Shown here piece by piece: positions 1-64,000 of a stretch of DNA of 64,000 bases (position 1 is the stretch's first letter; every line of letters begins with the position of its first letter). The notes under the pieces are model-generated. The model had not been told where the DNA came from. It searched no databases and saw only the letters and a list, made by a program, of their open reading frames with translations. Both the position numbers and the translations under genes were made by a program. The DNA is taken from positions 1,364,001 through 1,428,000 of the forward strand of contig NW_025765559.1 of NCBI RefSeq assembly GCF_003918875.1, read 5' to 3'. Source of the DNA: Haliotis rubra (Eukaryota).

Positions 1-124
1 ACTACCTGTTTACATGTCGGAACTCTCAAAACTCAAGAACAACTGTGTATTTTTATATTCAAGGATATGATGTTAAAACTACTTTATACGGTAACAGCGC
101 ATTGAATAACTTAACTAATAGTGA

Positions 125-470
125 TTACACAATGCCATTGAGAAAGTGGTCAAATGTAACATATGTTATATTTGGGATTACACTTTCTTAGTAAAGTACA
201 AATTCTAGTACTTTTTTAGTAAAGCCCCATCCGGGATTCGAACTCACACCCTCAGAGTCAGGCACCTAATCGCCTGCACACAAAGTCAGCCGCCTAACTT
301 CCACAAGGAAGTCGCGGTAGCTGAGCGGGTTAGGCGGCTGACTTTGTGTGCTGGCGATTAGGTGCCTGACTCTGAAGGTGTGAGTTCGAATCCCGGATGG
401 GGCTCAACTCAAAAAAGTACTAGAATTTGTACTTAACTAAGAAAGTGTAATCCAAAATATAACATATGTC
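125..470. mobile_element. Fold-back (inverted duplicate) tRNA-derived SINE insertion
   Basis: Arms of about 140 bp at 159-298 and 329-469 are reverse complements; A/B-box-like head (tagctgagcgg...gagttcgaatcc); direct repeat aactaatagtga at 113-124 and 471-482. Confidence 0.7.
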
Positions 471-819
471 AACTAATAGTGACATTCTTAACTCATTACA
501 CCAGTTCATTTCTAAAAGTAACCGCCTCCAGTAACTATCCCCTCAACATATATATTCAGTGTAAGACAAATTTTATATAACGTGATTTTCTGCGGCAGCC
601 CATTTCGTTGCTAGGCATAACCAACACTAGAACGAACATATTTGTTACTCAATCATATATTTGTTATTTGTATTATTCTTTTGTTGTCAAATTATTTCAT
701 TTATGTATCCAGCTATTAATTTTGAACAATGTACTGGAGCGGTGTTTATATAAGCCACTAGGCTTGTTCGCCTATCCAGGTTTCTGCTTTGGCGAAATAA
801 AAGTATGTTTAAACCAAAT

Positions 820-1069
820 GTGAGCGAGTGAGTGAGTTTAGTTTTACGCCGTACTCAGCAATATTCCAGCTATATGGTGGCGGTCTGAAAAAAATCGAGT
901 CTGGACCAGACAATCTAGTGATCAACAGCATGAACATCGATCTACACAATTGGGATACGATGACATGTGTCAACCAAGTCAGCAAGCCTTACCACCTGAT
1001 CCCGTTAGTAGCCTCTTATGACAAGCATGGGTTGCTGAAGATCAGTTCTAACTGGGGCCTTCACGGGTC
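820..1069 (-). mobile_element. SINE family A (GACCCGTGAAG head, (CTCA)n tail)
   Basis: About 245-bp interspersed repeat with 10 copies in the window. Confidence 0.85.
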
Positions 1070-1263
1070 TGTAATGAAATGTGAGTGAGTGAGGCAGTAC
1101 ACAACAACCACTCACTAGTCACAGCTGTGTCATGATTAGTAACTATGGTAATGTGGCATGAATATACTTCTGGTGTATATTTGTCTGTTACCGCGGTTGC
1201 CTGTATGTAAAACTGTATATCCAGTGCTTGTTGTATTCCTAATTTCTATGTCTACCATTTCAG

Positions 1264-1358
1264 AGCTGAAGGTCACAATGATCTTGCAGACCGACTAGTC
1301 GAGATTCAGTATGAACTGACGGATAGATTAGCTTTTTATGTGTGCGGAAAGAAACCAG
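1264..1358 (+). CDS. GIT2: GIT exon (AEGHNDLADRLVEIQYELTDRLAFYVCGKKP)
   Basis: tttcag acceptor, gtaagt donor; matches vertebrate GIT GHHELAERLVECQYELTDRLAFYLCGRKP. Confidence 0.93.
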
Positions 1359-4300
1359 GTAAGTTCCAAACTAAAATCTGAAACTAAATCTTATTTCATG
1401 CACTGTTCTGCTTCAGAAGTTATCAGTATTTATGAATTATGATGTATTTCTGTGCTGACTTGTGTTTGAAAACTGTGTGTCAATTCTTGACAGTTTTAAT
1501 TCATTGCTGAAACATGTTACCTTGAACTTTTGTAACTGAGGGGGAGTAACTCTGTCCTGGAAGCTCACTGTTCACCCAATAGTTTAGTGTCAGTAATTTG
1601 TGTGTTCTTGTATGTCTAGCTCCCATCAAGACTTAGAAATTTGAATGTAGTAAAGACAAAATTATTTTCTGTTTGTAACTTACGCTGATGCAGATGGTCT
1701 ATTCCCATTCCTAGTCATTGTTAGAATAGGCCCCACATGAATTATGAGTTAGTGAGGTGGCTAAATTTACTAGGTGGTATTTATGGTGTTTTTAATTTCA
1801 TTTGTACCCACTGTCTCGTTTAGACCATGCTGTTGAGTAGTTTGAATATTGCTAAGGTGACATTAAACATCTACAGCAAGAATGAAAGTAAATGCTGATG
1901 GCTAGAGAAAAATGTTCATGGTAACCTGTCTCCTTCTCCATATCTCCTTCTCCGTGTCACTCCCTGTCTCCTCTCCATATCTCCTTTCTCCATGTCTCTC
2001 TGTATCCTTCTCTCCTCTCTTCTCCATATATCTCTCTTCTCCTCCTTGTCCATCTCCTTCTCCAGTGTCACTCCCTTCTCCATATCCCTCCTTCTCCGTG
2101 ACACTCTCCTGTCTCATCTGTCCTTCTCCATGTCACTCCTTCTCCCCTATCCTCTCTCTCCAGTTGTCCATTCTCCATGTCCATATCACTCCTTCTCAGT
2201 GTCACTCTCTCCTCTGTCACTGTCTTCTCCTCACTCTTTCTCCATGTCCTCTCTGTCTCCATCTCTCAGTTCTCCTTCTCACTCTTCCATCTGTCCTTCT
2301 CATGTCACTTCTCTCCTCCGTGTCCTCCTATCCTCCTTATCTCTCCTTCTCCATGTCCTTCTCATATCACTCCTCTCCTATCCAGTCTCCATATCACTTC
2401 CTTCTTCTCATATCATCCTTCTCCATAATTCCTCCTTCTCTGTCATCATCTTCTCTCTCAGTATCCTCCCTTCTCCATCATCTCCTCAGTATCTCCCCTT
2501 CTCCATATCACTCTCCTTCTCTATATCATTTCAGTCTCCATATCCTCCTTCTCCATATCCTCTCTTCTCCATGTCACTCCCTTCTCCATGTCCTCTCTCT
2601 CCTCCATTTCACTCCTTCTCATTATCCTTCTCTCCTCTGTGTTACTCCTTCTCCATATCACTCTCTTCTCCATGTCATTCTCTTCTCCATCTCACTTCGG
2701 CTTCTTCCATATCCTTCCTTCTCTCTATGTCTTCGGTCTCCATATCACTCCTCTCTCACTCTCTTCTCCTCCTCCTTCTCCATATCATGTCCTCTTCTCC
2801 ATATCACTCTCTTCTCCATATCACTTCATTCCAGTCTCCACACCCTTTTCAGTATCCTCTCTCCTCTGTGTCCTAGCTTCTCCATATCACTCCCTTCTCC
2901 ATATCACTCCCTTCTCCATATCCCTCTCTTCTCCGTATCACTCGCTTCTCCATATCTCTCCCTTCTCTATATCACTTCAGTCTCCATTTCACTCCCTTCT
3001 CAGTATCACTCTCTCCTCTGTATCACTCCCTTCTCCATATCACTCCCTTCTCCATATCACTCTCTTCTCCGTATCAATCGCTTCTCCATATCACTTCCTT
3101 CTCTATATCATTTCAGTCTCCATATCACTCCCTTCTCAGTATCACTCTCTCCTCTGTATCACTCCCTTCTCCATATCACTCCCTTCTCCATATCACTCTC
3201 TTCTCCATATCACTCTCTTCTCCATATCACTTCCTTCTCTATATCACTTCAGTCTCCATATCCACTCCCATATTCTCAGTATCCCATCTCTCCTCTGTAT
3301 CACTCCCTTCTCCATATCCTTCTCCCTTCTCCATATCATCACTTCTCTTCTCGTGTATCAATCGCTTCTCCATATCACTTCCTTCTCTATATCATTTCAG
3401 TCTCCATATCACTCCCTTCTCAGTATCACTCTCTCCTCTGTATCACTCCCTTCTCCATATCACTCTCTCCTCTGTATCACTCCCTTCTCCATATCACTCT
3501 CTTCTCCATATCACTCTCTTCTTCATATCACTCTCTTCTCCATATCACTCCCTTCTCCATATCACTGCTTTATCACTTCCTTCTCCATATCATGTTTGAA
3601 TTGACTGTTAAATGTATTCTCTGTTGTTTGGTTACCATTCCAAAGATAGCAGCTTAAAGCAGTAATTGTCTAATATGTATGTCATAGTTGTGACACACAC
3701 ACACACCCCTTTACAAATCTTTAACATTCTTTGTGTAATATAATTTTTTTAAACTTATCCTATCTCACGACTTGCACCTCTCTCTCTTGCTTCAACTTTT
3801 AGTGGAACGACTGTAAACTTTTTTCCATAGGCCTCCTTGTCCATTCGTCCGTGCACTCCATACTGCTCTCCTTAATTAGCTTCCTAGTTCCTAATAAAGC
3901 TTGCAGCATGCTCCACTAATTGCCCACGTGACTACCTTGAATGATCATTCTCTTTCTTGTCGCACGACTGTGTTGACGTGCTGTATATTAGGGACATTAT
4001 TTCACCCTAACATCATGGGGATAATCAGTCAAGAAAAGGAAAGTTTGTGCTCAATGCAAGACGAATTATTCGTCCCTCGGCCATCACTCGTCTTGCAGTG
4101 ACTGTATTGGACAATGTAACTGGAACAAACGATGTGGCAAGTGTAATTCACTAAAAGATGAGGATTTAAAGGCCTACCTTCATGTTTGCCCCCGGAGAAT
4201 CGCGGATACGGACAGGAAGTCAACAGAATCTGATCCCACTCCCGCCAAGCGTATCAAGTTACAGCGACAGAAAATCGTACCTTCACGCAAGAGAGCGACG

Positions 4301-7300
4301 TCTGTGGTTCAAGAGGATTTTATGGATGCCTCATCAGATTCTTACTTATCTGAGTACGTTCGGCACCTATTACGTACACATCAATCAACTCCTTCCATAG
4401 TGTCAGATTACTCGCGGGTGGTTGTAATCAATAATTCTTCGTTGCCTGTCCCATCTACACTACCAGGGGACCTTAGATCAACAGTATCATCATCCAGATC
4501 ATCAGTACATATCCCATCGACTGTCTCAGTTTGTTTGGAGCCTGGCCAACTGCGTTCAACCAGCCAACTGTCTCCCCACAGTTCATTGAACTGGACGGAG
4601 CTGGCTACAACAGCATCGCCGGGGGACGTTCATCATGAATCAACACTTCAGGTTTCGTCACCTAATCGCCGATCCAGATCACCACATCTTTCTAGATCAC
4701 CACAACGATCTAGATCACCTTCACGATCCAGATCACCATCACAAGCCCTATCTAGATCACTGTGCCGATTAAGATCACCGGATCAATCCAGATCACAGTC
4801 ATGATCCAGAGCACAACTATGATCCACATCACCTAACCGATCCAGATCACCAAACGGGTCTAGCTCACAACTTCGAATCAGATCACCGGACAGATCCAGA
4901 TCACCTAGCCGATCCAGATCACCGAACCGATCCAGATCACAACATCGAAGTAGATCATCGGACCGATCCAGATCACCTAATCGATCCAGATCACAACATC
5001 GAAGTAGATCATTGGACCGATCCAGATCACCTAATCGATCCAGATCACCGAATGGATCCAGATCACAACTTCGAATCAGATCACCAGACCGATCTAGGTC
5101 ACCTCCGATCCAGATCACAACATCGATGTAGATCGCCAGACCAATCCAGATCACCGAACCGATCCAGATCACAACATCAAAGTAGATTACCTAACTGATC
5201 CAGATCACCAAATCAAGCCAGATCGCAACTGCAAACCAGATCACCTGTTCGATCCAAATCACCTTATAGATCCAGATCACGATCACAGTTTCCAGTTAGT
5301 GCATCGAATCGATCCAGATCACTTTACAAATCCAGATCATCTTACCAACCCAGGTCACCTATACGATCTAGATCACCTTACAGAGCCATTGACCAATCGG
5401 GATCACAGTACAGATCCTCATCTCATGGCCGATCCTATTCAGATGGTCGAACCAGAGCTCCATTCAGAACCAGATCACCAACTAGAACTACAGTGACCCG
5501 GATTAGTTGTTCATATCATACCGGATCACCTAGCCATACTAGGGAATCCAGATCACCAGCTTACCAACCTACTTCGGTACTTACCACGTCAAGATCTCGA
5601 TACAGATCCTCTCACCGACGTTCGGGTGATCATTGTTCTGATACCACTAATAGGCCTACAGTCTCTTAAGATGTTCCGCCTACACGCTCTGAGAATCCTT
5701 CGACTCACTCTAGAATCATCGCTGAGTCATGGGAACCTGATAGCAATCCCACTCCTACAGCGACTCCGCATCTAAATATGATGATCAGGGCCATAACCTC
5801 AGCCTGGAGCCAAATACAGCCTTCTACTCCAGCCCATCCGGCTTTGGTAGCTCCTGGCTCTTCATCTGGTCCACCTCCTGAGATTGATCCAGTCCAAATT
5901 GCCATGCCTGCATCTCCCGCTCACTCTGAGTTATCTAGCCCTGGGGGTAGCTTTGCAGCAGTTGAGACACCTCAGGTACTCCTTTGGATTGTTGAGAAGC
6001 TCCATCTTCCCTTGAGTACTTCAGCAGATGAGCTGGATCACTCTTATACTCTTAAGAACTGGGATTGGTCTACCATCACCCTACCACCTCGACCTTGTAT
6101 TCTGAAATTATCCAGTACACTAAATGATGGTTTCAAGAGCCTGAAACAAATTAAGGACGGATTCTCTGCTCCCAGATATAATCCTTCTACCTCTCATGTC
6201 CACGGCCAAACAAAAATCTCTACGGCTCCAATAGTTGATGAGGATATTGGAACCCTGTGTGGCAAACGAGCTGCTTCGCCCTACCTTATTGAGGACCGAG
6301 AGTTAGCTCACATGGATTCAGCCATCTATTAGTTGCGTGATTGCAGCAGTCGACATTGTTAACACTGCTCTGGAGCATACTTACTCTCATCAAGACGCTT
6401 ACATCCGAGGATACATGATTTTATCTCTGGTCCAGTTCTAAATTATCCTGAATCAGTTGTCTCATTTTTTGGGCTTCACTCTTGCTGTTCGCCGACATGG
6501 ACCCCTTAACATCTCTTCATGGGAGGAGTGATTTAAAACAGAACTGTTTTGCCAGCCATGGTTTACAGACTCCCTCTTCAATGGTAGCATCCAAGAAGTA
6601 TCTAATAAAGTTGATAAAGAAACCCACTTTCAAGTCTCGATTGAACTGTTAGAGATACAGAAGTCACAGCTCCAGGACTCATTAAAACAGCGTCGAACTG
6701 CACAGTTCACCCCCTACCAATCCGGATTTACGCAATCTTTTTCGTGGCGCATCCACTCAAGGCCGTGACAGAGGAAACAGATCTGGACGTGGTGGTTCCT
6801 CCCGTTAACCCCCCCAGGACCAACTCTGGCCCAGGGACCAGCGCCGGGAAGCAGTGACGGCTTGAGACAATCGCACGACTGGGACCTCCCGCCTCCAGTC
6901 GTTCCGATTTACAACACTCCGGTAGGCGGAACCTGTGGACCAGCTTCAGACTCTGCAATCCACAATAGGTACGCTATTAGACAAACTCGCGATAGAGCTC
7001 CTAGGTCCATTGCCCGTCACTCCAGGATTCTACTCCCCCATCTTCTTGGTTCCAAAGAAACATTCCAACAAACTCGGCTCATCTTCAATATGAACTTGTT
7101 CAATGCCCGATTCCTGCTTCCACCGCCCTCACTTCAGGATGGTGTCGATCAACCATTTACGCACCATCCTGAAGAAGGGAGACTTCCTCATCAGCCTAGA
7201 TCTTCAGGATGCTTATCTTCATGATCGGATACATCTAGAACACCGGAAGTACCTTCGCTCGTGTTCAATGGGAATCACTACCAATGGAAAGGCCCCGTGG

Positions 7301-10300
7301 CTTTTTACCCGAATTACCAAGCCCTCCACTTTCAAGGGATCACCTTCGAAAGCTACATAGACGATTGCATCCAGGCTGAACAGGATCTGATCGTATTGCT
7401 TCGCCAGCTACAGTTCACCACCAAGCTGCTCAGACAGGTAGGGTGGCTGTTGAACATCGCGAAATCAGAGCTAATACTGACTCAGAAACTCCAATTCATC
7501 GGAGCACTGTTCGACACTCGTCAGGGGATGATGTTCATCCCTCACGACAGGTGGATAAAGACTCAGCTATGCATTCCTCCAGCACTGTCTCAGGCGAGAA
7601 CCTTACGACAGTGGCAGGAGCTACTGGGCCTTCTGACGTCAGCTCAAGCCTTAACGTACAGAGGCCAGCTCCAACTTTGGCTGATACAGCCATTTTTACG
7701 CCCATACCTTCAGGCCGACAACCCCAAGGAACTAATTTGCCTTCCAGAACCGCTTCGTCCAGTCCTTCAATGGTGGCTCGACGAACGGAATGTTTGCGCC
7801 GGAGTCTCTATGATGCCCTTTGCACCGACTCATCACCTATTCGTCGATGCATCCCTCATGGGTTGGGGAGCTCACTTCCTCGACCACCAAGTGGCCGGGC
7901 TGTGGTCATCCGACGAACGGGTACTTCATATAAACGAGCTGGAATTCAAGGCGGTAATTCAAGCCATCTCACATTGGGCAACAGAGCTTCAATCAGCCAG
8001 TCTGTTGATCCAATCAGACAATTCGACAGTGGTTTGGTATATAAATCATCTAGGCTCGACAGGCTCGGCGAATCTGCTACAATGGGTGATCAGGTTCTTC
8101 CATCTCATCGACTCACTCAACATCGTAGCCAGAGCCAGACACATTCCCGGGGTAAAAATGTGATTGCTGATGCCTTGTCCCGATCCAACCGACCGTCCCC
8201 GACAGAGTGGAAGTTACTGCCCCAAATCTTTCAGCCGATGATCTACCCATTGTCACAGACTCAAATAGATCTGTTCGCCACAAGGTTCAACAACCAACTT
8301 CCAAAGTTCCTATCACCAATCCCAGACTCCTTGGCGTGGGAACTCGACGCGTTGGCAATATCATGGGAGTGTCTCAATGCCTACGCGTTCCCCCCTCCAG
8401 CTCCACTACCAAAAGTAATACAGAAACTATTGGCCACCAGCAACATACTACTGCTTTTGGTCGCACCCTTCTGGCCAGCGAGAAGTTGGTTCGACAATCT
8501 ATGAAGCCTGGCAGAGCCAAACCCAGTACCGCTTCCCAACCAGGACGACCTACTTCTTCACCCTCACTCGGAACTGCGCCATGGGTCACCTCAAACCCTC
8601 AATCTACACGTTTGGTGCATCTTCAGAGGTCTCTCATAGCTAAGGGCTCCTCTCGCCGAGTAGCCACAGCTATCACTTCAGCGCATCGTACTTCAACCTG
8701 TTCCTTGTACGACAACAAGGTGGAAGAAGTTTGAAGACTATTGCAAGGTTAGGGGAATTGCATCTCCCTCTTCCACCTTGGCTCAGGTCGTTGCTGAGTT
8801 TCTCCAGCATCTCCGCACTACTAAGAAATTCAAGGGTACTACGTTAGCTACCTACTTAGCTGCCATCAACTCGGTTTTGGCTACCACCACGGGCACGAAT
8901 ATTTCCACTGTTCCTGAGTTGCAGAGTCTACTACGCTCCTATAGACTCTCTGACCAGTCCAGGAAGTTCAGACCTCCGGCCTGGGATCTGTCAGTCGTCC
9001 TTCGTCATATGATTTCTACAGATTATGAACCTTTAGAAAACAAGGACTTCCGAACAAGTGACATTCAAGACATTCTTCCTGGTAGCTTTGGCTACCACTG
9101 CTCTGAACTGCATGCGCTTGATGTCAATCGGGTGCTGTTCGAGCGGAAGAAGCATGGCAAGGCTTTCCTGGGTCTCCGCTGGGACTTCATTGCGAAAAAC
9201 CAACTGCCAGGGCAACCGGACCGGATGTTTACCATTCCCCCGTTGTCCACCATTCTTGGGCCTGATGATAATGAAGATTTGACACTCTGCCCTGTTAGGG
9301 CTCTACACCTTTACCTTGCTGCCTCCAAGGATCATTGATGGCTACGGAAGCACCTCTTTATACCTTTGTCGACCGCTTCAAGAACTGAGGTTTCCCGGAC
9401 CACATTGGCCTTCTGGATGCTTGCCACGATCCTGCACTAGCCTCGGTGATGGCCCTCCATAGCAACTGCTCCTTGACCGCTATCATGGAAGGTTGCTTCT
9501 GGCATTCTGATACAGTCTTCTCTTCACATTACCTGCGAGACCTGTCTGTCACGGATGGCCAGGGACTACACCAGTTCGGACCTCTTGTACTAGCTCAGCA
9601 GCTTACATCGGCCCAACAACACAGATGAGGGACGGTTCTGCATTCGGGTTACTACTTCCTTGTATATACTGAATAAAAGTTGAACTGGATCTCAACCTTT
9701 TGTTCTCATTATATGGGTTTAAGAACTACTTCACTTGGCTTCCATACCAAGGCATCGGAATACGGCCACCTAGCGTGGCCCTAAGGACCTGAGGCACAAT
9801 CAGTATGACGATGCAGAGGTGTTCGACATTCACCCTTACTGACCTCTACTCCACGGAGCAATTACGTCAGTGAAGTGTGATTCTCCCGAATTCCAGTGGA
9901 TTTCGTTGCATTCTGCCTCCAAAGTTGCCGGGCACATCCTTTGACTAAGCTTAGGCAAAGGAGTGAGGGTCAATTTGATGCTGCCCGGAACTGAACGATT
10001 AACCTTGGAGATGCCGAGTTGTGTTTCTCTTTCACCCGCCTCGGTCGGTGTCTGGGGGGCCTTCTTGAAGCAGGGGCTGGCCCGATTCTAGTAGCACGAC
10101 TTTAATTACGGGGGTACCTTGTAAATCGTGGCGAGGCGAGGCTTACTTGCCAAGTTGCGTCCCTTGTCTTGTACAAGGTTGCGGCCTAACACCACATCGC
10201 TCAGGAGCACCCATCTCCTTGGGAGTCGTTGTGCTTAGTAAGCCAAGGGGTTCCGGAGAACCCACTACAAGCATAGGAGTTGTGTGCATGCGTAACAGGC

Positions 10301-13300
10301 CTCCCTTGTACATCGCTATCTACGGTTGTCATCAGTCCACACAGCTCCAAGACCAGCTATTGGCACTCTCCAGACAGAAGGGTAATCTGCGGCCCGCCGT
10401 CCAACCGTGGGATAAGTGCAAGTCGCGATGGATGCCCGCCCGGCCTCCCCACTACTCAGATTACAACGTTGGCTCCAAGATGAGAATGATCATTTAAGGG
10501 AGTCATGTGGGCAATTAGTGGAGCATGCTGCAAGCTTTATTAGGAACTAGGAAGCTAATAAAGGAGAGCAGCATGAGTGCACGGGCGAATGGACAAGGAG
10601 GCCTATGGCAAAAAGTTTACAGTCGTTCCACTAAAAGTCGAAGCAAGAGAGAGAGGTGCAAGTCGTGAGATAGGATAAGTATATAAATATACAATTTATA
10701 TTAAAATTTCCAAACTTGTTCAGATATAGCTCACTGATGCAAACGTTATTTCATAGGCACGATAAGAAACTATACAACTTGTTGTTTTCTCCTGCAGTTT
10801 GGCTGGCGACGCATGACAACACAACATTACTAAGTGACAGACAAACTGTGCCATTTCTACCTGTGAACCCTGACCTCTCCACAACACGAAATCAGGTCAG
10901 TGCTTGATCCCATTCTTTTGCATATGGCTGAAATGCTTCTGTGACATATTTGACTCACTCAGTTGGTGTTAAGTTTTATTTTCAACAAATTGCTGTAAGT
11001 TTAATTGATGATCAAGCTCGACAGAAGTCGTGGTCCCAAGTGTTTCCTTTTTTGTCGATAGTGTTGGAACACATGGAAGTTTTTTACAAGGTTCAGCACT
11101 ATAATGTACTTGCTTTGTTGGACCCGTGAAGATCCTGGTTAGAATTGGTCTTCAGTAACCCAAGCTTGTTGTAAGAGGCAACTAATGGGATCGGGTGGCC
11201 AGGCTCGCTGACTTGGTTAACACATGTCATCTATCCAAAATGCGTAGATCGATGCTCATGTTGTTGATTACTGGATTTTCTAGTCCAGACTCGATTATTT
11301 ACAGACCACCGCCATATAGCTGGAATACAGCTGAGTGTGACTTTAATCAACAATCCAACCATCTTCGTTTTGTTGAACATGAATTAGTTGCTACTTATAT
11401 TTGTGACTATCGATATTTTATCCCATAAGGCCTGTGTGTACAGTGTGTAGTCAACAGACATTCCTGATATTCTGGAGACAAGAACTAGTTTTCTGTTACA
11501 GGAGCTAGCCAGCAGGGCCTAGTGACTCTTCATACTACCAGTCCTTCAGTTCTTTGTCTGACATGGGCTGGTGTGCTTGCATTCATTCTAATAGAAGTTA
11601 TCTGTTCTTTCCAGGGAAGACAAAAACTAGCTCGTTTCAATGCCAGGGAGTTTGCCACGTTGATCATAGACATCTTGAATGATGCTCGGCGGAGACAGAC
11701 AGGAATTGCCTCCCCTGTTCACACTCCCAAAGAACCAGGTAAGCATATGTGTTGTGAACTAACATACAGTTGATAACTGGAGGGGCGATATCAGTTCCCA
11801 GTCCCTTTGCAGATTGTACACGCTATGTCAAGGGGGTCTGGTCATGTGACCTGGATGACACAGTGTTGTCCCAATCCAGCAGCATTGACCATTGCTGGTG
11901 GTGTTAACCCTGGGTTTATCTGTCACAGGTGTTTCTGTGGCATTTTGATATAGCTGGACTATTGAAGAAGATTGTGGAATAACACGTCAGTATCTGAATG
12001 TACATAATTTTTAAACTTATCTCACGGCTTACACCTGTCTCTCTTGCTTCGACACTGAGTGGAATGACTGTAAATGACTTTTTCCCTTGGCCTGTCTTGT
12101 CCCATCGCGTGTGTATTCCGTGCTGCTCTCGCTAATGGACTACTTATCACAATCCATGCGAGGCATGCAGCACGCTCCCCACGTGACCACTGCTCACACA
12201 TCATTCTAATTCTCGGAGCCGTCAGACTATTCTGAGTAGTGGGGAGGTTGGGCATTGCATTATTATAATTCAGGGCATACATGTGATTTACCACATTTAT
12301 GCCCAGAATTGTGATAATTCACTTGTATTCTCTCAACTAAAATAATGCACACACATGCCCAATAAAATAAAATAATGCACAATGATACCCTGAATCATAA
12401 TAACACACACAAATACATGTAATATACTATGATCTGTAATCATTCACATTCATGCCCTTCAATGTTGTAAGGAAAACTTATGCCCTGCACTGGAATCATG
12501 AACAATTATGCCCTGAATTATAACAATGATCACATATGCTTTGAATTTATAACCATACACACTTACGCCCGATTACTGTACACACTTTCCCCTGAACTGT
12601 AATTATGTCAATATATGCCAGGAATCGGTATAGTGAACTGTAATAATGCACACTTGTACCCAGAACTGCGGAAAAATCACATTTATGCCCTGAAGTATAA
12701 TAATGCACTCTCAGGTCCATGATTGTGGTAAATTGCATGTTAATGCAGTGTTCGTGAATGGTGTTTCACAGTAACAGGACATTGGGTCCTGTAAGCTTCA
12801 GATGTCTGTCTGACCCGTTGAAAATTCACAGGACCCAAAGAATAAAATTAAACACACATTTCAGATTTAACATTTCTTATAATTGGCATTGAAATTATTA
12901 ACAAACATAAGATTTATAAACAGCAAACAAGTGTCACATGTCACTTATAACAACTTCAGTCAAAGTCATCGTGAAATATACAGTCAGACACTGGGGCCGA
13001 TGGGTTGTACAGTTCTATCAGACCTTTGCCGAATCTGCCGGATTTGTCAGAGGGTCAGACACTATTCATGAACACTGTTAATGATGTACACTTGTGCCCT
13101 GAACTATTCTTGTACCTACTTATAGTATAACCATAGCAAAGCACATCTATTTTCCCTTAATCCATACCAAATGAACCCTTTAACATATGGATTAGAATTC
13201 ATCTTCAGCAACCCATGCTTGTCCTAAGAAACAACTGAAGGGATTAAGGCTCGCTGCCTTTGTTGACACGTCATGTTATCCCAATTACGTAGATTGATGC

Positions 13301-16300
13301 TCATACTGTTGATCACTGGATTGTCTGGTCCAGGCTTAATTATTCAGAGACCACTGCCATATAGCTGGAATAGTGTTGAGTGCAGCGTAAAACTAAACTC
13401 ACTCACTCACTCACTCATTCAAGATAACTCAATAAGTGTTCATTGTAATTGGATGCTGTTGAGTTCAGTTCATCTATAGGATGGAGATAAATAGTATGCT
13501 TGAGTGCGACATTTTTTGAAGGTCAAGGTTACTGGATTGATCATTAATATGGTTGTTCTACTTACATATGTACTAAACCAACCCTTGGTATTTGTATTAG
13601 TGTTTAAGGCAAAGCATCCATTTCTTCAACTTGACAATATTATGCATGATATTAGCTGCAGTGCAGGGCCATGGTTATGTAACAGACAGTGCATACAGCT
13701 GGAAGGGCTGGTTTTGTATTGTGCAGGAAGGGATGTCAACAAACCAGAAAAGCTTATAGTTATAGTATGATTTACCCAGTATTGGGACTGTGTGGTTTAA
13801 CCAGTGTCACTACAGTGTGATTTACCCAGTATCAGGAGAGTGTGATTCAATCAGCATTTGGAGAGTTTGATTTATCTGCTATCAGGACAACATGAATTAC
13901 CCAGTATCATGACATTTTGATTTACCCAGTATCATGACATTTTGATTTACCCAGTGTCGAGACCTTTTGATTTGCCCAGTATCATGACATTTTTATTACC
14001 CTGTATCAGGGCAGTATGATTTACCCAGTATCAGGTCAGTTTAGTTTACCTCATAACAGGACAGTATGATTTACCCTGTATCATGACAGTATGATTCACC
14101 CTGTATTATCACAGTATGATTTACCCAGTATCAGAACAGTATGATTCAGCCAGCATTGGGAGAGTTTGATTTATCTGGTATCAGGACAGTATGATTTACC
14201 CAGTATCAGGTCAGTATGATTTACCCAGTATCAGGACATTATGATTTACCCAGTGTCAGGTCAGTATGATTTACCCAGTATCAGGACATTATGATTTACC
14301 CAGTATCAGGACAGTATGATTTACCCTGTATCAGGACAGTATGATTTACCTGTATCACGACAGTATGATTTACCAAGTATCAGTCAGTCAGTATGATTTA
14401 CCCAGTATCAGGACATTATGATTTACCCAGTATCAGGACAGTATGATTCAACCAGCATTGGGGGAGTTTGATTTATCTGGTATCAGGACAGTATGATTTA
14501 CCCAGTATCAGGTCAGTATGATTTACCCAGTATCAGGTCAGTATGATTTACCCAGTATCAACTCATGATTTATCAGTATCAGGACAGTATGATTTACCCA
14601 GTATCATTTGATTTCCAGTTTCATGACACCAAGTTTTGATTTTATGACCCATTATGATCAGTATCAGGACATTCTGATTTACCCAGTATCAGGGGAGTTT
14701 GATTTATCTGGTGAGTATGATTAACCTGTATCAGGACAGTATGATTTACCCAGTATCAGGATAGTGTGATTTACCCAGTATCAGGACATTGTGATTTACC
14801 CAGTATCAGGACCGTATGATTTACCCTGTATCAGGTCAGTATGATTTACCCAGTATCAGGACAGTATGATTCAACCAGCATTGGGGGAGTTTGATTTATC
14901 TGGTATCAGGACAGTATGATTTACCCAGTATCAGGTCAGTATGATTTACTCAATATCAGGACAGTATGATATGTCCAGTTTCATGACATTTTGATTAACC
15001 CAGTATCGTAACATTCGGATTTACACTGTATCAGGACAATCTGATTTACCCAGTATCAGGACAGTGTGATTTACCCAGTATCAGGACAGAGTGATTTACC
15101 CAGTATCAGGACAGTTTAATTTACCGAGTTTCAGGACAGTATGATTTACCCTGTATCACGACAGTATGATTTATCCAGTATCAGGACAGTATGATTTACC
15201 CAGTATCAGGACAGTGAGATTCAACCAGCTTTGGGACAGTTTGATTTACCTGGTATGAGGACAGTATAATTTACCCAGTATCAGGAGAGTATGATTCACC
15301 CTGTATCATTGCAGTATGATTGATTTACCCTGTATCAGGGCAGTATGATTTACCCAGTATTAGGACAGTTTGATTTTGCCAGTATCATGACAGTATGATT
15401 CAACCAGCATTGGGACAGTTTGATTTACCTGGTATCAGGGCAGTATGATTTACCCAGTATCAGAACAGTATAATTTACCTGGTATCAGGGCAGTGTGATT
15501 CACCCTGTGTCAGGACAATCTGATTTACCCAGTATCAGGACAGTATGATTGAACCAGCATTATGACAGTTTGATTTAATTGGGCAAAATAATTTACTCAG
15601 TAGCAGGACAAATTCCCTGCATCCCAGTAAATGCACATTGTGAAAATATCTTTTTTTGTTTGTTTCACATGACAAGGTATTCCAAGAATGTCCTAAAACA
15701 CAGAATTTTAATTTTTATCCAAACTTTCACACAATATTCTGTAAACTAAGAAACAAGACTTGTGGAATTAGAAACTAAATCAAATATGCCTCAGTAGTTC
15801 ACACATGTGACAGCTACTGAGTGCTTCTTCCAGCTGTTGTAGGTATATAGTCAGTAGGTAAATAATCACAGGGGAGCGGGACTCCTTAGTTAAACAGGCA
15901 GGTCCTGCTTACTGTGGGCTGGCTGACATGAATATACACACCATCTGATGAGGCAACAAGCTGTGGATCCACAAGAACTTGTCCTTGGTCACTGCACCAG
16001 CTTCTGAATGCAGCTCCAAGAATGTTCACATCTAATCTTAGAAGCTGGATGTTTCAGGTAGATTGAGAATACAGAGGATGGTAATCCGTTGTTGTGGATA
16101 AGAAATGATGCTTTCTGATGTTTCTGTATTTTGGATTAGGACAGTTTTATCTTGAAATCTCTGGGGCGGTGGGGTAGCCTGGTGGTTAAAGCATTCGCTC
16201 GTTATGCCGAAGACCATGGTTGGATTACCTACAGTGTGTGAAGCCCATNNNNNNNNNNNNNNNNNNNNNNNNNNNNNNNNNNNNNNNNNNNNNNNNNNNN

Positions 16301-19300
16301 NNNNNNNNNNNNNNNNNNNNNNNNNNNNNNNNNNNNNNNNNNNNNNNNNNNNNNNNNNNNNNNNNNNNNNNNNNNNNNNNNNNNNNNNNNNNNNNNNNNN
16401 NNNNNNNNNCTGGTTCTCACTGAGATTTTTTAGTTTGAACTGGTTCCCAACAGCCAATGCTTGATGTACAAGTTGACCTAAGGGATTGTTCATCAGACTC
16501 AGTGACCATGTTCAACTTAAACATTATGTTGTTTGCCTTGACCAGTATTCATAACATACAGACCGCTGTCTAAGAGCTAGAATATTGCTGAACACATATA
16601 CTAACAGGGGTGGAAATAACCCATTGCCCGACGCCCAAATTTGTATATCACACTGTACCGGCGTCCAGTTGATATTCCAATGTTAATTATGTTGTTTATT
16701 TAAAAAATTAACAAGAAAACGGCCGGCATAGTGGAAAAATTATCAGGGCAAGTGATTTTACATATGCCACTGTACCGGAGTACACTATCAATTTTAAAGT
16801 TATTTCCACCCCTGACTAATGATCCTGTGTTTCACAACACCCCAACAATGCTTTGAGGTTTTGTTACATCTCTGGGGTGATGGGGTAGCCTAGTGGTTAA
16901 AGCATTGGCTTGTTATGCCGAAGACCCGGGTTCGATTCCCCAAATCTGCACAATGTGTGAAGCCCATTTCTGATGTCCTCCACTCTGATATTGCTGGAAT
17001 ATTGCTAAAAACGGTGTAAAACCAAACTCACTCACTCATTCTTACATCTCAAAAGCAATACTTTGGACTTTATGAAAGAGACCTCATGACATATGTATTA
17101 ATGCTAAACTATGTGGACACAGGTGAATCTGGGAAAGGTCCACTGAGTTAACGAGGGACTTTGTTCCAGTTGGTGTTCATTCCAGTTTAGATACAGACAT
17201 AAATAGTGTAGTCGGAGACATTGTCTCTCTGGACTTGTGGCCTTCATGTTCATAGACCTTTTTGATAGTTCACATGAAGTGATGTCGTGTATTCAGATGA
17301 ATAAATTTGATGATCATGATGATGATGATGATGATTTGGAGATTTACATGTGCTTTCCAACATAATACAGTACATATTTTGCACAGGTGACCACCGAGCC
17401 ACTTAGTGTTTGATTGAAAGAGGGTTGATTTGATCAAAAGATATGACAACCTGAATGGGATGTTAGGGTTGCAATTTAGATTTTGTATGACTTTTGAATT
17501 TGAAAATTTACCAGATGTAGGAGGAACAGAATTATGGGGTGGTTTTTTTGTTGTTGTTGTTCTGTCTTTTTATTATTTTTTTATTTTTTTTAATCATTTT
17601 GACTAAGACTGCTTTTCAAATAAACCCCATCTGCCTTTAATGTGCTTGATAGCGAGTGACCTACACTGTGTTTAGACACTATGTGTCTTTACCCATGGCT
17701 AATCCATGTACAAACAGCTGGAGTAACACATCATCAAACTGACCCTAAATAGACTATGCCTGCAGCATGTGTCTGGATTGAGAAAACACAGACTCCTCCA
17801 TTAAGTAGACTATTGTCGGATGCATTCAGGTTTAATGTGGGACTAGACTGCCCCCGTCTCGGATGCTCACCTCACAGTTGCCTGTATGGGGAACTGCCTG
17901 TTCTGCACCAGTGATTTCCCCATATACATTGTGGGACACTGCAGGTTGTGGTGTAAGACAACATTTAAAGGTTATCATTAGGAATGCTGATTATGTGAAT
18001 GCTACAGGAGTGTTAGGGTTGGTTGTCGTAATGCTTGTGACGCTGTCAATCTACCAGCTGTGACATGTATACCTTTTCTTGGAGTGAAGGCTGAGCTTGC
18101 ATATGAAATGAACAGGTAATTATGCGAGCTTTGCTTACTGTCTCTATGTCAGGTTTAGATATGGTTCGTCAATGTCCTTGAATATATTTTAATCTACCTA
18201 CAGCATTTGGTATTGAGTATTATTTTGTTTGTATATGAACAAGTTCAATATTATTCTTCAGGAGGATTTAGCTACTCACTGTTTGTGAAGTATATCTTTC
18301 TGAGTTGACTTTGGTGGCTTGAGCTTGTGAAGTGGATAGGTATGGATGTCCAAATCGGTTACTTTTTTACATTTTGTTCTGTAGGGGTGTTTTTGTGTGT
18401 GTGTTTTAGCAGTCTCAAAATTAGAGGCTCTTTTAACCACAAAGTAGTGGTTGAGTGGTGTCGGGATACTAACATGAGACCTGAGTTCGAATCTCCTGAC
18501 AAGGGTACAAAGTGTTTAACTTAGTGTTGGTACCACTTATTGTTGGTCCTGCTCATATGGATGAAATACTGTGTCAACAGACTACAATTTGACTCACTTG
18601 ATTTATTGGTATTCATTTTTTACAGACAAGTACCTACATGCCCGCCTATCGAAAGGAGTTAGCGCGTTCAGTGACGACGAGCCTCTGTACGACAGCGTGG
18701 CATCGGACGAGGACTACAGCAGTATTGATACTATAAGCATTAAGAGTATGCGAGAGGAGATGAGGAGAGATAAGCCAGCCGATGTGAGTACTTGTTTCAT
18801 TTATGCTTAAAGATATACACCATTTATACTGGGCTTTATCTCAGCAGCCTGCACGGGGAATACCTAGGTAAAGAAAGTGGCAGTGTTCTGATGTTCAAAA
18901 CATCACAAATATAGCCTGATATAATATCTGTAGTTTTCAGTAACTTCAGTAACTTTCAGGACAAGACATATGTCAGTAACCGTTGGTATCATTAACATAT
19001 GCAATGCTGACATATTTACCACTAATAGTACATTTTGTCATCAACCTTTAATTGCATTGATGATTCCTTTTGTGTTTGACCTTAAGGTGTATATTTGTTA
19101 AACTTGTTGAAAGTGACTTTTAGTTGAATAGCTATCATATATGTCCTCATGTCGTTTCAAAGTTATGGGAGCATTTTCTCATAATTATGAGGAATTAATA
19201 ACATTGTACAAACTTCTTCTCCATGGATATCATATAATTATATCTTTTCCACTGTGCTACTGTTGTATGTCTTTTTGCCTCCACTGTCATGTCCATTTTG

Positions 19301-22300
19301 TGATGCTGTTGCATAAGTCGCGATAATTTCTTTGTCATGTTAATGTAAATTATTTTCATCATTTAATTTTCTGTCTTATGTCGTTTGACATGATGTAATA
19401 TCAGTTCAGTTTTCTTTTCTGTATTTTCATAATTTTTTTATCTTCTCTCAACTTTAGTTCTTTTCTGTTTGTACATGATGCACCTGTTTATTTCATTTGT
19501 CGTAGGACTCGACACTGAGGCGACAAACTCCCATGTCCATTATCTCCTTTACTGAGGTGAGCAAGCTCAGCATGTGGAGCTCAGTGGTAGAGAACCCCAG
19601 AACACCTTAACCCTCCCCCTGAAGTTCATATTAATGTGTGCACTGCTCATCTTGGAGCTGTAGAGGGAGCAGGCGGTTGGGAGAAAATAGCAGTTGACAA
19701 GAAAACTGTCATTGTACAGGAGACCTTAACCCTCACCCTGAAGTTCACATTAATGTGTGACAAGAAAACTGTCATTGTACAGGAGACCTTAACCCTCACC
19801 CTGAAGTTCACATTAATGTGTGACAAGAAAACTGTCATTGTACAGGAGACCTTAACCCTCACCCTGAAGTTCACATTGATGTGTGACAAGAAAACTGTCA
19901 TTGTACAGGAGACCTTAACCCTCACCCTGAAGTTCACATTAATGTGTGACAAGAAAACTGTCATTGTAGAGGAGACCTTACACTTTACCCACCCCCTCAC
20001 CCCCTGAAGTTCACATTAATGTGTGACAAGAAAAACTGTCATTGTACAGGAGACCTTAACCCTCACCCTGAAGTTCACATTAATGTGTGACAAGAAAACT
20101 GTCATTGTACAGGAGACCTTAACCCTCACCCTGAAGTTCACATTAATGTGTGACAAGAAAACTGTCATTGTACAGGAGACCTTAACCCTCACCCTGAAGT
20201 TCACATTAATGTGTGACAAGAAAACTGTCATTGTACAGGAGACCTTAACCCTCACCCTGAAGTTCACATTGATGTGTGACAAGAAAACTGTCATTGTACA
20301 GGAGACCTTAACCTTCACCCTGAAGTTCACATTAATGTGTGACAAGAAAACTGTCATTGTACAGGAGACCTTAACCCTCACCCTGAAGTTCACATTGATG
20401 TGTGACAGGAGACCTAACCCCAGAAAACTGTCAAGAAAACTGGAGGAGACCTTAACCCTCACCCTGAAGTTCACATTAATGTGTGACAAGAAAACTCTCA
20501 TTGTACAGGAGACCTTTAACCCTCACCCTGAAGTTCACATTAATGTGTGACAAGAAAACTGTCATTGTACAGGATACCTTAACCCTCCACCTGAAGTTCA
20601 CATTAATGTGTGACAAGAAAACTGTCATTGTACAGGAGACCTTAACCCTCACCCTGAAGTTCACATTGATGTGTGACAAGAAACTGTCATTGTACAGGAG
20701 ACCTTAACCCTCACCCTGAAGTTCACATTAATGTGTGACAAGAAAACTGTCATTGTACAGGAGACCTTAACCCTCACCCTGAAGTTCACATTAATGTGTG
20801 ACAAGAAAACTGTCATTGTACAGGAGACCTTAACCCTCACCCTGAAGTTCACATTAATGTGTGACAAGAAAACTGTCATTGTAGAGAATACAACTTTAAG
20901 TTGTCTGTCACAGGTTCCTGTTATTTCCTGGTTGCCCTCCTCCAGCTCACTCTCATCCCCTTCCATTGGAGACTACTGGTAACCTCACCCTCCCTTGCTG
21001 ATAGCAGCATTACACCAAACTTTTAATCCCTGATTCCACCCACTCATTTATGTACTATGAGTTTTTGAGTGTGTGTCCCAATACTCTGTTTTTCATTTTG
21101 GCCTGTTGTCATGATAACCAGGCTTGCTGGCTTCACCATCCATGGTGATACACACATATGACCTGTGAGAAGTAACCCAACCAACTTGATCTCTAATCAA
21201 ATTTTCACTTTCACTGCATGAAGTTCTAGCATTACAGAATGTTTTAATGAGTGCTTTTGGTTTGACCGTCTCAGTTGAGTTTGTGGTTGCTTGTTAGGCA
21301 TTACACCTCTTGCTACAGAGGATTTGTTGTTAGAAGTTTGCATGGAAATCTTTTGTTATGTTCTCTACAAGGAGAAAGTCAGTGTTTACAAGCTGGGTCC
21401 ACATCTCCAGATCCCTGTGGTTGGTTGTGAGGGGATCAGGAGGGCTAGCTCTTCTGACTGCATGTCAATGCATGACATGTTTGCCTGGTACAGATTCAGT
21501 TACTGATAGATGACAGTAAAAATACTGCTGACTGGCAGTTTACAACCTTCACTCACATCATTCACTTCAGACTGACTGACTGGTTTTACGCCGCTTTTAG
21601 CAATATTCCAGCAACATCACGGCGGGGGACACCAGAAATGGGCTTAACACATTGTACCCATGTGGTGATTCGAACCTGGGGCAGTCAGCGCTTTAACCAC
21701 TAGGCTACCCCATCACCCCATTCACTTCAGAAGGAGTAGCAGGATGTTTTGTGTTTGCCTTGAGTTGAATGCTCTCAATGCTGTTCACAAAATGGAGTTT
21801 TGATTGTGGTTGTCAATCCTAATATCTAGATGTGAAGATGCTTCCTGATATTCAGCTTTCATCACCATGACCATCATTACAGTAGTCTTGCTCCTCAACA
21901 GAATTGTCAACCTTTACTGTTCTGTTACTCTGTGTTTTGCACCCACAATAAGCTCCCTTGCAACAATGCATTGTAAATACTTCAGTAGTGAGTTAAAAGG
22001 TGTTACTCCTGATTCACTGAACTTTTCAAAGTGACAGATTATATCCAGGGAGTTTCACAATGTGTGGATCTATTTGTCACCCAGATGGGTGATGAATCTT
22101 CCTCTTGAAGTGATATAAGCTACCCGTTGCTTATTCAGAGCTCAAATTGCACCACAGCAACTTTTGAAAATAGGGCCAAGCTAAGACTGTTCCCTGATGC
22201 ACTTTTTTCACTTTCACTTGGAATTATCTAAAACTGGCACGTGTGATTGTTACAAGTATCAGTTTAGAATAGCAAGCCTTGTTGAGTCTGCATCTAAAAC

Positions 22301-25300
22301 ACAAACTGACATGATGGAAGATAACGGGTAAGATGCCATGTGTATGTTTTCCGTTTCAGTGCCAGAATACAGTTAGTCATTCCATCTTTCATCAACCAGT
22401 TAGAAATAGACACACAGAAGACCTGAACATATAATTGCTAAGATGAGGCAAGCATGTCATTTTCTGGTCAGGCATGATGGATAGATTTAGGAAGTCAGAT
22501 AACATGATAATGCTTTTGCATGAAAAAAGTGTTTAACATAGAATGTACATGATGCATGAAAATGTCTCTTAAATCAGTAATGTCTAAGACATTTATTTCA
22601 CCCTGTAGCAAAACCCATGAAGATCCAGGTTAGAAACGTTTTTCAGTAACCCATGCATGTTATAAGAGATGACTAACAGGATTGGGTGGTCAGGTTTGCT
22701 GACTTGGTTGACACATGTCATTGTATGACAATTGCATGGATCGATGTTGATCACTGGATTGTCTGTCCAGACTGGATTATTTACAGACTGCCACCATACA
22801 GCTGGAATATTGCTGAGTAAGCGTTAAGCAACAAACAAATCACCCTGTACTGATTCCATGTGAGAATAGCTTTCCAGTGCCCCCATAGTAGAAGACTACA
22901 AACAAGTTGTGATCTGTTACCTGGCTAATTGTATGACATCTATTACCTGGCTAATTGTATGTCATTGTACCACAGTGATGCAGTTTGTTGCTTGTCAAAT
23001 GCTGGTTTCAAATCAAATATCAACTTGTATTGGAAAGTACAGATTTCTTAGACTGCAGTTCTTAGAATGGGATGTGTATCAGTATATTCTGAGTAGAAAT
23101 CACAAAAATTTGATTCAGATACTACATGGAGTTTTAGGAAGAGAGCTCAAATTTTGTCATTTTCCTATCTCAAATTCACTTAGGCACTATGCTGAAGAAC
23201 CTAAGAGATGTTTGGATGGTAGATTTCAGTTTCAGGGACTCCTGTTGATTGAAATTAGCAAAGTTACAAATTATTGATACCTTCGTCTTATGGATAAAAA
23301 TGGCAAGGGTTTGTTTTTTATGCAATTTTTTATGATTTCATAATTCATATTGAAAACCAACTCTACCCATGCCATTCTTACTACATGTATTAGCCTTTTC
23401 TCAACTAGGAAAATGGTTCTCTCCATTAAATCAGTTCTTTTACTTCCAACACAATAACACTCCGTGTGGAGACTTGGCAACCCCTCCCAATCTATGTGAA
23501 GGAGGTATTGTTTCTGAGCCAGTCAGATGTTAGCTGAGTAGTGTACGTTTATTCCACTTGATATTATGGTAGAATGAGTTAAACCTACTGTTTGTTCAGT
23601 GTGCAAAGTTTGACATTCACTATATGTCTTCCTTGAAAATGCAGTATGGTTATGTGGCAGTACCTGGACTCGGTAAGGATCGTGTCCTCGAAGCAGTGGT
23701 TGACTGGTTGAGTCTATATTACAGAGCACCACATCTATATTATGTAGAGGCACAGAACGTGACGGAGGCACCGTGGCGGCCGGCCAGTACCTGACTGCAC
23801 TAGTAGCAGCCCGTAGGAACAGGATTTTTAAAGGTGTTATCGGACTGCAAAAGATATTCATTTATGAAGTTCTTCCTTATGTGTCTGGTGCATGTTTTGC
23901 CCATGTCAGGAAAATGTTTCAAGGTCAAGGTCAAAACTTCATGGGTACTTTTCTCAAAATGTTTTATCGTTTTTATCTAAAGATATACCTTCTTCAGTAT
24001 GGAGTTCTGCTTTGAATAGGTTTTGGTAAAAGGCTAAGGTCAAACTCATGTTTAATATTTCACCTTAACCCTTATCAAACATGAGTGAACATGTACTTGT
24101 TGACAGATTGACAGCTTGATTAAGGAGAACAGTGCCCTAAAGAGCATCAACATGCAACGGAGGAACGAAGCTCAGGTTTTGCAGAACGGCTACGAGGCCA
24201 GCAAGGGGAGTAACTCTGGTAACCCCGAATATGACTCACTGGATGAGAAAGTGCCACAACGGCCTGTGCGGGATATGCGACCACAGTCAATGTTTGAGCC
24301 CAGAACCTCATTACAAAAGGTGGGTTTTGTCTCACATTTAGACATCTTGCCGTGTGATGATAATATTGATATACTTTGATATTACTGAATTGGCACCAGA
24401 GTTTACATAAACAAAATGCTTTGTCCAGAGTTGCATCCCTTGGGCATGCCAGAAACCATGAGTTCAAATCCTGCTTCATCCCGAATTGTGCTTTGCTGTC
24501 TGTCAGCACCATAGCCATGCAGACCCGTGAAGGTACGGGTCAGAATTGATCTTCAGCAACCCATGCTTGTTGTAAGAGGCGACAAACGGGATCGGGTGGT
24601 CAGCCTCACTGACTTGGTTGACACATGTCATCGTATCCCAATTGCTTAGATTGATGCTCATGCTGTTTGTCACTGGATTGTCTGGTCCAGTCTTGATTAT
24701 TTACAGACCACCGCCATATAGCTGGAGAGTGGCGTAAAACTAAACTCACTCACTCACTCACCTTATAATAAACTGTGCATATTTTTCTCAGAGTCAGTCA
24801 AGAGAAGATCAACTCCAAACCTGTCTGTCTGAAGCCAACATCCGTTATGATGGAGAGAGGGTAAGTGAGTCTACTGTATCTCAACACTGCAGATACCCTG
24901 GATCATCATCTTCTGGGCATTATTCTGGAGTGGCAGAGCAGTTCATCAAGTAACTGGTTAATCAGTATTCTGTATACTAAGTCAATGAAACAGTGTTGTC
25001 ATGTTTTGCAGGAGATAACATGTTTGGGAGTAAACCCAGTAAATATTTGGCCCAACATGGATTTGTCATTTTATACAAATTAGAGATAATGAATCACAAT
25101 TTTGTTTAAGGTTTATCTTTAAGAAATTATGATCCTTTTCTGGATTGTCTCTTCATGTCAGCTGAATGAGAACCCAGTGATACCTCACTTCATATTTGAC
25201 TCAAATTTTCATGAAGAAAAGATTCTGATTAATCTAATTCATAATTGATTTGAGATTTATCTTAAATAAGAAAATAAGGCCTAATAATTATGTATTTTCA

Positions 25301-28300
25301 TACAGGTGTCTTGAATTGTATATAAATTATGTTCATTGAAGCGTTCAATGAAGAATTGTGTAAGGTGTGTCAGTCAGTATGCTGAGCAAGCAGCATGTGT
25401 GGTACTAATCATGAGTTTGTGTTTACAGCTGGGTGACATGGAGCTGTCATTACCGAGTGAACCTATTGATCCAGATGTCGCTAACGCCAACATCGTCCCA
25501 GATCCCGACTATGATATGCCAAATGATGAGGATGTAGCTTGGTGAGTGTGCAGGGCTGAGAGATCTGAAATATGACATAACAGAGTGATGGCCATATGTT
25601 AAGAGTGAAATCCGATAACATGATTCCTCGTCTGAAGTAACCATGACAACTTGCCATAAGAGGAGACTAAAAATATCTAGCTGTCACATGTTGGTCATTA
25701 TAATATCAACCACTGAGTTACCTAGTCCAAATTCAGTAACATACAGGTTTCTGTGATATAGCTTACATATAATGATGAATAATAAACATACAAAACTGAA
25801 AAAGTGCTGAAGTGAATACTACAATTGGTCAATGTTTTGTTGCAGTGCCTCCTCCCGACCGTGTTCCGAGATGACCGATTCCATGTCGTCACAAGGTGCC
25901 ACACCAAAAGCTACAGCATTCGCTTCAGTCACACTGTCGAAGGAAGATCTGTCCGAACTTCCATCGCAGGAAGATGTTGTAAAGAAGACAGAAAAAATAA
26001 CCAAGAAAATCCAGGAATTATTATTAACAGCGCAAGCAAACAATTCCGAGTGGTAAGTACCTGTTGCTTGCTTCCATCTTAATCTTCGTGCTCTAAAGAC
26101 GTGGAGAGCTTAATATATAAATGAAGCTATGCAGGACCATGATGTCACTTTGATCATACTTTGAAGGCCGTTCCCTTGTTGGTAGTTTTGTTCAGGAAGT
26201 ATAGTTTGTATGGTATGGAGTCATCTTTTTTCTGACAAATTGAAAAATGTAATGTCCTCACATGTGATTGGATGATGGGGCAGGTCAAGGTCACTCCAGA
26301 AGGTAATGTCCCAAACAGCTTGTGCTCACACACTATCTTGAACATTCATAATTGCAGTTTGAAGAAACATTCAATACGTAATCCAGTCTAAGTAGACTTA
26401 GGCTCAGTATTATATGTTACACTGCCAGTACGACTGTTTTATGACTACAGTATAGCAGTGTAACAAATAATACTGGGCCTAAGTATTCTTACACTGATAT
26501 GTGATCAACAGTCAATTCATGGCTTATATTAAGGTCAAATTCATTAAGCTGATGGTATCTAGAGGCATTGTATTTTCTGTTTCAAAGTTGTACCTTGTTG
26601 GCCAAGTGTTCTTGATGTTGGAATTGCTTTGTTTATGAGGAAGCAGAGGGATAGCCTTTGTCTTCCAAAGTTGTTCTTTGTAATGAATGAGTTAATTTCA
26701 GCTGTCACAAGATGGGGTTAATCTCATCAAGTCAAAATTAATGGTTCATGATGAATGTTGCTGATGGAAATCTTTTTGGGCATTCAGGAAATAGTTGGGA
26801 TGGGTCTGCTTCTGATTTTGCATGTATTCCAGTTTAGGAAGTACCTCATGAATAACAGTGCTGTGGTGATACTTTTATCATTTTCTGGTCAACAAAACTA
26901 CACTATAGATCTGGGGTTAGACTCCAACGTAATCATAGTTAAACTGCTTGTTCCGACAGCCCTATACCCATGCTCCATTTATCTTACCACAGAGGCATTG
27001 CCTACCTTTTACATCACTTAAACATATCTTTGAAAGCTGGTATGCAGTGACATATTGTATTACCCAACTGTCGATTCTATTATTTCAGCTATGGACCATG
27101 CTCTGAGAAGATATATTCTGCTGTTGTGGACATGGCGGAACTATTTCCACAGGTGAGTGTCTGTGTGGACCTACATGGAGGAACCACAGCTCCTTCAACC
27201 CACTCATCAGGGCTTGACCTGACACTTCAGTTCCATTTGGGTGGTTCAGGGCTGGTAAACAGTCTTAAGTAAACTTAGGCTCAGTATCATTTGTACACTG
27301 CTATACTGAGTCTAACAAACCCTAGTAAAAGGTTGCATCAGCTAACCTTTTGAATTGACTAATCAGAACAGAGCTTACCAAATTGTGAAAGTTAACATTT
27401 GCACATACAGTTTGAATCTTTACCTCGAAAACTCGAATGATTCCGAATGCTATGTTCCACACGATTGCTTCTGAGTGATACACGTGGAGGACGCCATTAT
27501 TCACAACAATGAATAAACAGTCTCTGAAATTAGTGTTTTTGTCAATATTCTAGGATGTCAGTTTGCGAAAATATAAGCTAATAGTAACCATGTCATCAGA
27601 AACCCCTAAGTGTATATACTGCAGGCCAAATATCTGTGTTTTATGCAGATTTTCGTTTGTTGAGAGATCAGTGTCAGCGACCGGGGAAGAGAATATATAT
27701 TAAAAAAAACATTTTGTAAGTCCCGCCGAACCTTAAATAGTAGCCGTTGTCTGATTGGTTAAATCCGTTCGACCGCTTCACGTTTGATTGGCGGTCATAG
27801 GTCGCTCAAAGGTTAGCTGACACGACCTTCTACTTGGGTATTATAAGGGTAACACATTTTTTCAGGGCATTATCAGTTGCAGAAGCCTGAGGTCTTTCAT
27901 TAACTGCCTGAGGAAGGATAATGCCCTGAAAAATAGCGTTACCGTTATTTTAGCTAAAATGGATAGAATTTTTAATAAGATAAAAGCAAACAACAGTATT
28001 GGTTTTGAAGCATTTACTGCTAACAACAAACGACGGAGGTCACTGACACACTTTTTACAAACATGGAAACGTCACAGAACAAACAAGATGACGTCACTAT
28101 TGCGAGTGACGACATTCGACCTTGACCTTTGCCCATACTACCAGCCGCCATTTTTTTCAATGCTGAACAACGTTAGAGTTCCAGTTGATGTTTTTATTGC
28201 TACATGTTGTAATTTATGGTACAATTGTTAAGGTTGGCACCGGCAAGGAAGTGCATAATGGCACAGGTACATGTGACGAATGTGAGTCAGATATATCGTC

Positions 28301-29078
28301 AATATTGAACCCAAGTTCAAACGAACCGTAGGTGGTTGAACATCAAGAGCTGAGGTCCTTATGACGTCACCTAACAACGGGCATGATAATGGCCCATCGT
28401 TAAGCAATTTGGGGGCATTATTTTAGCTACAATATCAGTAAGTCCCAGCAAACAATAAATGTGCCAACTAACAAACTGAGTTAAAGAGTTTAATTTAACT
28501 CTAGTGACTGACTAGTCTTTGCAATGCATTGGATAACTTGTTTGAGGTTAAAAGATCATATCTCAGTAATCCAAATTGCTTCCTCGAAAATGATAGTCAT
28601 TTCACTTACAGACAACAGCTGCTGGTTGAGATAAAGGCTAGAAATTACTGAATGATATTTTCTGAAAAATAATACTCTTAGTTATTGGGACTGTCGGCCA
28701 TAATGACCTGCAGAAAACAAAAGCTGTGGGTCCGAGTGGTTTCAGTCAGCTTCGGGCCTAAGGATGGACATTAATTTCGAACACTGCCTGTGTAATTCAG
28801 CCTGTTTTATGTTTATGTTGTTGAGATGATCTTCCTTCCTGGCAGATCCATTAGTATGTGACTATGGTCTTTTGTTCCAGCCTGTGAGGCCTGACACAGT
28901 GAATGCAGCCTTACAACTCCTCACCATGAGTGCCGCTCGGCTTCAGGAAGAGTGCCGGAAGTGCGCTCAGCAAGATCAGGACTCGGAAGTGGAGGCAGCT
29001 CACAAAACACAGCTAATCATACAGTTCGCATATGACATTGCTAAAGCGGCTAAACAACTGGTGACACTCTTTCAGTGA
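1264..29078 (+). CDS. GIT2: ARF GTPase-activating protein GIT1/GIT2-like, multi-exon gene span (5' part lies upstream of the window)
   Basis: Eleven GT-AG-bounded, phase-compatible exons encode the post-ankyrin segment (QYELTDRLAFYVCGKKP), Spa2-homology segment (PFLPVNP..TRNQGRQKLARFNAREFATLIIDIL), YDSVASDED motif and C-terminal paxillin-binding domain (AYDIAKAAKQLVT). The GIT1 versus GIT2 label is nominal. Confidence 0.95.
1925..3592. repeat. Pyrimidine-rich degenerate minisatellite, about 17-bp unit tccatatcactcccttc
   Basis: Direct inspection; produces spurious S/L/P/H-rich ORFs. Confidence 0.9.
3753..3952 (+). repeat. DIRS left inverted terminal repeat
   Basis: acttatcctatctcacgac...gatcattctc is the reverse complement of 10482-10680. 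Confidence 0.92.
4015..6860 (+). pseudogene. DIRS gag-like ORF1, disrupted
   Basis: Frame from 4031 reads KKRKVCAQC...HSSCSDCIGQC...RCGKC (Cys/His finger), in frame with ORF 4304-4804, followed by RSRSP repeats; several stops and frameshifts. Confidence 0.7.
7000..8600 (+). pseudogene. DIRS pol: reverse transcriptase, RNase H and Dam-like methyltransferase, frameshifted
   Basis: DLQDAYLH and YIDD (RT); LFVDASLMGWG, HINELE, SDNSTVV, HIPG.KNVIADALSR (RNase H); DLFAT, YAFPP, APFWPARSWF (MT). Confidence 0.9.
8620..9628 (+). pseudogene. DIRS tyrosine recombinase, frameshifted
   Basis: PPAWDLSVVL, SELHAL, LCPVRAL..YL and W..DTVFSSHYLRDL motifs typical of DIRS YR. Confidence 0.88.
10482..10680 (-). 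repeat. DIRS right inverted terminal repeat
   Basis: Reverse complement of 3753-3952, followed by an AT-rich extension ending aaaattt. Confidence 0.92.
10798..10895 (+). CDS. GIT2: GIT exon (VWLATHDNTTLLSDRQTVPFLPVNPDLSTTRNQ)
   Basis: cctgcag acceptor, gtcagt donor; conserved VWLAT..VPFLPVNP..TRNQ. Confidence 0.93.
11121..11360 (+). mobile_element. SINE family A
   Basis: Begins gacccgtgaagatcc; matches the family along its length. Confidence 0.85.
11615..11738 (+). CDS. GIT2: GIT exon, Spa2-homology repeat 2 (GRQKLARFNAREFATLIIDILNDARRRQ...)
   Basis: ttccag acceptor, gtaagc donor; near-identical to the GIT SHD sequence. Confidence 0.95.
12004..12210 (+). mobile_element. Solo terminus of a related DIRS family
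   Basis: ataatttttaaacttatctcacggcttacacctgtctctcttgcttc...agtggaatgactgtaaa aligns with 3740-3950. Confidence 0.7.
12746..13077. mobile_element. MITE with TIR cagtgttc(g/a)tgaat
   Basis: Terminal inverted repeats; ttaatg duplicated on both flanks. Confidence 0.6.
13189..13417 (+). mobile_element. SINE family A, 5'-truncated
   Basis: Family body and (ctca)n tail. Confidence 0.8.
13765..15580. repeat. 25-bp minisatellite (gtatgatttacccagtatcaggaca)n, about 70 units
   Basis: Direct inspection of periodicity. Confidence 0.93.
16163..16248 (+). mobile_element. SINE family B (tRNA-Asp-like head), cut by the assembly gap
   Basis: ggggcggtggggtagcctggtggttaaagc head runs into Ns. Confidence 0.75.
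16249..16409. other. Assembly gap (161 N)
   Basis: Run of n. Confidence 1.
16605..16814. mobile_element. MITE with TIR caggggtggaaataa
   Basis: 15-bp TIRs; actaa duplicated on both flanks. Confidence 0.7.
16874..17038 (+). mobile_element. SINE family B
   Basis: A box tagcctagtgg, B box ggttcgattcc, (ctca)n tail, ttacatctc TSD. Confidence 0.85.
18626..18783 (+). CDS. GIT2: GIT exon (DKYLHARLSKGVSAFSDDEPLYDSVASDEDY...)
   Basis: tttacag acceptor, gtgagt donor, phase 1 fits the previous exon; YDSVASDED motif. Confidence 0.9.
19506..19556 (+). CDS. GIT2: Probable 51-nt GIT exon (DSTLRRQTPMSIISFTE)
   Basis: Pyrimidine tract plus cgtag acceptor, gtgagc donor, phase 0/0, open frame. Confidence 0.6.
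19696..20885. repeat. 63-bp minisatellite (gacaagaaaactgtcattgtacaggagaccttaaccctcaccctgaagttcacattaatgtgt)n, about 19 units
   Basis: Direct inspection; gives 21-aa repeat ORFs on both strands. Confidence 0.95.
21573..21719 (-). mobile_element. SINE family B
   Basis: Reverse complement of the family consensus. Confidence 0.8.
22612..22840 (+). mobile_element. SINE family A, diverged
   Basis: aacccatgaagatccaggttag...gctggaatattgctgag. Confidence 0.8.
24107..24319 (+). CDS. GIT2: GIT exon (IDSLIKENSALKSINMQ...RPQSMFEPRTSLQK)
   Basis: ttgacag acceptor, gtgggt donor; end of the coiled coil (LIKENSAL) and RPQSM motif. Confidence 0.85.
24522..24761 (+). mobile_element. SINE family A
   Basis: Full length; ends about 30 nt before a GIT acceptor site. 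Confidence 0.85.
24792..24860 (+). CDS. GIT2: GIT exon (SQSREDQLQTCLSEANIRYDGER)
   Basis: ttttctcag acceptor, gtaagt donor, phase 0/0. Confidence 0.75.
25429..25541 (+). CDS. GIT2: GIT exon (LGDMELSLPSEPIDPDVANANIVPDPDYDMPNDEDVA)
   Basis: tttacag acceptor, gtgagt donor; phase 2 fits the next exon. Confidence 0.8.
25846..26052 (+). CDS. GIT2: GIT exon, start of paxillin-binding domain (LPSQEDVVKKTEKITKKIQELL)
   Basis: ttgcag acceptor, gtaagt donor; matches GIT LPSTEDVI.KTEQ.TKNIQELL. Confidence 0.93.
26385..26496. mobile_element. TIR-only miniature derivative of the 55335-56359 DNA transposon family
   Basis: agtctaagtagacttaggctcagtatt...aatactgggcctaagtattcttacact palindrome. Confidence 0.7.
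27089..27152 (+). CDS. GIT2: GIT exon (YGPCSEKIYSAVVDMAELFPQ)
   Basis: atttcag acceptor, gtgagt donor; matches GIT PCSEKIH.AVTEMA.LFP. Confidence 0.92.
27260..27835 (-). mobile_element. Internally deleted copy of the 55335-56359 DNA transposon family
   Basis: Same TIR; 27322-27504 matches 56118-56306 and 27720-27815 matches 55420-55515 in reverse. Confidence 0.8.
27843..28429. mobile_element. Probable non-autonomous DNA element
   Basis: Hairpin ttcagggcattatc/gataatgccctgaa and inverted tagctaaaat/attttagcta; replaces the second TIR of the adjacent element. Confidence 0.4.
28455..28760 (+). repeat. Interspersed repeat shared with about 42998-43220
   Basis: Blocks aactaacaaactgagttaaagagtttaat and tgtcggccataatgacctgcagaaaac occur at both loci. 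Confidence 0.75.
28881..29078 (+). CDS. GIT2: GIT last coding exon (...QLIIQFAYDIAKAAKQLVTLFQ*)
   Basis: ttccag acceptor; GIT C-terminal signature; TGA stop. Confidence 0.95.
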   Translation, partial: PVRPDTVNAALQLLTMSAARLQEECRKCAQQDQDSEVEAAHKTQLIIQFAYDIAKAAKQLVTLFQ

Positions 29079-30609
29079 GACATGCACACAGACTTGGTTT
29101 TTGGCCTCTGTTGAATAGATGACTATCACCCAGGTTGATTTCTCAAAGCTACACGAAACTGGACTTGCAACTTGTAAAATGGCATGCATGACTTGTTAGT
29201 GAGGTACCTATTGTGCGACTTGTGATAGAGGTAGAGACTGAAGGTGCATGGTGAGACTGGTGGATTTAGCGAGCTGGTGTTCATCAGGATGTAAGGCATC
29301 CTTTCTACCGAGCATGATGAGTTCCAGATGGACAGCATGGTACATCCATCTCACCCAGTGATATGCATGAAGGTTTTGATGGACAGGACTCTGGAGGTCA
29401 CATTTGTGCACAGTTGAGTGTCATGCACAATTACTTGACTGTCATGAGTACCATTGGCAGATTTTAGAATCCTACATTGCATGCAGAGGACTTTGTTGCT
29501 TTCATCAGTTTCATGTGTGGTGATACACAACGTTGAGAATTCACGTCATGTCATTGAAGCATTCTACATTACTAACACCAGCTGACAGTTAAACTGCATT
29601 ATGTTGTCCAGTTTAGCTGCGTGACATATGAGAAGGTTTGGTCGGAAATTGATGAGAAAATTGCTTGTTTGTGGATACTCCTCAACCTGGAGATACCATT
29701 CATTAATCTCTGATCCACCTGTTCAAAGTTTCTGGGTTCATTTACAGTCCAAAGAAGTCACCTTTTCTTGTATGACAAGCTGCACTATAGAACGATATAC
29801 AATGCGTTGTGTAAAGTGCACATATCAACATTCTTAGCGTTCATAGAAAATGATCAAATGAAGTTGCAAACAATGGTGTAATTTGAAATTCTGTATCATG
29901 CTGAAGTCCATTTCTGGACCGAAATAGCCAGTTAAGATATGTTGCTCAATTCTATTTTCTTAAACAATTCCATGGTAAACCTAATAAAGAAACATTAGCT
30001 TAAACATACCAGTCAATTTGTGTACCATGGGGTATTGCTGGAAACCTTGAGATGTGACAAAACTTGTCATACTAGCGAGAAAGAACCCTATCCTCAACAC
30101 TGCAGGCATCTTCCTCGTGTAGCATTGGGGTGTGTTGGGATTTGGACACTGCCTGGAGGGATATTACATGTGGGAAACCCTGCAACAGTGCTAAGTCTCA
30201 TCTTTAATGTTGTGCCAATTTTGTATTTATTTGTACTTAGAAATCTTGTACTATATCTCTATGCATATACCACATGCGTTTTAAAGTGTACAAAATCTGG
30301 CGTTAAAATTCACCAGCTGTTGTCTCTTCCTGTATAGTGTCTGCTTGTCCCTGAGATCCCTGATGAAGGGTGAGGTTTAAGTAATGGGCAGAGTTTAGGG
30401 GACATTGTCATGTCTGATAGGGGCATGGTCTTGACTGTTGTGGACATGTTCTTGTTTGATATCCTTATATGATAGGGAAGTGCTGTTGTCTGATGATGAG
30501 AATGTGTTCTTGTCTGACCACTGGGACATTTTCTTGTCTGGTGAGGATGTGTTTGAGCCTGAGGACTGAACAGGTTCAAAAGATAATGAGAACATATATC
30601 TTTTCATAG

Positions 30610-31253
30610 GGACATGTCCATATCTTATGATAGGGACATGTTCATATCTTATGAGGGGACCAGTCCATATCTTATAAGGGGAACCAGTTCATATCTTATG
30701 TGGGGGACATGTCCATATCTTGTGAGGGGGACATGTCCATATCTTATGAGGGGGACATGTCCATATCTTATGAGGGGGACATGTCCATATCTTATGAGGG
30801 GGACATGTCCATATCTTATGAGGGGGACCTGTCCATATCTTATGAGGGGGACCTGTCCATATCTTATGAGGGGGACCTGTCCATATCTTATGAGGGGGAC
30901 CTGTCCATATCTTATGAGGGGGACATGTCCATATCTTATGAGGGGGACATGTCCATATCTTATGTGGGGGACATGTCCATATCTTGTGAGGGGGACATGT
31001 CCATATCTTATGAGGGGGACATGTCCATATCTTATGAGGGGGACCTGTCCATATCTTATGAGGGGGACATGTCCATATCTTATGAGGGGGACATGTCCAT
31101 ATCTTATGAGGGGGACATGTCCATATCTTATGTGGGGGACATGTCCATATCTTATGAGGGGGACCTGTCCATATCTTATGAGGGGGACAGGTTCATATCT
31201 TATGAGGGGGACATGTCCATATCTTATGAGGGGGACAGGTTCATATCTTATGA
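30610..31253. repeat. 24-bp minisatellite (gagggggacatgtccatatcttat)n, about 26 units
   Basis: Direct inspection. Confidence 0.95.
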
Positions 31254-31677
31254 TTGGAAATGTTCTTCTCTGTTGATAGGGACATTGTGTTTATAGATGG
31301 GAACATGTTCTTGTCTGCTGAGGAGGACTTGATATGATAACAAGGCTGGAACATGTTCTCGTCTAATGATGGAAACTTGTTCCTTTCTAGTGACGAGGAT
31401 ATGTTTGTGCCTGGCTCAAGTTCTCAAGTTTTGGTTGACATGTTATTGTGTGTGTTCAGAAGAAAAACAGTTGATGACAGTTTGAGTCTGTAATATGATT
31501 TAAAGGTTTAGCACTAGTGTAGAGTTACAGTTTGGAGATCACTAGGATGAAGTTTGATGTCAGTTATATCATTAAAACAGTCATAATAACTGACATTAAG
31601 TATAATTTTCCATTAGTAACATTAACTAATATGAATGTTGTATTACTGTCAAAAGACATCATATCACACCTTTACAT

Positions 31678-33214
31678 ACCAGGGAATCTGCCTAAACATG
31701 TCCACCCCTCCCCACACCCACCAGGGAATCTGCCTAAACATGTCCACCCCTCCCCACATCCACCAGGGAATCAGCCTAAACATGTCCACCCCTCCCCACA
31801 CCCACCAGGGAATCTGCCTAAACATGTCCACCCCTCCCCACACCCACCACCAGGAATCTGCCTAAACATGTCCACCCTCCCCCACACCCACCAGGGAATC
31901 AGCCTTAAACATGTCCACCCCTCCCCACACCCACCAGGGAATCAGCCTAAACTTGTCCACCCCTCCCCACACCCACCAGGGAATCGGCCTAAACATGTCC
32001 ACCCTCCCCACACCCACCAGGGAATCAGCTCTAAACATGTCCACCCCCTCCCCACATCCACCAGGGAATCGCCTAGACATGTCCACCCTCCCCACACCCA
32101 CCAGGGAATCGGCCTAAACATGTCCACCCCTCCCCACACCCACCAGGGAATCAGCCTAGACATGTCCACCCCTCCCACACCCACCAGGGAATCAGCCTAA
32201 ACATGTCCACCCCTCCCACATCCACCAGGGAATCGGCCTAAACATGTCCACCCCCTCCCCACACCCACCAGGGAATCGCCTAAACATGTCCACCCCCTCC
32301 CTAAACATGTCCACCCCTCCTCCCCACACCCACCAGGGAATCTGCCTAAACATGTCCACCCTCCCCACACCCACCAGGAATCGCCTAAACATGTCCAACC
32401 CCTCCCCACATCCACCAGGGAATCGGCCTAAACATGTCCACCCCTCCCACCAGAGAATCTGCTCTAAACATGTCCACCCCTCCCCACACCCACCAGGGAA
32501 TCAGCCTAAACTTGTCCACCCCCTCCCACACCCACCAGGAATCTGCCTAAACATGTCCACCCCTCCCCACATCCACCAGGGAATCAGCCTAAACTTGTCC
32601 ACCCCTCTCCCACACCCACCAGGAATCGGGCCTAAACATGTCCATGCCTCCCCACACCCACCAGGGAATCGGCCTAAACATGTCCACCCCCTCCCCACAC
32701 CCACCAGGGAATCGGCCTAAACATGTCCACCCCTCTCCCACATCCACCAGGGAATCGCCTAAACATGTCCACCCCCTCCCCACACCACCAGGGAATCAGC
32801 CTAAACATGTCCACCCCTCCCCACACCCACCAGGAATCAGCCTAAACATGTCCACCCCTCCCCACACCCACCAGGAATCGGCCTAAACATGTCCACCCCT
32901 CCCCACACCCACCAGGGAATCGGGCCTAAACATGTCCACCCCTCCCACCCACACCCACCAGGGAATCGGCCTAAACATGTCCACCCCTCCCACCAGAGAA
33001 TCGGCCTAAACATGTCCACCCCTCCCACAAACATGTCCACATGTCCACCCCTCCCCACCAGAGAATCGGCCTAAACATGTCCACCCCTCCCCACACCCAC
33101 CAGGAATTGGCCTAAACATGTCCACCCCTCCCCACCAGAGAATCTGCCTAAACATGTCCACCCCTCCCCACCAGAGAATCTGCCTAAACATGTCCACCCC
33201 TCCCCACACCCACC
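31678..33214. repeat. About 44-45-bp C-rich minisatellite (cctaaacatgtccacccctccccacacccaccagggaatc..)n
   Basis: Direct inspection; the minus strand carries G-runs compatible with G-quadruplexes. Confidence 0.95.
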
Positions 33215-34025
33215 ATAATGAGACTGGTACTGAATGTGATCATAAGATGAAACTGTCGTCACCTTCGTTTACAATCTTGTATTTGCGGAGTTAGCCATTG
33301 TATATACCATGTTCATAATGATCAGTTTCCTCCCATCCTTCAATATTGAGCTAAATCCATTCAACGATGATGATTTGCTTGCAACTGCTGGAGTGCACAG
33401 CAAGCACCTGCCTGTAGTTTGTGATACTCAGTAGACACCTAGTGCAAATCTACATGTAATGTGCTTTGTATTTATAATATTGGAAGTCATACATGGTGGG
33501 AGGGGACATGGATCACACTGAAACTGACATGAAAATGACGTGAAATTGACAAGTATTGATTTCATAATAATTATACATTCAAAATATATGTGAGATTTAT
33601 GAATAACCTGGAAAATATTCGTCAGGTAACAGGTACCTCAAAATCTTATCATTTACAAAGGTACGAAACATGTTTTACATTGAGAAATCATGGAAGTCTC
33701 AGTATGCCTATTTCAATCGCTTTTATAACAAAAGTTTCATTCCAAGAAGATTGTATATTTTTTCTTTCTTCAGGTTTGGAGCTTGTTTATAACATATTGT
33801 CACAGATTGTTTTTTAAGGTCACAGGAATTTGATTTCAATCATCGAAATAGCCATCTTCATTTCATAACCAGTGCAAACAATTGACATTAATAATGTTGT
33901 TTTTCAGTTCATGTAATCAAAATCACAGTTTCTTTAATTCGGGATACAACTACATTAGAAAGATATATTTGATGACGAGTAGATCATCAGTGTAAATAAC
34001 TATCAGTGTCTTCGCATTACTGTAA

Positions 34026-34185
34026 GGATGGTGGAGTAACCTAGTGGTGTAAAGCATTCGCTTGTCACACCAGAGACCCGGCTTCGATTCCCCACATGGG
34101 TACAATGTGAAGCCCATTTCTGGTGTTCCCCGCCATAATGTTGCGGGAATATTGCTAAAAGCGGTGTAAAAAAACACACACTCAC
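34026..34185 (+). mobile_element. SINE family B
   Basis: Matches the family consensus. Confidence 0.8.
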
Positions 34186-34589
34186 TACTGTTGCCTAGAT
34201 TTTATGTTGAAGACTAAACTTGTTTGAGATATTGTGGAGCAAAGGGAGGTAATCTCAGTCGGTCAAGTGTGATCCATTTCACTCCCCTGCTTGTGTATTT
34301 CTTGATATTGTGCATGTGTCAAGTGCAATGTCATATCTTGTGATGTCAGTAGCGGACTGCATGGTGTATGTAGCTTCACTGTCACTCAACAAATCAAATT
34401 GTTACTGTGTTTATAGGGATACACCTGACTGACTACCTGCAAGTGTACTGATAGTTTTGAGAAACATGTCAAAACATAGGGGTTCTACCATATTTGAGAT
34501 ATATATTTGCAACATTATTTAAAAACAAACAAAGAAAAACAATTCTAGTTAAAGATGCTTGCATATTTAAGCTTTGAATATGTATTCAT

Positions 34590-34727
34590 CAGGGATGGCA
34601 ATTTTCAGCTGATTTGCGGATTTCTGCTGATCTTATTACATATTGATCAATTCTGAAACACACCCCACCCACCTGTTGATAACCAATAAGTTTTCAGGTG
34701 AAAATAGATTTCATGTTGCCATCCCTG
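34590..34727. mobile_element. MITE with TIR cagggatggcaa (hAT-like)
   Basis: 12-bp TIRs, imperfect 8-bp flanks. Confidence 0.55.
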
Positions 34728-36536
34728 ATATATTTATATCTATTTTGAAAAGACAAATTGCCTTAGCCATTAAAAGATAGAAACATTATGTGACATATTT
34801 TCCAGTTTAATGCAGATTGTCAGCTTTATGGAGTGTCTTACCATTTTTGGTCTGTGATGTTTATAGTCGTTTAGCTAAGTGCAAGTTTGAACACTGTAGG
34901 ATGTTGTGTAACTCTTGTGTTGGTGAAGCTAGATAATACTATGCCTCAGTTAGAATCTAAGGCGTGAAAGCAACAGCATGAAGATAGCATGTTTGTTATA
35001 TTTTGTCCCGTTTCCCTGTATATTTCTACTGTGTTGTTCAAGTTACTGTAGAGAATATGATTTTGTTGAATTGATGTGTAAACTAAATAAAACAAGCATA
35101 ACATTTTAATATGTCATGTTCTTTTTCTAAGTGCAGCTCGATTCCTTGCAAGGTGTGCATCTTGATTGAGAATGTAGCTATTGGTAGAACCAATAGTGTC
35201 ATCGATCACCCTGTCTTAGATAGACTTTCCCACCTAAACAGATTCTGCATGAACTTGAACGTTTCTCTTGATCTCAGCGTGTCGATAATGTCAACGACTT
35301 TCAGTATATGTTTGTGTTTACGTTAGGCAAGTCCTCGTCCCAAATCCTCGTGGAGCACGTGCAGATCATTGCACGAAATTCATGAAGTTTAGTCGCGACC
35401 CAAGAAGCATGTGCTAACACATCCGAGCATGGCAGGCGTTGTCGAGTCTACCTCGTATTCCCGTGCAGAACGTGCGTATTAATCAGTGCACGATTGTGAA
35501 TTGAGAAGGTGCAATGGGAAGTCCCAGGGTGTTTGTGCACTGTAATCACCGCCAGTGACTTCACCTGTCACTAACATCTTACCTTATCCGATTACCACTA
35601 TATACAAGGGGGAAAATAGCCTTACCTAAGACCCTGTACAAAGTCAAATTCTATCTGTAATTGCCAACAATAGGACACAATTTTTACTCTCCCAAAATAC
35701 ATTGATCGATAAACATGTTTTGAGTAAAAATACGTTTTGGTGTCTTTCTGAAAAATATATTCAGTTCCCAACACACACAAAAACTGTTTGTTTCTTTAAT
35801 CACATTAATATAATGTCATGTATTTCATGTACACATCTGCTGTTCCTTAACCGCATATATTTGAGAGGAAGCCAAAGAATGTATAACGGTTGTTAGCAAA
35901 CAACGTATTCTTGGGTATCTGCAACAGAAATGTAGATATGAGCATATACTATATATGAATGCCCAACGCAGACTTATGTTTCTATGTAAAACAATAGCAA
36001 GTCGGTATATAACAAACAGCTTGGTCGTGAAGCCAAACCTTGCATACGAACTTCATGTAGATGCGAGGGCTGTCACCTTGAAACGCCCAGAGTGAGAGCA
36101 TCGGGGGAAACCAAACCACTTGCTCGTTTGTGAAACTGTACCTTACCTACGAATTGCATGGTGGTACGAGGGACGTCTTCGCGAAACGTTAAAGCTGAAA
36201 GTGGGAACTTACAGCTCAACTGCGCCTATGAATGATGAACCGCTTTCAACAGTCTCTGTATTGTGGTTGTACACATTGGATTGTTTTGTTGTTGTTTTCA
36301 ATAAGTTGTTTGTTGATTTGTTGCCGTAAGTGTGGAGTTTTCATGCGCCACAATAACATGAGCATCTCTATGTAAATATGTATGTAGAAGTACGAGGTCC
36401 ACTGTCCGTGTCTCAGTGTGCTGGTGCCCACTTCTAACGTTATAACACTGTATCACAACCTACAGGCTCTCCATGCCATCGGTATTTGTTGTAAAGTAAA
36501 TAGTCAATGTTAGCCGATGTTGCTCTGAAACAAATC

Positions 36537-36701
36537 GGGGCGGTGAGGTAGCCTAGTGGTTAAAGCGTTCGATCGTCACGCCAAAGTCCCGGGTTCGATT
36601 CCCCACATGGGTACAATGTATGAGGCCCATTTCTGGTGCCCCCCGCCGTGATATTGCTGGAATGTTGCCAAAAGCGGCGTAAAACTAAACTCAATCACTC
36701 A
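36537..36701 (+). mobile_element. SINE family B
   Basis: Full length, 12-bp TSD ctgaaacaaatc. Confidence 0.88.
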
Positions 36702-36714
36702 CTGAAACAAATCA

Positions 36715-36940
36715 GACCCGTGAAGACCCTGGTCTTCTGCACCCCATGCTTGTAAGAGGCGACTAACGTGATCGGGAGGTCAGACTCACTGACTCGGTTG
36801 ACAGATGTCATCGTTTCCCAAATACGTATATCGATGCTCATGCTGTTGATCAGATTGTCTGGTCCAGATTCTTTATTTACAGACTTCCGCCATATAGATG
36901 GAATATTGCTGAGTGCGGCGTAAAACTAAAAAAACTCCCA
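36715..36940 (+). mobile_element. SINE family A
   Basis: Starts gacccgtgaag directly after the SINE B TSD. Confidence 0.85.
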
Positions 36941-38803
36941 AAACTTGAAGCACATCAAGCACATTAATTGTTTCACCATTAATGATTGTGTGTACATCTT
37001 GTCATTTGAGGAAATAGTTGAATGAATCACCACTAGGTATTACTCAACACGAGGAAGTGATAACAGTAACATTATGTATTTTTTACGTTCAATAGTAATT
37101 TAGTAATCTAACAAATATACCCTCCTAAAAACAATACCCCATAGCTCAGCATTGTATAATAATAGTAAAAATAATATTGAATAATAATCTATGTAATAAC
37201 TTCTCATGACGTCACGTTTTAATGTAGCTCACACAATACATTGTATTTTTTACTGACGTTGACCTGATTGAGATCACCACGCCTGTTTGCGGGGAGGCTT
37301 TTCAAAGTTAACATCAATCAGCCGGGTCTTGTTGGATGATACGCTGATAGTAATAGCCAGCGATTTCTGTCCTCGATCGAATCTGAACTTCCATGTAATA
37401 TCTCTATGGGCGTCGCTGCATGTTTTCACCTTCCACATCAGTTAATCTCACCTCATCCACTTTGTACATACTTTCACACAAACGTCAAATTCGTCTAAAT
37501 ATGTAGAGATGGTATACGTTTTTGTTAAAAATAATTAGTTGTTGCACGTAGCCGTGAATGGACACCACCGTCATTCAAATTCTTTGAATTTGATTTAATT
37601 CACAGAGCTTGTCAATAACGACGGTATTTTAACCAAATGTACTAATCAGTTGTATGGTTCATACGTTGTTTTAGTAACAAGTTCAAATGAAGTTGCTTTC
37701 TTAATTTTCTTATATGTTTATACTTATGACAAACAATCGTATACATTCGTGACCACTCGTGTCATTCCGGTCTTGCAGCTAAAGATGGGCAATTAAAATA
37801 AGAATGTCGACTGTGGTTTATGGAAAGAGCCGAGTGTTGACGAATGTCGTGTTTCTCAATAGTCAGGCCTTCAGACACACATTTACCGTTGGACCAAACA
37901 AAATACACTCAAATAGTTTTTTTATGTTTCTAATATTCCAAGGGTATGAAACCCAACTCCGATAGGGCAAACAAGCAGTATCTGACCGTACTGAACGTTC
38001 ACTAACCTTTACACGGCATATCATGCGTAACAATCGTTTCTGAAGCAATTACGTCATATCTAGACCATTTGCACACCATTTACCTGTTAAGAGTGTAACC
38101 ATTTAGGAGGGGGGGTTGGGGCATTTTGGTTTGAGATTACCATTTTTGATAAATTTTCAGGTGAGTTATATTTTCCAACATGGATAGTTGCCTGTTTTAG
38201 GCATTTATCTGTAAGGGAATTAATTCTGTTCCTACAATGCGGGTCAAACGTAATACGTTTAAATAAATCATGGTCTTATTAAAAAAAATATTCCACCCCC
38301 TCCACTTAAAACAATTAGTTGGATCCCATTGGGAAAACACCTTTTTTACAGCGATTTTGTTTCTTTGTAAAAATAATTTTCGTAAATGGTCAGTTATTGC
38401 AAAGGATTTTATGACACTCTCCGATCTTATTTTTACTCATTTGGGAAATCACATATAGTCTTATTGAGTCACACGAACACCACTAGCCTGGTGTCAGCGG
38501 ATCCTGTAGAGTCTTGAGAAGCTTGCAGCCTTTGAATTACTTTGCATGCATATTTGAGACAGATATATGTAACACATCTAAGGCACAACATGGCTGCTCA
38601 ACTGTACCACCTGTATGTAGTATGTGTATTCTAGAGGAATAAATACATATACAATTCACCTGCGTTAGTATTTTCCCATAATGTAAAGAAGGATGTGGGG
38701 TATAATAATGTATGTCAAACTACATGTACAACTGTGACGGCCAAGAAAGATTGTTACCAAGTGTCCATGAATATATTGTTCCGCTTAGACCTGAAAAACA
38801 AGG

Positions 38804-38960
38804 ACAGTGGGTAGCCTAGTGGTTACAGCGTTCGCTCGTCAGGTCGAATACTGGGTTCGACTCCTTACATGGGTACAATGTGTGAAGCCCATTTCTGGTG
38901 TCCACCGCCGTGATATTGCTGGAATATTGCTGAAAGCGGCGTAAAACCAAACTCACTCAC
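38804..38960 (+). mobile_element. SINE family B
   Basis: Matches the family consensus. Confidence 0.82.
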
Positions 38961-40089
38961 TCTGAATAACAAACGCACCAGCACAAGAACTAACAACAAT
39001 TATTACAATTAGCTGACGTATATTTCCGATACGCACACATTTTATCTCCACATTTGTTTCTCTGATTCCGGCACGGCTGTGAAAAAAACGTCACAAGTGA
39101 CATGCATGCTGCATGTAAACCTCGTGCGGCTGGGTGGAGGAAAGCGTTCACAAATGTCCGTTATTCACGTGCGTGTCACGCAACCATCACTTGGAAGTCC
39201 GAGAAAATAAACAACAGCAGTGAGTGAGTTCATATTGATGAATTCCAGTTTAAGGCAACTGACACAACTCCGACCTCAGTCAAGTTTTCTCCTTTTTATA
39301 CACGATACAAAACTGACAATGAAAAATGTTTAAAAGTCCTAATGTTTGGGCTAATAATAAATATGTGTATTCCGACGCGAAGAAGTTAAATAGCCTCGCT
39401 GAACCCCAACGGGGGTTTGATCTCGTGTTTTCGATGATGATGATTTGGCGATGTGCGCTTTCCGACACAATGCGTATTTCGCACACTGGTCCACCAAGCC
39501 ATTTAGTGTTGCGAATCTTCACAGCACAAAGCTAACTCCTACTCGGCCTTGAGTACGAAATATATAAGATTTCCTGCTTGAATCTGCCCATCATGTCCAG
39601 TACGACAGCCATGTCCCCTGTTAACATGATACTTTTGTCACCTGTGGTCGAACTGGCAATACCCGTGTTATCAGTCTTCCCAACCAACGATGTTCTGTTA
39701 AGCCTTTATCCATCTAGTCTGGAAGAGATTGAAAAGATATCTGTACTATGTAGTCTAACCGATGTTTCTGTATACATTGTACCTTTATACATATGCGTCA
39801 TAATTTCGATGAAATATTAAACTGCTTTACATACAAAAAGTGCAAGAATTATTATATATTTTGTTGTTGAAAAGTTTCAAATTGACATTGATCTTGATTT
39901 AAAGTTTCTTCGACCATGATATTTTGAAACGAGAGCAACATCAAACCGCAGTAATATTATGTCTTTTAGAGGCGTTTAGAAGTTGTTACAGATTACCAAG
40001 ATATTTTATGGATTTTTGCTTCTGTATTCTTTCCCACACAACGTTTGGGGATCATTACAGATCCCTTCATCAGATGAAGTGACTTCACC

Positions 40090-40253
40090 TGAGTTTAGTT
40101 TTATGCCACACTCAGCAATATTCCAGCGATATGGCGGCGGTCTGTAAATAATCGAGTCTGGACCAGACAATCCAGTGATCAACAGCATGAGCATCGATCT
40201 GCACAATTGGGAAGTCAGCGAGTTTGACCACCCGATCCCGTTAGTCGCCTCTT
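40090..40253 (-). mobile_element. SINE family A, partial
   Basis: Family body and tail. Confidence 0.78.
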
Positions 40254-41539
40254 ATTGTGCGGGAAAGAATAAGAAGCAAAAATCCAGAAAATATCTTGGT
40301 CACAGTAATATTACTGTCATCCTGTTCTGCAGGGTTGGGCTTTGAAAATATTGAAATATTCGAACGATTTCAGCGCAGTTAAATCAGATTTGAAAAATAA
40401 ATAGGAAAGAATGCATGGTTATTGATGTGATATGGGGTAGCGGGAGTACTGCCCTGAAATATCGATCCTAATGAACATTAGAATACATTAAGGACATGTC
40501 CTTTAGACATTTAATGAATAATGCACAATATATGGCAAACACTTTTCGCAACAAATGGATTTCCTTTATTGACAATCTTTACAATATGGGATATGTAAAT
40601 ATCAGGATTTCAGAAATTGAAAGCTTAACGTTAACAGATTTGTAGACTCTGATGTTTCTATCTCCACTTTTTAATGTGTGAATAACGGGATTTGTAAACA
40701 ACTACCTGCATCTTTTAGAAATATCCGATACAGGTTGCAGAACCATTATGAAAAAAATAAATAATGTTTCAGTTTCTAATCATTTAAAAGAAACTGGACT
40801 TCAGAAACAATCAGCATCAGATTCCCTCCTTGACCAGACATCATTACAGTAGGCCACATAAAGAATATTCCTGTTTCTCATCACATTTTGTTTTTACATG
40901 TTATTTTATTTTGTGTCCAAAACCCTTTGATTTCTGTGGAAATTTACACCTCTTCCCCGATAGAAAATCTAAACATAGAAGTGTAAAAAAATCATGCACA
41001 TTTTGAGTCAAAGTTGAATTTTTCTATTGTGAAAATAAAAATGAGTCAAGTCAAGAATTTTTTCGGGCATTAATACTCTCACTTTTAGCCTGCATCTCAC
41101 TCTGCCTACATCTCATTCTGCCTACATCTCATTCTGCCTACAGACATATGAAAGGAAGTATCCAGTTGGCTTCACATGTTATCCGAAGGGAATATCAAGT
41201 TCTCTCATGAAAATATTATATTTGGCTTGAAAGGCAAAAACAATAATCCACTTAATGTGGTCTTTCAACTCAAACAAAAAACCGAAGACACACTAAAAAA
41301 AAAAAAAGACAAAAAAAAAACCAAAACAAATTCTTCCATGTTTTCTTGTGGGGAGGTAGGATCAAGTACTATCTATCGCTTTCTCATTCTGTCTACACAG
41401 TTGTGACCAACAAACCATGACTTGCATGTGTTGTTTTAGCTGTAGGCAGAATGAGAGGACACCATTGTTTATACATGTCCTTATATCAGCTAACTGATCC
41501 GAATTGAATATCGGCTATATCTATTCAATAGTTTAAATA

Positions 41540-41545
41540 TTTATT
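41540..41545 (-). terminator. Putative polyadenylation signal of the BH3 gene
   Basis: AATAAA on the minus strand about 180 nt after the stop codon. Confidence 0.5.
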
Positions 41546-41723
41546 GTTTCGGGATTTAAGAATATTTAACCAAATGTCGCTCATATCTTAAATAACAAAC
41601 TTTTAGGACTGGTTTTCTACTTCAGCACCCACCAGTTCTCCCACCCACAACCGTACCAGTATTCCGGAGTAAAATATCCACAACTTACCACTAGAACTCT
41701 CACACACAGCTCCCTCGCATGGA

Positions 41724-42109
41724 TCAAAGGCAATGTAATATACAAGCACACGTGAAAAGTACATGTCCCACAGAAAATCCACATCGAAAAGAACTTCTTT
41801 GAAGTATTTTCATCTTTTTTCCGTCACGTGTTTTCCATATTTCATCTCCAATCTTCCGTAACCTTTTCGCCATTTCTCGGTATTCTTCGCAAACATCCGA
41901 ATCCACACCACACATCTCAGGTGTCATACTTTTTGAAAGAAAAGATGCTCTGTTTTTAACAAATGTTATAGTACGAGGCATACTGTTCCCGTCATGCATC
42001 AAGTTAGTGGTTACCGCAAGTACGGCATCGTTGTCCTGATCAATGGGTCACGTGACACAGGAGGTGCCAAAGGATCGATACGGTGATCCTTATGAACTTG
42101 GATGGACAT
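41724..42109 (-). CDS. Candidate BH3-only pro-apoptotic protein: 91 aa from ATG 41999, or 128 aa from ATG 42109 if one C is missing in a homopolymer at about 42045
   Basis: MAKRLRKIGDEI fits the BH3 consensus (compare BIM IAQELRRIGDEF); C-terminal hydrophobic tail GFSVGHVLFTCACILHCL; upstream intron 42121-42197 (gtgagta...tttag), TATA box and AATAAA. Confidence 0.7.
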
Positions 42110-42325
42110 GTAGCGGTTATCTAAATATTGATTGACAAAATTACGAACTTTTGTATGATATGAAGGACTTAAAATCCATACGTTGTATAATACTCACCAG
42201 ATGATAGAAATATTCAGTGTCAAAAATTAACGAAGGGACAAAGCTGACTGGCTGTTTTGGAAATGATGCGACTTGGGCTGGCTCTCACTCATGTTAAGTC
42301 TCACTTCATAATAAACAAATTAAAT

Positions 42326-42332
42326 ATTTATA
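42326..42332 (-). promoter_or_regulatory. TATA box of the BH3 gene
   Basis: TATAAAT on the minus strand about 130 nt upstream of the splice donor at 42197. Confidence 0.5.
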
Positions 42333-42725
42333 CACGTTGTTTTCTCCCGATTGTCGTGAGAATGAATTAACACAATATCCCTTTCTGAGGTTGTTTAGAA
42401 TTGTATACAATGAATGATTTTATTTGGGAAGAAGCAAAGCTTCAAGAATGATTGACATTCTCCCGTGCAGTTTTCTCAACACAAACACTATCTGTGCAAT
42501 CAGTGTTTGCCCTTAACCCTGAAATGCTGCAGGCCCTAGGGACCCAGGGCTCTTATTCTCGAAACGTTCGTAGCCCTAAGAATTCTTAACTTTGATCGTA
42601 GCCAGTGTGTTAAGAATGGGCTTAAGAAGTTCGTAGGACTACGAACGAGAATAGCTAGCCAGAACCATAAAAAGTTGTGGGTCCTGATCAGAATGTGTAG
42701 GCCCTATATTTTAGCTACAAGATTG

Positions 42726-42972
42726 TGAGTGAGTGTGAGTTTAGTTTTACGCCACACTCTGCAATATTCCAGCTATGTGGCAGCGGTCTGTAAATAATCG
42801 AGTCTGGATAAGACAATCCAGTGATCAACAGCACAAGCATCGGTCTACACAACTGGGATACGATGACATGTGTCAACCAAGTCAGCGAGCCTGACCACCC
42901 AATCCCGTTAGTCGCCTCTTACGACAAGCGTGGGTTATTGAAGATCAATTCTAACCCGGATCTTCACGGGCC
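42726..42972 (-). mobile_element. SINE family A
   Basis: Full length, flanked by agctacaa repeats. Confidence 0.88.
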
Positions 42973-43976
42973 AGCTACAATATAAGGAAATCCCTGCAAA
43001 CTAACAAACTGAGTTAAAGAGTTTAATTAAACTCCAGTGAGTGACTAGTCTTTATTTACAACAAAATCAACATCCATGTCAAGATCCAAGTCTTCTGAAA
43101 AGTCTGAATCAGAATGTTCAGACAGGGGGTGTCAGTAATTGGGAATGAAAGAGTTGTCGGCCATAATGACCTGCAGAAAACAGAAGCTGTGGGTCCGAGT
43201 GGTTTTCAGTCGGCTTCGGATGTGATTCGAACGCTTTGTGCAATGTTTGATAAAACGGAATTCTTTTACTCCTCGTTTACTTTTTTAAAAATATTTACTT
43301 GAAAATAGCTTAATATACACCCTTTGCCTTGCTCAAATCACATCCCATTTGTACACGACCATCTCCAAACATGCAGTACGATGTACCTCCCTTGTGGATA
43401 CTAAGGTTATATAAATGTTAAGCAGCATGTTTTCTACTCGTGTGTAGCCGCGAATAGCTGAATATGACTGGTGCGGCGTTGAACAATATTCAGTCGACGT
43501 TTGTGAGAACTGTCTCACTTAAAAACAACTTTAATGGATATTGTTATTTTGCAGAAAAGCACTTTCAAAACGAATTCGAATACCTTTGGCTTTATATGAA
43601 TAAGCTGGCTATTAAAGTAGTTTCTTTATGCTAATACAAAGTCACAACAACTGATATTTAGAACGATCTGAAATATCTGGAACGGGTTGGAATCTACTCA
43701 TGCCTTTACCCAAACCAACAAGACGTTTATGATTTTCGTGTCCAGGGTGAGGGCGTAAGATTGACGTTACGTGGATGTAGTCCTGCATTGTTATCCTTAA
43801 ACTGATGTAATTAATATAACAGTGAAAGGAAATCACCCTTTATCCTGCACGGTAAACTTCGACGCCGTATTAGCAAATTATGTAAACCAGCTTTTCAAGT
43901 GGATGTCATTATCTTACCAGTGTCAGGTGGGCGTGTCAGACAACGACCATCACGAATGACGTAACACATGAACCTG

Positions 43977-44120
43977 GGCCCCGTTTCACAAAGCTCTCGT
44001 AAGCCTAAAATCTCGTTACTTTTCTCGAAGTATTCATTCTGTGTTACAGTATAGAAGGTTCAAATGCTGCGAGAAAAGTTACGAGATCTTAGGCTTACGA
44101 GAGCTTTGTGAAGCGGGGCC
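43977..44120. mobile_element. Palindromic MITE (ggccccgtttcacaaagctctcgtaagcctaa TIR), PIF/Harbinger-like
   Basis: About 50-bp near-perfect inverted arms. Confidence 0.75.
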
Positions 44121-45563
44121 CCGGCTATTATGGTAACAGAGTGGAGTGTTTGGAATGAACTTGTTTGTTGGTTGGTTGGTTGTTTAACGCCGCACTCAGG
44201 AATATTCCAGGTACATGGTGGGTTCTGTAAATGTTAGAGTCTCCACTAGACAATCCAGACTTTGAATTAACTAATTACAGAATGTTTTAACTTTTAATAT
44301 TTATTTTAACTACCACCAAGAAATACGCACAAAAACAATTGAATAAATAGTACTCATGGTGAAAAACGTCTAGTTTCATGGCCTCGCCTCGCCCCCCTAC
44401 ACACACACCTAAATATATAGAACAAAATATATGTAGTATGCTGTATTTTTAAAGTGAGCATATTGAACAGTTCCAACTGATTTAATTATATCTGACACTA
44501 CATGTCTTCAAAGTAAGTTAGATGCACCTAATCGTTCGCATCTATCAAAGTTCCCAGATGGAACACCGGTACAGTTCTGACAAATGCGACCGTAGTTTCT
44601 TTTCTTCAAATCAAAGTGTCGATTGCGAAGAAAAACCCCATCCGCTAAAGAACTTCCTTAGTAAACCCGTTTGTCCATTCAAAGTGCTCAACAGTCTGCA
44701 ATCAATCCATCAGCTATATCATGTATCCAAACAGTAATTAAAACCAGCTAATGAACTTCATTGAAACAACATCAAACAGCCTGTCCGTGTAATATTTACG
44801 TTAGAATTACGAAGCATCCAGCTATGGTAGCCTGTCCAGGCTAGCGGTCATCACCGTCAACACCGCGATCAGTCACAGGTCAATCAATATCTCGGACAAT
44901 GGTCACTACCGCTATACGTAATCTCATAGTCACCTGACTGTCCATCTTACTGTCTGTGCACGTGCAGGCAAACATGCCAATATCTGTCAATAACTGTCAA
45001 TTACGAGAGCCGACAAGCAGGTGCGCTTACTTTGAAGTTTACCGTTGAACAGTTGCCTCATCCAAAGAACCGTTAGTATTAATGTTAAGTTCAGTGAAAG
45101 GTCTTGGCATAATTTTTGTCAAAGAAAACGTAGTACGGGTGAATTATTTTAGTCTATTTTGTTAAATGGAATTATATATTTTAAATCAAAATCAAGATTA
45201 TGCTAGATCTCCGATTAGTACATGTATTCAACAATGTGCTTGACAAGAATTTAAGCAATAACAAGGAATGTTTTAACCTTTTGTACCCCTACCGTTAAAG
45301 ACAGACAGAGAGAAACTTTTACTGACACAAGCCATAATAAATGGCCTCTGGCCATGTACATGATGTTTTGGTATCCTGTCATTATAGCGAGGATGTAACA
45401 AATATTAAGCTTATTCTGCAGATTAATAATATCGTCGCTGGAAGGCTTCCTAAACATATGATGTGATTTGAACATACTTTTATTCATGAAAACATAAAGA
45501 TCATGAATGGGTTGGCCAACAAGCTCCGATCGAGGAGCTCATTTGAAGGCCTCTCCCATAATT

Positions 45564-45887
45564 GGCCAAACAAAAAAAATGCTGTGGTTCCGATTACACC
45601 TCTAAAATTTAGGGTAGGTAGGTCGGAATTATTTTTTTTACAGATTTTATTAGAAGTAAAGTACAACCTAATAACACATTTATCAATGTGTAATTGTTTA
45701 TTCAATCAAGATTGCGGTCATCATATCGACTTTCTCTATCAGAATGACCGATATCTGTTGGTGCCAGAAAAAAACAATGTCATCTGAAAGCTCATTTTAT
45801 AATCATTCCGCTTAAAAACAAATTAGGGTCGGCACCAGAATTCAAGGGTCGGTCGGGTAATCGGAACCACAACATATTTTTAAGGCC
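45564..45887. mobile_element. MITE with subterminal inverted repeat tgtggttccgattac/gtaatcggaaccaca
   Basis: Inverted ends starting and ending in ggcc. Confidence 0.55.
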
Positions 45888-45949
45888 TATACAAATACAT
45901 ATACCAGTAAATACAGAAACAGATGACACAATCATGATACAATTCTTAT

Positions 45950-47360
45950 TTATCAGCAATCAAGTTAAGGATAATGCATAAATATCGATTTGTTTGTTTG
46001 GCAATCCATATTGAAGTATTTATGAAACATCAAATTGATCAGATTGTATTATGTAAACATGAATAGATTTCAATAATTTGTGTAGATCATTGCTAGTGAG
46101 CGATGCACATCCACGTTAATACCATGTTGATACTAAATCCCTTTGAATAGATATTTTTTGTCGTAATTTCATGTATTTATTGTATGTGAAAAAATAACGT
46201 ACAGCCTTTCGATTGGATGAGCACGAGGCGCTCCCGATGATATGTCTATCAAACCTATAGGCATTCAAATCACTACAAGGGAGCCTGAGGCGAGAATGGA
46301 TAATATGGTATATTCTGGAGCCAAAGTTAAGGTCAAAGATAATAGTTTTCTTATTAAGTCTACACAACCAATTTTTGAATCGGGAAAAAGTATCACTGTT
46401 TTGAATTTCAGGACTTAGTGAATTCCATAGTTTTATTGTATCAGATAAAAGTGATCTGGCATATATTGCCGTTCAACTGTTCGCAGTGATGAATTTCCAC
46501 TAAGTTTCTAATCATTAGTATTGGGTATTGTAGGTAAGAGATATTGAGGCGAGAGATTATTCTTCATTTTATAAAATGTTGTCAGCTTAGAAATATATCT
46601 ACGTTCTTTCAGCGGTTTTTGGTTAGTTTCTACATATATCATGTTGTGACTTGTTCTTCAAACTGCACCACATATTGATCGCAATGCGTCTAGATTAAAT
46701 TTTTCTAGTAAGATGGATTGTTCCTGAGTCCCAAATGTGGCCGCAATAATACAAAAATCGGTAACATGAAAGATTTATAGATACATTGTAATTCTAAACT
46801 TTTACGCGTTGGGCGACATTTCAAACTTCTTAAGCAGTTAATCAATGGACTAACTTTCTTAATCATAGAGTTTATGTGAGTATCCCAGTAACAGTTAATT
46901 GTATTTTGAAGGGTCAAGCCAAGATGCTTGTGATGTTCTACGTCTTGAATTATCACACCGTTCGTTATAAGATCAGGTTTGATGCTTCTGTTTAGTTTTC
47001 TACTAAACTGTTCGATTTCGTTTTGTTGGGATTAAATGAAACCTTCAATTTTTGCCCAATTTGAAATTCTTAATGGGTCATTATTTAAACAGTCTTCAGC
47101 TATGTCGGGGATATAAGTAACAGCCTATAGAGACGTGTTATCTGCGAAAATGGCTAATATCACTATCAATATCATCTACAATATCATGTTTATATTTATA
47201 AACATTAGTCAGTCATTATATTATAAACATTAGGGGTCCCAAGACTGATCCTTGAGGGACGCCTGCTTATACTGGTCTAGGATTTGATAAATGTCCATTA
47301 ATTACAACTCACTGGGCTCTATCTTTCCAACAATTTTCAAACCATTTTAGTAGGTAACCA
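45950..47360 (-). mobile_element. CR1/L2-group LINE ORF2 remnant (reverse transcriptase to 3' end), degenerate
   Basis: Minus strand reads AGVPQGSVLGPL (about 47230-47270), FADNTSL, HKHLGLTL, WDTHI, IYKSFMLPIF, HSRLRL. Confidence 0.85.
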
Positions 47361-47562
47361 TGGTTACCTTGAATACTCTAGTACATAAACATACACATAT
47401 GCTGCTAAGTTTCTTAATTCTTTAACGTTATTATTAGAAATTAATGGTAGAAATTTGTAAACTGAAGGTGGTTAAAATTAGTATTCCTTTAACTATTTAA
47501 TTCTGGGATCACTGTAAACTGAACATTCTATAATGAAGTAATATCCTCTTCTATTTCACCGC

Positions 47563-47919
47563 GACCGCCTCCGTGGTGTAGTGGTTAGAGCGTCCGCCCG
47601 GAGAGCGGAAGGTCGCGGGTTCGATCCCCGACCGCGTCATACCAAAAGACGTTAAAATATGGTACTTGTTGGTCCCTGTCTGGCGCTCGGCATTAATGGG
47701 TACAACAAGGACTGGTCGGATCGGAGTCAGTATAATGTGTCTGAGTGGGGTATTCTTGCTTCACTGCGGCATGGTATCTCTGTTGGCTAGCACTATAAAA
47801 CCAGCTTCAGTCTGGGCTAGTACAAGCAGCCGCACATACACATACACACGCATGCACGTCGTCATATGAGCGAAATATTCTCAAGCACGTCGTTAAACCC
47901 AATTTCACCTCACCTCACC
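47563..47919 (+). mobile_element. SINE family C (tRNA head plus MetaSINE-like central domain), full length
   Basis: tggtgtagtgg A box, ggttcgatcc B box, cataccaaaagacgttaaaatatggtacttg core, (cacct)n tail, 13-bp TSD. Confidence 0.8.
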
Positions 47920-47932
47920 TCTATTTCACCGC

Positions 47933-48275
47933 GACCGCCTCCGTGGTGTAGTGGTTAGAGCGTCCGCCCGGAGAGCGGAAGGTCGCGGGTTCGATCCCCG
48001 ACCGCGTCATACCAAAAGACGTTAAAATATGGTACTTGTTGGTCCCTGCCTGGCGCTCGGCATTATTGGGAACAACAAGGACTGGTCGGCTCGGAGTCAG
48101 TATAATGTGTCTGAGTGGGGTATTCATGCTTCGGGGCGGTGGGGTAGTCTAGTGGTTAAAGCGTTGGCTCGTCACGCCGAAGACCCGGGTTCGAATCCCC
48201 ACATGGGTACAATGAGTGAAGCCCATTTTTGGTGTCCCCCTCCGTGATATTGCTGGAATATTGCTAAAAGCGGCG
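47933..48275 (+). mobile_element. Chimeric SINE: family C 5' half fused to a tail-less family B copy
   Basis: 47933-48131 repeats the family C head; 48132-48275 is family B; bounded by tctatttcaccgc. Confidence 0.75.
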
Positions 48276-48534
48276 TCTTCTATTTCACCGCTGTTACATG
48301 TTATGCATCTTCCCCGAGTCCGCTCTGCTCGACTGCTGCCGTATCTCCCTATCTCAATGTGTAGAGTGTGCGATGAAAGACGGAGTTTACTTACGACTCT
48401 TCCTTGCTTACTATTTCCAACTTTGATCAGATAATCTTCAACTTTTGTAACATTGTACATTCCTTGTACCAGCAGATTGCCGTAATTGACTTTGCCATAG
48501 TGCTATATAATTGTCCTGAAGTCTTTGTCTTAAC

Positions 48535-48699
48535 GGGCGGCGGGCTAGCCTAGTGGTTAAAGCGTTCGCTCGTCACGCCGAAGACCCGGGTTCGATTCCC
48601 CACATGGGTACAATGTGTGAAGCCTATTTCTGGTGTCCCTCGCCCTGATATTGCTGGAATATTGCTAAAAGCGGCGTAAAACTAAACTCACTCACTCAC
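48535..48699 (+). mobile_element. SINE family B
   Basis: Full length, TSD tctttgtcttaa. Confidence 0.9.
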
Positions 48700-48713
48700 T
48701 CTTTGTCTTAAAG

Positions 48714-48969
48714 GTGAGTGAGTGAGTTAATATTTAACGTCACATCGGTAATATCTCAGCCATATCATGACGAGAACAATTTATTTCATATCACTATTAA
48801 AAACGATAACTTGAGAACATAAAAACCTGTCATCGAAGGACAGTAAACCAACTAGAATATCACAGTATCAAGACATAACACTAGCATCTCCCTTTAAAAT
48901 TGCATTTCAAATAAGGACAATACAATATCAAAAATGGCTATAGGTCGCCAACAACTGAAGGTAGATCAC
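48714..48969 (-). mobile_element. Family D: truncated LINE 3' end with (CTCA)n tail
   Basis: Matches 50120-50367; TSD ttgtcttaaa. Confidence 0.75.
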
Positions 48970-49497
48970 TTGTCTTAAAAGAGGAATGAATTCAGAAAAT
49001 AGTACAGGTTATAAGATGAACCCGAAACCGTTGTATTCCAATATGCGTTCTGTCTCCTTCGCCCAGCTGAGGGGTTCATTCTTCGCTGTTGGATCAGCGC
49101 TATTAAGGCTGCAGTTTTCAGTTTTCACCAGCTTTACCCAGTATTTGATCATGTTTATGTGGCGATCGATGGTCAGTGGGAATCTTTCTAGTTCAAAAGC
49201 TTGCATACAAATACAGTCTGCAGTCTGATTCGGGGTTACAACTGAACCCCAGCATCCAGAGTCCAGCGTCATCAACAGCAACACTTGCGTCTGTTCGACC
49301 ATTCAGGTATTTACGGCAAAAGAATAAATCTTCGGGCAACATGTATTCGTATTGTTTTAATTACGTATTGTTTTATTATTTTTGTAAACAGACCCAAAAT
49401 ATTACACGCAGAATATATGACATTTATAACATTTGACTGGCAACATAAAAAGCACAAACCACAGTCAAAGACGAACCACTTATTTATCTCGGAACTC

Positions 49498-49743
49498 GAC
49501 CCGTGAAGTTCCAGGTTGGAATTGATCTTCAGTAACCCATGCTTGTCGTAAGAAGCGACTAATGGGATCGGGGACCAGGCTCGCTGGCTGGGTTGACACA
49601 TGTCATTGTATCCCAATTGCGTAGATCGACGTTCATGTTGTTGATCACTGGATTATCTGGTCCAGACTTGATTATTTACAGACCGCCACCATATAGCTGG
49701 AATATTGCTGAGTGCAGCGTAAAACTAAATGCACTCACTCACT
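49498..49743 (+). mobile_element. SINE family A
   Basis: Full length; 11-bp TSD tctcggaactc fixes the 5' end at GACCCG. Confidence 0.9.
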
Positions 49744-49821
49744 TTCTCGGAACTCACAGAGGATGTTTGCCATCGTTGCGGCATTGTTACTAACAGCGAC
49801 ATATCCGATCTGTTCGGGACA

Positions 49822-50367
49822 ATTTAATAGATGAATTTTTAATAATATGTTTTGTAAATAGATGTATTTTAATGATTGGCAGTTTCGATTGGTAACTTAG
49901 ATTGTTAGTGGCTGTACCCTCAAAGGGGGTTGACGTAGCGTAAAAATATTGTCCTCCGGAGAGAAAATTTAAATTTACAGGGATTTTTTAAACGTAGTAT
50001 TTTTGTGATTTTAATTTTGGCTAAATTTTCCTGCAATCGCCAAGGACTGAAGGGATGGTGTAAATCCAACAAGGGTCCATGCAGGTAGCAAAGGTACTGT
50101 AAGTCCCCATGGTCCCTAGTATGGTGATCAACCTTCAGTTGTTGGCGATCTATAGCCTGTTTTTATATTGTGTTGTCCAAATAGTGCTATCAGTTTTAAC
50201 TTTCCACACTAGCTTTAGTTGTAATTGTGATATTCTAGTTATTTTAAGTTCTTTGATGACAGATTTTTAGTAACTTAAATTTATTGTTTATGTAAAACAT
50301 TTTTCGTCACAATATGGCTGAAATATTGCCGGTGTGACGTTAAATTTTAACTCACCCACTCACTCAC
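49822..50367 (+). mobile_element. Family D: longest truncated LINE 3' end in the window
   Basis: 13-bp TSD tctgttcgggaca; tail gacgttaaattttaactcac(tcac)n. Confidence 0.78.
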
Positions 50368-50477
50368 TCTGTTCGGGACATATCCACAATACATATCTCA
50401 CCAGTATTTGTCCATGAGAGAACACACCACGGCTACATTGCCCAATGAAACAGATTGTGTTCATGGTGTTGAGTGTA

Positions 50478-52700
50478 CAACAATATCACGGTGACAAGTA
50501 TATGCTGAGGGTTCTGTGTACACCGATATCATGGTGACAAGTATATACTTGAGGGTTATGTGTACACCGATATCATGGTGACAAGTATATACTTGAGGGT
50601 TATGTGTACACCGATATCATGGTGACAAGTATATACTTGAGGGTTATGTGTACACCGATATCATGGTGACAAGTATATGTTGAGGGTTATGTGTACACCG
50701 ATATCATGGTGACAAGTATATGTTGAGGGTTATGTGTACACCGATATCATGGTGACAAGTATATGTTGAGGGTTCTGTGTACACCGATATCATGGTGACA
50801 AGGATATGTTGAGGGTTCTATGTACACCGATATCATGGTGACAAGTATATGTTGAGGGTTCTGTGTACACCGATATCATGGTGACAAGGATATGTTGAGG
50901 GTTCTGTGTACACCGATATCATGGTGACAAGTATATGTTGAGGGTTCTGTGTACACCGATATCATGGTGACAAGTATATGTTGAGGGTTCTGTGTACACC
51001 GATATCATGGTGACAAGTATATGTTGAGGGTTATGTGTACACCGATATCATGGTGACAAGTATATACTTGAGGGTTATGTGTACACCGATATCATGGTGA
51101 CAAGTATATGTTGAGGGTTATGTGTACACCGATATCATGGTGACAAGTATATGTTGAGGGTTATGTGTACACCGATATCATGGTGACAAGTATATACTTG
51201 AGGGTTCTCCGTACACCGATATCATGGTGACAAGTATATACTTGAGGGTTATGTGTACACCGATATCATGGTGACAAGTATATAATTGAGGGTTCTGTGT
51301 ACACCAATATCATGGTGACAAGTATATACTTGAGGGTCTGTGTACACCATATCATGGTGTACTTGAGGGTTCTCGATACCCATATCATGGTGACAAGTAT
51401 ATACTTGAGGGTTCTGTGTACACCGATATCATGGTGACAAGTATATACTTGAGGGTTTGTGTACACCGATATCATGGTGACAAGTATATACTTGAGGGTT
51501 CTGTGTACACCGATATCATGGTGACAAGTATATACTTGAGGGTTCTGTGTACACCGATATCATGGTGACAAGTATATACTTGAGGGTTATGTGTACACCG
51601 ATATCATGGTGACAAGTATATACTTGAGGGTTATGTGTACACCGATATCATGGTGACAAGTATATACTTGAGGGTTATGTGTACACCGATATCATGGTGA
51701 CAAGTATATACTTGAGGGTTCTGTGTACACCGATATCATGGTGACAAGTATATACTTGAGGGTTTGGGTACACCGATATCATGGTGACAAGTATATACTT
51801 GAGGGTTCTGTGTACACCGATATCATGGTGACAAGTATATACTTGAGGGTTATGTGTACACCGATATCATGGTGACAAGTATATACTTGAGGGTTATGTG
51901 TACACCGATATCATGGTGACAAGTATATACTTGAGGGTTCTGTGTACACCGATATCATGGTGACAAGTATATACTTGAGGGTTATGTGTACACCGATATC
52001 ATGGTGACAAGTATATACTTGAGGGTTCTGTGTACACCCATATCATGGTGACAAGTATATACTTGAGGGTTTGGGTACACAGATATCATGGTGACAAGTA
52101 TATACTTGTGGGTTTGGGTACACAGATATCATGGTGACAAGTATATACTTGAGGGTTCTGTGTACACCGATATCATGGTGACAAGTATATACTTGAGGGT
52201 TCTGTGTACACCGATATCATGGTGACAAGTATATACTTGAGGGTTCTGTGTACACCGATATCATGGTGACAAGTATATACTTGAGGGTTTTGGTACACAG
52301 ATATCATGGTGACAAGTATATACTTGAGGGTTCTGTGTACACCGATATCATGGTGACAAGTATATACTTGAGGGTTATGTGTACACCGATATCATGGTGA
52401 CAAGTATATACTTGAGGGTTTGGGTACACAGATATCATGGTGACAAGTATATACTTGAGGGTTCTGTGTACACCGATATCACGGTGACAAGTATATACTT
52501 GAGGGTTCTGTGTACACCGATATCATGGTGACAAGTATATACTTGAGGGTTCTGTGTACACCGATATCACGGTGACAAGTATATACTTGAGGGTTCTGTG
52601 TACACCGATATCATGGTGACAAGTATATACTTGAGGGTTCTGTGTACACTGATATCACGGTGACAAGAATATATTTTAGGGTTTTGTGTACAACGATATC
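50478..52700. repeat. 43-44-bp satellite (gagggttctgtgtacaccgatatcatggtgacaagtatatactt)n, about 50 units
   Basis: Direct inspection. Confidence 0.96.
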
Positions 52701-53479
52701 TTTTTCTTTTTTTCATAATCACTCCCTTTTTGACATGGGTTATGGTGTGTCTTTGAAGTCGGGTTGATCGTTGATTACAATATTAGTAATATGATTTGTC
52801 CGATCCAGACTGGAATGTCGCAAGCAGGTGAGTATTAATCACTATCGAAAAGTGGCGAAACCCGGCGTTTGTAAATCATAAACACCACGTCGCCAACCAG
52901 TGGAAGTCATCATCTATGGAGTTCGCCACCCCAAAACTTAATAAGTTTTATAACTTTTGCGTAATGTTGGCGAAATGTAAACACCTTGTCACAAATGGGA
53001 TAACGTAGAGCTTTCTGATATTTTATCAGTGAAAGTACGTTAATGTGTTCCAGGCCGTGAATCAATATGCGGTGACTAAATGTACAAACAAAGCCTCGGG
53101 AAGCAAATACACCGTCATTACACGAACATCCCATCAGAGGACAACAGTAATTACATATCACCACGCAAACGTTCACCAACATTCAGGACAGGACATAATA
53201 AAACTGAAATGGCGGCGATATCGACTGGTTCCGCATGGAATGCAGTATACTAAGCAGACACATATCACATGTAACTCGATCCAGCTTTTAACGAACATTT
53301 ATGAATAACGTTCGCAGTGGCCCCATCGCTCGCTTGTGTGGGTAGTTCCTGACCTCATTGCGGAGAGATACAGGTCACGTCGACTGCTCAAGCATTACAT
53401 GGGCGTGTGAAGAGTCTCGGTATAGAGACTGGCTTACATCAGATTACGTGAGGCAACCATTGCGGTTATTTGATGGAGG

Positions 53480-54637
53480 ATGTGGTGGGTTTGTCTGACA
53501 CTGACACTGAGTGTATGTAACGGGGCATCCATTCACGATGCGAGACGTTTACAAAGTTACCTGTTCTCAAACTACACATCTGAGCACAGGCCACTGAACA
53601 ACCAGAGCGAAACAGTCAAGGTGTCAGCCAGTGTTAACCTGTTAGACATAATTGACTTTGACGATGTGAAACAACAGTTCATATGTAATGCTCTGTTCAT
53701 TATAGACTGGAAGGATGAGTTCTTGGTCTGGGATCCTGAGGACTTTGGTGGGATCAAATATTTCACGTTCAACAATGGCTACAAGGCATGGTTTCCGAGC
53801 CTAACGGTGACCAACACACTGGAAAAGCGAGACGTTTTCAAGGAAGATACTCAGCGCATGACAGTTTTCAGCAACGGGACCGTGCTGTGGTTTCCGTCCG
53901 CCATCTTGAAGACGTCTTGTCCACTCAATGTCCGCACTTTCCCCTTTGACGTCCAGGAATGTTCCATATACCTTATGGCCGTGCATTACACGGCCAAAGA
54001 AGTGGAATTTGTGACTGGAAGTGATAAAGTCCACGTTGATCGATTTCAAAGAAGCGACCAGTGGGATTTACTGGACACCAGTTTATCATCAATCAGGACT
54101 GGTGATGTGGACAAGTGGCGTATTACCCTCAGATTTCAGCGTCGACCGTTGTTCTACGTCCTCAACGTCCTTATCCCCATCGTCATCCTGTCCATTCTCA
54201 ACATGGCCGTCTTTGCTGTCCCTGTTGAATCTGGTGAAAAGCTCTCCTTTGCCGTCACAGTGCTTTTGTCACTGATCGTCTTCATGACGTTTGTAAGTGA
54301 ACTCATCCCGAAGACGTCGACAGGGATATCCATGTTGACGGGGTATCTAACGACGGTGACAGCTTCTAGTGCCGTCAACGTCATGTTGATCATTGTTGTT
54401 CTCATCCTTCACAACAAACCGAATAAAGAAGAGATTCCAAGGTGTTTACAGAAACTTGTTTCCTTAGCTCGTAAGGTATCTTGCAGGAAGATTTATCCCT
54501 TGGACCCCACGACCATTGACAGGTCGGTGGGCTGGAAGGATGTTGCGGATGCACTGGAATATTTCTGTCTGAGAGTGCTTCTGGTTATTTTGATCATATA
54601 CACAACCATGTTCTTCGTCGGACTAACGGTGTTCTGA
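53480..54637 (+). CDS. Intronless Cys-loop ligand-gated ion channel, nAChR-like non-alpha subunit (385 aa)
   Basis: Signal peptide, RP.NN, WKDEFLVWDP, Cys loop CPLNVRTFPFDVQEC, four TM helices, GEKL at the start of M2; no vicinal Cys. Confidence 0.93.
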   Translation: MWWVCLTLTLSVCNGASIHDARRLQSYLFSNYTSEHRPLNNQSETVKVSASVNLLDIIDFDDVKQQFICNALFIIDWKDEFLVWDPEDFGGIKYFTFNNGYKAWFPSLTVTNTLEKRDVFKEDTQRMTVFSNGTVLWFPSAILKTSCPLNVRTFPFDVQECSIYLMAVHYTAKEVEFVTGSDKVHVDRFQRSDQWDLLDTSLSSIRTGDVDKWRITLRFQRRPLFYVLNVLIPIVILSILNMAVFAVPVESGEKLSFAVTVLLSLIVFMTFVSELIPKTSTGISMLTGYLTTVTASSAVNVMLIIVVLILHNKPNKEEIPRCLQKLVSLARKVSCRKIYPLDPTTIDRSVGWKDVADALEYFCLRVLLVILIIYTTMFFVGLTVF

Positions 54638-54794
54638 GATTGGCAGATATTTTAACTAAACTCTAAACATTCTACCTTTGACATTCAGGTAAGAAATGGT
54701 AATGGTCTTGGACATTATAACTATTTTTCCTTTTTCAATAATTACAGAATCTTTCATTTTACTCTTTTGTAACAAGCTGTTTCAATATTTCACG

Positions 54795-55031
54795 CAGTTG
54801 TTGGCAATATATAGCCTGTTTTTATATTGTATTGTCATCTATAGTTAAACTGTTTTAGATCTAATTACTTGTTTTAAATTCGAATCTGTGATAATCTACT
54901 TATTTTACTGTCCTTCGTTGACAGTATTTTTTACAATTTACCATTAATTACTATGCATAAAATTAATTGTTCTCGTCACGATATGGCTAAAATATTGCCG
55001 ATGTGACGTTAAATTTTAACTCAGGCACTCA
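54795..55031 (+). mobile_element. Family D LINE 3' fragment in the 3' region of channel copy 1
   Basis: 14-bp TSD ttcaatatttcacg; empty site in the paralog at about 60110. Confidence 0.8.
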
Positions 55032-55334
55032 TTCAATATTTCACGTAACATGATGATCTGTATACAGTGTTTATGATGCGGCTGGTCGAAATAAAATTGT
55101 ACAAAAAAGTCTGCTTGATTTCTTCCGCAAACAATTTAATCATTGATGATACATCGTTAGGCAACTTTCGGACACTGTAATAGTCTTAGCATTTGTATCA
55201 AAACAAGGACTTTCATGCATGGAAAAGTTGGAACCAGTAATGTATTACTCTGACGTGTTCAGAAATGAATAACGGGTACCGACCATGATCATAAAAAAGT
55301 AACGGGAGTACATGGCATTTGTTGGACCCAAAGA

Positions 55335-56359
55335 CAGTTTAAGTAAACTTAGGCTCAGTATTATTCGTTACACTGCTGTACTGAGTCTAACAAAACCTTA
55401 TGGAAGGTCGCGTCAGGAAACCTTTGAGCGACCTATGACCATCCAATCAAACGAGAGACGACGGAACGGATTTAACCAATCAGACAACGGCTACTATTTA
55501 GGGTTCGGCGGGACTTTCAAAATGGATTTACTCTTCCCCACACTCCGGCACAGCGATGACTTAACATAACATCACTGCCAAAGGCTAATTTGCATATCAC
55601 GTGACCGGACTTTTCTCTTGTTTGTAATCAAACGCGCATATTATTAATAAGAAGAGAATGGACTCACGAAAGCTTTACGGCGCTCTCTTCATTATGTTTT
55701 ACATTGTTACATATATATTTTTCTACAACTACGACAGTAAGGTTTATGACAGTACATATTTAGATATCAAACTGGCTGCATCGTTTGCTCTCCATCAGCT
55801 TCGATGACAGCACGTGAAGCCGTACAACCTATGTAAACAAAGAATCGCTACGCAAATCGAAATAGTGTTACATGTGTTTGGATATTTTCTCAGCTTGCCG
55901 CATGGAACTCTGGGTAGAAGAGTGACTCTTCCGCGGTCGCCAACACTGATCTCACAACAAATGAAAACCCGCATAAAACACAGATATATGACCTGCGGAA
56001 TATGCTCTTTTTGGGTTTCTGTTGACATGGTTATAATAAGCTAATATTTCCGCAAGCTGACATCCTTGAATACTGACAAAATGCCATTTTCAGCGACTGT
56101 TTACTCACGTTTGTGGTGTGCTCCATGTGCATCACTCGGAAGCGATCGTACGGAAAATAGCATTCGGAATCGTTCGGGTACAAAACTTTTTCGAGGTAAA
56201 AGTTCAAAAGGTATGTGCGAATGTCAACTTTCGCGATTTGGTAAGCTGTGTTCTGATTGGTCAATTGAAAAGGTTACCTCACGCACCTTCCACAAGGTTT
56301 TGTTAGACTCAGTATAGCAATGTAACAAATAATACTGACCCTAAGTTTACTTAGACATG
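55335..56359. mobile_element. Non-autonomous DNA transposon, about 70-bp TIRs, 9-bp TSD
   Basis: TIR cagtttaagtaaacttaggctcagtatt...; flanks acccaaaga / acacaaaga. Confidence 0.85.
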
Positions 56360-56416
56360 ACACAAAGAAAAAAATTACAACATTTTTAATGATTGTTCGC
56401 ATACTCTCATATATAA

Positions 56417-56497
56417 CAGTGGTGGAGCCAATGGGGGGTTCAGGGGGTTCGAACCCCCCTGAACCCCATCCATTCAAAATTCCTGGATCCGCCCATG
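56417..56497. mobile_element. Short MITE remnant (ggatccgccc-type ends)
   Basis: cagtggtggagcca...tggatccgcccatg with an internal ggggttcagggggttcgaacccccctgaacccc palindrome. Confidence 0.5.
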
Positions 56498-57241
56498 TGC
56501 AATAGTTTAGTGTACAAGGCTCTGTAAGATCTCTCAACATGGAATCAGTAGATAACAGTTTTACTCTGTCCAGATAGAGTTATACCTACATATTTACTGG
56601 GAGCACCATGTGACAGGTCACGGCATTGTGGTAGTAGTGTAGGTGTTGGTCGTTGTGCCACGGCGCACCTAGCTAGACACCAGCTAGTTGAGGATGGAAC
56701 TTTCTTCTCTTTAATCTCAGGTCCATCGCTTATATCAGTGTATAAAATAGTTTTGAAATGTGGTCTGTCCAAGGATTGGCTGTCCAAAAAATAGACCCGT
56801 CCTGAACAAACACAGCCAGTCCCAAAAACTAAAACAATGAAAAAAATCAACAGATGTTGAAAAGAAAACGAGAAAGAAAACGAAGTTCAACACGAAGTTC
56901 AAACTATATTTTATACACTGCTTTATACTCACCCACCTGACAGCTGTTAAACTGAATCCCACAATGGACGTAGTGTGTGCATTATTATTAAAATAGATAC
57001 TATCTTCCAGGCAACAATACAGACGATGAAACGTGGATGGCGGCGTCATTTTATTGAAACAAATAATGTATGACGTTCAAAGGCACCCCCCACAAACTTC
57101 ACATGTGTACCAATGAGGGAGTAAACGACGAGTGTGACCTCTTGGACGGTCTACTCATGGTCTGAAGAACTTGTCGGAAGCACTCTTACCGCAAGACATC
57201 GCCATTGGTCGACGAGTGCTTGCCCAAGTTCTCTCTTCCAA

Positions 57242-57308
57242 CGGCGGTAGTGTAGCCTAGTGGTTAAAGCGGTCGCTCGTCACGCCGAAGACTCGGATTT
57301 GATTCCCG
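57242..57308 (+). mobile_element. SINE family B head only
   Basis: gtagcctagtggttaaagcggtcgctcgtcacgccgaagac. Confidence 0.7.
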
Positions 57309-58799
57309 ACCCCGAAATCCGCCTGTTCTGTTGTGTGATTACTACAGCTGAGGGCTCGTGCAACTGCTGGAGTAAATTATCCAGCATTGAGCTTACGCTG
57401 ACGTTGCTAAGTTGTGAATTGGGACATGGCTCGATGCACGTAAATGCACGCTTTATGACCAGATTTTTCACGTCTGCCGCCAAGACCATGTTCAAACAGC
57501 CCACATATAATTGATGGGCGTATGGCACAACAAGAAACTAAAAAAGAATTACCTCCCACACACACATATTGGCAGTAATGTGTCAGTCAAGTTTCTAATT
57601 TTGTTGATCATATATCCAAGGTCATCTGACACGCATTAGTTCATAAATACATAGAATAAAAATCAAGAGAAAAGACAAAGTTGCACATTTTGTTTAGCAT
57701 GGCCGACAGTGATGGTACAATACAGCGGGGATTAGTAGTTAGTTATTGTAAACTGCCCTTGGCATCAAATATTCATTCTTGCAAATGAACGAAATCGCTT
57801 GCCATGACACAGTCACCGACTTAATGTATTATATTTTGGAGATTGCTGATGGCATGTAAATAACGAGAATACGTCTAAGGCGTATTTTCTTATGTTAAGT
57901 ATTACACCAATATCAGTTTTCATACAATTGTCCTTAACATGCTTACAGGATACATTTCAAGGTTCTGTGTACAGCGATATCACGGTGTTGTTTTGAATAA
58001 TCACTTGGCTGTTTGATATAGGTGATTGTGTGTCTTCGAATATGGACGAGTGTAAATCATAAGTTGCACCATTAGCCCTATGATTTGTCTGAAACAAACT
58101 TGAGTATCACAAGCGGGTGTTCAAAATCACTAACTAACAGTGATGGCAACCTACGTTCCCGAATCGTAAACACTCGCCAATGGGGTAACCTGTGAGCCTT
58201 CCGCTCTCGCATCAGTGAAACAGTAACATCTAGTAATGATGTTTGCCATCTAAAAGATCAATGACAATGTTTTAAAACGTTAATGTGTTCCAAACCGCGA
58301 ATCAATCTGCGATGACTGAATTGTGAACACAACCCCACCAATGGGTAGAATCTAAATACATCCAATTATGTCCTCAGATACTACAAATACACCATTAGAC
58401 CAATTGAGCTGACAAAAAATAACATACCTTCTGTACGTTTTAACTTGAATAGATCATTGGTTTGGTTTGCAAATGGTGCTTCTGGTATCAATGCATACTC
58501 ATATTTTAAGCGACATCAGGTAGTCACAGTAGTGACTTACCACTCATCAAACGTTAATGGCATAACAAAGATGAAATGGAGATGATATCGATTGGTTCTG
58601 AACAATGTAGCTTGTGGACATATGTCCCATGGGACTGGAGACTGTGAATAACTCGGAAGTCACATAGTGGGAAAAAGAAACACTTTCAGAAACGTTTGCA
58701 TTTGACCCGTGTGGGTATTTGCTGACGTCATTGGACTGTCTTGGTGTGTGTGGAGTCTCAAGCTAAGGATTGGCAAGCATCGCTGTATTTTGATGGAGG

Positions 58800-59969
58800 A
58801 TGTGGTGGGTTTGTCTGGTGCTGATGCTGACACTGAGTGTCTCTAACGGGGCATCCATTCACGATGCGAGACGTTTACAAAGTTACCTGTTTTCAAACTA
58901 CACACCTGAGCATAGGCCACTGAACAACCAGAGCGAAACAGTCAAGGTGTCCGCCATTGTTAACCTGTTAGATATAACAGACTTTGACGATGTGAAACAA
59001 CAGTTCATATGTAATGCTCTGTTCACTATAGACTGGAAGGATGAGTTCTTGGTCTGGGATCCTGAGGACTTTGGTGGGATCAAATATTTCACGTTCAACA
59101 ATGGCTATAAGGCATGGTTTCCGAGCATTACGGTCACCAACACACTGGAAAAGCGAGACATTTTCAAGGGAGATACTCAGCGCATGACAGTTTTCAGTAA
59201 CGGCACCGTGCTGTGGTTACCGTCCGCCATCCTGAAGACGTCTTGTCCACTCAATGTCCGCACTTTCCCCTTTGACGTACAGGAATGTTCCATATACCTT
59301 ATGGCCGTGCATTACAAGGTCAAAGAAGTGGAATTTGTGACTGGAAGTGATAACGTCCATGTTGATCGATTTCAAAGAAGCGACCAGTGGGAATTACTGG
59401 ACACCAGTTTATCATCAATCAGGACTGGTAATGTGGACAAGTGGCTTATTACCCTCAGATTTCAGCGTCGATCGTTGTTCTACGTCCTCAACGTCCTCAT
59501 CCCCATCGTCATCCTGTCTATTCTCAACATGGCCGTCTTTGCTGTCCCTGTTGAATCTGGTGAAAAGCTCTCCTTTGCCGTCACAGTGCTTTTGTCTCTA
59601 GTCGTCTTCATGACGTTTGCAAGTGAACTCATCCCGAAGACGTCGACAGGGATGGCTATGTTGACGGTGTATCTAACGACGGTGACAGCTTCTAGTGCCA
59701 TCAACGTCATGTTGACCATTGTTGTTCTGGTCTTTCACAACAAACCGAAACCGAATGAAGAAGAGATTCCAAGGTGTTTACAGAAGCTTGTTTCCTTAGC
59801 TCTTAAGGTATCTTGCAGGAAGATTTATCCCTTTGACATGACCTTCAAAGAGAGCTCGCTTGACTGGAAGGATGTTGCTGATGCACTGGAATATTTTTGT
59901 CTGAGAGTGTTTCTTTTTATTTTGGTTATATACACATTCTCGTTCTTTGTCGCACTAACGGTGTTCTGA
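58800..59969 (+). CDS. Intronless Cys-loop ligand-gated ion channel, nAChR-like non-alpha subunit (389 aa), tandem paralog
   Basis: Collinear and highly similar to 53480-54637, same motifs, intact ORF. Confidence 0.93.
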   Translation: MWWVCLVLMLTLSVSNGASIHDARRLQSYLFSNYTPEHRPLNNQSETVKVSAIVNLLDITDFDDVKQQFICNALFTIDWKDEFLVWDPEDFGGIKYFTFNNGYKAWFPSITVTNTLEKRDIFKGDTQRMTVFSNGTVLWLPSAILKTSCPLNVRTFPFDVQECSIYLMAVHYKVKEVEFVTGSDNVHVDRFQRSDQWELLDTSLSSIRTGNVDKWLITLRFQRRSLFYVLNVLIPIVILSILNMAVFAVPVESGEKLSFAVTVLLSLVVFMTFASELIPKTSTGMAMLTVYLTTVTASSAINVMLTIVVLVFHNKPKPNEEEIPRCLQKLVSLALKVSCRKIYPFDMTFKESSLDWKDVADALEYFCLRVFLFILVIYTFSFFVALTVF

Positions 59970-60663
59970 GATTGGCCGATATTTTAATTATACTCTAAAA
60001 TTTCTACCTTGGACTTTAAGGTAAGAAATGGTAATCGTTTTGAAAATTAAAACTATGTTTCCTTTTTCAATAATTTCAAATTCTTTCATTTAACTATTTT
60101 GTAACCTGTTTCATTTTTCACGTAACATGTTGATCTGCATCCTGTCTGTATGATGCAGTTGATGAAATAAAATACGTACATAAACGTCTGCTTGATTTCT
60201 TCCCCAAACAACCACAGTTTAGTCATGGATGATACATTGTTTGACAACATTTTGAACACATATCTCTTTTAACGGTTCCTTAAAGACATTACAAAATGCA
60301 CCTTGAGTTAAACTAATCGGATATATGATACAGTTGGTCTAAATGTAATTCAAACATAAAAGTGGACAAGATCCTTTTTTGCATGCAACCACAATTTACT
60401 CATGGATAATAAATGGCTTGGAGAATTTGGACAGATGTATCCATTTATCGTTGCTTGATGACATTACAAAACGTTTCCAGGTAAATCTATCAAGGCATCC
60501 AGACAAATCCACCTTTGTAGCAATTGTTTTACATGATACGACTAGTAAATTAGAGAAGTGTAATATGAAAAATTCAGTAACCGGTTTGATGCATGCAAAA
60601 GTGGGAACCAGTAAAGTATTACTCTGACATGTTCAGAAATAAATAAGGGGTACCCACAAAGAA

Positions 60664-60907
60664 TGAGTGAGTTTAGTTTTACGCCGCGCTCAGCAATATT
60701 CCAGCTATATGGCGGCGGTCTGTAAATAATCGAGTTTTGACCAGACAATCCAGTGATCAGCAGCATGAGCATCGACCTGCGTAATTGAGAACCGGTGATG
60801 ACATATGTCAACCAAGTCAGCGAGCCTAACCATCCGATCCCGTAGTCGCCTCTTACGACAAGCATGGGTTACTAAAGAGCAATATTCTAACCCGGGCCTT
60901 CACAGGT
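60664..60907 (-). mobile_element. SINE family A
   Basis: Full length, cacaaaga repeated on both flanks. Confidence 0.85.
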
Positions 60908-60920
60908 ACACAAAGATGAA

Positions 60921-61238
60921 GAGTGAGTGAGTGAGTTAACATTTATCGTCACATTGGCAATATTTCAGTCATATCGTGACGAGAACAATTAACTTTATAA
61001 ATAGTAATTAATGGTAAATTGTAAAAACCTGTCAACGAAGGACAGTAAAATAACTAGATTATCACAGATTCGAATTTAAAACTAGTAATTAGATCTAAAA
61101 CAGTGTAACTATAGATGACAATACAATATAAAAACAGGCTATATACTGCCAACAACTGAAAGTAGATCACCATACTAAGGACCAAGGGGACTAACAGTAC
61201 ATTTGCTTCCTGCATGGGCTCTAGCTGGATTTACATCA
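60921..61238 (-). mobile_element. Family D LINE 3' fragment
   Basis: Reverse complement of about 50055-50367. Confidence 0.78.
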
Positions 61239-61539
61239 ACACGGCTGGTTGCAAAACAGACGTTTGCGATGATGTCTCGGATTCAGTTTCATCAGTCTGA
61301 GAACCAGACGTAGATTGAGTGACTGTGGCTGTAGGTTTAATGGTTGAAGCTGACGAACTAGGTTTCTCTGACTTGACCCGGTCAAGTCAGTCTGACACGC
61401 AGTAGAGGACACTGCCACAGAGCGAGTAACTGCCGCAGCGTAGGTAATGTGTGATGGAGTAGACTGAACTGAACTGAAAACACAGAGTCAGTAGATACAA
61501 GTTTTACTCTGTACAGGTAGACTTATACTTACAGATATT

Positions 61540-62170
61540 CCCTCAAGAAAGAAACGCATAGGGGTATTTTCAAGCATTAAATCTGCTAATTTAAAAGTAA
61601 GATAACACATCAGCTGCAACCAAATTTCACAGTATAAAAGATTAAATGTCTGTTAACATATATAGCTTATGAAAAAGTTGAAGTGAAGGCGTCCGTTCCC
61701 AACTGGGCGCTCTCTTCAATATCTGTGTGTGTGTTTGCATACTATTGAGAAAAGGGTGGGTGCACATGTCATTTTCATCCGAGTTTCACCCCTGCACCCC
61801 CCTATGAAGTACTGTAATGTTCTCATTCTGAAGATACTGAATAGTGGCATGTACTGTGTGAGGCCTGGCATTATTTTGCTGAAACAACGCCCTCTGGCGA
61901 TTAGTGACCAGTACCATGATTTCGTATCTGTGCTGAATAGCAGTTAAATTGCCCTGAAGATGCAAAACGCTAGTTTTATGCATATTTTGAATCACTTTTT
62001 CTCCATGACATTTTCATGCAAGTTGACACTTTCGAACGTTAACATGTATTTATGTTTCCGAAGATGCGTGTTTGCGCTGTGTAATTATTTCATGTACACA
62101 AACCAGCATTAAAATGGCGAAAATAGATGCTATCATCCGCGCAAACGACAAAAAGTTGATTATGGCATCA
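61540..62170 (-). mobile_element. Tc1/mariner remnant
   Basis: GNLTA...FQQNNARPHTVHATIQYLQNENITVL resembles the Tc1 DDE segment FQQDNARPH. Confidence 0.7.
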
Positions 62171-62285
62171 TTGTATTGAAAAAAAAATGCAACCCCCTCG
62201 GCGAACTTCACTCTGATATGACTGTTTGAAGAGATGAAGTACACGACGAGTGTGACCCCTAGGACGGTTGCAATAGTGAGTGAGA

Positions 62286-62437
62286 GAGTGAGTGAGTGAG
62301 TTTGGTTTTTCGCCGCTTTTAGCAATATTCCAGCAACATCACGGCGGGGGACAACAGAAATGAGCTTAATACATTTGCCCATGTGGGAATCGAACACGAA
62401 TCTTCAGCGTGACGAGCGAGCACTTTAACCACAAGGC
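62286..62437 (-). mobile_element. SINE family B
   Basis: Reverse complement of the family consensus. Confidence 0.8.
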
Positions 62438-62684
62438 CACATAGTCACGCAATGCATTAGTATTCACTTGATCAGGTCAAGCCGAACAAGCTGTACTGGT
62501 CTTCCAATGAGTGGCTGAGGTGATCGCGTGACACGATGCACGTGATTGTCGTTTATCAGGCTTCATGACCACATCTTTCCCGTCGGTTGTCAAGACAGTC
62601 CTTATGTCATTGCCGTGCATATGGGACAACAACAAACTACAAATCACAAACCTCCTCATAATAATCAACAATAACTTCATTATC

Positions 62685-64000
62685 AAGTTTCTAATTTTGT
62701 TTGAGTATATATCCAAGGTCATCTGATACGCATTGGTTCATAAATGCATAGAATAGAAACCAAGAGAAAAGACAAAGTTGCACAGCTCGTTCAGCATGGC
62801 CGACAGCCAATGTACAGTACCTCAGGGATCTATAGTGAATCATTGCAATCACCCTTAGAATTAAATATTCATTCAGACAAAGGTTGTCCAAAATCTGCCG
62901 CTTATGACCGGGCTACCAACTAAATGCATTATATTCCGCAGATTGTGGATACGAAGAAATGCCATGTAAATAAGGAGGATGTTATGCACCACTTCTCGTT
63001 GCATTTTCTTATGTTAAGGATGACACCAAGACCAGTTTCCAAGATAATCGTCACTGAAGGGCACACACAATAATACATTTAAGGGTTCTGTGTACAACGA
63101 TATCACTTGGCTGATTGATATGGTAATATGGGTGATTGTGCGTCTTCGAAGATGAACGAATGTGGATGGTTGGTTGAACTATCGGCCATATAATTTGTCT
63201 GATCCACTCTTGAATATGACGAGCAGGTGTTTATAAGTGACTTTCAAACAGTAATGATCCCCAGCGTTTCTGAATCGTAAACACCTCGTCGCTAATGGTG
63301 GAACATGTGAGCGTTCTGCTACCACAAAAATCAATGACAAACTTTTTATGCGTTAATGTGTTCCAAATGTGAATCAATCGGCGGTGATTGAATTGTAAAC
63401 ACAACCCCACAACCGGGTAGTAAATACATATTGATTAGACATCCTATTACGTTGTCAACTACTACAAATACACCACCGGATTTGCACGATGGTGAATATC
63501 TGTCAAAGATTAAGTCGAAAACAGTTATTTACATTTTGAAGTGAATTATTGTGTAACAGTGATTATAAGTGAGTGAGTGAGTTAATATTTAACGTCACAT
63601 CGGCTATATTTCAGCCCTATCGTGACGAGAACAATTTATATCAACATTAAAATCAATAAATTTATAACATAAAAATCTGTCATCAAAGGACAGTAAAACT
63701 ACTAAAGTATCACAGCTCTGAATTTAAAACTAGTACGTTATCATAAAAAGATGTCACTATAGACAACAATACAACAAAAAAACGGGCTATAGATCACCAG
63801 CAACTGAAGGCTGATCACCATACTAGGGACACAATGATTGTAAGCATATATAATACCAGCTAAGAACATACTCTATGTACGTTTTAACCGAAATATGTTA
63901 CAACATATCAGATATAAGACTGATCTGATACAAGAATGCCCTTGGAATTAAATCATTTTATCCGACATCAGGTAACTACTCATCAAATTGTTTATGTTCA
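62685..64000 (+). promoter_or_regulatory. Upstream region of a third channel paralog (CDS expected beyond the window)
   Basis: Collinear with 57588-58560, the upstream region of copy 2. Confidence 0.7.
63569..63830 (-). mobile_element. Family D LINE 3' fragment
   Basis: Imperfect TSD acagtgattataag / acaatgattgtaag. Confidence 0.75.

Follow-up and report, generated by a model that had tools for sequence, protein, structure and literature searches.

The 64-kb stretch of abalone DNA that we analysed (hereafter the window) carries on its minus strand a small open frame which extends from a TTG codon over positions 41724-42002. Translation from its first ATG, at 41999, would yield a product of 91 amino acids; starting from the second in-frame ATG, at 41981, the product would have 85. 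The predicted protein contains EEYREMAKRLRKIGDEIW, followed by a basic stretch, KTRDGKKMKILQR, and then by a hydrophobic and cysteine-rich end, CGFSVGHVLFTCACILHCL. Before the first ATG the frame is closed by stops both in the window and in the corresponding locus of a second species (see below), and a 7-nt indel falls just before the ATG, so that the coding sequence is best described as a self-contained single exon. The same observations led us to discard an upstream coding extension or an upstream coding exon, and the small ORFs located upstream were rejected as coding because their frame differs between the two species. The features of the locus are collected in Table 1.

Table 1. Features identified at the locus, in window coordinates, with the evidence that defines each of them.
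Feature	Position	Strand	Evidence
Single-exon coding sequence, 91 codons plus TGA stop	41724..41999	-	ORF list, sequence, orthologue in the second species
Conserved amphipathic helix, residues 38-56 (EEYREMAKRLRKIGDEIWK)	41832..41888	-	Lowest-divergence block, helix prediction, hydrophobic moment
BH3 core, residues 43-54	41838-41873	-	Pattern present in both species
Hydrophobic cysteine-rich tail, residues 73-91, candidate tail anchor	41727..41783	-	Hydropathy, helix prediction, conservation
Conserved non-coding block, including the E-box GTCACGTGAC	42030..42168	-	Identity between window and second species
GGTAAGT, heptamer resembling a consensus 5' splice site	41683..41689	-	About 35 nt past the stop in both species

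In genomic contigs the ORF has the depth of a single-copy sequence flanked by high-copy repeats, and no paralogue of it was found within the 64-kb window. Exact look-ups of the 85-, 91- and 92-aa forms returned nothing from the protein collection, and as none of the public protein sets searched contains the ORF, it is unannotated. The surroundings are repetitive: directly upstream, at 42520-43130, lies a very high-copy interspersed repeat, with a summed depth of millions compared with ~10-50 in the unique flanks, whose translated signature LVVRGD occurs at 24566, 25650, 42928 and 60862 (at least four copies in the window), and 40904-41500 is a moderately repeated stretch. Elsewhere, a tandem satellite at 30614-33058, GC-richer and strongly GC-skewed, produces artefactual long ORFs on both strands (GTCPYLMR and HVHPSPHPPGN units), and the segment 2001-4000 (GC skew -0.71, AT skew -0.42), whose overlapping long ORFs (1912-3657 and others) have no Pfam match, is probably low-complexity repeat DNA. 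The channel cluster named as a neighbour in the first-pass annotation was confirmed as two intron-free Cys-loop channel genes on the plus strand (53480-54637 and 58800-59969), both with a Neur_chan_LBD domain (E values of 4e-43 and 1e-41) and also with the transmembrane region; no GIT gene was found among the long ORFs of the window.

Searching 1.84 billion representative proteins with phmmer yielded one genuine relative, P0001 (85 aa, E = 2e-21), which is encoded on a 3346-nt Logan contig from run DRR299178 (L001). Two other matches, P0002 (2928 aa, a bacterial-type repeat protein, E = 5e-16) and P0003 (2349 aa, mucin/SEA-type, E = 3e-14), were rejected as spurious because their scores were summed over seven repeats, an effect that calls for caution when phmmer output is read for a helical query of 91 aa. 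L001 is collinear with window positions 42220-41562, where identity is 72%, and also with positions 39816-38220, a span of ~4 kb in all, and on the basis of this collinear alignment we consider it genomic DNA of a related species that carries the orthologous locus. The more distant part of the alignment (window 38220-39816, L001 2008-3241) is made up of three collinear blocks at 68-72% identity, with many indels and no long conserved frame, which look like conserved non-coding DNA or untranslated exons.

The orthologous ORF occupies positions 348-623 of L001, has 91 codons as well, and is ~76% identical in nucleotides to that of the window. The first ATG, the second ATG six codons on and the stop all fall at the same aligned places in the two species, and not a single gap interrupts the 258 nt from the second ATG to the stop, where ~7.5 events would be expected from the gap rate in the non-ORF part of the same contig pair (37 events in 1281 aligned columns); the corresponding probability is ~5e-4 by Poisson, or ~1e-2 when the rate is taken from the immediate flanks alone. 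We also ran a neutral simulation in which the observed 69 substitutions, with the observed base changes, were placed at random on the ORF. Frame, start and stop were kept together with a probability of 0.021 and the BH3 pattern with a probability of 0.033, and both were retained with a probability of 7.7e-4, a joint figure obtained before indels are counted.

These values have to be weighed against the reading that no protein is made here and that the 680-bp block is conserved non-coding DNA (a promoter, an enhancer or an ncRNA belonging to a neighbour) in which frame and motif have survived by chance. Several signs of weak constraint speak for it: the ORF is no more conserved than the block upstream, where identity reaches 90%, its amino-acid identity (48/91) is that expected under neutrality in the same simulation (47.1 +/- 3.0), and the antisense frames show equal or higher local amino-acid identity. 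Differences are distributed evenly over the codon positions (19/20/23), and the Nei-Gojobori dN/dS for the whole ORF is 0.53. The gene's absence from public protein sets points the same way, as does the fact that the runs bearing the locus contain it in genomic contigs only. Three public runs, all from one sample, contain the locus as unspliced contigs at ~97% identity, with at least seven differences in the ORF, and among those listed six are replacements (D3N, P8A, G31D, C37Y, E38G and V77L) and one is silent. The listed differences include no stop, no indel and no change in the 12-residue core; G31D hits a residue conserved in L001 and E38G lies just N-terminal of the motif. Three of the six replacements (A8, Y37 and L77) correspond to the L001 state, indicating that replacements accrued on both short branches.

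On the other side stand the joint retention of start, stop, frame and motif and the lack of indels quantified above, the 3-8 stops found in the remaining two sense frames, and the distribution of the changes, since the silent and conservative ones cluster in the BH3 block and the tail. Across the two species from which the conservation evidence comes, divergence is lowest in the BH3 block, residues 38-56, with 0.16 differences per site (9/57 nt; 5 silent and 4 replacing codons), rises to 0.23 in the tail, residues 73-91 (4 silent and 7 replacing codons), and to 0.27 in the linker, and reaches 0.31 at the N-terminus (34/111 nt). Within the BH3 block the four replacing changes are M>L, R>K, I>M and W>C, and in the last 12 residues of the tail there are three, each of a hydrophobic residue for another. 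The BH3 codons thus do show the preferential conservation between relatives that had been anticipated. If the ORF is a gene, it has evolved fast outside these two short segments, which limits statistical power; such fast evolution is typical of disordered BH3-only proteins. We consider a purely non-coding nature of the block improbable. The locus is probably a protein-coding gene, small, confined to one exon and lineage-restricted, which in this vetigastropod (abalone-type) genome encodes a fast-evolving microprotein.

The comparison with the second species was less favourable to the two-exon structure that had been proposed for this gene. All of its elements can be read on the minus strand of the window. 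The TATAAAT at 42332-42326, however, is not conserved, L001 reading TGTAAAC within a stretch of 33-43% identity. The putative 77-nt intron (42197-42121) does show its ctg/gtgagta donor and tttag acceptor, but the aligned L001 sequence has a poor donor and is without an AG acceptor, and no part of the flank is better conserved than the interior of this segment, so that the intron is not supported. The AATAAA at 41545-41540, ~180 nt past the stop, is likewise not conserved in position, the nearest one in L001 being located ~75 nt past its stop at a non-aligning place. The spliced model would, in addition, leave three upstream ATGs in a leader of 224 nt. With TATA box, intron and AATAAA unconserved and the coding part contained in one exon, the two-exon model is unsupported; what survives of the proposed molluscan BH3-only gene is the conserved single-copy ORF, whose most conserved segment is a perfect BH3-type motif on a predicted amphipathic helix, with a C-terminal tail of transmembrane grade.

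Upstream of the ORF, identity between the two species peaks at 90% over 42168-42139 and at 83% over 42078-42049 and drops below 45% upstream of 42258, and the conserved block defined by these peaks is probably a promoter and/or a leader. The palindromic E-box within it (42047-42056, minus strand; L001 282-291) precedes the first ATG by ~50 nt, is conserved in both species and extends in L001 to a 14-nt palindrome. It corresponds letter for letter to a USF/TFEB-type (CLEAR-like) site, and it may be a regulatory input of the small gene. Downstream of the stop, the sequence TGGTAAGTTGT, which carries the GGTAAGT heptamer, is identical in the window and in L001 although it is embedded in a less conserved flank, and may mark a 3'-UTR intron or represent some other signal. 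A scan of 40000-44000 for Rfam families and tandem repeats gave nothing relevant.

We then considered how far the BH3 motif itself could be attributed to chance. The BH3 motif is defined as hydrophobic1-small-x-x-L-x-x-hydrophobic3-(G/A/S)-D-acidic-hydrophobic4, with L-x(3)-(G/A/S)-D as its minimal core (PMC10107002). The core reads MAKRLRKIGDEI in the window and LAKKLRKIGDEM in L001, with conservative changes only, and every defining position of the strict form of the pattern, hydrophobic-small-x-x-L-x-x-hydrophobic-G-D-acidic-hydrophobic, is kept in both. This strict 12-residue pattern has one match in the six frames of the window, which is the ORF described here, and second-order Markov simulations give a chance expectation of 0.023 matches per 64-kb window, or well under 1 in 300 for a match located inside an open frame of at least 90 codons. 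Yet ~800 windows of this genome have been read, over which several chance matches would be expected, so a chance motif somewhere among them is not unlikely, a point that counts in favour of the non-coding reading. A degenerate-codon scan of public metagenomes for AK(K/R)LRKIGDE retrieved three matches, all within unrelated bacterial proteins, one of which carries AKKLRKIGDEM letter for letter, and the same scan of viral contigs gave no match. The BH3 motif alone is thus within chance, and the case must rest on other evidence; ORF and motif together exceed chance through their conservation in the second species.

Searches for kin among known proteins located no family for the ORF. Pfam, inspected at E values up to 10, gave no match to BIM (PF06773/PF08945), BMF (PF15185), PUMA (PF15826), NOXA (PF15150), BIK (PF12201) or another BH3-only family. 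In the PDB, neither the whole ORF nor the motif segment nor a two-sequence profile retrieved a significant family; designed coiled coils ranked first, and peptides of Noxa and BIM appeared at E ~1, among them the BIM peptide 1pq1_B, which aligns over the motif. A word-index protein search, covering lengths of 0.55-1.75 times the query so that longer kin would fall outside it, found nothing with the ORF alone and only P0001 with the two-sequence alignment. A language-model search of the ESM Atlas with both orthologues gave PXT1, BMF, BIM, NOXA and BIK as the nearest named clusters, at scores of 0.76-0.87, where values below 0.9 provide a lead only and not membership, while a bacterial control fragment, likewise 91 residues long and carrying an identical motif in the corresponding position, had no match. 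PXT1 is a protein with a BH3-like motif. Judged by these sequence comparisons, the ORF belongs to no known BH3-only sequence family, an outcome that is expected because the class is polyphyletic and is defined by a short linear motif (PMC10107002, PMC11463336).

The predicted protein layout was examined in both orthologues. AlphaFold2, run on the two-sequence alignment, gave a model of low confidence (mean pLDDT of 51, below 50 in the flanks of the motif) in which the N-terminus is disordered and two helices are separated by a break; counted along the 85-residue form, the first (28-54) covers the motif and the second (65-84) the tail. The highest hydrophobic moment over 18 residues, 0.70, falls on the motif in both proteins. 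A basic linker (residues 57-72) precedes the tail, and the last 19 residues have a mean Kyte-Doolittle hydropathy of 1.74 in the window and 2.09 in L001, the customary cut-off for a membrane span being 1.6. Within the tail lie a His in the window protein and, in that of L001, an Arg, which leaves 12 uninterrupted hydrophobic residues; the string VL(F/I)TCACI(L/V)HC(L/I) is kept, its changes being silent or hydrophobic for hydrophobic. Six cysteines are conserved, four of them within the tail. We found no other BH motif and no Bcl-2 fold, with no Pfam domain at E values up to 10 and two helices predicted. These predictions fit a layout of disordered N-terminus, BH3 helix, basic linker and C-terminal tail that would be that of tail-anchored BH3-only proteins, an anchoring mode used by many members of the class (PMC7022251, PMC9171138).

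A conserved microprotein with this architecture could also have a different job. It could be a tail-anchored or palmitoylated membrane peptide that regulates, for instance, trafficking or the activity of a pump or channel, and its amphipathic helix would then be BH3-like in appearance and would not engage BCL-2 proteins in vivo. The evidence for conservation of the ORF applies equally to such a protein, and the lack of homology to any BH3-only family, the designed coiled coils that outscored BH3 peptides in the PDB and the conserved cysteines of the tail all fit it; moreover, motifs of the BH3-like type are degenerate, and false positives are frequent among them (PMC9171138). Three observations argue in the opposite direction: the positions conserved are exactly the four BH3 hydrophobics and G-D-E, with swaps of hydrophobic for hydrophobic residues; the named language-model neighbours are all BH3-only families, whereas the motif-matched control had none; and the layout equals that of tail-anchored BH3-only proteins. 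Another function is accordingly a possible but rather unlikely explanation. We favour a functional BH3-only protein, lineage-restricted and tail-anchored, as a plausible reading to which we assign a probability of roughly 45%.

How the favoured reading relates to known BH3-only proteins can be seen first in HRK, which has the size and layout of a small tail-anchored BH3-only protein. Like HRK and BIK, which have ~90-160 residues, the abalone protein would begin with a disordered segment, continue with a single BH3 helix and a basic linker, and end in a hydrophobic helix; unlike them, it has a cysteine-rich and moderately hydrophobic tail, and it shows no sequence relationship to either. The HRK and BIK families are vertebrate-restricted (PMC10107002 for BIK). 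At the motif there is a close resemblance to BIM (BCL2L11), whose core L-R-(R/K)-I-G-D-E is nearly letter for letter the same and which shares the hydrophobic-small pair four residues upstream and the hydrophobic residue that follows the acidic position. BIM, too, has a membrane anchor at its C-terminus (PMC9171138), but there is no homology outside the motif and no Bim_N or Bclx_interact Pfam match, and the abalone protein is much shorter and encoded by a single exon.

The broader picture is one of lineage-specific proteins. EGL-1 of C. elegans, the schistosome and Hydra BH3-only proteins and Drosophila Sayonara are short or otherwise unrelated proteins, lineage-restricted and recognisable only by their BH3, and are thought to have originated independently (PMC8998228, PMC10107002, PMC7022251). 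The abalone ORF fits this picture, as a candidate, whereas those proteins come with binding and/or killing data; the library-wide phmmer search found no similarity between them and the ORF. For molluscs and other lophotrochozoans, Suraweera et al. 2022 listed in their Fig. 5 'potential', unvalidated candidates in Lottia, Crassostrea, Mizuhopecten, Octopus, Capitella and Lingula, obtained among annotated proteins by BLAST with human Bim, Bad and Bmf and having a BH3 region and predicted disorder (PMC8998228). Compared by description only, those mollusc candidates and the abalone ORF are alike in being computational and unvalidated, but the ORF is unannotated, and it probably represents a different family, because its sole significant true match in the library is the abalone-like orthologue. 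The earlier statement that such proteins are poorly characterised in lophotrochozoans is fair in view of the oyster literature (PMC5550854, PMC8917759), with the qualification that the 2022 survey offers unvalidated candidates (PMC8998228).

If the ORF is transcribed and translated, a BH3-only protein of this kind would act as follows. The C-terminal hydrophobic helix would enter the membrane of an organelle, the outer membrane of mitochondria being the most likely one, and the central amphipathic helix would present M43, L47, I50 and I54 together with G51-D52-E53. Through this face the helix would dock into the groove of multi-domain BCL-2 proteins, the partners being pro-survival BCL-2/BCL-xL/MCL-1-like proteins and possibly BAX/BAK; molluscs do have such multi-domain proteins (PMC11463336, PMC5550854). 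Once docked, the helix would release or activate BAX/BAK and in this way lead to cytochrome-c-dependent apoptosis. Control of the protein would probably be transcriptional, acting via the conserved upstream block and its E-box.

Molluscs possess a full multi-domain BCL-2 set and cytochrome c release. According to oyster papers of 2017 and 2022, the phylum had yielded no BH3-only protein, an absence whose meaning for stress and immune responses they discuss (PMC5550854, PMC8917759). A 91-codon candidate with a BIM-grade motif makes this stated gap in mollusc cell death testable. We tentatively regard the abalone ORF, at somewhat less than even odds, as the first molluscan BH3-only initiator backed by cross-species conservation, a fast-evolving, tail-anchored and lineage-born protein that annotation has missed. 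If this is true, one more functional microprotein would have been overlooked by annotation pipelines, the mammal-like tripartite BCL-2 switch would be complete in gastropods, and very short ORFs would be shown to give rise to such triggers independently in different lineages of animals.

What the first reader, a model, noticed from the sequence alone, without database searches (positions are those of the whole stretch)
53480..59969. Tandem intronless nAChR-like channels lacking the entire acetylcholine aromatic box
Seen: by-eye alignment to alpha7-type subunits gives loop A WFPSLTVTNT (no Tyr), loop B LMAVHY (no Trp), a short loop C without YxCC..Y, loop D NALFIIDW (no Trp), a very short M3-M4 loop and a retained cation-type GEK at M2. 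Known: molluscs have expanded intronless nAChR-like genes, and cephalopod chemotactile receptors are acetylcholine-insensitive members of this superfamily. Inference: these may be sensory or environmental-ligand cation channels rather than neurotransmitter receptors.
Basis: partly seen in the sequence, partly recalled or inferred. Interest (0 to 1): 0.7.

Follow-up and report, generated by a model that had tools for sequence, protein, structure and literature searches.

The report
Abalone orphan nicotinic-like channel gene pair
Two neighbouring intron-free genes in blacklip abalone encode nicotinic-receptor-like cation-channel subunits that have lost every acetylcholine-binding residue yet are clearly kept by selection; this is real, but it is one more example of a gene expansion already described in molluscs, and a sensory role is untested.

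Summary
Window 53480-54637 and 58800-59969 (+) are intact single-exon genes (385 and 389 aa, 88% identical) with complete Cys-loop receptor domains. Aligned to human alpha7, the box positions W55/Y93/W149 are Leu/Thr/Val. Loop C lacks the Cys-Cys pair and both Tyr. The Cys-loop, GEK, 9' Leu and gating residues are kept, and the M3-M4 loop is 40 aa.

It is not unusual, though. The genome is Haliotis rubra, with at least 107 such single-ORF genes. Of 104 intact ones, 103 lack the loop-C Cys pair and 27 lack the whole box. The pair, with a third paralogue 16 kb downstream, sits in a 33-sequence gastropod-wide clade (Patella, Bulinus, Biomphalaria) in which none keeps the loop-B Trp, so that loss is old.

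The genes are maintained. H. asinina has three orthologues. Between species, omega is 0.21-0.35 overall, 0.10-0.21 in the ligand-binding domain and about 1 in the intracellular loop.

They resemble cephalopod chemotactile receptors (23-26% identity) no more than alpha7 (29%).

Published work (Jiao 2019; MolluscaGenes 2026) already describes this kind of expansion, and this scan has twice reported similar box-less arrays elsewhere in this genome. Verdict: a new member of a known kind. A non-cholinergic ligand is likely; a sensory role is untested.

The parts
53480..54637 (+). Gene A: single-exon CDS, 385 aa, box-less non-alpha nAChR-family subunit
   Evidence: ORF. Pfam PF02931+PF02932. AF2 model pLDDT 89.8 with full pLGIC topology. 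Best PDB matches are nAChRs.
58800..59969 (+). Gene B: single-exon CDS, 389 aa, tandem paralogue of A (88% aa identity; dS 0.12, dN/dS 0.44)
53480..53527 (+). Signal peptide of A (aa 1-16, MWWVCLTLTLSVCNGA)
   Evidence: Hydrophobic N-terminus ahead of the alpha1 helix, which is H18-29 in the model. Inference only; no signal-peptide predictor was run.
53528..54145 (+). Ligand-binding domain of A (aa 17-222). Box equivalents are L72, T111, V168 and G208, with a short loop-C hairpin. The Cys-loop is C147-C161 with FPFD. Clade-specific invariant residues are C69, H169 and W213.
   Evidence: omega 0.10-0.21 between species
54146..54412 (+). M1-M3 of A (aa 223-311). M2 carries G-2', E-1', K0', S2', T6', L9', V13', T16' and E20'. 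The M2-M3 Pro277 is present.
54413..54532 (+). Short intracellular M3-M4 segment of A (aa 312-351, 40 aa), evolving near neutrally (omega 0.75-1.07)
54533..54634 (+). M4 helix of A (aa 352-385)
53290..53479 (+). About 180 bp proximal upstream block conserved in A, paralogue C, the three H. asinina genes and the Logan contig: a candidate core promoter or 5' UTR. No TATA box found.
58690..58799 (+). Upstream region of B: homologous to the block upstream of A but with two deletions (about 30 and 21 bp)
   Evidence: A/B homology at 91% starts only 28 bp before the ATG
55036..55175 (+). Shared 3' block of unit A holding the AATAAA at 55090 (counterpart in unit B at 60113-60259, AATAAA at 60166). 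In A it is separated from the stop codon by a 240-bp repeat insertion at 54795-55034.

Best explanation
These are two intact, selectively maintained, single-exon genes of the blacklip abalone (Haliotis rubra). They encode non-alpha subunits of the nicotinic (cationic Cys-loop) receptor family. With a third paralogue about 16 kb downstream on the opposite strand, they form a small Haliotis-conserved trio. The trio lies inside the known molluscan expansion of intronless, tandemly duplicated nAChR-like genes. Shown: the fold, the Cys-loop, the FPFD motif, the pre-M1 Arg, the M2-M3 Pro and an alpha7-like cation pore (GEK, 9' Leu, 20' Glu) are retained. All five aromatic-box residues and the loop-C Cys-Cys are replaced or deleted, and these replacements are conserved under purifying selection. 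Inferred: the subunits assemble into pentameric cation channels, alone or with each other or other paralogues. Such channels cannot be opened by acetylcholine through the canonical cation-pi site. They are most likely gated by an unidentified non-cholinergic ligand in a small, mostly aliphatic pocket (T111, V168, L/I72, L136, F/L/V/I138) flanked by the clade-specific H169, W213 and C69. I put identity, and real genes without a canonical ACh site, at about 0.9. I put autonomous gating by a non-ACh ligand at about 0.5.
For: Pfam LBD and TM domains. Best sequence and structure matches are nAChRs. The AF2 model has pLDDT 89.8 and full topology. Box positions were read from two independent alignments. 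Pore and gating residues are invariant. There are seven intact copies in three Haliotis genomes or runs. dN/dS is 0.21-0.35 between species, with Fisher p from 1e-10 to 1e-21. The LBD is the most constrained domain, at 0.10-0.21. The substituted residues T111, V168 and G208 are invariant in all seven. At least 107 single-ORF paralogues lie in tandem clusters. 0 of 33 members of the enclosing clade keep the loop-B Trp. The literature describes the same kind of expansion and loss of binding residues (PMC6896357; PMC13174522).
Against: There is no expression, assembly or electrophysiology evidence. A monomer model cannot show the inter-subunit pocket. Orphan relatives such as Alpo4 have resisted all attempts to find an agonist (PMC10338036), so 'ligand-gated' is an assumption drawn from family membership. 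Loss of both binding faces is also what a purely structural subunit would show.
Confidence: 0.75

Rival explanations
1. Accessory (structural) subunits: A, B and C do not bind any agonist themselves. They co-assemble with box-intact alpha-type subunits into ACh-gated heteromers and tune conductance, trafficking or desensitisation, as non-binding positions do in vertebrate heteromeric nAChRs (established knowledge of the family).
For: There is no loop-C Cys pair and neither binding face is usable. The assembly, gating and pore elements are fully conserved. A strongly constrained LBD is also expected for a subunit that must fit its partners.
Against: The 40-aa intracellular loop evolves neutrally, unlike the regulated loops of synaptic subunits. 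Variability among the seven clade members is enriched at pocket-equivalent sites, namely the alpha7 Q57 and L119 equivalents (permutation p 0.02), which is unexpected if the pocket is unused. Clade-specific invariant H169, W213 and C69 next to the pocket suggest a remodelled site, not an abandoned one. About a quarter of 104 paralogues are equally box-less, which is far more than heteromers would need as accessories.
Confidence: 0.2
2. One reading: peripheral chemosensory or environmental-ligand receptors, analogous to cephalopod chemotactile receptors. They would be expressed in tentacles, epipodium or larval sensory cells and gated by external cues such as hydrophobic or biofilm- or alga-derived molecules.
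For: They share traits with CRs: intronless genes, tandem duplication, loss of ACh residues, a short intracellular loop and a cation pore (CR traits as described in PMC13174522 and PMC10338036). The pocket is aliphatic and hydrophobic. The two most variable LBD positions are complementary-face pocket sites.
Against: There are no expression data. They are no closer to CRT1 or CRB1 (26% and 23% identity, Z 24-25) than to alpha7 or muscle subunits (26-29%, Z 32-33). No CR chain is among the 60 best PDB sequence matches. The family is a stable three-gene set in two species with LBD omega of 0.10-0.21, not the fast birth-and-death pattern typical of environmental chemoreceptors. The published CR clade is predominantly cephalopod.
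Confidence: 0.2
3. Decaying retrocopies: non-functional intronless pseudogenes that happen still to be open.
For: Jiao et al. report that more intron-poor than intron-rich nAChR genes have little or no expression. Copy B has deletions in the conserved upstream block. Within-species dN/dS is higher, at 0.44-0.50.
Against: Seven of seven copies are intact over about 385 codons across three Haliotis sources. pN is far below pS (p down to 1e-21). Constraint differs by domain, with LBD 0.1-0.2 against ICD about 1, which only selection on the protein produces. Only 3 of the 107 paralogue loci lacked an ORF of at least 250 aa.
Confidence: 0.03

Closest known systems
Molluscan expansion of intronless, tandemly duplicated nAChR genes (Jiao et al. 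2019, BMC Genomics, PMC6896357)
   Same: Single-exon CDS, tandem arrays, over 100 paralogues per genome, LBD-NTM architecture and widespread loss of ACh-binding residues. In C. gigas only 33 of 132 are alpha-type and only 13 have a complete principal site. Here, at least 107 single-ORF paralogues lie in clusters, and 103 of 104 lack the Cys pair.
   Different: That study covered bivalves, Lottia, Aplysia and Octopus, not Haliotis. This trio is small and conserved between Haliotis species and is not a large recent array.
Divergent molluscan nAChR clades with substituted binding residues and the 'CR-like' clade (MolluscaGenes preprint 2026, PMC13174522)
   Same: The preprint reports clades across gastropods with modified ACh-coordinating positions and GEK-type cation motifs.
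   Different: Which of its 15 clades holds this trio was not determined. The preprint's text does not mention Haliotis.
Cephalopod chemotactile receptors (octopus CRT1, PDB 9e6b; squid CRB1, PDB 8eiz)
   Same: nAChR-derived, intronless, ACh site lost, short intracellular loop, same fold (Z 24.1 and 25.3).
   Different: Identity is 26% and 23%, no higher than to alpha7 (29%) or muscle epsilon (26%). No evidence of shared ancestry beyond the family, of a hydrophobic-ligand response or of sensory expression.
Human alpha7 nAChR (e.g. PDB 8ut1, 8c9x)
   Same: Best sequence match in the PDB (E 7e-46). Z 32.5 with 360 aligned residues. Near-identical M2 pattern (GEK, 9' L, 13' V, 20' E), Cys-loop FPFD and pre-M1 Arg.
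   Different: All box residues (W55, Y93, W149, Y188, Y195) and C190/C191 are absent. Loop C is 5-7 residues shorter. The intracellular loop is 40 aa, far shorter than that of full-length alpha7 (a 502-aa chain).
Alpo4, orphan lophotrochozoan nAChR-like receptor of Alvinella pompejana (PDB 8bx5; PMC10338036)
   Same: A lophotrochozoan nAChR-like homologue without the loop-C Cys pair, unresponsive to ACh and still an orphan. Same fold, Z 26.5.
   Different: Alpo4 keeps the aromatic cage (F103, W159, Y199, Y205, W65), whereas this trio has lost all of it. Identity is only 20%.

Membership tests
[quoted passage not shown] | Extracellular ligand-binding domain (PF02931) followed by a four-helix membrane domain (PF02932) | tested here: met
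   Both domains are well above the Pfam cut-offs in both proteins. The model shows a beta-sandwich plus M1-M4.
[quoted passage not shown] | Signature disulfide loop with 13 intervening residues and an FPFD core | tested here: met
   C147 and C161 with FPFD at 154-157, invariant in the clade.
Cationic nAChR/5-HT3 branch | Cation-type M2 intracellular mouth (G-E-K) with 9' Leu | tested here: met
   G252, E253, K254 and L263 are invariant. The nearest solved structures are all nAChRs, then 5-HT3.
ACh-binding alpha-type nAChR subunit | Vicinal Cys-Cys at the tip of loop C | tested here: not met
   Positions 210/211 are V and D, and there is no CC anywhere in the loop-C region.
ACh-binding alpha-type nAChR subunit | Principal-face aromatics: loop A Tyr, loop B Trp, two loop C Tyr | tested here: not met
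   T111, V168 and G208, with Y195 deleted; identical in all seven clade members.
ACh-binding complementary (non-alpha) nAChR subunit | Loop D Trp (alpha7 W55 equivalent) | tested here: not met
   L72 in A and B; L or I in the clade.
Molluscan intronless tandem nAChR expansion (Jiao 2019) | Mollusc genome, single-exon CDS, tandem arrangement, many paralogues | tested here: met
   Haliotis rubra. Single ORFs. A and B are 5.3 kb apart on the same strand, with C 16 kb further on. At least 107 paralogues lie in clusters.
Cephalopod chemotactile receptors (CR clade) | Phylogenetic placement inside the CR clade | not tested
   No CR sequence could be brought in by reference, so no joint tree was made. 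Indirectly, identity to CRT1 and CRB1 is 26% and 23%, no higher than to alpha7, and no CR chain is in the top 60 PDB sequence matches.
Cephalopod chemotactile receptors (CR clade) | ACh-insensitive channel gated by poorly soluble environmental molecules; expression in sensory epithelium | not testable with these tools
   Needs electrophysiology and expression data.

The most novel reading that the evidence does not exclude
The Haliotis trio is an autonomous cation channel with a rebuilt, conserved orthosteric pocket (aliphatic T111/V168/L72/L136 plus the clade-specific H169, W213 and free C69). It would be gated by a specific non-cholinergic cue, for example a settlement- or food-related environmental molecule, a metal ion or a proton. 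That would be an independent gastropod case of nAChR-to-sensor conversion, parallel to the cephalopod chemotactile receptors, with paralogue specificity tuned at two complementary-face positions (the alpha7 Q57 and L119 equivalents).
Probability: 0.15. Interest if true: 0.65.

Novelty: new member of a known kind. Interest (0 to 1): 0.25.

Why it matters
If one of these box-less channels were de-orphanised, it would show what the very large molluscan nAChR-like expansions are for. It would also show whether turning a neurotransmitter receptor into a sensor happened more than once. This trio is a reasonable candidate for such work because it is small, conserved across abalone species, strongly constrained in the ligand-binding domain and short enough to express easily. 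As a genomic observation, however, it adds little. The phenomenon is published, a quarter of the paralogues examined in this genome share it, and this scan has already reported it twice elsewhere in the genome.

Tried and rejected
1. Reading loop-C box columns straight from the 122-sequence MAFFT alignment proved unreliable because of indels. I replaced it with a scan of the loop-C region for CC and aromatics and a focused alignment.

2. My first labelling of the loop-E positions was off by one. It is corrected.

3. I asked whether W213 could substitute for Y195. Both HMMER and MAFFT place it opposite alpha7 V198, so it was not counted as a box residue.

4. I asked whether the Logan contig DRR299178 (L108) is a transcript, which would be expression evidence. 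Its 837 bp upstream of the ATG is loosely collinear with the H. rubra upstream DNA and shows no splice discontinuity, so it is undecidable.

5. A search for a 5'-UTR splice acceptor or a TATA box upstream found nothing convincing.

6. ARAGORN and Rfam on the tRNA-like repeat heads and the 47-64 kb region found nothing.

7. A joint phylogeny with cephalopod CRs was not done.

8. The large representative-protein search was not run.

9. Complex prediction was not run. A homomer pass would not separate autonomous from accessory subunits.
Full report
WHAT IS THERE. Each carries a complete neurotransmitter-gated channel ligand-binding domain (PF02931, E 4e-43 and 1e-41) and membrane domain (PF02932). 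They are 88% identical in protein. Each CDS runs uninterrupted from a hydrophobic signal peptide to the end of M4. An AlphaFold2 model of copy A, built on a 71-sequence alignment, has mean pLDDT 89.8 and pTM 0.79. It shows the N-terminal helix, the beta-sandwich, M1 (223-246), M2 (253-275), M3 (285-311), a short helix at 321-333 and M4 (352-384). The M3-M4 segment is 40 residues.

THE AROMATIC BOX. The best sequence match among solved structures is human alpha7 (E 7e-46). In that HMMER alignment W55 faces L72, Y93 faces T111, W149 faces V168 and Y188 faces G208. C190/C191 face V210/D211, and Y195 lies in a 5-residue deletion. An independent MAFFT alignment with canonical subunits from other phyla gives the same residues for loops A, B and D and a 7-residue loop-C deletion. 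In the model, loop C is a tight hairpin (strands 195-207 and 210-221). On the complementary face, the alpha7 L109, Q117 and L119 equivalents are T128, L136 and F138. By contrast the Cys-loop (C147-C161, FPFD), the pre-M1 Arg221, the M2-M3 Pro277 and the pore (G-2', E-1', K0', S2', T6', L9', V13', E20') are all retained and invariant.

WHOSE GENOME, AND HOW COMMON IS THIS. A third paralogue (87% identical) lies on the same contig about 16 kb beyond copy B on the minus strand, outside the window. NCBI names it as a Haliotis rubra protein (P0004). The assembly (1.38 Gb, 2855 contigs) gave at least 107 single-ORF nAChR-like matches out of 641 first-look candidates, arranged in tandem clusters on many contigs. 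I fetched all 107; 104 have an intact ORF of at least 250 aa, with a median of 400 aa. In this set 103 of 104 lack a loop-C Cys pair and 100 of 104 lack an aromatic at the Y93 position. Only 67 keep the loop-B Trp, and 27 (26%) lack all four features, exactly like the finding. The set is biased towards relatives of the query and excludes intron-rich canonical subunits. Even so, it shows that complete box loss is ordinary among this genome's intronless nAChR-like genes.

PHYLOGENY. The tree was built with IQ-TREE (LG+G4, quick search) on 119 sequences rooted on fish 5-HT3A; rows shorter than 330 aa were left out. It places A, B, C, three H. asinina proteins and one Logan-assembled Haliotis protein in a fully supported clade. 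That clade sits inside a 33-sequence clade (SH-aLRT 97) with four other H. rubra groups: the contig C502 cluster, the C2134 pair, the L020/L052 pair and the C2160/C2186 cluster. The same clade also holds proteins of Patella vulgata, Bulinus truncatus and Biomphalaria glabrata. None of the 33 has the loop-B Trp, whereas 76 of the other 86 sequences do, and the state changes only 5 times on the tree. So the loss of the cation-pi Trp is an old trait of a gastropod-wide subfamily, not an innovation of this pair. Several joins involve long branches, and the quick method gives no bootstrap, so deep relations inside the 33-clade are uncertain.

ARE THE GENES ALIVE. H. asinina has three orthologues (83-88% identical) within about 47 kb of one chromosome, and a Logan contig from run DRR299178 holds another (82%). 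All seven CDSs are intact. Nei-Gojobori dN/dS is 0.21-0.35 between species and 0.44-0.50 between H. rubra paralogues. Fisher tests of pN against pS give p from 1e-10 to 1e-21 between species. By domain, the ligand-binding domain is the most constrained (0.10-0.21 between species) and M1-M3 follows (0.17-0.28). The 40-aa intracellular segment is indistinguishable from neutral (0.75-1.07). The substituted box residues T111, V168 and G208 are invariant in all seven sequences, and L/I72 varies only conservatively. H169, W213 and a third, unpaired extracellular Cys (C69) are invariant in the clade. H169 and W213 are not found at those positions in other family members. Among ten pocket-equivalent positions chosen from alpha7, variability within the clade is higher than for random sets of LBD positions (permutation p 0.021). 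This is driven by residue 74 (the alpha7 Q57 equivalent; I/T/Y/S/S/Y/D) and residue 138 (the L119 equivalent; F/L/F/L/V/L/I), which are the most variable LBD site and one of the two next most variable. With seven sequences, and two sites doing the work, this is a hint and no more.

THE DUPLICATION. A and B are 91% identical in DNA from 28 bp before the ATG to about 157 bp after the stop. The rest of the 5.3-kb unit is 68-80% identical or interrupted by repeats. A shared block with an AATAAA lies about 200 bp after B's stop. It lies about 450 bp after A's stop, displaced there by a 240-bp repeat insertion. About 180 bp upstream of the ATG is conserved in A, C, the H. asinina genes and the Logan contig, whereas B has two deletions there. 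C and H. asinina P0006 are orthologues (SH-aLRT 99). A/B and P0002/P0005 either duplicated separately in each species or have been homogenised by gene conversion. Within-species dS (0.12-0.21) is below between-species dS (0.22-0.36).

COMPARISON WITH KNOWN SYSTEMS. An all-against-representatives structural search ranks human muscle epsilon (Z 32.9, 26% identity), alpha7 (Z 32.5, 29%) and beta2 (Z 31.5, 25%) first, followed by 5-HT3A (Z 28.0). The orphan annelid receptor Alpo4 scores Z 26.5 (20%), squid CRB1 Z 25.3 (23%) and octopus CRT1 Z 24.1 (26%). The Foldseek top 50 are all nAChRs. The protein therefore has no special similarity to the chemotactile receptors.

Jiao et al. 2019 described 64-217 nAChR genes in molluscs, many of them intronless and in tandem arrays. 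In C. gigas only 13 of 132 have a complete principal ACh site, and the authors already suggested diverse ligands. A 2026 preprint resolves 15 molluscan nAChR clades, including a CR-like clade in gastropods and divergent clades with substituted binding residues. The Alpo4 paper shows how hard such orphans are to de-orphanise. This scan's earlier notes describe a 13-gene array and another pair of box-less intronless genes elsewhere in this same genome, both judged a known kind. My genome-wide census agrees with them.

MECHANISM AND ODDS. Shown: real, selected genes for cation-pore pLGIC subunits without a canonical ACh site on either face. Inferred: pentamer formation and gating by something other than ACh (about 0.5). 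The main alternative is a non-binding structural subunit in ACh-gated heteromers (about 0.2). The sensory or environmental reading is a sub-case with no direct support here (about 0.2 as a statement of biological role). Dead retrocopies are essentially excluded (0.03).

NOT DONE. No joint tree with cephalopod CRs was made, because no CR sequence was available by reference. There is no expression analysis and no inter-subunit pocket model. The large representative-protein search and complex prediction were deliberately not used.

VERDICT. Observation confirmed; interpretation partly supported. This is a new member of a known kind, of modest interest (0.25).

Noticed in passing
window 50473-52700: A 44-bp satellite (about 51 copies, 95% matches) ends about 780 bp upstream of copy A's ATG. 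No copy within 3 mismatches lies anywhere else in the window, including upstream of copy B. This is the subject of another note of this scan (s1-347437).
   Followed up: partly
G000:C669:1439726-1440871 (-), about 16 kb beyond the window's copy B; locus L003: Third paralogue (385 aa, 87% identical; NCBI 'acetylcholine receptor subunit alpha-like [Haliotis rubra]'), orthologous to H. asinina P0006. Its C-terminus differs from that of A and B.
   Followed up: yes
window 54795-55034, 60921-61158 (inverted), 63570-63806 (inverted), 48708-48788: A dispersed repeat of about 240 bp (a GTGAGTGAGTGAGTTAA...ACGTCACATCGG... element) is inserted in the 3' region of copy A. It is also present downstream of copy B and near paralogue C. 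It looks like a MITE or SINE.
   Followed up: no
window 48135-48202, 48536-48603, 57243-57310: tRNA-like repeat heads (GGCGG..GGTTAAAGCG..GGTTCGA.TCCCCAC), probably tRNA-derived SINEs. ARAGORN calls no tRNA and Rfam finds nothing in 47-64 kb.
   Followed up: partly
window 4300-9340: A run of ORFs on the + strand in GC-richer DNA. One has a borderline RT_RNaseH match (7261-8160; E 3.6e-5, 24.3 bits against a cut-off of 24.8). Probably a degraded retroelement.
   Followed up: partly
window 2386-3566, 13764-15577, 19695-20883, 30609-31253, 31678-33207: Several other long tandem arrays (periods 17, 25, 63, 24 and 42 bp). They generate the long low-complexity ORFs listed.
   Followed up: no
window 16249-16409: A run of N (assembly gap or masked stretch). 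Left untouched.
   Followed up: no
window 53480-59969 versus H. asinina loci L109-L111: Synonymous divergence between H. rubra paralogues (0.12-0.21) is lower than between orthologues (0.22-0.36), even though C/P0006 orthology survives on the tree. dS also varies sharply along the gene (A-C: 0.07 in M1-M3, 0.67 in M4). This pattern suggests gene conversion among the paralogues.
   Followed up: partly
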